A stretch of 28,450 nucleotides of DNA from Candidatus Woesearchaeota archaeon (GCA_964419915.1 CAYQQE010000001.1:9509-37958); one strand, 5' to 3'. Positions 1 through 28,450 are shown, counted from the stretch's first letter. A program made the numbers and translations. Notes: a model not told the origin generated them from the sequence alone.

Positions 1-513
1 TAATTTGTCATCAATACAAATCCCAAAAATACTATCGCCTTTTTGTATATAATTAAAAGTGGTTTCTCCTTCTTTACCTTTTTCAATACCATCACTATCT
101 TTCAAAAAATTAATAAAATCTGGATCAATTTCAATACTTTTTTCAATCTCCAATGGATCAATAATATAACAAGTATAAATGTCATCACCACCCAAATTAC
201 TCTTAATATCATTTATTTTACTTTCTCCAAACATCCACCAACATTTACGCATCAACGAAGCTATTTTAGTCTGTACCTCAAAACTACTTCCTTTAACACC
301 AACTTTCTGTGGCATACAAGCTAAAGGAAAAAAATTAAAACCAAGATGAGTTTTGCTAGCAACCCTAACACTAAAAGCACATAACATATCACTCCAACCA
401 ACTTTCCCCCTTTCAACAAACATCAAAACCACACTAACAATTATCAAAAAGCTAATTAAAACCAAAATCAATTTAACCAAAACTTCAACTGTTAATTTTC
501 CTCTTTTTATCAT
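1..513 (-). CDS. Pilin-like protein with class III signal peptide; 3' end truncated by window edge; absent from supplied ORF track
   Basis: Manual translation from ATG at 513 is open to position 1: MIKRG|KLTVEVLVKLILVLISFLIIVSVVLMF...CAFSV...LAC...RKCWWMFGE...TC. Basic-Gly cleavage site, Glu at +5, hydrophobic helix, several Cys. Starts 31 nt after the stop of 545..1195 on the same strand. Lys at +1 is atypical. Confidence 0.8.
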   Translation of the reverse strand, partial: MIKRGKLTVEVLVKLILVLISFLIIVSVVLMFVERGKVGWSDMLCAFSVRVASKTHLGFNFFPLACMPQKVGVKGSSFEVQTKIASLMRKCWWMFGESKINDIKSNLGGDDIYTCYIIDPLEIEKSIEIDPDFINFLKDSDGIEKGKEGETTFNYIQKGDSIFGICIDDKL

Positions 514-544
514 TTTATATTCTAAAAACTCTTTAATATTTAAA

Positions 545-1195
545 TTAGTTTTCTTTTTCAATCTTCCTATAATTCTCAACAAAAGTCCTAATATCTCTAA
601 TATATTGATTAACATCACATTCCGAAGCAGGGCAATACTTAGGAATAATTTTCTCAACACTATCCAAACCAGAACCAACATAAGCAGGTCCAGAAATTAA
701 CCCATACCACGCAACAATACCATCATCCCAAGATCTATAAACACACCATCTATTATTGTATTTAGAAACACATTTCTCAGCAACATATTCTAAATTACCA
801 ATACTTCTTGTATGCTTAGCAACACCAAACTTCCCATAAGTAGATTCCTTAGCAAAAAAAGCCAAAGCAAAAGCAGGATCAATTCCATACCTAACACCAT
901 CATTAAAAAAAACATTTCCTTTACCAACAGCAGGAGACCCAGCATTTTTTAAGACTTTATCAATAGTTTCAATAGAAATACTTGGTTTTCCAACAACTTT
1001 CAAATTCCCTAAAGGAACATCAACTATCTCCCTTGGTTTTGAATCATTCAACCTCTCACCAACACCCCATCTAAAAAAACCTTTCTCATAACCTTCACTA
1101 CTAATATTACTAACAGCCTTCCACACACCCAACATTCCTAATAACAATACCAAACCCAACAAAATAAAAATCAAACTATTAAACTGTCCTTTCAT
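545..1195 (-). CDS. Class III signal-peptide (pilin-like) protein with C-terminal lysozyme-like / GH73 glucosaminidase-type domain
   Basis: N-terminus MKG|QFNSLIFILLGLVLLLGMLGVW fits the archaeal prepilin-peptidase motif. C-terminal half has YGIDPAFALAFFAKESTYG (catalytic-Glu helix of the lysozyme superfamily), SIGNL, YRSWDDGI and IIPKYCP...NQYI. ATG overlaps the TAA of the upstream TadC-like gene (TAATG at 1197-1193). Confidence 0.75.
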   Translation of the reverse strand: MKGQFNSLIFILLGLVLLLGMLGVWKAVSNISSEGYEKGFFRWGVGERLNDSKPREIVDVPLGNLKVVGKPSISIETIDKVLKNAGSPAVGKGNVFFNDGVRYGIDPAFALAFFAKESTYGKFGVAKHTRSIGNLEYVAEKCVSKYNNRWCVYRSWDDGIVAWYGLISGPAYVGSGLDSVEKIIPKYCPASECDVNQYIRDIRTFVENYRKIEKEN

Positions 1196-3255
1196 TATCC
1201 ACCTCTCAATATCATACTGGCAAATCCCTTAAATACTAAAACACCTATTAAACTAACTAAGCAATACAACATAGTACTCCTAAATAAATTTTTACCTAAA
1301 CCATATTCAACACTTAACCTATCATCACCACTTTCAATTTTTTCACTCAAAACAGTCAATATGATTATAACTTGAACAACATATAAACCAACAACTAATT
1401 GGAAAAAATAAGGAGGAATAACATTCTGTACATCAAAAGGTAAGCCTTCCAAACTAGTTCCAATAACAGGAATCTCACCTTCAAACCCCTCTGTACCCAA
1501 CTCACTTAACCTACCAATAACAGAACTTATCAAAGAAGCAATAGCCACAACAATTCCAGCTATAACTGGTGTCAAAAAACCAATCTGACCTTTCATAGAT
1601 GTTACAACATCCGACAACAAATCCTTCAATCTTTCTTCAACCTGCCTAATACTCTTAGCATACTCAGAAATACTAATCAAAGCTCTACTAACAACACCAT
1701 AACCTTTCCTCGCAGTTTCTATCATAACTCTCATAGAACTACTTATTAAAGGACTTGGAAAACCAAGAATAGCTCCTCTTTCTTTATCAAATATTGCTCT
1801 TTCAATTCCCATACCAAATCTCAAATTAGTATCAACATTTTTAAAAAATTTTCCAGTTTCTGTCCCTTCTTTATCACCTGCAACTTTACCAACAGCTAAT
1901 TCTACAGGCAAACCATCTTCTATCCTATTACCTAATTGAAATAAAGAACTAGCAAACTCCCTCTCCAATCTCTTTGTATTTTCTCTTATTTTAATTATGT
2001 CTTTGGTTTTTAATTTATAATAACTACCTAAACCAAAAGCTAAACTCAAAGGCAAAAATAAACTTAATATTAAAGGAACCAAACCTAATGGTCCAGTACA
2101 AACATCTCCCCTACATTTATAATCTAACAAACCATTCAAAAATAAATTATCAGGATATAAATAATGTAATATAATAGGGCTTAACCCAATCAACAATATT
2201 AAAACCCCTAAAAAACCACCAATCAAAAGCGCATTTCCAACATCGATTTTGAATCCCCCTTCCAACTCTCTTTCACCATAACCAGTTGGCCTTTTACTTA
2301 AAATAGAATTACCTAACCACAAAACAAAAATTGGTAAAAAAATATTATACAAAACAGCCAAATGATACCATCTTATTAAACCACCCATAAAACTTCCTAT
2401 TAATGGAAATATAACCAAACCCAAGATAGGTAAAACAACACCCAACATATGTAACATTGTAATAGGATTTTTTAAATCATGTGCAAAATGCAACATCTTT
2501 TCATAAGTTCCATTAACCATAACATCCAAAGCCCTGTCTAACATCTTTAATCTTCCTTCTTCTTCCACTTCATACAAACTCCCTTCTATTAAATGAAAAC
2601 TCTCTACAAAATTCTCCTCATCTTTCCATACTCTCAAATAATTATCCAAAGATTCAGCAACATTACTATACCTCCCAGTTTCCACATCCCACAAAACTTT
2701 CATCAAATCTAAATTCAAAGGTTCACCAACATGTTCAGCTGCAAACCTTACAGCATGTTCTAAATTACTAGTATGCCTCATATACATCATAATATACAAA
2801 ATACACAAAACCATTTGATTCCCTGCTTTTAATCTCCATTTATTAGCTGAATAATTAGGATAATTACTAACATACACATAACTAACAACTCCAACTATTA
2901 ACCACAAAGCAACAATCAGAAAATTTACTTTCTGAATAAAACTTCCCGTAGATGCATTAAATATAGCAGTTAAAAAACCACTGAACAAACCTAAAAAAAT
3001 AAAAAACAATAAAACTAAAACACCTAAACTAACAACACCAACCGGTTTAACATCTAAATGCGTAACCCTAATACTTTCTTTTAATTTTTCTAAACTCTTT
3101 TTATCAGGACCGATATTTAAAAATTCAGCAAATTTACATGCTTTCTCATAAAAATTCCTATTTCTCCATATATTTTTCCTAAATTCTGTATATTCTATAG
3201 AAGGAACATACTCATTTATATCATATCTTTCAAATATTTCATCTATCTTATCCAT
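1195..3255 (-). CDS. Type IV pilus membrane platform protein (TadC/ArlJ-like, two T2SSF domains)
   Basis: 686 aa polytopic protein with two soluble T2SSF-like segments (MRHTSNLEHAVRFAAEHVGEPL; LFQLGNRIEDGLPVELAVGKV), each followed by TM helices. Directly downstream of the pilus ATPase (1 nt gap). Confidence 0.88.
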   Translation of the reverse strand: MDKIDEIFERYDINEYVPSIEYTEFRKNIWRNRNFYEKACKFAEFLNIGPDKKSLEKLKESIRVTHLDVKPVGVVSLGVLVLLFFIFLGLFSGFLTAIFNASTGSFIQKVNFLIVALWLIVGVVSYVYVSNYPNYSANKWRLKAGNQMVLCILYIMMYMRHTSNLEHAVRFAAEHVGEPLNLDLMKVLWDVETGRYSNVAESLDNYLRVWKDEENFVESFHLIEGSLYEVEEEGRLKMLDRALDVMVNGTYEKMLHFAHDLKNPITMLHMLGVVLPILGLVIFPLIGSFMGGLIRWYHLAVLYNIFLPIFVLWLGNSILSKRPTGYGERELEGGFKIDVGNALLIGGFLGVLILLIGLSPIILHYLYPDNLFLNGLLDYKCRGDVCTGPLGLVPLILSLFLPLSLAFGLGSYYKLKTKDIIKIRENTKRLEREFASSLFQLGNRIEDGLPVELAVGKVAGDKEGTETGKFFKNVDTNLRFGMGIERAIFDKERGAILGFPSPLISSSMRVMIETARKGYGVVSRALISISEYAKSIRQVEERLKDLLSDVVTSMKGQIGFLTPVIAGIVVAIASLISSVIGRLSELGTEGFEGEIPVIGTSLEGLPFDVQNVIPPYFFQLVVGLYVVQVIIILTVLSEKIESGDDRLSVEYGLGKNLFRSTMLYCLVSLIGVLVFKGFASMILRGG

Positions 3256-3256
3256 T

Positions 3257-5443
3257 TTACCTTTTTTTCACTTCTTCTCCCAACCACCTTTCCCATTTAC
3301 TAAAAATCATCTTATTATCCAAACCACCAACCTCTTCTAAAACTACATCACTTATCTTATGAAACATATCGTTACTCAAAATAACAAATCCTGCTTCTAA
3401 TAATTCTAAATTTTTACTTTTATCAGCATATCTAACTAAAGTTTCTTTAATCTTAGCTCTCAATAGTATATTTTCCCAAACAGCATTCCAATCACCAACC
3501 CATTCCTTAACACTTCCCGCTATATTCTTCAAAACATCACTATCTCCATTTACTAAATCATCACTAATCTCTAATTCATCTTTCTTAGGATTATATTTCA
3601 TCAAATCAACAAAACCTTGCTCTCTTAAAGGATCCTCTTCCCAACCCTTCCTAACTTCAGTTACTTGCTGTAATCTTTTCCAAGTATGCAAACCATCAGG
3701 ACTCTTTATAGGATTACAAACAAGTATCACATCAGTTGCTTTAAAACTTGTCTTAGGAACTTTCAAATCATTAACAACTCTATCAAAAACACCATAAGGA
3801 CTATCACCATGTATTGTTCCAGCAACAACATTTGCTAAAGCACCAATCCGCATAGCCTCATACAATGCTAATGCTTCTTTACTTCTTATTTCACCGACAA
3901 TTAAACTACTATCACCCATTCTCAAACTTGTTCTAATCCCTTCATCAGCAGCCATTTCAGAAGTAGCTTTTGTTATAGCAGCTCTAACTTTCATTGGTTG
4001 AATATTATATCCTAATCCCCTTAATTTTTCTGTAGGCAATTCCATTGTGTCTTCTATTGTAATTATCCTGTACTTCCTCATAATTTCAACTAAACAAGCA
4101 CCTAACAAACTTGTTTTCCCTGAACTCCTAGTCCCTGCTATTAAAAGACTCCTTGAACCATCAATCAAAAAACTAATCAAACCAGCACTTAAGGGGTTCA
4201 ACATTTTATTTCTAATATACAAAGGCAAAGTCCATGGCATATCTCTATGTCTCCTTAAAGAATAACCCAAACCCCATGGATTCAAAGGACTTCCAACAAC
4301 AGCAACTCTTACTCTAGCATCAGGTAGTATTAACTCAGTATCTAAAACAGGATTTGCTTCATCTAAAGGTCTTCCACTTAACATCCTCAATCTAGATGCC
4401 CAACCAACACCATCCTCCCTAGAAGGTATTATATTAGTAACACATTCTCCATAATCTTCATGAACAACAAACACTGGTGTTTCTCCTATTGGCCCATTAA
4501 TAACAATGTCTTGTATTTTCTTATCTTTTAACAAAACCTCAATAAATCCAAAACCAACAGTATACCTAACTAACATCTCAGCTAATTCATCAATCTCACT
4601 TAAATCCATTTCAATTTTCTCTCTTTCACTTAATTCAATCAACAAATCTTTACTGATATTAAAAAAAGTTTGTCTCATCCTTTCAGGGTCTATAAATTCT
4701 TCTGCTCTTGGTTCATGTCTAGATAGAATCACCTTTGCCATATCTAATAAATCATATTTATCTTCAGAAATCAGAAACTCCCTAGGCATTATATGATACA
4801 AATATTTAACATCATTAGGAACTTCAAAAATACTAACCCTAATATTTTCAATTTCATAACTATCTAACTCTACTCCGTCTAATGGTTGTCTAGCCATTAA
4901 TCTAGTAAATACAAAATTTGGCATTACACTTGGTCTAAGTAATTTCTTATACAACTCCCTATTTCCTAAAACATAACCGTCTAATCTACCCTTCACTTTA
5001 TTGATTAATTTAGTTTTATCCAACATAAACAAAATCTTCATCAAAACCTTCTTATATTCCTCATCAAGACTCTCTCTCAACAATCTCCTTAATTCAACAT
5101 ATGCACCAATAGGATCACTTAACAACAAACCCAAAACAAATCTTAAATCTCCATACATAGCAGCCATGACAGAAATATCTCTTTGTTTAACAATCTGATT
5201 GTACAAACCACTAATTTCCACCAACATCTGTGTCTGCTCATAATCATAAGAATAATTTCTTCTATGTATTAAAACAACCCTATTAACAGGTCTTCTTATC
5301 AAATTAGAGATAACATTTGCCATGCATCTGCTATCTTCCTCAAGAGAAGCACTAAAATTAGCTCCAAAACAATTTATTTTCATAACTGTTTCATTACCCT
5401 CTTTTACAATTTCGTAACTTCCTGCCTTTTTTTCCATTACCAC
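3257..5443 (-). CDS. Type IV pilus / secretion ATPase (TadA/CpaF/VirB11 family)
   Basis: Walker A AGTRSSGKT, Asp box RIITIEDTMEL, Walker B LIVGEIR, His box GTIHG, and KIQDIVING. Start is either GTG 5443 or ATG 5437. Confidence 0.93.
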   Translation of the reverse strand: MVMEKKAGSYEIVKEGNETVMKINCFGANFSASLEEDSRCMANVISNLIRRPVNRVVLIHRRNYSYDYEQTQMLVEISGLYNQIVKQRDISVMAAMYGDLRFVLGLLLSDPIGAYVELRRLLRESLDEEYKKVLMKILFMLDKTKLINKVKGRLDGYVLGNRELYKKLLRPSVMPNFVFTRLMARQPLDGVELDSYEIENIRVSIFEVPNDVKYLYHIMPREFLISEDKYDLLDMAKVILSRHEPRAEEFIDPERMRQTFFNISKDLLIELSEREKIEMDLSEIDELAEMLVRYTVGFGFIEVLLKDKKIQDIVINGPIGETPVFVVHEDYGECVTNIIPSREDGVGWASRLRMLSGRPLDEANPVLDTELILPDARVRVAVVGSPLNPWGLGYSLRRHRDMPWTLPLYIRNKMLNPLSAGLISFLIDGSRSLLIAGTRSSGKTSLLGACLVEIMRKYRIITIEDTMELPTEKLRGLGYNIQPMKVRAAITKATSEMAADEGIRTSLRMGDSSLIVGEIRSKEALALYEAMRIGALANVVAGTIHGDSPYGVFDRVVNDLKVPKTSFKATDVILVCNPIKSPDGLHTWKRLQQVTEVRKGWEEDPLREQGFVDLMKYNPKKDELEISDDLVNGDSDVLKNIAGSVKEWVGDWNAVWENILLRAKIKETLVRYADKSKNLELLEAGFVILSNDMFHKISDVVLEEVGGLDNKMIFSKWERWLGEEVKKR

Positions 5444-5523
5444 TTTTTTATACTCACATAAATTTATTATAAAATACCTTAGATATATTAATTAATAAGC
5501 ATATTAAAATAACTTTCGTTAAA

Positions 5524-5871
5524 ATGCCACAACAAGAATTATCACAAATAATCCAAGATATAGACTCAAGAATAAGATCGCTAGAAGCAAAGAACACCTT
5601 ATTAAGAGAAAGAGTAGAAAATATAAACCAAAATTCACTAAATCAAAATAAAAAATATATTTTCGAATTAAAAAAAACAAATATGGAATTTGAGAAAATA
5701 AAAACAGAAATTACTTCAATTAAAAAATTCCTAAATCAAATAACAAAAGAGCTAAAACTTTTTGCAAAAAAAGAACAGATTAAAACTCTTGAGAAATACA
5801 TAGATTTATTAAATCTAAAAGAGTTTATAACAAAAAAAGAATTAGATGAAATCCTTAAAAATAAAAAATGA
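5524..5871 (+). CDS. Coiled-coil hypothetical protein
   Basis: 115 aa with heptad pattern (IDSRIRSLEAKNTLLRERVENI; LEKYIDLL). ATGA overlap with the next gene. Divergent from the pilus ATPase. Confidence 0.8.
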   Translation: MPQQELSQIIQDIDSRIRSLEAKNTLLRERVENINQNSLNQNKKYIFELKKTNMEFEKIKTEITSIKKFLNQITKELKLFAKKEQIKTLEKYIDLLNLKEFITKKELDEILKNKK

Positions 5872-6443
5872 TTGATACACCAATACAAATTGTTTCAAAC
5901 ATGAAAAAACAAGGTTTAAACAATAACCAAATAATCCAATACCTACAAAGAGAAGGTTATCCTCCATCTCAAATTAATGAAGCTCTACAACAATCAGAAA
6001 TGACATCTGGTTATCAAGAAAGCACTTTATCTAAAAGAACACAAGAACCACTACCAGAAATACCAACACCAGAACCAATTCCAACAGAACTAGTTACTCA
6101 ACCACAATTTTCACAACCAGTTTTTATTCCAGATTATGAAACATCCAATCGTGATCTTCAAGAACAAATAGAAATCATAACAGAATCAATCATCTCAGAA
6201 AAATGGAAAGAATTTCTAAAAAACATCGGAAACATATCAACATGGAAATTAAATATAGAATCCCAAATAACAAACTTACAAAAAGATTCCAAAAAAACAC
6301 AGATGGAAATAGAAAATCTAAAACAAACAATCTTAAATAAAATTGACCAATATCAAGAATCAATTTCTGAAGTAAATGCTGAGATGAAGGCCTTAGAAAA
6401 ATTATTCAAAGAATTACTTCCTTCTATTAAAAAACTTAAATAA
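5868..6443 (+). CDS. Hypothetical protein: small N-terminal helical domain, Pro/Glu-rich linker, C-terminal coiled coil
   Basis: 191 aa: QGLNNNQIIQYLQREGYPPSQINEAL, low-complexity PLPEIPTPEPIPTE linker, coiled-coil C-terminus (ISEKWKEF...EMKALEKLFKELLP). Coupled to the upstream gene. Confidence 0.8.
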   Translation: MIDTPIQIVSNMKKQGLNNNQIIQYLQREGYPPSQINEALQQSEMTSGYQESTLSKRTQEPLPEIPTPEPIPTELVTQPQFSQPVFIPDYETSNRDLQEQIEIITESIISEKWKEFLKNIGNISTWKLNIESQITNLQKDSKKTQMEIENLKQTILNKIDQYQESISEVNAEMKALEKLFKELLPSIKKLK

Positions 6444-6444
6444 C

Positions 6445-6978
6445 CTACTTAGAACTAGCTAACAATCTCATAGCCTGACTAGCAACCAACAATAAAAAAG
6501 CTGCTCCTAAAATCTTCGGATTAAATAATATCTTACCAGCCGTTACCCCTAGACCACCAGCACCAGGTTCACCAGCAGTTATTCCTTGTATAACATCGCC
6601 ATAAGCATTAGAAAAAGCAAATATCAAAATTATAATACTAATAACTAATAAAGTAGAAAACATAGCAGATGTATTAAAAAACTTCCCAACATCCTCTGCT
6701 GAAACCCCCATAAACAAGAATATCACAACCATAAAAAGAATAAAAAAGAATAAAACCACAAAGGGTCCTACCATAAATTCTATTAACTTTACTAAACCAG
6801 GAGTCAATAAAACAATAAAAGCAATAACCAAAGCAATCAAACTATTCAAATTCTGTTTATCTTTCCCTAAAGCTTTGCTTTTCTCCAAAATAGCAAAGAT
6901 AACAACAAAAATAAAAATAAAACTTATGATAGGTCTAAAATATTTCAAAACCTCAATACTTATTACAGGAATTGCCAT
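6445..6978 (-). CDS. Polytopic membrane protein, paralog 3 of tandem triplet
   Basis: About 5 TM helices; shares motif FIFIFVVIFAILEKSKALG...NLNSLIALVIAF with both neighbours. Confidence 0.85.
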   Translation of the reverse strand: MAIPVISIEVLKYFRPIISFIFIFVVIFAILEKSKALGKDKQNLNSLIALVIAFIVLLTPGLVKLIEFMVGPFVVLFFFILFMVVIFLFMGVSAEDVGKFFNTSAMFSTLLVISIIILIFAFSNAYGDVIQGITAGEPGAGGLGVTAGKILFNPKILGAAFLLLVASQAMRLLASSK

Positions 6979-6989
6979 TTTTATTTAAT

Positions 6990-7577
6990 TTATTTCCCCG
7001 TTAAAAATTTTTCAAAATTCTTTAACCCGTCCATCCAACCTTTTCCTTCTTTTTCTGGTTCTCTAACAACAAACCATATCACTAAAACAAATAGAGCTAT
7101 TGTTACAATAACAGCCTTATCTGTATCGCTTAACCACAACCACACAGGCCATCCTATCAATAAATTTTCAGGTATCAATGCCCATATCAAAGCGATAATT
7201 GAAATAAATACTGCAATTATATGTGTAAAACCTAAAACATCACTGTCTTTTGAAAACAAACCAATTAACATCAAAAACATTAAACCAGCTAAGATAGCCA
7301 ATGAAACTTTAGGTAAAAATGAATATAAATACAAAACTAAATCAGTTTGTGTTATAAATATTAATGATAATATAAATGCTAAGGTAATATTCAAATTTTT
7401 TCTAGGTTCGCCGCCTTTATCAGTACCTAAAATCTTAATCTTCTGCAATAAAGCAAATATCACTGTAAAAATTAACAAAAAAGGTAATACTACTTCATAA
7501 CCTCCCATCCTTTCAAACCAATTCAAAATTTCACCAAAATAAGTTCCAGATCCAATATTTACAAATTGAAAAATCAT
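6990..7577 (-). CDS. Polytopic membrane protein, paralog 2 of tandem triplet
   Basis: LPFLLIFTVIFALLQKIKILG...EPRKNLNITLAF; about 5 TM helices; 4-nt overlap with the upstream paralog. Confidence 0.85.
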   Translation of the reverse strand: MIFQFVNIGSGTYFGEILNWFERMGGYEVVLPFLLIFTVIFALLQKIKILGTDKGGEPRKNLNITLAFILSLIFITQTDLVLYLYSFLPKVSLAILAGLMFLMLIGLFSKDSDVLGFTHIIAVFISIIALIWALIPENLLIGWPVWLWLSDTDKAVIVTIALFVLVIWFVVREPEKEGKGWMDGLKNFEKFLTGK

Positions 7578-8104
7578 TTTTTACCCTCCTTTTTATTACC
7601 TCCAACTACATAAAATATAGCACCGATGATTATAACAAAGAATATCAAAGTTGGTATTACGGTCTCATTCCAATTCATCTCTGCATAATCTACAATTTTA
7701 TCTAACCAACCAATAGCATTAAAAAATATACCTAAAACCACAAAAAAAGCAATTATGAAAACCAAACCTTTTTGCCATCCTACCTCTAACTTTACCTCGC
7801 TAGTCCCCCAAAACAAACCAACCAACATTAATAAACTAACAGCTATTATCAAAACCAAAGCAACTTCAGGTAATGCCTGGTTTATTACTTCCACTAACCT
7901 TATAATACTTATAAAAATCAGACCAATAACAAAAGCAACCATGGAATTCAAATTCCTTCTTGGTTCTCCTTTTTCCTCTCCTAAAACCCTAGTTTTTTCT
8001 AATATAGCAAAAACTATGGTAAAAACCAACAAAAAAGGAAGAACTATATCAAACATACCAAATTTATGAAAAAACTCTATTGTATTAGCTAATACTGACG
8101 CCAT
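7574..8104 (-). CDS. Polytopic membrane protein, paralog 1 of tandem triplet
   Basis: LPFLLVFTIVFAILEKTRVLG...EPRRNLNSMVAF; about 5 TM helices; SD-like GAGGT (8115-8111) and TTTATATA (8143-8136) upstream. Confidence 0.87.
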   Translation of the reverse strand: MASVLANTIEFFHKFGMFDIVLPFLLVFTIVFAILEKTRVLGEEKGEPRRNLNSMVAFVIGLIFISIIRLVEVINQALPEVALVLIIAVSLLMLVGLFWGTSEVKLEVGWQKGLVFIIAFFVVLGIFFNAIGWLDKIVDYAEMNWNETVIPTLIFFVIIIGAIFYVVGGNKKEGKK

Positions 8105-8186
8105 TTAATAACCTCTTTTATTCCTCGTTTCTTTTTATATAAATATTACTAATATAAAAACTTTATTATTTATTTAATCAGAATTC

Positions 8187-8462
8187 TCAATCTTCTACTT
8201 CTACATCTCTCTCAGGGTTTGGAATTGCTGCTTTACTAATAATCATAACATCTCCGATTGACTTAACCAATTGATGTGGAATAACAACACCTTTAGCATT
8301 ACCCAAAACCTTACTCAAAAAACTATCCCTAGTTGCCTTTACTCTCCAACCATATACCTTATTAGAAACTATAATGCCCTCATCTACATTCCCAAAATAA
8401 TCCCCAGAATCAGTATAAACAGGCATATCATATAAATCATTTATCTTTCTTAATTTCAACAT
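8187..8462 (-). CDS. Single PRC-barrel protein (CdpB-like)
   Basis: LYDMPVYTDSGDYFGNVDE...KGVVIPHQLVKSIGDVMII is a PRC-barrel pattern. ATG 8462 is preferred over 8483 because TTTATATA (8492-8485) lies 22 nt upstream of it. Confidence 0.85.
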   Translation of the reverse strand: MLKLRKINDLYDMPVYTDSGDYFGNVDEGIIVSNKVYGWRVKATRDSFLSKVLGNAKGVVIPHQLVKSIGDVMIISKAAIPNPERDVEVED

Positions 8463-8544
8463 GCTTTCAAGAAATATTAACATATATATAAATTTTTGTA
8501 TAATTCAAAACATTTATTAACACTCCACCTTAATATTGCTACAA

Positions 8545-9207
8545 ATGCAATACAAAAACCTAATCATAATCGGAACTTCACATATCTCAAAACAGTCCAT
8601 TAACAAAGTCAAGCAAACCCTCTTAAAAACAAAACCAGACATAATAGCAATTGAACTAGATAAAAAGCGTTTTCTCTCCTTAATCCAAAACAAAAAACTA
8701 AACTTAAAAGATATAAAACACCTAGGATTAAAAATATTTCTCTTAAATGCTCTTGGTTCTTACATCCAAAAAAAACTAGGAAAAATAGTCCAAACAGAAC
8801 CTGGCTCAGACATGAAAATAGCAATCCAAATAGCAAAGAAGATCAACGCAAAGATAGCTCTAATTGACCAACCAGTAGACATAACTTTAAAAAAACTAAC
8901 AAAAACCCCATTAAAAGAAAAATTAAGATTTGTTAAAGATATTCTAAGAGATATATTCATAAAAAAACAAAGAATAGAATTTGATCTAACAAAAGTTCCT
9001 TCACAATCTCTGATCAACAAACTAATTAAAAAATTAAAAAAAGATTATCCTTATATTTACCAAGTATTAATCAAAGAAAGAAACCAAATAATGGCAAAAA
9101 ATTTATATAATCTAATGCTTAATAACAAATCAGTAGTTGCAATAGTAGGAGCAGGACATAAAAAAGAGATTTTAAACCTAATAAAATGCCACAATTCACA
9201 AAAATAG
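8545..9207 (+). CDS. TraB/PrgY family protein
   Basis: IIGTSHIS, PDIIAIELDKKR, PGSDM, ALIDQPVDITL, ERNQIMA, VVAIVGAGH. ATG 8545 is preferred over TTG 8536 (TTTATTAA at 8513-8520). Confidence 0.9.
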   Translation: MQYKNLIIIGTSHISKQSINKVKQTLLKTKPDIIAIELDKKRFLSLIQNKKLNLKDIKHLGLKIFLLNALGSYIQKKLGKIVQTEPGSDMKIAIQIAKKINAKIALIDQPVDITLKKLTKTPLKEKLRFVKDILRDIFIKKQRIEFDLTKVPSQSLINKLIKKLKKDYPYIYQVLIKERNQIMAKNLYNLMLNNKSVVAIVGAGHKKEILNLIKCHNSQK

Positions 9208-9938
9208 AAAATAAACACCTAATCATATCAATCCTAATTCTAACTTTTGTTTTTGCTTTTAATGACAAATCGTCCAGTTTTTACTTACCATTTTGGCTTT
9301 TAAATTTCATAAAAATCCTAATAATCATAACTTTCTCATTACTCTTTAAAGAAATAATCAAAAAATATTGGGCAGAAAAATACGGTGCTGTTTCAGAATA
9401 CAGGATCTGGAATATACAAAGATATTATTTAAGAACAAAAAGTAAATTCCCATTCAAGATTCCAATAGGTATTATCTTACCTTTATTAATAACAATATTT
9501 TCTCTAGGTAGATTATTCTTCCCAATAACTTCAGAATCCTCTATCACATATTCAAAAATAAAAAGAGCAGGAAGAAAATGGGCTCATCTACCACATTGGG
9601 AAGAAGGAAAAATCTCTATTATGGGTCCATTAGCTTCTTTAATTATAGTCTTCATATTCAAAATTCTGAGTTATATAACCTCTTTTTCCTTCCAAAATGT
9701 AATTTTCATTAATTCACTCCTAGCAGTCTTCTATATGCTTCCTTTCCCACAATTAGAAGGAGGAAAAGTTTTTATCGGTTCAAAAACATACTATGTATTA
9801 TGTCTTATGTTTATTTTACTTTCAGTGTTTCTGATAAACATCATAGGAATTCTAGAAACAATTATCCTTTCTGGAATACTTGCTTTATTAATTACACTAT
9901 TATATTTTTACAAAGTAGAACTTGGTGGTAAAGTTTAA
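9186..9938 (+). CDS. Site-2 protease (M50)-like membrane protein with degenerate active site
   Basis: M50 layout: KEIIKKYWAEKYG at the HExxH position, GKISIMGPLASL (cf. AGP motif), FYMLPFPQLEGGK (cf. NLLPxxxLDGG). The zinc ligands are not conserved. Confidence 0.72.
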   Translation: MPQFTKIENKHLIISILILTFVFAFNDKSSSFYLPFWLLNFIKILIIITFSLLFKEIIKKYWAEKYGAVSEYRIWNIQRYYLRTKSKFPFKIPIGIILPLLITIFSLGRLFFPITSESSITYSKIKRAGRKWAHLPHWEEGKISIMGPLASLIIVFIFKILSYITSFSFQNVIFINSLLAVFYMLPFPQLEGGKVFIGSKTYYVLCLMFILLSVFLINIIGILETIILSGILALLITLLYFYKVELGGKV

Positions 9939-10210
9939 CCAAGCAAACTAAAAATTCCCTTCTGCAATAACCAAACCATAAATACATATCCGATAACTAA
10001 AAAATTCCCACTTATCAAAAAATAAAAAATAAATAACCCGGTAAAAATATCAAATAAACTTAACCAATCTCCACTAAATAAAAAGAAAAATCCTTTAACA
10101 ATCAAATAAATACCCACAACCAACCCTAATTTACCTAATAAACCAAATTTTAATAAAAATAAGATCAAAGCACTTAAAATATCCAAGATACCCAAAACGA
10201 ATAACATCAT
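9935..10210 (-). CDS. Small hydrophobic membrane protein (3-4 TM)
   Basis: 91 aa, almost entirely hydrophobic. G/T-rich codon use like other minus-strand genes. Stop shares TTAA with the convergent gene. Confidence 0.75.
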   Translation of the reverse strand: MMLFVLGILDILSALILFLLKFGLLGKLGLVVGIYLIVKGFFFLFSGDWLSLFDIFTGLFIFYFLISGNFLVIGYVFMVWLLQKGIFSLLG

Positions 10211-10259
10211 TCCACACCCTAGCTAAAGATATTTAAACTTTCCTATCATAAACCCTAAA

Positions 10260-11759
10260 ATGTTTCAAATTAAGAATTTCCAACCAAGAGAATATCAAAA
10301 GAATATTTTAGAAACAACTACCAGAAACAATACACTGGTTGTTATACCAACTGGACTAGGAAAAACAAAAATAGCTATTTTATTAGCAATTGAAAGGTTA
10401 AATAAATTCCCAAATTCAAAAATAATAGTCTTAACACCAACCAAACCATTATCTTCACAAATACAACAGGAATTTATAGATTCAACAAATATTCCAGCAG
10501 AAAAAATTTCTTTATTAACAGGTCAAATAAAACCAGAAATAAGAAAAGAAATATTCAATGAATCAATAATTATAATAGCAACCCCACAAACAATTCAATT
10601 CGATCTTGAAAATAACAGGATCTCTTTACAAGATGCCTCATTACTTGTAATAGATGAGTGCCATAGATCAAGACAAAACTTCGCAAACACAAAAGTATCT
10701 CAATTTTATCAACAACAATCTAAAAATCAAAGAATTCTAGCATTAACAGCATCACCAGGTTCAACATTAAAAAGAATAAACGAAATAAAACAAAATCTAA
10801 ACTTAACAGCAACAGAAATAAGAACAGAAGAAGATTCAGACGTAATGCCATATATCCAACAAAAAGACAAAGAACATATCTATGTTTCTCTACCAGAAGA
10901 AATCAAACAAATAAAAACACTTCTACAAACTGTCTACAAACAAAAATTAAAGAACTTAAAATCTATTGGATTAACAAAACCAACTAAACTAATTAACAAA
11001 AAAGACCTTCTACAATTCCAAAAATACTTACAATACGAACTTCAACAAGGGAATAAATCTTCTTTTTATGGTTTATCTCTGATAGCCCAAGCAATAAAAC
11101 TAGAACATGCTATGACTTTGTTAGAAACCCAAGGTATTAATCCATTAAACATGTACCTCCAAAAATTAAAAACAGATCCATCAAAAGCAGCCAAAATAAT
11201 TTTAACAGAATCAAAAATTCAAAAAGCCTCTCAGATGATATCACATTTACATAAAAACAATTTTATCCATCCAAAACAACAAAAATTAAAAGAAATTATT
11301 CAAGAAGAACTCCAAAAAAATCCAAATTCAAAAATAATAATCTTCGCAAATTACAGATTCACTGTTAATGAATTAGTTTCTTTTCTAAAAGAAATAAAAA
11401 ATGCGAAACCAACAAAACTAGTAGGTCAAAAAGAAGGACTAACACAAAAACAACAATCACAAATTATAAATGATTTTGAAAACAATATCTACAACATCTT
11501 AGTCTGCACATCAATAGGTGAAGAAGGGATTCATTTAGGTTCAGCAAACCTAGCAATATTCTATGAACCAATACCATCAGAGATTCGTTCTATACAAAGA
11601 AAAGGCAGAGTAGCAAGAATTAAAATAGGAAAGATTACCTACTTAATCACAAAAGATACAAAAGACGAAGCATTCTATTGGTCTTCATATCATAAAGAGA
11701 AACAGATGAAGAGGATCTTACACGGGATGCAAGAAAAAGAGAAACAAACTAAACTTTAA
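10260..11759 (+). CDS. hef: Hef/FANCM/Mph1-like SF2 helicase (helicase portion only)
   Basis: PREYQ, motif I PTGLGKT, TPTKPL, ATPQT, motif II IDECHR, LTASPG, motif V TSIGEEG, motif VI IQRKGRVAR. No nuclease domain in this ORF. Confidence 0.9.
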   Translation: MFQIKNFQPREYQKNILETTTRNNTLVVIPTGLGKTKIAILLAIERLNKFPNSKIIVLTPTKPLSSQIQQEFIDSTNIPAEKISLLTGQIKPEIRKEIFNESIIIIATPQTIQFDLENNRISLQDASLLVIDECHRSRQNFANTKVSQFYQQQSKNQRILALTASPGSTLKRINEIKQNLNLTATEIRTEEDSDVMPYIQQKDKEHIYVSLPEEIKQIKTLLQTVYKQKLKNLKSIGLTKPTKLINKKDLLQFQKYLQYELQQGNKSSFYGLSLIAQAIKLEHAMTLLETQGINPLNMYLQKLKTDPSKAAKIILTESKIQKASQMISHLHKNNFIHPKQQKLKEIIQEELQKNPNSKIIIFANYRFTVNELVSFLKEIKNAKPTKLVGQKEGLTQKQQSQIINDFENNIYNILVCTSIGEEGIHLGSANLAIFYEPIPSEIRSIQRKGRVARIKIGKITYLITKDTKDEAFYWSSYHKEKQMKRILHGMQEKEKQTKL

Positions 11760-11760
11760 A

Positions 11761-12417
11761 ATGCCAACACTCATAATAGATCAAAAAGAAAGAGAGATCA
11801 TAAGAGAACTACAAAGAAGAAAAGAAAATTTCAAAATAGAAACAATCTCAACAGATTTTATAATTCAAGGACAAGACCAAGAAAAAAACCTAATCAATAT
11901 AGGCGCAGAACGTAAAACACAAAACGATTTCCTAAACTCAATTATAGATAAAAGAATCATCCATCAATTAATTTTCTTAAAAGAAAATTTCACCATACCT
12001 CTACTGATTATAGAAGGTTCAGAAAATATCTATGAACTAAGAAACTTTCATCCTAACGCAATTCGTGGAATGTTTGCTTCTATTGCATTAGATTTTCAAA
12101 TACCAATTCTTTACACAAAAAACCATAAAGACACAACATCCTTATTGTTAACCATCTTAAAACGTTTAGAAAAACCAAAAAAGCATGTTTCTCTAATAAA
12201 AAAAAGAAAACCATTAACTCTAAAAGAGCAACAAGAATATATTATTGAATCATTACCTTCTATAGGTCCAACCATAGCAAAATCATTACTAAAAAATTTC
12301 AAGACAGTTAAAAAAATAATAAACACAAAAGAAGAAAAACTACAAAAAATCCCAAAAATAGGTCCAAAAAAAGCTAAAAAAATTCTAGAAGTAATTGACT
12401 CTCCTTACTCCGATTAG
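11761..12417 (+). CDS. xpf: ERCC4/XPF-family nuclease with C-terminal HhH motifs
   Basis: IIDQKE, DFI, catalytic ERKTQND, LIIEG, tandem HhH (LPSIGPTIAKSLL; IPKIGPKKAKKI). Confidence 0.9.
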   Translation: MPTLIIDQKEREIIRELQRRKENFKIETISTDFIIQGQDQEKNLINIGAERKTQNDFLNSIIDKRIIHQLIFLKENFTIPLLIIEGSENIYELRNFHPNAIRGMFASIALDFQIPILYTKNHKDTTSLLLTILKRLEKPKKHVSLIKKRKPLTLKEQQEYIIESLPSIGPTIAKSLLKNFKTVKKIINTKEEKLQKIPKIGPKKAKKILEVIDSPYSD

Positions 12418-12787
12418 AATCTTTTAACAAAGTTCTTATGAAACAATAACAACCTAATCTTTCCCAAAGAGAATCCCTAAAAGTAGTTCTATCCTCTAAA
12501 CTGTCTCCCTTTCTAAATCTAATACATTCATCCAAAACCACATTCCTGAATAATTGTGCTAACTCGGGTTCAACATACTCATGTTCTCCCCCACAATCAA
12601 AAAAATCAACAGCAGGACTTAGAGGTGGACAGTATAATGGATCAGCATATCCAATCGATGGATTTATTAATGTTGTAGATTTACTAAGGTAATTAGCATC
12701 AAGATAAGAATCCTTCACATAACAAACAGCATCATATACACAATCAACAAAAGCTTCAATAGAATCATTAACACTTAATTTTGCCAT
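12374..12787 (-). CDS. Hypothetical protein
   Basis: 137 aa ORF filling the gap after thpR on the same strand, with minus-strand codon bias. No recognised motif. 44-bp convergent overlap with xpf. Confidence 0.55.
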   Translation of the reverse strand: MAKLSVNDSIEAFVDCVYDAVCYVKDSYLDANYLSKSTTLINPSIGYADPLYCPPLSPAVDFFDCGGEHEYVEPELAQLFRNVVLDECIRFRKGDSLEDRTTFRDSLWERLGCYCFIRTLLKDSNRSKESQLLLEFF

Positions 12788-12826
12788 TAAAAAATAAAAC
12801 AGATAGTTCCAGATTAATAAATATTT

Positions 12827-13363
12827 CTATACTCCATTATACTCTTCAATTACAAAATACCTTGGTCCATCTTTACTCAAAACACTTTTCACTAATTTAA
12901 AATTATCAACTCTAAACTTAAACTTATTAATCTCCAAACTTTCTAAACTCTTCAAAAATCTCTCTTTATTCTTAACATTCTTTACTCTCCCAATAGTTAT
13001 ATGTGCTTCAAATCTATTGTCTCTCTTAAACAAATCACTTAATTTCATATCAATATCATGTTGCAATTCAATAATTTTATTCACGGGTTCCAAACCAACC
13101 CATAAGACTCTTATATCTTTCTGAGTTGGAAAATAACCAACCTCACTCAAACTAACCTCAAAACTTTCAAATTTAACCTCATTTAATTTTTCTTTAACCA
13201 TCTCAAGCTTCTCATTATCAACGTCACCTAAAAACTTAACTGTCTGATGTATTAATTTTTTTCCAACCCACCTGATCTTAGCATCATCCCCAATTTTCTC
13301 TCTTAAATTAAACAGATAATCCTTAATATCTTTTGGTAAATCAATCATAATAAAAGCTCTCAT
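12827..13363 (-). CDS. thpR: RNA 2',3'-cyclic phosphodiesterase (2H phosphoesterase, ThpR/LigT)
   Basis: MRAFIMIDLP start, two HxT motifs (IHQTVKFLGDV, EAHITIGRVK), C-terminal SVLSKDGPRY. Confidence 0.93.
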   Translation of the reverse strand: MRAFIMIDLPKDIKDYLFNLREKIGDDAKIRWVGKKLIHQTVKFLGDVDNEKLEMVKEKLNEVKFESFEVSLSEVGYFPTQKDIRVLWVGLEPVNKIIELQHDIDMKLSDLFKRDNRFEAHITIGRVKNVKNKERFLKSLESLEINKFKFRVDNFKLVKSVLSKDGPRYFVIEEYNGV

Positions 13364-14046
13364 AACATTTCACCTACCAATCTAGCTGCTAATTTAACTG
13401 TTTTATTATCTTTATCTTTCTTAGGAACAACCTCAACCAAATCCATCATTTTTACTCTATCCTTTATTTTATTTAACATTGTCTTTAATTTAACCTCACT
13501 TAAACCACCTTTAACTCTATAAATAACACCAGGTGCTTCATTAGTATTAATAACATCTATATCTAAACTCAAATAAATATTTTCACTTTTTATTCCATTA
13601 ACATTATCAACAAAATTAATTTTCCTTTTTTCCAAAAATGTCTTCTCAACATCATAAATTTTTCTAACACCAATCAAATAAACATCTTCATCCTTTATTA
13701 ACTTCTCTTCTAAAATAACCCTCAAAAAATCCTCATGTGTGGCTGGTTTAAAATTATTAGCACAATCAACATGGGCATCAAAAATAACCAAACACCCATC
13801 TTTATATATTTCACTAAAAGCTTTAAAACTAGGATAAGTAATACTATGATCACCACCAATTAAAATTCCTTTTTTAATTTTCTTAACAACATTATAAATA
13901 TTTTTATTAGTCTCTTCTACATTATCCTTATTAATTTTAATCTCCTTCCCTTCCATTCCTAATTCATTCAATATCAAATCAGGAGCTTCCTCACTACATT
14001 CCTTTCCTAAACTTCCTAAACTGCTTTTAACCTTAAAAATTTCCAT
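13360..14046 (-). CDS. Ureohydrolase (arginase/agmatinase family)
   Basis: GGDHSITYP, FDAHVD, SLDIDV, EAPGV, DLVEV; the di-Mn ligands are present. Compact at 228 aa. Substrate cannot be assigned. Confidence 0.9.
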   Translation of the reverse strand: MEIFKVKSSLGSLGKECSEEAPDLILNELGMEGKEIKINKDNVEETNKNIYNVVKKIKKGILIGGDHSITYPSFKAFSEIYKDGCLVIFDAHVDCANNFKPATHEDFLRVILEEKLIKDEDVYLIGVRKIYDVEKTFLEKRKINFVDNVNGIKSENIYLSLDIDVINTNEAPGVIYRVKGGLSEVKLKTMLNKIKDRVKMMDLVEVVPKKDKDNKTVKLAARLVGEML

Positions 14047-14077
14047 TAAAATAAAAGAAAAAAATAGGTTTTTAAAT

Positions 14078-14467
14078 CTACACTATTTTAAAATACCCAT
14101 AAGCACTGCAATCATTTTTATCATCAACTCTTATTCTATAAACTCCTGTGTTCCAATCACCACCAGTTTTATAAGTCCATTCCTGTTTATCCCAATAAAT
14201 TCTTGTAGCATGTCGTGGAGCAGTTAAACCAACAACACTATCATCACTATTAATTACCTTAGCAGAAGCCTTTGCACCATCAGGACCAGGTTCAACACCT
14301 ATTGTTATATAATATCCTGCAGGAACTTCTAAAGGACTAACAAAAACTCTTGCTTCAGCATTACATTTTGTCACCTCTCCTGTAATTCCAGAGTTCATAA
14401 AAATCGCAACAGCAACCACTAAAACAACTGCAGCTATTAACAAATTTTGATTACTCTTCTTAGCCAT
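14078..14467 (-). CDS. Membrane-anchored or secreted small beta-rich protein
   Basis: Basic N-terminus, TM helix, then GITGEVT, then a beta-rich domain bracketed by two Cys. SD GAGGTGG at 14478-14472. Confidence 0.8.
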   Translation of the reverse strand: MAKKSNQNLLIAAVVLVVAVAIFMNSGITGEVTKCNAEARVFVSPLEVPAGYYITIGVEPGPDGAKASAKVINSDDSVVGLTAPRHATRIYWDKQEWTYKTGGDWNTGVYRIRVDDKNDCSAYGYFKIV

Positions 14468-14562
14468 AAAACCACCTCTTATTCAATAAAAATCTAACAA
14501 CTATTTAAATATTTCTCATTTTCTACAGTTAAATTTAAATAAAAACAAATCTTTCAAATACC

Positions 14563-15630
14563 ATGTCAAATTCAAAAATTAAAAAATTTGCATCTATCCT
14601 ACTTTCACATTCAGTAAATCTAAAACCAAATGAAAAAGTAATTATATCAGCAGACTCAAATGCACAACCATTGATCATAGAATTATACAAACAAGCTATT
14701 CAATTAGGAGCCTACCCAACAACAAAAATCTCTCTGCCTCAAATGAGTTATACTTACTATAAATATACTTCAAACAAACAACTTAAATATTTCCCAAAAA
14801 TCACATTTCAAGAAGTAAAACAAAGTAATGCATACATCTCAATTTCATCACCAGAAAACACAAAAGAACTAACATCAATAAATCCGCTAAAGATAGTATT
14901 AAGAAACAAAACAGTAAATCCAATTTCAGATTATATTGTAAACTCCAAAAAAATAAAAAGAGTTACAACAGATTACCCATCATCAGCACTAGCTCAAGAC
15001 GCAGAAATGTCATTACAAGAATACCAAAATTTCCTATTCAATGCAATCATTCAAGATTGGAAAAGAGAATTTAAAAAATACCAAAAATGGGCTTCTTACT
15101 TCAAAAAAGCCAGTCAAATAAGAATCCTATCATCAGATACAGATTTAACTTTCTCAATAAAAAATAGACCTATGATCATAGATGACGGAAAAGAAAATAT
15201 GCCTGGTGGAGAAATGTTTTGTGCCCCACAACACAAGACAACAAAAGGTTATATAAAATTTACATATCCGGCAATAACATCAGGAAAAGAAGTTACAGAC
15301 ATTTACTTAGAATTCAAAAATGGAAAAGTAACCAAATCTACAGCATCTAAAAATCAAAATTTCCTTAAAGAGATGATAAATACAGACAAAGGTTCTTCTT
15401 ATTTAGGTGAGCTAGGCATAGGTTTAAACAAAAACATCAACAAATTCACAAAGAACCTCCTATTCGATGAAAAAATATCAGGAACAGTACACCTAGCATT
15501 AGGAATGGCCTACAAAGAATGCAAAGGAACAAACAAATCAGCTCTGCACTGGGATATTGTCAAAGATATGAAAAATGCAGAACTAATTGTTGATGGAACA
15601 GTTATACAAAAAAAAGGAAGATTCATTTAA
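14563..15630 (+). CDS. Aminopeptidase, M29 family (AmpS/aminopeptidase T-like)
   Basis: NMPGGEMFCAP, LGELGIG, LFDEKISGTVHLALG, SALHWDIV. Confidence 0.93.
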   Translation: MSNSKIKKFASILLSHSVNLKPNEKVIISADSNAQPLIIELYKQAIQLGAYPTTKISLPQMSYTYYKYTSNKQLKYFPKITFQEVKQSNAYISISSPENTKELTSINPLKIVLRNKTVNPISDYIVNSKKIKRVTTDYPSSALAQDAEMSLQEYQNFLFNAIIQDWKREFKKYQKWASYFKKASQIRILSSDTDLTFSIKNRPMIIDDGKENMPGGEMFCAPQHKTTKGYIKFTYPAITSGKEVTDIYLEFKNGKVTKSTASKNQNFLKEMINTDKGSSYLGELGIGLNKNINKFTKNLLFDEKISGTVHLALGMAYKECKGTNKSALHWDIVKDMKNAELIVDGTVIQKKGRFI

Positions 15631-15687
15631 AATATCGATTTTATACAATCTAAATTTATTTAAAAATCATTCTCTTATTTAAGTAAA

Positions 15688-16023
15688 ATGTCTTTAATAA
15701 AAATTTCTCTAACTATATCCTTCATAGGTTTATTCATTATCCTTACCTTACCTTATATCCAACCAACAAAAACTATAACAATTTCAGAAATCAAAAATCT
15801 TCCATTAGACACAAAAATAAAAACCATAGCAACCATTACATCAATAAAAGAAACCACAGGACTCTATATTCTTAATCTAAAAGACTCAACAGATTCTATA
15901 CAAGCAATCATTTTCAAAAAATCAAACCTCACACTACAAAAAACCCAATTGATTGAAATTCATGGAAAAACAACATCCTATAAAAACCAAACCCAAATAC
16001 AGGTTTCTCTAATCAAAAAATGA
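15688..16023 (+). CDS. N-terminally membrane-anchored OB-fold protein
   Basis: TM helix followed by an OB-like strand pattern (ISEIK...IATITSIKE...ILNLKDSTDSIQAIIF...IEIHGKTTSYKNQTQI). Confidence 0.72.
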   Translation: MSLIKISLTISFIGLFIILTLPYIQPTKTITISEIKNLPLDTKIKTIATITSIKETTGLYILNLKDSTDSIQAIIFKKSNLTLQKTQLIEIHGKTTSYKNQTQIQVSLIKK

Positions 16024-17201
16024 TTTTACCAATAATTATGGGGACCATTGCAGGAACCATTACAGGCTTAATCCCAGGGATCCACACAAACCTAGTAGCA
16101 ATTCTTCTTATCTCTATTTCACCAACATTACTAAAAATAACAACACCACTAAGTCTGGTTATTTTTATTACTTCAATGGCAATAACTCATACATTCTTAG
16201 ACGCAATACCTTCAATTTTCTTAGGAGCCCCAGACTCAGACCAAATCTTATCAGTTTTACCGGGACATAAACTTTTATTAGAAGGTCGTGGCTATGAAGC
16301 AATTAAATTAACAACTCTAGGAAGTTTCTTAGGTTTAATAACAACATTATTGCTTTTCCCTTTCTTCATTTTCATTCTAAGGTTCTATGACTTAATAAAG
16401 AATTCAATCCCATATATCTTAATAGTTTGCTCATTTTTCCTAATAATAAAAGACAAATCAAAATTTCCAGCACTTTTCATCTTTTTATTATCTGGTTCCT
16501 TAGGTTTAGCCGTTTTCAAACTAACTCTATCTCAACCACTTCTTCCAATGCTTTCAGGATTATTTGGTATCTCAACACTAGTTATAAGTATTCAAAATAA
16601 AACAACAATACCAAAACAAAAAAACACCCCTATAAATCTAACTAAAAAACAGATAGCAAAATCAATTTCTCTAGGTACCTTAGCATCTACAATAACAGGA
16701 TTACTACCAGGAATAGGGGCATCGCAAGCAGCTGTAATAGCATCTTCTTTATCTAAAAAATGGTCAAAAGAATCTTTCCTAGTTTTAATAGGTTCAATTA
16801 ACACAGTTGTTATGGTCATTTCAATAGCAGCATACTATGTTATTCAAAAAGCCCGTAATGGTGCAATTGTAGCAGCCTCAAAAATTATTCCAGAATTAAC
16901 TTTATCCAATTTAATAACAATCTCTATAGCAATAGTAATAACAGCTATTTTAGCTTCCTTAATAGCACTAATCACAGCAAAAACATTCTCAAAACAGATA
17001 ACAAAATTAAATTATCAACTTTTATGCATCTCCATTATTATTTTAGTAACAACCATTGTTTTCATCTTCTCAGGATTCCTAGGTTTATTAATTTTAACAA
17101 CCTCAACATCCATTGGAATTCTACCACCATTATTAAATACAAATAAAAATCACCTGATGGGATGTTTGATTCTACCAACAATACTTTACTTACTACTTTA
17201 A
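16020..17201 (+). CDS. TctA-like tripartite tricarboxylate transporter permease (DUF112)
   Basis: Highly hydrophobic 393 aa with a duplicated GxxPG motif (GLIPGIHTN; GLLPGIGAS), SIFLGAPD and SVLPGHKLLLEGRG. Confidence 0.85.
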   Translation: MILPIIMGTIAGTITGLIPGIHTNLVAILLISISPTLLKITTPLSLVIFITSMAITHTFLDAIPSIFLGAPDSDQILSVLPGHKLLLEGRGYEAIKLTTLGSFLGLITTLLLFPFFIFILRFYDLIKNSIPYILIVCSFFLIIKDKSKFPALFIFLLSGSLGLAVFKLTLSQPLLPMLSGLFGISTLVISIQNKTTIPKQKNTPINLTKKQIAKSISLGTLASTITGLLPGIGASQAAVIASSLSKKWSKESFLVLIGSINTVVMVISIAAYYVIQKARNGAIVAASKIIPELTLSNLITISIAIVITAILASLIALITAKTFSKQITKLNYQLLCISIIILVTTIVFIFSGFLGLLILTTSTSIGILPPLLNTNKNHLMGCLILPTILYLLL

Positions 17202-20200
17202 AACCATTTTCCCAATCCTTCCTGTTTCTCAGGATCTTTTCCAAATATACTTTCAACCTTCATTTTAACTAACTCTAAACTTTGTTTTAGATAAGGAGGT
17301 AAAGCATACCTCTCAGCCAAACTAATAGCAGGTTCTAAATATTTAGTAATACCTCCTTCAAAAATAGTAAATATGATATTTCCGCCACAACCACAAATTC
17401 CACTCAAAGGAGGCCTTCTAAATTTTTCATTACATTTAACACATCTAAACTGCTGCATACTAAATTTCCTTAAATTACCTCTAATATCTCTAATAAAATG
17501 TTTCTCTATCACCAATCTAGCAACATCCATTTCATTAACCGCTCTTATTTTCTCTGCAATCTCCATCTGTCCCTTAACTTTCTCCTCCATTGTTGGTAAT
17601 AATTTATAAGCACTACATCTAACACCCTTATTCAAATCCTCAACATTATGAGTAAAACCAAAATCATAATATTCCTTCTCTGTTTCTAATCTATCTTTTA
17701 ATTGTCTTATCTTAACTTCATAAGGATATTTATATGTTTCAGCAGCCTCATACAATTCCAAAGGATATTTCCAAACAACATCCATACCATGAACCATATC
17801 ATCAACCTCAGAAGGAATAATCTTAGAAGAAATAACTAAAGGTGCATCCATACTTCTACCACCCCTTTTATCAGGCAAATATTGTCTAGAAAAATTTAAC
17901 AAACCATCCATCAACAACATTAACCCAATTTCATCACCATCACAATCCCTCCTATGTGCAGCATGATACAAAGGATGTGCTAAAAATCCTTGAGTCTTAC
18001 TAAATCCAATTATTCTTCCAACAACACCTGCAGAGGTATGTGGTGCTAAACTAATAACCAAATGACCAACCAAATCTTCTTTATTCTCAAGATGGTAATA
18101 TGCTTTTTCTCCATAAAACATAACAAGTAAATCATCAATAAACTTACTAACTCTAAAAAAAACTTTGTCTGCACCATCCTCCAAACTTTCTTCACAAGCA
18201 GGTAAAATTACATCTTGAACCTTCAACTCAATTAATTGATCATTACTTACTAACTCCTTACCATCAACATCATTCTTATACCCCAATTCTTTCAATTTTT
18301 TAATACTACTTCCTATTTCCTTAGCTTTAAAATGTGTAAGTGCCATCTCAGTCATGTCATATCTTATTGTTCCATCTTTATTCACATAAACATTATGTAA
18401 AGCTCTCAAAATCCCTTTACCTAAATGTTCTGGTATATGATTCTTATTAGATGTTCCTCTAACTCCTTTGATTAAATCAGGAGAAAACCTTAAGTCTAAA
18501 TTTTTTTTAATATTACTAAAAATCTCCTTAATATTTATACTTCGCTTATTATAAGAACTACATTTTCCATGTGTACCACATTCCTCAGTTCTGATAAATT
18601 TTTTACATCCCTCACAAAAATACAATTTTCTTGTTTTACCACCACAAAAATCGCAAACAAAAAACACAGTTTCTCTATTACATTTCTCACAAAAATAATT
18701 TGGAAAATCTCCAATTATCTGCCCTTTTTCTAAAGCACTTTGAAAACTTCTTAACCTCCCACCTTCTTTACCAACTGGAAATAAAACGTGAGGACTTCCT
18801 GTTAGTTTCCTCATCTTAGCTTTCTCAGGTCTCCCCATTCTTGCACCAATAAAAGTACCACTCTTATCCCTTAATTTTACTTCAGATAAAATATTCACCA
18901 AAACCAAAACATCTTTACTTTTACTTTCTTTCACTTTTTCAAAATCACTAATATCCTTACTATAATACCCCAATGAACACAAAAGAGCCTTGCAATCATC
19001 GCTTTGTACCACAACAGACTCTTTATTAATAACTACATGAGGGATTCCTAACAACTCTAAAACCCTCTTCACATCAATCTCTCTCAAATCACTATTAATA
19101 TTAAAAATTAAAGGTAAGATTAGTCTATCCTTTTCAATAATACCTTTACTAAACCATTCTAGTAAACTTAAAAATTGTTCTTTATTAATATCTTTCCAAT
19201 GATAAGTATACCTTGGATGTAAGGGGATGTCTAATTTCTTACTAAATCTTATAGCAATATCAGCAGAAATTTTCTTATTAATCGGATTTTCAAACAAGAT
19301 TTCTAGTTCCTTTTCACTTAACCCCACTAACGAAGATAATTTTACAAAATCTAAACCACCAAACACCTCTGTAACTTTTTTCTTAACATCTTCAATCCAC
19401 CATTCTTCACAATAACCAACTGGAACTAAAACATGATTATTTTCAGAAAAATCACCATAATTAACTAACATATCCCCCAAAAATAATATTTCTTCTATTT
19501 CAGTTAATTTATTCTTTACTACATCTAAGAATAAAACATCTCCATTTTTCAATCTAACCAAAGGTCCTTCTAAATCATCGCAAACACTCAGAACAGTAGA
19601 TTTACCAGGTCTTTCTACTTTTAATTGGGTTCCAATAGCAATAAAATTATTCAAAACAAACATTGTAAGAGGATGTATACCTCTAGAAGAATAACCACTC
19701 AATCTACTCCTTCCATACCTCAACCTAAAGCCTCCCTTAGCTAATGGATGAGTCAGTACAGGTCTACCAGCAACTAAATCAGAGATAAAAGTAAAATCAG
19801 GACTAATACCCTCTTCAAGTTTTTCTTCTTCACCTTTGCCAGCTTTAATTTTTTTTTGTAATTTCAAAAAATCCTTTAAAAAACCCCACTCTAACCCAAA
19901 ATCCTTACCCCACTCTGCCAATCTCTTCCATAACTTACCAGATTTTTGAGCAATACCCTCTGCAATAACTAAAGCAACCCCACCTCTGAGTCTATTAGTC
20001 TCTACCCTACTCAAATCCTTATAATTACTAACCTCTATTTTTTCTGTAGGATCTCCATTAATCTCAACAGGAATTCTTTCCATCAAAAACTCAACTTCTT
20101 TTTCATTTGGCATATATTGTAAATTTGTAACCCTCTCATGATAATCCCTCAACTCTGTAACATATCTTTTGATTTCTAAATCAGTAGGATCATAAACATC

Positions 20201-20716
20201 ATAACCCCTTAATTTTCTAACATAATCTACCAAAATAACAGAAAAAGCAGCAGCAGTTCCTCCAGCACCCCTAATAGGACCAGCATACCATGCAGATAAA
20301 TATTTCTTACCATCCCCTCTATCTTTTATTTTTAATTCTATAAAACCTTCTAAAGGAGCAGAAACAACACCCAAAGTTAAATATGCAAAACCGACCCTTA
20401 TAGCTGTTTCCATAGCTTCTTTCTCATTTTTAAAAGAACAAAATTTTCCTTTTAAGGTCTCTTCAGCAATTTTCAAAGCAATCCTCCAATCTAAAATACC
20501 ATATTCTGTTTCTAATTCTTTGATTCTTTCAGCAATACCTGAATCAAAAACCTGTCCAACCTCAACACTTACCAAGCCCTCAACTCTTTTACCAATACCA
20601 GTAGCTAAAGGAATATCCACCTTATTCTCAGGATCTAAACCTTTTTTCCTAGCTTTTCCAGCTATTTCATAAGCCCCTTTAATTACATTATCCAAAGCCA
20701 AAAAATAATCTTCCAT
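17198..20716 (-). CDS. polC: DNA polymerase D large subunit DP2
   Basis: YAGPIRGAGGT, GGFRLRYGRSR, FIGARMGRPEKA, catalytic RRDCDGDE, Cys4 zinc motifs, C-terminal PIP-like QEGLGKWF. No intein seen. Confidence 0.98.
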   Translation of the reverse strand: MEDYFLALDNVIKGAYEIAGKARKKGLDPENKVDIPLATGIGKRVEGLVSVEVGQVFDSGIAERIKELETEYGILDWRIALKIAEETLKGKFCSFKNEKEAMETAIRVGFAYLTLGVVSAPLEGFIELKIKDRGDGKKYLSAWYAGPIRGAGGTAAAFSVILVDYVRKLRGYDVYDPTDLEIKRYVTELRDYHERVTNLQYMPNEKEVEFLMERIPVEINGDPTEKIEVSNYKDLSRVETNRLRGGVALVIAEGIAQKSGKLWKRLAEWGKDFGLEWGFLKDFLKLQKKIKAGKGEEEKLEEGISPDFTFISDLVAGRPVLTHPLAKGGFRLRYGRSRLSGYSSRGIHPLTMFVLNNFIAIGTQLKVERPGKSTVLSVCDDLEGPLVRLKNGDVLFLDVVKNKLTEIEEILFLGDMLVNYGDFSENNHVLVPVGYCEEWWIEDVKKKVTEVFGGLDFVKLSSLVGLSEKELEILFENPINKKISADIAIRFSKKLDIPLHPRYTYHWKDINKEQFLSLLEWFSKGIIEKDRLILPLIFNINSDLREIDVKRVLELLGIPHVVINKESVVVQSDDCKALLCSLGYYSKDISDFEKVKESKSKDVLVLVNILSEVKLRDKSGTFIGARMGRPEKAKMRKLTGSPHVLFPVGKEGGRLRSFQSALEKGQIIGDFPNYFCEKCNRETVFFVCDFCGGKTRKLYFCEGCKKFIRTEECGTHGKCSSYNKRSINIKEIFSNIKKNLDLRFSPDLIKGVRGTSNKNHIPEHLGKGILRALHNVYVNKDGTIRYDMTEMALTHFKAKEIGSSIKKLKELGYKNDVDGKELVSNDQLIELKVQDVILPACEESLEDGADKVFFRVSKFIDDLLVMFYGEKAYYHLENKEDLVGHLVISLAPHTSAGVVGRIIGFSKTQGFLAHPLYHAAHRRDCDGDEIGLMLLMDGLLNFSRQYLPDKRGGRSMDAPLVISSKIIPSEVDDMVHGMDVVWKYPLELYEAAETYKYPYEVKIRQLKDRLETEKEYYDFGFTHNVEDLNKGVRCSAYKLLPTMEEKVKGQMEIAEKIRAVNEMDVARLVIEKHFIRDIRGNLRKFSMQQFRCVKCNEKFRRPPLSGICGCGGNIIFTIFEGGITKYLEPAISLAERYALPPYLKQSLELVKMKVESIFGKDPEKQEGLGKWF

Positions 20717-20718
20717 AC

Positions 20719-22284
20719 CTAAAATCTCAACATCTTAACTTCTCTAGTTTGCAAATTAACAATCGGTACTCGAGAAGGTTCAGGATCGTGCCCAACTTTT
20801 TCTTGAAAACTAGTTCTATTTTGCCAACAACTACCACATATTAAGGTTACCCCATTATAATTACTAATTTTTGCTTTATGAATATGTCCAGTAACAAAAA
20901 AATCAGGAACTCTCTCTATCACCAATGGATCAATTTTAGAAGGAACATATAAAGTTGAACCATGTGCAGGAGCTAAATGTCTTTTCTGCAATAATAATTT
21001 CATAAGCATATCAACACTATCATAACCACCATTATTTCTTATCTTTTTTACCTCAGAAACATAATAATCAAAACAATAACCATGGTATAACAAAACATTA
21101 AAACCATCAAAATCCATACTAGATGAGATATTTACTAAACTTGGATTACTAACCATTACAACATTAGATAGGTTCCATAAAGACCTTGCATATTTTTCAT
21201 AAATAACAGGTTGTGGTTCTGCTATCCTCGAAGCATCATGATTACCAGGGCAAATAATTATTTTAATATGTTCGGGTACCATCTTTAATAACTCCGCACA
21301 TTTTTCATATTGTTCTTCAACACTTTTAAGAACAAGTTCCTTATCCTGGTCTGGGTAAATACCTACTCCATCAATTAAATCACCAACAATGAATAAATAT
21401 TTCACTTTTTTAGCAATTCTTCTTTGGATAAAATTACCAGACTTTCCACTAATCCACCCCAAAAATTTTAAAAAACTTTTCTCCAAAAACATATTACTCC
21501 CAACATGGATATCAGAAATAAAAACTGCGAATTCATCATTTGGAGATTTCTTTAATTCCATAAAAGGGATACCTGGAAAAAATACCTCATTAACAAATAA
21601 TATCCCATCACCCATAACACCACTTACACCAATTACTTCATCTAAAACAATCTCGTCAACAAAACCGTTGATTTCCTCTCTATTTTTATTGACAATAACA
21701 TTGATTTTACCACTAGGATCCTCTAAAGTCAAAATGCAATTTCCATTTTTACTATTCCTCTTATCATAAACAACACCAATCAAAGAAACTTTTTCTCCTC
21801 TACATTTACCATTAACTTTACTAATAGACACTAAGTTGTCCATTCTTTTCCTTAACAACTCTGACAAAACATCATATCTTCTTCTAAAATAAGAAACAAA
21901 AGTTTTTACTTCCATTTTACTAGACATTTCAGCATAAGAATTCAAAATTTTTACGCTACTTTCTTCTAACCTAACTTCTTTGTTGATCTCAGGAACCTTA
22001 TAACCATTCAAAACACCTATAAAATTTTCATATAGTTTATTGTTCTTCCCTTTCTCTGAAAAAACTTTAGAGCTCTCAAAATCTTCCCAGTTAAGATTCA
22101 AAGAAGAATTAGATAAAGAAAATAAAACATCTCTATTTAATAACAAAAATTTATTAGTTATAATCTTCTTATCGATCAATTCTAAAACATTATCATCCAT
22201 ACTCTCATCTAATAAATCTGGACTAATCAAAATATTTTTATCTAAAAACTTTAATACAATTTCCTTCCTATTATCCCCAATCAT
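20719..22284 (-). CDS. polB: DNA polymerase D small subunit DP1 (proofreading exonuclease)
   Basis: OB domain plus calcineurin-like motifs SDIHVGS, GDLIDG, PGNHD, YHG, GHIH. Confidence 0.97.
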   Translation of the reverse strand: MIGDNRKEIVLKFLDKNILISPDLLDESMDDNVLELIDKKIITNKFLLLNRDVLFSLSNSSLNLNWEDFESSKVFSEKGKNNKLYENFIGVLNGYKVPEINKEVRLEESSVKILNSYAEMSSKMEVKTFVSYFRRRYDVLSELLRKRMDNLVSISKVNGKCRGEKVSLIGVVYDKRNSKNGNCILTLEDPSGKINVIVNKNREEINGFVDEIVLDEVIGVSGVMGDGILFVNEVFFPGIPFMELKKSPNDEFAVFISDIHVGSNMFLEKSFLKFLGWISGKSGNFIQRRIAKKVKYLFIVGDLIDGVGIYPDQDKELVLKSVEEQYEKCAELLKMVPEHIKIIICPGNHDASRIAEPQPVIYEKYARSLWNLSNVVMVSNPSLVNISSSMDFDGFNVLLYHGYCFDYYVSEVKKIRNNGGYDSVDMLMKLLLQKRHLAPAHGSTLYVPSKIDPLVIERVPDFFVTGHIHKAKISNYNGVTLICGSCWQNRTSFQEKVGHDPEPSRVPIVNLQTREVKMLRF

Positions 22285-23486
22285 AAACTTAGAGTATCTT
22301 TCAAAACCTCCTCAACTTTTAGAACATTAGCAGAAGGTAAGGCTAAAGTAATTTCTTTACTTCTTCCATATCTCCCTTTACTGATTACCCTGCCAGTAAT
22401 AATTCCCATCATATCTAATTCATTGATTATATCACTAACTCTCCTCTGTGTTAATGGTTTTAAACCAACTTTCAAACAATTATCTCTATAAACCCCAAAA
22501 ACATCTCCTGTAGATATACCTTTATTATTCAAAGCACAAACAGAAATTATAGAATACAAAGTCAATTGAAATTGTTTTGGTTGTGTATTAATTATTTCCA
22601 AAACCATGTCATTCTCAATTTTCTCCTCAGCCTCATCAATATGTTCAATACCTATACTGTTATCACCTTTCCTCTCTGCTAATTCTCCGGCCACCCTTAA
22701 CAAATCCAAAGCTCTTCTAGCATCACCATGTTCTCTAGCTGCATAAGCAGCACATTTTTCAATAACACCCTTTTTTATAACATTCTTCCTAAAACTTAAT
22801 TTAGACCTCTTTCTTAAAATATCTTGCAATTGTAAAGCATTGTAAGGTGGAAATACTAATTCCTCTTCACTTAAGCTACTTTTCACCCTCGCATCAATAT
22901 TATTCATGAAAAACAAATTATTTGATATTCCAATTAAAGATATTTCTGCATTTTGTAATTCTGGATTCAACCTTGTTAGATTATATAATATCCCATCACC
23001 CATCTTATTAACTAATTGGTCAATCTCATCTAAAACTAATATTAACAATTGCTTCTTATCATCGATAGCTTCAATAAATATTTTGTAAACCTCATCTGTT
23101 GGTAAACCGGTTGCGGGTACCTCTTTCCCAAACATTCTGGCTAATTGTGCTATTAATCTATATTCAGTATCAGCCACCCTTTTTAATTTACAATTCAAAT
23201 AAAAAAACTTTAAATCTATACCCTTCTCTTTTACAATCTCATCTACATTATTTATAATAGATTTTATAGTTAATGTTTTCCCAGTCCCTGCTTTACCATA
23301 AATAAATAGATTGGATGGCTTCTCTAACTTTAAACTAGGAGCCAAAATATTAGCAACGTGCTCTATTTGTTTCTCTCTATGTGGGATAGTCTCAGGAGTA
23401 TAACTGGCTTGTAAAATTTTTTTATCAATAAATAATGGTTCCTTCTTTAAATACTTTTCAAAAAACCCAGATAATTTATTTGGCAT
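22281..23486 (-). CDS. cdc6: Orc1/Cdc6 replication initiator
   Basis: PHREKQI, Walker A GKAGTGKT, Walker B LDEID, GDARRALDLLR, C-terminal winged helix (RVSDIINELDMMGII...GRYGR). Confidence 0.97.
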   Translation of the reverse strand: MPNKLSGFFEKYLKKEPLFIDKKILQASYTPETIPHREKQIEHVANILAPSLKLEKPSNLFIYGKAGTGKTLTIKSIINNVDEIVKEKGIDLKFFYLNCKLKRVADTEYRLIAQLARMFGKEVPATGLPTDEVYKIFIEAIDDKKQLLILVLDEIDQLVNKMGDGILYNLTRLNPELQNAEISLIGISNNLFFMNNIDARVKSSLSEEELVFPPYNALQLQDILRKRSKLSFRKNVIKKGVIEKCAAYAAREHGDARRALDLLRVAGELAERKGDNSIGIEHIDEAEEKIENDMVLEIINTQPKQFQLTLYSIISVCALNNKGISTGDVFGVYRDNCLKVGLKPLTQRRVSDIINELDMMGIITGRVISKGRYGRSKEITLALPSANVLKVEEVLKDTLSL

Positions 23487-23508
23487 TCTTTTTCAGATAC
23501 TCAACATA

Positions 23509-23516
23509 TATATAAA
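23509..23516 (-). promoter_or_regulatory. TATA box of cdc6-DP1-DP2 operon
   Basis: AAAAG-TTTATATA 22 nt upstream of the cdc6 ATG. Confidence 0.65.
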
Positions 23517-23543
23517 CTTTTATATCTTAAAAAATAACCCTTA

Positions 23544-23813
23544 CACCTATATTTCCATTGGAAAAATAACAAGAATAATTTCATTCTAAATAAAAATTTA
23601 TTGTTACTATAACGCACCCCAACTTCCTATAGAAACTAAAAAATAACAACAATAATGAAAAAGCTTAAAATATACTTCCAATATAAAATTAACTTAAAAA
23701 CAAAATATATTACAATTTAAATAAAACTATCCTAACTAAAACTCCACAAGAAATGCACCCTGGACTAATCAAAACATTTTTATCTATCTTATACTCCAAA
23801 AGAAATCAAGGTG
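23544..23813. promoter_or_regulatory. Candidate replication origin (oriC) with ORB-like repeats flanking an AT-rich segment
   Basis: Minus strand: TTCCAATGGAAATATAGGTG (23563-23544) and TTTCTATAGGAAGTTGGGGTG (23635-23615). Plus strand: CTCCACAAGAAAT (23742-23754) and CTCCAAAAGAAATCAAGGTG (23794-23813). AT-rich 23637-23741 lies between them. Directly upstream of cdc6. Confidence 0.75.
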
Positions 23814-24073
23814 TCAGAGGACCTAAAACTTATTTTTGGATATATCTTTTATTAATATTACTCCACTAAAACATTATAAAATTTGATAATATAACTATTA
23901 CAACCAATTCAACCTATTTACATCTATTATCCTATTTTAAATCCTTTTCTTAGAGAAATATACCCTCTTAACAAACCATAACTTTTTATCAATTTAAAGC
24001 AAAAATACAATCCTTATTCAAACTCAAAAACAATCTTCCAAACATATATTATCAAAAAATAACTCTCATTTCA

Positions 24074-24088
24074 CGAAAACTTTATAAA
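24074..24088 (+). promoter_or_regulatory. BRE + TATA box of PRC-barrel gene
   Basis: CGAAAAC-TTTATAAA ending 24 nt before ATG 24113. Confidence 0.7.
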
Positions 24089-24112
24089 CAAGTATTGATT
24101 TTAAAAGCATTA

Positions 24113-24373
24113 ATGACAGAAGAAAAATTATTTGCTAGACAATTTAGTGGTAAAACCATTATAAGTAAAACAGGTAAAAAATTTGGGGAAGTAAGTAATC
24201 TAGTCTTTGAAACAAGAACTGGTGAATTAATACAAGTAGTTCTTAAAAATCCAACAATTTACACAGCTAATCTGACTTTAGAAAGGGATAAAGATGGGAA
24301 TTCACTGATTCCATTCTCATCCGTAATTGCAGTAGGCGACTTTGTAGTTATTGCAGAAGAAGATATTGTTTGA
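24113..24373 (+). CDS. Single PRC-barrel protein (CdpB-like)
   Basis: FSGKTIISKTGKKFGEVSNLVFETRTGEL...LIPFSSVIAVGDFVVI. ATG 24113 is preferred over TTG 24095 given the promoter position. Confidence 0.88.
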   Translation: MTEEKLFARQFSGKTIISKTGKKFGEVSNLVFETRTGELIQVVLKNPTIYTANLTLERDKDGNSLIPFSSVIAVGDFVVIAEEDIV

Positions 24374-24422
24374 TTTCTCAGTTAAGTTTATAAAACCATG
24401 ATTTATCTTTTTAAACTCTAAA

Positions 24423-26261
24423 ATGAACTTCAAGACTACAAAAGAAATAAAAGTATCAAAGAATTTAGTAGACCAGATTATAGGTCAAGATCAAGCCGTT
24501 AATTTAATTAAAAAAGCAGCAAAACAAAAACGGCATGTTGTGTTGATAGGCGCATCAGGTACAGGAAAATCTATGCTCGGTCAAGCCCTATCAGAATTAT
24601 TACCAAAAGAAAAATTAACAGATATCTTGTCCATACCAAACACCCTAGACGAAAATTCTCCAAAAATAAAAACCATATCTAAAGGTTTAGGTAAAAATAT
24701 AATCACAAGATCCAGACTTCAAACAACATCTTATCTTAAATACCAAAATATACTTTTTTTTATATTAGTAATTCTAGCAATGATTACACCTTGGTGGATA
24801 AGGAAACAATATGGGGATATATTAGCAGCAGCAGCTTTGATAAGTTCTATGTTGTTCCTCACAACTTTCATTATTTTTATGAACTTAAATAGAAAAATAA
24901 AAATCCAAGAAAATACCCCTAAACTATTAATTGATAATTCAGATAAGGATCAAGCACCATTCATTGATTGTACAGGTGCACATGCAGGTGCCCTGTTAGG
25001 AGACGTTCTACACGATCCATTACAATCAGGTGGCTTAGGAACACCAGCACACGAACGTTTGATTCCAGGAGCAATTCATAAAGCAAATAAAGGAGTCCTC
25101 TTTGTAGATGAAATAGCAACATTAAAACCAGAAATGCAACAAGAATTATTAACAGTATTACAAGAAAAAAAATATCCAATAACAGGACAATCAGAACGTT
25201 CTTCAGGGGCCATGGTTAGATCAGAACCAGTACCAGCCGATTTTATTTTAGTAGCAGCAGGAACTTTAGATACAGTAAAACAAATGCACCCAGCTTTACG
25301 ATCAAGAATTCGTGGGTATGGTTATGAAGTCTACATGAATGAAACAATGCCAGATACCAAAGAAAACATAGATAAATTAGCACGTTTTGTTGCTCAAGAA
25401 ATCAAAAAAGATAAAAAAATTCCACATTTTACAAGATCTGCAGTTGATTTTATTATTCAAGAAGCAAGAAAAAGATCAGGTAAATCAAATTCCATAACGT
25501 TAAGATTAAGAGAATTAGGTGGTTTGATAAGAGCTGCTGGGGATGTAGCAAAAGAAGAAAATTTATCTTTAGTTACACCATTACATATTCAAAAAGCAAA
25601 ATCATTTGCAAGAACATTAGAACAACAAATAGCAGATAAATATATAGAAAACAAAAAAGAATATCAAATAATTTCAGTAATAGGAACAAAGATAGGTCAT
25701 ATCAATGGCTTAGCTGTGATAGGTTCAAAAGATTCATTCTCCGGAATTGTTCTTCCAATAGAATCAGAAATTACAAAAGGAAATCAAAAAACAGAATTCA
25801 TAGCAACAGGCCAACTCGGTAAAATAGCAAAAGAAGCAGTTAAAAATGTCTCAGCTATTATTCTCAAGTACTTTGGAGAAGATATAAAAGAATATACAAT
25901 TTTCACACAATTCCTTCAAACAGAATCAGGAGTTGAAGGAGACTCAGCATCAATAGCAGTAGCAACCTCAATTATTTCAGCCCTAAAACAAATCCCAATA
26001 AGACAAGACACAGCATTAACAGGTTCATTATCAGTTAGAGGAGATGTTCTAGCTGTTGGTGGCATAACACAAAAAGTAGAAGCAGCAATAGAAGCACGAA
26101 TCCCAAGAGTAATAATTCCAAAATCAAATGAAAAAGATGTTTTACTTACAAAAGAAGATTTTAAAAAAATAAAGATCATTCCTGCCTCAACAATCAAAGA
26201 AGTTCTTAAAGAATCTCTTGACTGGAAAGGGAAAGAAGATATTCTTGAAAAAATCAAATAA
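24423..26261 (+). CDS. lonB: Archaeal membrane-anchored Lon protease (LonB)
   Basis: DQIIGQD, Walker A GASGTGKS, two-TM insertion, Walker [15 protein letters not shown], catalytic Ser EGDSAS and Lys VGGITQK. Confidence 0.96.
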
Positions 26262-26291
26262 TTTAAAAACATAAACCTCTTCCTAATTCCT

Positions 26292-27956
26292 ATGTTTAAA
26301 GAACAAATTATCAAACTTCTAAAAAAACAAAATATTAAAAATATAATTTTAGAAATTCCGCCATCACCAGAACTAGGGGATTATGCCTTTCCATGTTTCT
26401 CTCTATCTAAACAACAAAAACAACCACCTCAACAAATAGCTTTAGAACTTTCAAAAAGACTAACACCAACACAAATAATAACAAAAATACAACCAACAGG
26501 ACCATATATAAATTTCTTCATAAACAAAAACAAATCAGCAGAAATTATTCTAAAAAAAATATTAAAAGAAAAAGATAACTACGGTAAAACAAAATCAAAA
26601 AAACAAACCATTATGGTGGAATATCCATCACCAAACACAAATAAACCACTCCATTTAGGTCATCTAAGGAATATATCGATAGGAGATTCAATTTCAAATA
26701 TCTTAGAGTTTCAAAATAACAAAGTAATAAGAACAAATCTAAACAATGATAGGGGTGTTCATATCTCAAAATCAATGTTAGCATATCAAAAATGGGGTAA
26801 TAACAAAAAACCAAATAAAAAATCAGATCACTTTGTAGGAGACTTTTATGTTTTATTCTCTAAAAATTCTCAAAAAAATCCAAATTTAGAGCAAGAAGCT
26901 CAAGATTTACTTAAAAACTGGGAACAAAAAGACAAAGAAACAGTAAGATTATCAAAAAAAATGAATTCTTGGGCCTTAGAGGGTTTTAAAGAAACATACA
27001 AAAAGTTCAATGTAAAACCTTTCAACAAAACATATTATGAAAGTCAAATATACAAAAAAGGTAAACAATTAGTTTTAAAATATCTTAAAAAGGGAATCTT
27101 CAAAAAAAGAAAAGATAATGCAATAATAATAAATTTAAAGGATTTAGGAGAAAAAGTTCTTCTGAGACCAAATGGGACAACAGTTTATATAACACAAGAC
27201 CTGTGTCTAGCTCAATTAAAAAGTTATCAATTCAACTTAGATAAATCCATATATGTTGTAGGTAACGAACAAGATTATCATTTTCAAGTCTTGTTTAAAA
27301 TACTCAAACTTTTGGGATTAAAATCAAATTTTTATCACCTGAGTTATGGAATGATATTCTTACCAGAAGGAAAAATGAAATCAAGAGAAGGAATAGTTGT
27401 AGACGCTGACAATATAATCCAAGAGATGCAAAATCTAGCAAAAAAAGAAATTCAAAAAAGAAATATGATATCAAAAATAAAAATTAAAAAAACATCCCAT
27501 CAAATAGCACTAGCAGCAATAAGATACTTCATGTTAAAACAAGATATTATTAAAGATATTTATTTTAATCCAAAAGAATCAATTTCTCTTGAAGGCGACA
27601 CTGGCCCATACCTCCAATACACACACGCAAGAGCAAATTCAATACTCAAAAAAGTAAAACACTCCCCAAAATTCACTTATAAAATAACCACCCAAATAGA
27701 AACAGAAATTATAAAAAAACTTCAACAATTCCCAGAATTAATCGAAAAATCAACCAACAACCTAAAACCAAATCTGTTAGCAAACTACATCCATGAATTA
27801 GCCCAATTATTTAATGAATTCTATCATTCATGTCCAGTTATCAAAGAACCAAACAAAGATATTAAAAATACACGAGTGTCTATTGTAAAAGCAACAAAAC
27901 AAGTTTTAAACACATCTTTAAATCTTTTAGGAATCACACCACTAAATCAAATGTAA
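26292..27956 (+). CDS. argS: Arginyl-tRNA synthetase
   Basis: GDYAFPCF, VEYPSPNTNKPLHLGHLRN (HIGH), KMKSREG, DALR-type C-terminus (GDTGPYLQYTHARANSIL). Confidence 0.97.
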   Translation: MFKEQIIKLLKKQNIKNIILEIPPSPELGDYAFPCFSLSKQQKQPPQQIALELSKRLTPTQIITKIQPTGPYINFFINKNKSAEIILKKILKEKDNYGKTKSKKQTIMVEYPSPNTNKPLHLGHLRNISIGDSISNILEFQNNKVIRTNLNNDRGVHISKSMLAYQKWGNNKKPNKKSDHFVGDFYVLFSKNSQKNPNLEQEAQDLLKNWEQKDKETVRLSKKMNSWALEGFKETYKKFNVKPFNKTYYESQIYKKGKQLVLKYLKKGIFKKRKDNAIIINLKDLGEKVLLRPNGTTVYITQDLCLAQLKSYQFNLDKSIYVVGNEQDYHFQVLFKILKLLGLKSNFYHLSYGMIFLPEGKMKSREGIVVDADNIIQEMQNLAKKEIQKRNMISKIKIKKTSHQIALAAIRYFMLKQDIIKDIYFNPKESISLEGDTGPYLQYTHARANSILKKVKHSPKFTYKITTQIETEIIKKLQQFPELIEKSTNNLKPNLLANYIHELAQLFNEFYHSCPVIKEPNKDIKNTRVSIVKATKQVLNTSLNLLGITPLNQM

Positions 27957-28001
27957 CCTAAAAACACAAACTTTAAATAACCTCCTTTATTAAGATAAAA
28001 A

Positions 28002-28442
28002 ATGCCAATCATAGGATTCAATTTTGAAAAATTATATGTAGAAAGAATTAAAAACCCACAAGAAGTAAAAGGTCAAATCAATATAAAGAACAATACCAAA
28101 ATAACAGATATTGTAGAGGAAGATGTTCCTGATAGGAAAAAAGGAGGAGTTCTAAGATTTAGTTTTTCATATAATGCAATATACGAACCTACATTTGGTA
28201 AAATAACTATTAATGGGTTTTGTTTGTTTTTAGATAACACCAAAAATAATAAGGAAATTCTCGATAAATGGAAAAAAGACAAGGAATTAGACCAAAAGCT
28301 TATGATGCAAGTATTAAACTTCATATTAGCAAAATGCAATATAAAAGCCCTATCTTTATCCCAAGAGGTTAACTTACCACCACAAATTCCTTTACCAAAA
28401 TTAACAGCTAAGAAACAACAAGCAGAACAATATATAGGGTAA
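28002..28442 (+). CDS. Hypothetical protein, possibly SecB-like fold
   Basis: Four alternating beta-strand segments, then an amphipathic helix and a NLPPQIPLPKL tail. TTTAAATA at 27972-27979. Confidence 0.55.
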   Translation: MPIIGFNFEKLYVERIKNPQEVKGQINIKNNTKITDIVEEDVPDRKKGGVLRFSFSYNAIYEPTFGKITINGFCLFLDNTKNNKEILDKWKKDKELDQKLMMQVLNFILAKCNIKALSLSQEVNLPPQIPLPKLTAKKQQAEQYIG

Positions 28443-28450
28443 GCATATCC

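Follow-up and report, generated by a model that had tools for sequence, protein, structure and literature searches.

The gene at positions 545..1195 (minus strand) of the window, the 28,450-nucleotide stretch of archaeal DNA analyzed here (G000:C1:9509-37958, from a 603,709 bp assembly that is 79% complete), encodes a 216 aa protein in which a class III-type leader and a hydrophobic helix are joined through a linker to a GH73-like glucosaminidase module. We read this protein as an exported murein endo-beta-N-acetylglucosaminidase of GH73 type carried on a prepilin-type N terminus, and put the probability of this reading at roughly two in three. The gene sits within a type IV pilus-like operon, directly behind the genes for an assembly ATPase and a membrane platform.

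The carrier portion (residues 1–34; 1094..1195, minus) comprises an MKG leader, a putative cleavage site before Gln4 and a hydrophobic alpha-1-like helix. The protein begins with MKG followed by QFNSLIFILLGLVLLLGMLGV, so that a short basic leader precedes a hydrophobic stretch, which is the class III pattern. In the AF2 model, residues 3–34 form a single long helix. The linker (residues 35–60; 1016..1093, minus) is modeled with low confidence and is probably flexible, with pLDDT means of 46–61 in 10-residue blocks over residues 31–60 and values below 50 at residues 35–48. The GH73-like catalytic module occupies residues 61–216 (548..1015, minus), as judged by VIA-align, Foldseek, profiles and Pfam. 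It contains the motifs YGIDPAFALAFFAKES (residues 103–118), GNL (133–135), YRSWDDGI (153–160) and KYCP (186–189). The GAA codon of Glu117, the predicted general-acid residue within K-E-S, lies at 845..847 (minus); this prediction comes from the invariance of the residue and from alignment with LytB.

The ORF, the class III signal, the motifs and the four cysteines described in the original prediction are all present in the translation. Its description of the protein as pilin-like holds for the leader and the helix only, since the AF2 model has no globular pilin domain packed on the C-terminal half of the helix; the linker comes next, and then the enzyme. On this model, the 216 aa protein is a carrier of a pilin signal and not a pilin. 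With no globular pilin domain following the helix, we infer rather than observe incorporation into a filament, and the protein may never enter one.

Comparison with a relative that is 97% identical and comes from a different assembly identifies 12 synonymous and six non-synonymous codon differences within the gene, which argues for a real gene under purifying selection. The cysteines are at positions 142, 151, 188 and 193. The last two co-vary among 65 homologues, where C,C is found in 7–8 rows and A,N in 56–57 rows, as would be expected of an extracellular protein in which they form a disulfide. When ORFs of 60 aa or longer are screened genome-wide, 46 of 2058 match a loose class III pattern. 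About 10 of the 46 lie one after another in this operon, which exceeds chance, and others are grouped on contigs C15, C39 and C21. The [KR]-G/Q pattern of the leader is shared by neighboring operon genes. The Gln at +1 resembles substrates of the EppA type (PMC2910488), and export by the pilin route is plausible.

The evidence for the catalytic module begins with profile searches. PF01832 (Glucosaminidase), a profile that the original prediction had named as a check, matches the 216 aa protein with an E value of 1.1e-3 and 20.1 bits, below the curated cut-off of 30.2. The same profile is matched weakly by 9/11 close homologues, and its cut-off is passed by two members of the subfamily, P0013 (46.0 bits) and P0018 (34.2 bits). 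An exhaustive homologue search recovered 1,471 representative clusters at E≤1e-3, and in a 65-row alignment Leu82, Ser87, Glu117, Ser118, Gly121, Asn134, Tyr187 and Pro189 are invariant. Searched against the PDB, the family profile matched the glucosaminidase domain of Ecd09610 (7e-6), S. aureus Atl (1e-3), pneumococcal LytB (2e-3) and C. perfringens Acp. A single-sequence PDB search with the module gave no match, so the link to GH73 comes only from profiles and fold comparison.

In the profile alignments, E-S coincides with the catalytic-Glu motifs LLETGNG of Atl, HETGNG of Ecd09610 and LESNWG of LytB. Compared across one and the same aligned segment, LytB scores 21.3 bits against the family profile as wild type and 17.5 as the E585Q mutant, a drop of 3.8 bits which indicates that Glu117 corresponds to the catalytic Glu585 of LytB. 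The Tyr motif that follows the beta-hairpin (YATD-type) is also present, the KYaP of the profile aligning with the KYAP of the solved Ecd09610 GH73 domain.

The AF2 model has a mean pLDDT of 88, rising to 90–99 over residues 61–216. Its best VIA-align match is LytB 7pj3 (Z 19.1, rmsd 2.4 Å over 146 residues), followed by other LytB entries at Z 18.4 and 16.9, and the top 19 rows are all GH73 or GH73-like. Ecd09610 (Z 15.3) and AtlE (Z 15) rank above Acp, Auto, FlgJ, TM0633 and AtlA (Z 10.5–13), and GH23 lytic transglycosylases and goose lysozymes are found at Z 8–10. Foldseek gives an ordering that agrees with that of VIA-align, with all of its top 13 matches being GH73 at a probability of 1.00. 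The lysozyme-superfamily fold that had been proposed from sequence is thus borne out, in its GH73 form, and the Glu of the ...KES helix, proposed as catalytic, aligns with the catalytic Glu of GH73 enzymes.

The module shares its fold with LytB, S. aureus AtlE and Atl, Acp, the C. difficile phage endolysin Ecd09610 and flagellar FlgJ (Z 11–19). In these enzymes, too, the catalytic Glu terminates a helix, within E-S/T-x-x-G, and K-Y-A/C-P is also present in Ecd09610. In contrast to the known GH73 enzymes, to which it is 14–22% identical, the module scores below the Pfam cut-off and lacks cell-wall-binding repeats; no wall-binding domain (LysM, SH3 or PG_binding) is recognizable in the 216 aa protein. 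The subfamily, with its ∼1,470 representative clusters, is common to DPANN archaea and Ktedonobacteria and stands apart from the known enzymes. Profiles and model together support well the conclusion that the module represents a diverged GH73 glucosaminidase in which the predicted catalytic Glu is intact.

A fold of this kind could also belong to a catalytically dead adhesin that binds the wall and thereby fastens the archaeon to bacteria. Hydrolase folds that have degenerated frequently take on binding roles, and we could not identify in the module the second catalytic carboxylate that some GH73 enzymes use. However, the catalytic Glu and its surrounding motif are invariant in 65/65 homologues and the gene is under purifying selection, and we find it hard to credit that catalysis has been lost.

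The 216 aa enzyme is encoded by the third gene of a minus-strand series (G000:C1:1-11000) that runs from the ATPase and the platform, through the GH73-like gene, to pilin-like genes of 222, 234, 141, 70, 98, 358, 160 and 212 aa. The 212 aa gene is followed by that of a 652 aa protein (C1:3189-5147), then RPA, YdjM, a small ORF and RadA. The first operon gene (3257..5443, minus) encodes a 728 aa assembly ATPase that is FlaI/TadA-like by Pfam (T2SSE, 7.5e-15) and NCBIfam (TadA-family, 1.7e-34; FlaI, 1.4e-33). The second (1195..3255, minus) encodes a polytopic membrane platform of 686 aa that is TadC/FlaJ/GspF-like by Pfam and Atlas features; its Pfam T2SSF match is weak (E 0.085), and its features have a similarity of 0.97 (230/256 shared) to an archaeal "GspF domain" cluster that is commonest in Woesearchaeota.

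The platform gene and the GH73-like gene overlap by one base, the A shared between the TAA at 1197–1195 and the ATG at 1195–1193, which reads TAATG on the minus strand. This confirms the proposed translational coupling to a TadC-like platform, and such coupling would be compatible with a low-copy component that is assembled early. On the other side, 31 bases separate the stop of the GH73-like gene from the start, at position 513, of the next gene (1..513, minus; clipped by the window edge). This 222 aa product is the further pilin-like protein that had been expected there, with a MIKRG/KLTVE leader, a hydrophobic helix and many cysteines. The designation of the locus likewise stands, in the form of a type IV pilus-like operon, with the ATPase and platform directly upstream and a Peptidase_A24 (prepilin peptidase) gene in the genome (G000:C5:6733-7581; 44–47 bits, with a weak match to Arc_PepC_II as well).

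The last gene of the operon (G000:C1:3189-5147, minus; 652 aa, beginning MKKG/AVIGII...) encodes further wall-cutting domains, Peptidase_M23 (2.9e-24) and Amidase_3 (5e-23). The first 177 and last 97 residues of its product match proteins of ∼260 aa (233–265) in eight relatives, and these counterparts lack the M23 and Amidase_3 enzymes. The two enzymes therefore constitute an insert in a conserved carrier, and the operon must have a function independent of the hydrolases. By eye, the Amidase_3 module retains its zinc and catalytic residues; in the M23 module HLD replaces the usual HxH, as it does in the unrelated protein P0156. A second M23 protein, encoded on contig C5 with a domain 93% identical to this one, adjoins another class III protein and lies near the prepilin peptidase.

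A separate candidate within the operon was the 358 aa protein (G000:C1:6239-7315, minus), which is SLT-like by eye (H-E-T-G, L-S-I-T, W-D-x-x-Y-N-I) and whose language-model features have a similarity of 0.95 to SLT-bearing clusters. Its AF2 model is poor (pLDDT 53). We left it unassigned, as Pfam, a PDB profile search and hhalign against the true SLT of a relative all gave nothing.

The host is a small-genome DPANN archaeon, as had been proposed, and of Woese-/Pacearchaeota type: the assembly is small, genomes of relatives in the order measure 0.5–1.3 Mb, and the contig carries genes for Cdc6/Orc1, the PolD small subunit, Hef/XPF, LonB, RPA and RadA. A 1172 aa ORF beside the PolD small subunit probably encodes the large subunit. 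Because these archaeal genes, including that for the PolD small subunit and the probable one for the large subunit, flank the operon on a single contig, contamination by a bacterial (CPR) contig can be ruled out. The stretch is present in many groundwater and some soil metagenomes; no RNA run contained the locus. We found no Mur ligase in the genome, as represented by the 79% complete assembly. An enzyme made by a producer without murein cannot be an autolysin of the producer's own wall, and on the 79% complete assembly that role was likewise rejected. For an archaeon without murein, the target of such an enzyme would instead be a bacterial wall, be it that of a host, of prey or of dead cells.

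Related genomes place other enzymes at the position occupied here by the GH73-like gene. Operon synteny extends down to RPA-YdjM-RadA in three genomes of the same order (G002, G014 and G039) and in one metagenome-assembled genome of the same class (L009, identical to L105), and the platform protein is 53–54% identical, in the same position, in G002, G003, G006 and G014. In G002, which belongs to the same family, the slot behind the platform encodes a 211 aa protein that has a hydrophobic helix at its N terminus and carries an SLT domain (1.4e-12); the orthologue of the pilin-like gene at 1..513 comes next. A 727 bp contig from another groundwater site (P0011) contains the 3′ end of the platform gene and an identical TAATG, then a 3D domain (6.7e-18) of MltA/YuiC type. 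Its carrier is 96% identical over 51 residues, with nine synonymous and two non-synonymous codon differences, and by DNA alignment its homology with the gene at 545..1195 stops within the linker, near codon 51. This contig, at ∼2× coverage, could be a chimera; its divergence from the present genome along the shared part makes this less likely. The genome of the same genus (G001, 72% complete) also lacks the platform gene, so that its missing GH73-like gene is uninformative.

Other subunits vary similarly. The last gene of the G014 operon carries SLT (7.7e-34) and another of its pilin-signal genes carries M23 (5.9e-22), and the last operon gene of G002 combines NlpC/P60 with a beta-lactamase fold. 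The occurrence of GH73-like, SLT and 3D domains, three families that cleave murein glycan, in a single slot argues that the selected function is the cutting of murein glycan strands. The wall-cutting enzymes that relatives carry in this shared slot suggest a surface apparatus aimed at bacteria.

The fold alone would also allow a beta-1,4-GlcNAc polymer other than murein as substrate, for which chitin, the S-layer glycans of an archaeal host and the cell's own N-glycans are candidates, with an archaeal partner. Enzymes with the lysozyme fold include chitinases, among them the GH23-type enzyme of Ralstonia (Z ∼9 in VIA-align), and to our knowledge all cultured DPANN have archaeal hosts. We consider such a substrate very unlikely. 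The GH73 matches (Z 15–19) far exceed that of the chitinase, and the Amidase_3 and M23 domains in the same operon, like the SLT and 3D domains swapped into the slot, all belong to murein-specific families. Archaeal pseudomurein, for its part, is beta-1,3-linked and contains no MurNAc.

We now turn to how a murein-directed enzyme might be displayed. In the pathway that we infer, with leader cleavage, filament incorporation, enzymatic activity and a bacterial partner all as predicted steps, the A24 prepilin peptidase of the genome would remove the short basic MKG leader, and the remaining hydrophobic helix would keep the mature protein membrane-bound. The ATPase and platform encoded alongside could then either build it into a short filament, as a minor subunit probably near the tip, or set it up as a surface-anchored unit. 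The ∼25-residue linker would allow the enzyme module to reach outward, and Glu117, acting as general acid, would cleave the glycan strands of the bacterial wall. The GH73-like protein may cooperate with the operon's other products that bear class III signals, among them at least one with M23 endopeptidase and Amidase_3 domains.

A more ambitious and decidedly tentative extension of this reading is a "lytic pilus", in which the product of the conserved operon is a type IV filament or short pseudopilus that has interchangeable murein hydrolases as minor subunits, and these hydrolases cover the three classes of murein bond. DPANN of the Nanoarchaeota type would use it to dock on and breach living bacteria, in cross-domain episymbiosis or predation, and cargo would be swapped to suit the wall chemistry of the partner. 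In the layout of this locus, the glycan cutter occupies the slot behind the platform, and the peptidase and amidase modules are inserted in the last subunit.

The same genes might instead serve a bindosome-like arrangement, in which the class III signal is a cleavable anchor and the ATPase and platform place hydrolases at the surface without a pilus to carry them. The enzymes would then serve mainly to harvest GlcNAc and amino acids from bacterial debris and not to attack live cells. Such a role would suit a tiny genome, likely that of a scavenger of building blocks, and a protein whose helix is followed by a floppy linker in place of a pilin globular domain. There is also precedent: the archaeal proteins with class III signals include proteases and substrate-binding proteins, and through the Bas system of Sulfolobus such proteins reach the surface without a visible pilus (PMC2910488). 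However, the operon encodes pilin-like proteins of 70 and 98 aa, sizes typical of filament subunits, and it is kept in relatives that have no hydrolase insert. Both points speak against this arrangement without being decisive, and we judge it to be rather unlikely.

The distribution of the GH73-like domain is patchy. It was found in 0/60 sampled relatives of the order and in 15/400 near-complete genomes of the phylum, representing 15/281 genera. At least eight of these 15 loci lie among class III-signal ORFs, and five of the GH73-like ORFs have a class III-like N terminus themselves. The neighborhood survey that had been suggested thus shows GH73-like ORFs recurring inside pilin clusters, in at least five other genomes of the phylum. 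Among the representatives of the subfamily, a class III-like N terminus and a GH73-like domain occur together in P0005, P0018, P0024, P0030, P0053, P0078, P0130 and P0156, the last of which additionally carries M23. Other DPANN have the GH73-like domain at the end of giant proteins of 1,800–2,400 aa.

The resemblance to Chloroflexi proteins noted in the original prediction is real at the level of nearest named relatives: the best non-archaeal matches from named genomes nearly all belong to Chloroflexota, Ktedonobacteria included, and these genomes contain several paralogues each. A recent transfer from this group is unsupported. In an unrooted tree of 87 rows, the module of the 216 aa protein falls in a clade of 97% support that comprises 10 sequences of its own phylum, three named DPANN (two Woesearchaeota and Iainarchaeum) and ten others, and all 25 Chloroflexota form a separate clade, also with 97% support; a larger FastTree agrees. 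GH73 as a whole is bacterial, and an ultimately bacterial origin of the domain is therefore likely.

Wall hydrolases of archaea have been described before, and it has already been suggested in print that those of DPANN indicate bacterial hosts (PMC8204110, PMC9723730, PMC12352652). Danwoldo, a GH73 hydrolase of the archaeon Halogranum salarium, is bactericidal by experiment, and the survey by Strock et al. (2025) found archaeal peptidoglycan hydrolase genes especially in Nanoarchaeota (PMC12352652). A Sec or Tat signal was recognized in only 32% of the surveyed hydrolases, and the paper does not mention export by pilin or class III routes (PMC12352652). Danwoldo/Woldo likewise has an archaeal glucosaminidase (PF01832-type) module aimed at bacteria. 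Danwoldo, however, is secreted by Tat and carries PG_binding_1, whereas the present protein has a prepilin-type signal and is encoded within a pilus operon. For Pace- and Woesearchaeota, large SLT/GH23 proteins of up to 3,000 aa have been reported and bacterial hosts or prey proposed (PMC8204110, 2021; Vigneron et al., 2022, PMC9723730), with no mention of pili or pilins. Those proteins come from a similar type of organism with the same proposed target, the bacterial wall. In contrast to these SLT/GH23 giants, the protein described here has 216 aa and a GH73 module, and its gene is translationally coupled to that of the platform.

The closest parallels in design come from other appendages. PilB-vWA and PilC-lectin of Streptococcus sanguinis are modular type IV pilins, identified as a class in a survey restricted to bacteria and based on the IPR012902 motif; archaea, hydrolases and peptidoglycan are unmentioned (Raynaud et al., 2021, PMC8179133). 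In these, a functional module is attached through a short linker to a pilin N terminus and is presented on the filament, probably at its tip, a design principle that the 216 aa protein shares. PilB, however, has a complete pilin fold and the 216 aa protein has the helix only. The Sulfolobus bindosome (BasEF/BasABC) has class III cargo that is processed by prepilin peptidase and placed at the surface by a FlaI/FlaJ-like pair (PMC2910488). It resembles this locus in having non-filament cargo with class III signals, but its cargo consists of sugar-binding proteins for uptake, whereas that of the present operon and its relatives consists of interchangeable murein hydrolases. A census of archaeal type IV pili mentions neither hydrolases nor DPANN (PMC4858521).

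FlgJ and EtgA, both among the structural matches, are wall-cutting enzymes of bacterial trans-envelope machines, encoded in and delivered by appendage systems. Enzymes of this type open the producer's own wall for assembly of the machine, in contrast to the situation in an archaeon without murein. We found no published description of a pilin-carried murein hydrolase in the titles and abstracts of the listed papers on DPANN, pilins and peptidoglycan.

We know of no DPANN archaeon yet shown to live on a bacterium; genomic hints of such a lifestyle date from 2015 onward. The locus offers a testable mechanism, with a defined export route (a prepilin-type leader and a pilus motor) and a small, soluble enzyme module that is easily expressed, for what would be display on a pilus directed at a bacterial partner. 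It also represents a natural experiment, in which one operon slot holds three different murein glycan cutters across related lineages. A prepilin-type route may account for the 2025 survey having recognized no Sec or Tat signal in most archaeal wall hydrolases. If the enzymes are borne on filaments, the modular pilin principle would apply to archaea as well as bacteria, and to lytic enzymes as well as adhesion modules.

The same slot can hold other cargo. On a 727-bp ENA contig from another groundwater site (L125), the platform-gene end and its TAATG junction correspond to those of the window, and the 51-residue carrier that follows is 96% identical to that of the GH73-like protein. This carrier leads into a 3D domain (PF06725) in place of the GH73-like module, with the break point lying within the linker. 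An insertion is found at the end of the operon, outside the window, where the last gene (contig C1 of the source genome, 3189–5147, minus strand) encodes a 652-aa protein in which Peptidase_M23 and Amidase_3 are placed between N- and C-terminal carrier segments. In relatives the two segments are directly joined, giving proteins of about 260 aa (233–265). The M23 module of the 652-aa protein has HLD where HxH is usual.

The operon also encodes a 358-aa pilin-signal protein (C1:6239–7315, minus strand), the C-terminal 180 aa of which form a conserved module that looks SLT-like by its motifs and by language-model features (0.95). No SLT support for this module came from Pfam, PDB profile search or hhalign, and the AF2 model of the protein is poor. 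In a homolog (P0165), NlpC/P60 is added after the conserved module, and the positional counterpart in G014, a relative of the same order, bears M23.

The pilin operon, together with RPA, YdjM and RadA, also occurs in synteny in a public MAG (G145; 36% GC) labeled “uncultured Methanosarcinales archaeon.” By genome search, this MAG and the source genome of the window belong to one class, so its public name is apparently incorrect. Many paralogs of the GH73-like subfamily are found in Ktedonobacteria (Dictyobacter, Thermogemmatispora, and Ktedonobacter). These are mostly short, with an N-terminal membrane anchor, and have no annotated role in these mycelial bacteria.

Across window positions 1–24000 the plus strand shows a strongly negative GC skew (−0.3 to −0.57), irrespective of gene direction, which climbs to about 0 in 24000–28450. 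The change lies at an ORF-free gap of ∼930 nt (23487–24422) and adjoins cdc6 (22281–23486), with the PolD small subunit (20719–22284) and a 1172-aa ORF (17198–20716) nearby. The skew change and the gap beside cdc6 probably mark the replication origin. Candidate ORB-like boxes were pointed out here in the original prediction, from sequence alone.

Elsewhere in the genome, a second locus (C5:6733–11664) encodes the A24 prepilin peptidase together with a class III-signal protein of 370 aa and an M23 protein of 627 aa. The M23 domain of the latter is 93% identical to the M23 copy in the pilus-like operon, and the ORF of this protein reads uninterrupted, although the genome-search match listed one internal TAA. 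Contig C19 encodes a 1020-aa surface protein (4234–7296) with CarboxypepD_reg repeats and weak matches to NlpC/P60 (2.8e-4) and SLT (0.08), which may belong to the published “large extracellular hydrolase” class. Six further class III-signal genes cluster apart from the operon (C15:3065–10244), and three of them have the classical archaeal pilin N terminus (KG|VSPLIATVLL). This brings the number of pilin systems in the genome to at least two.
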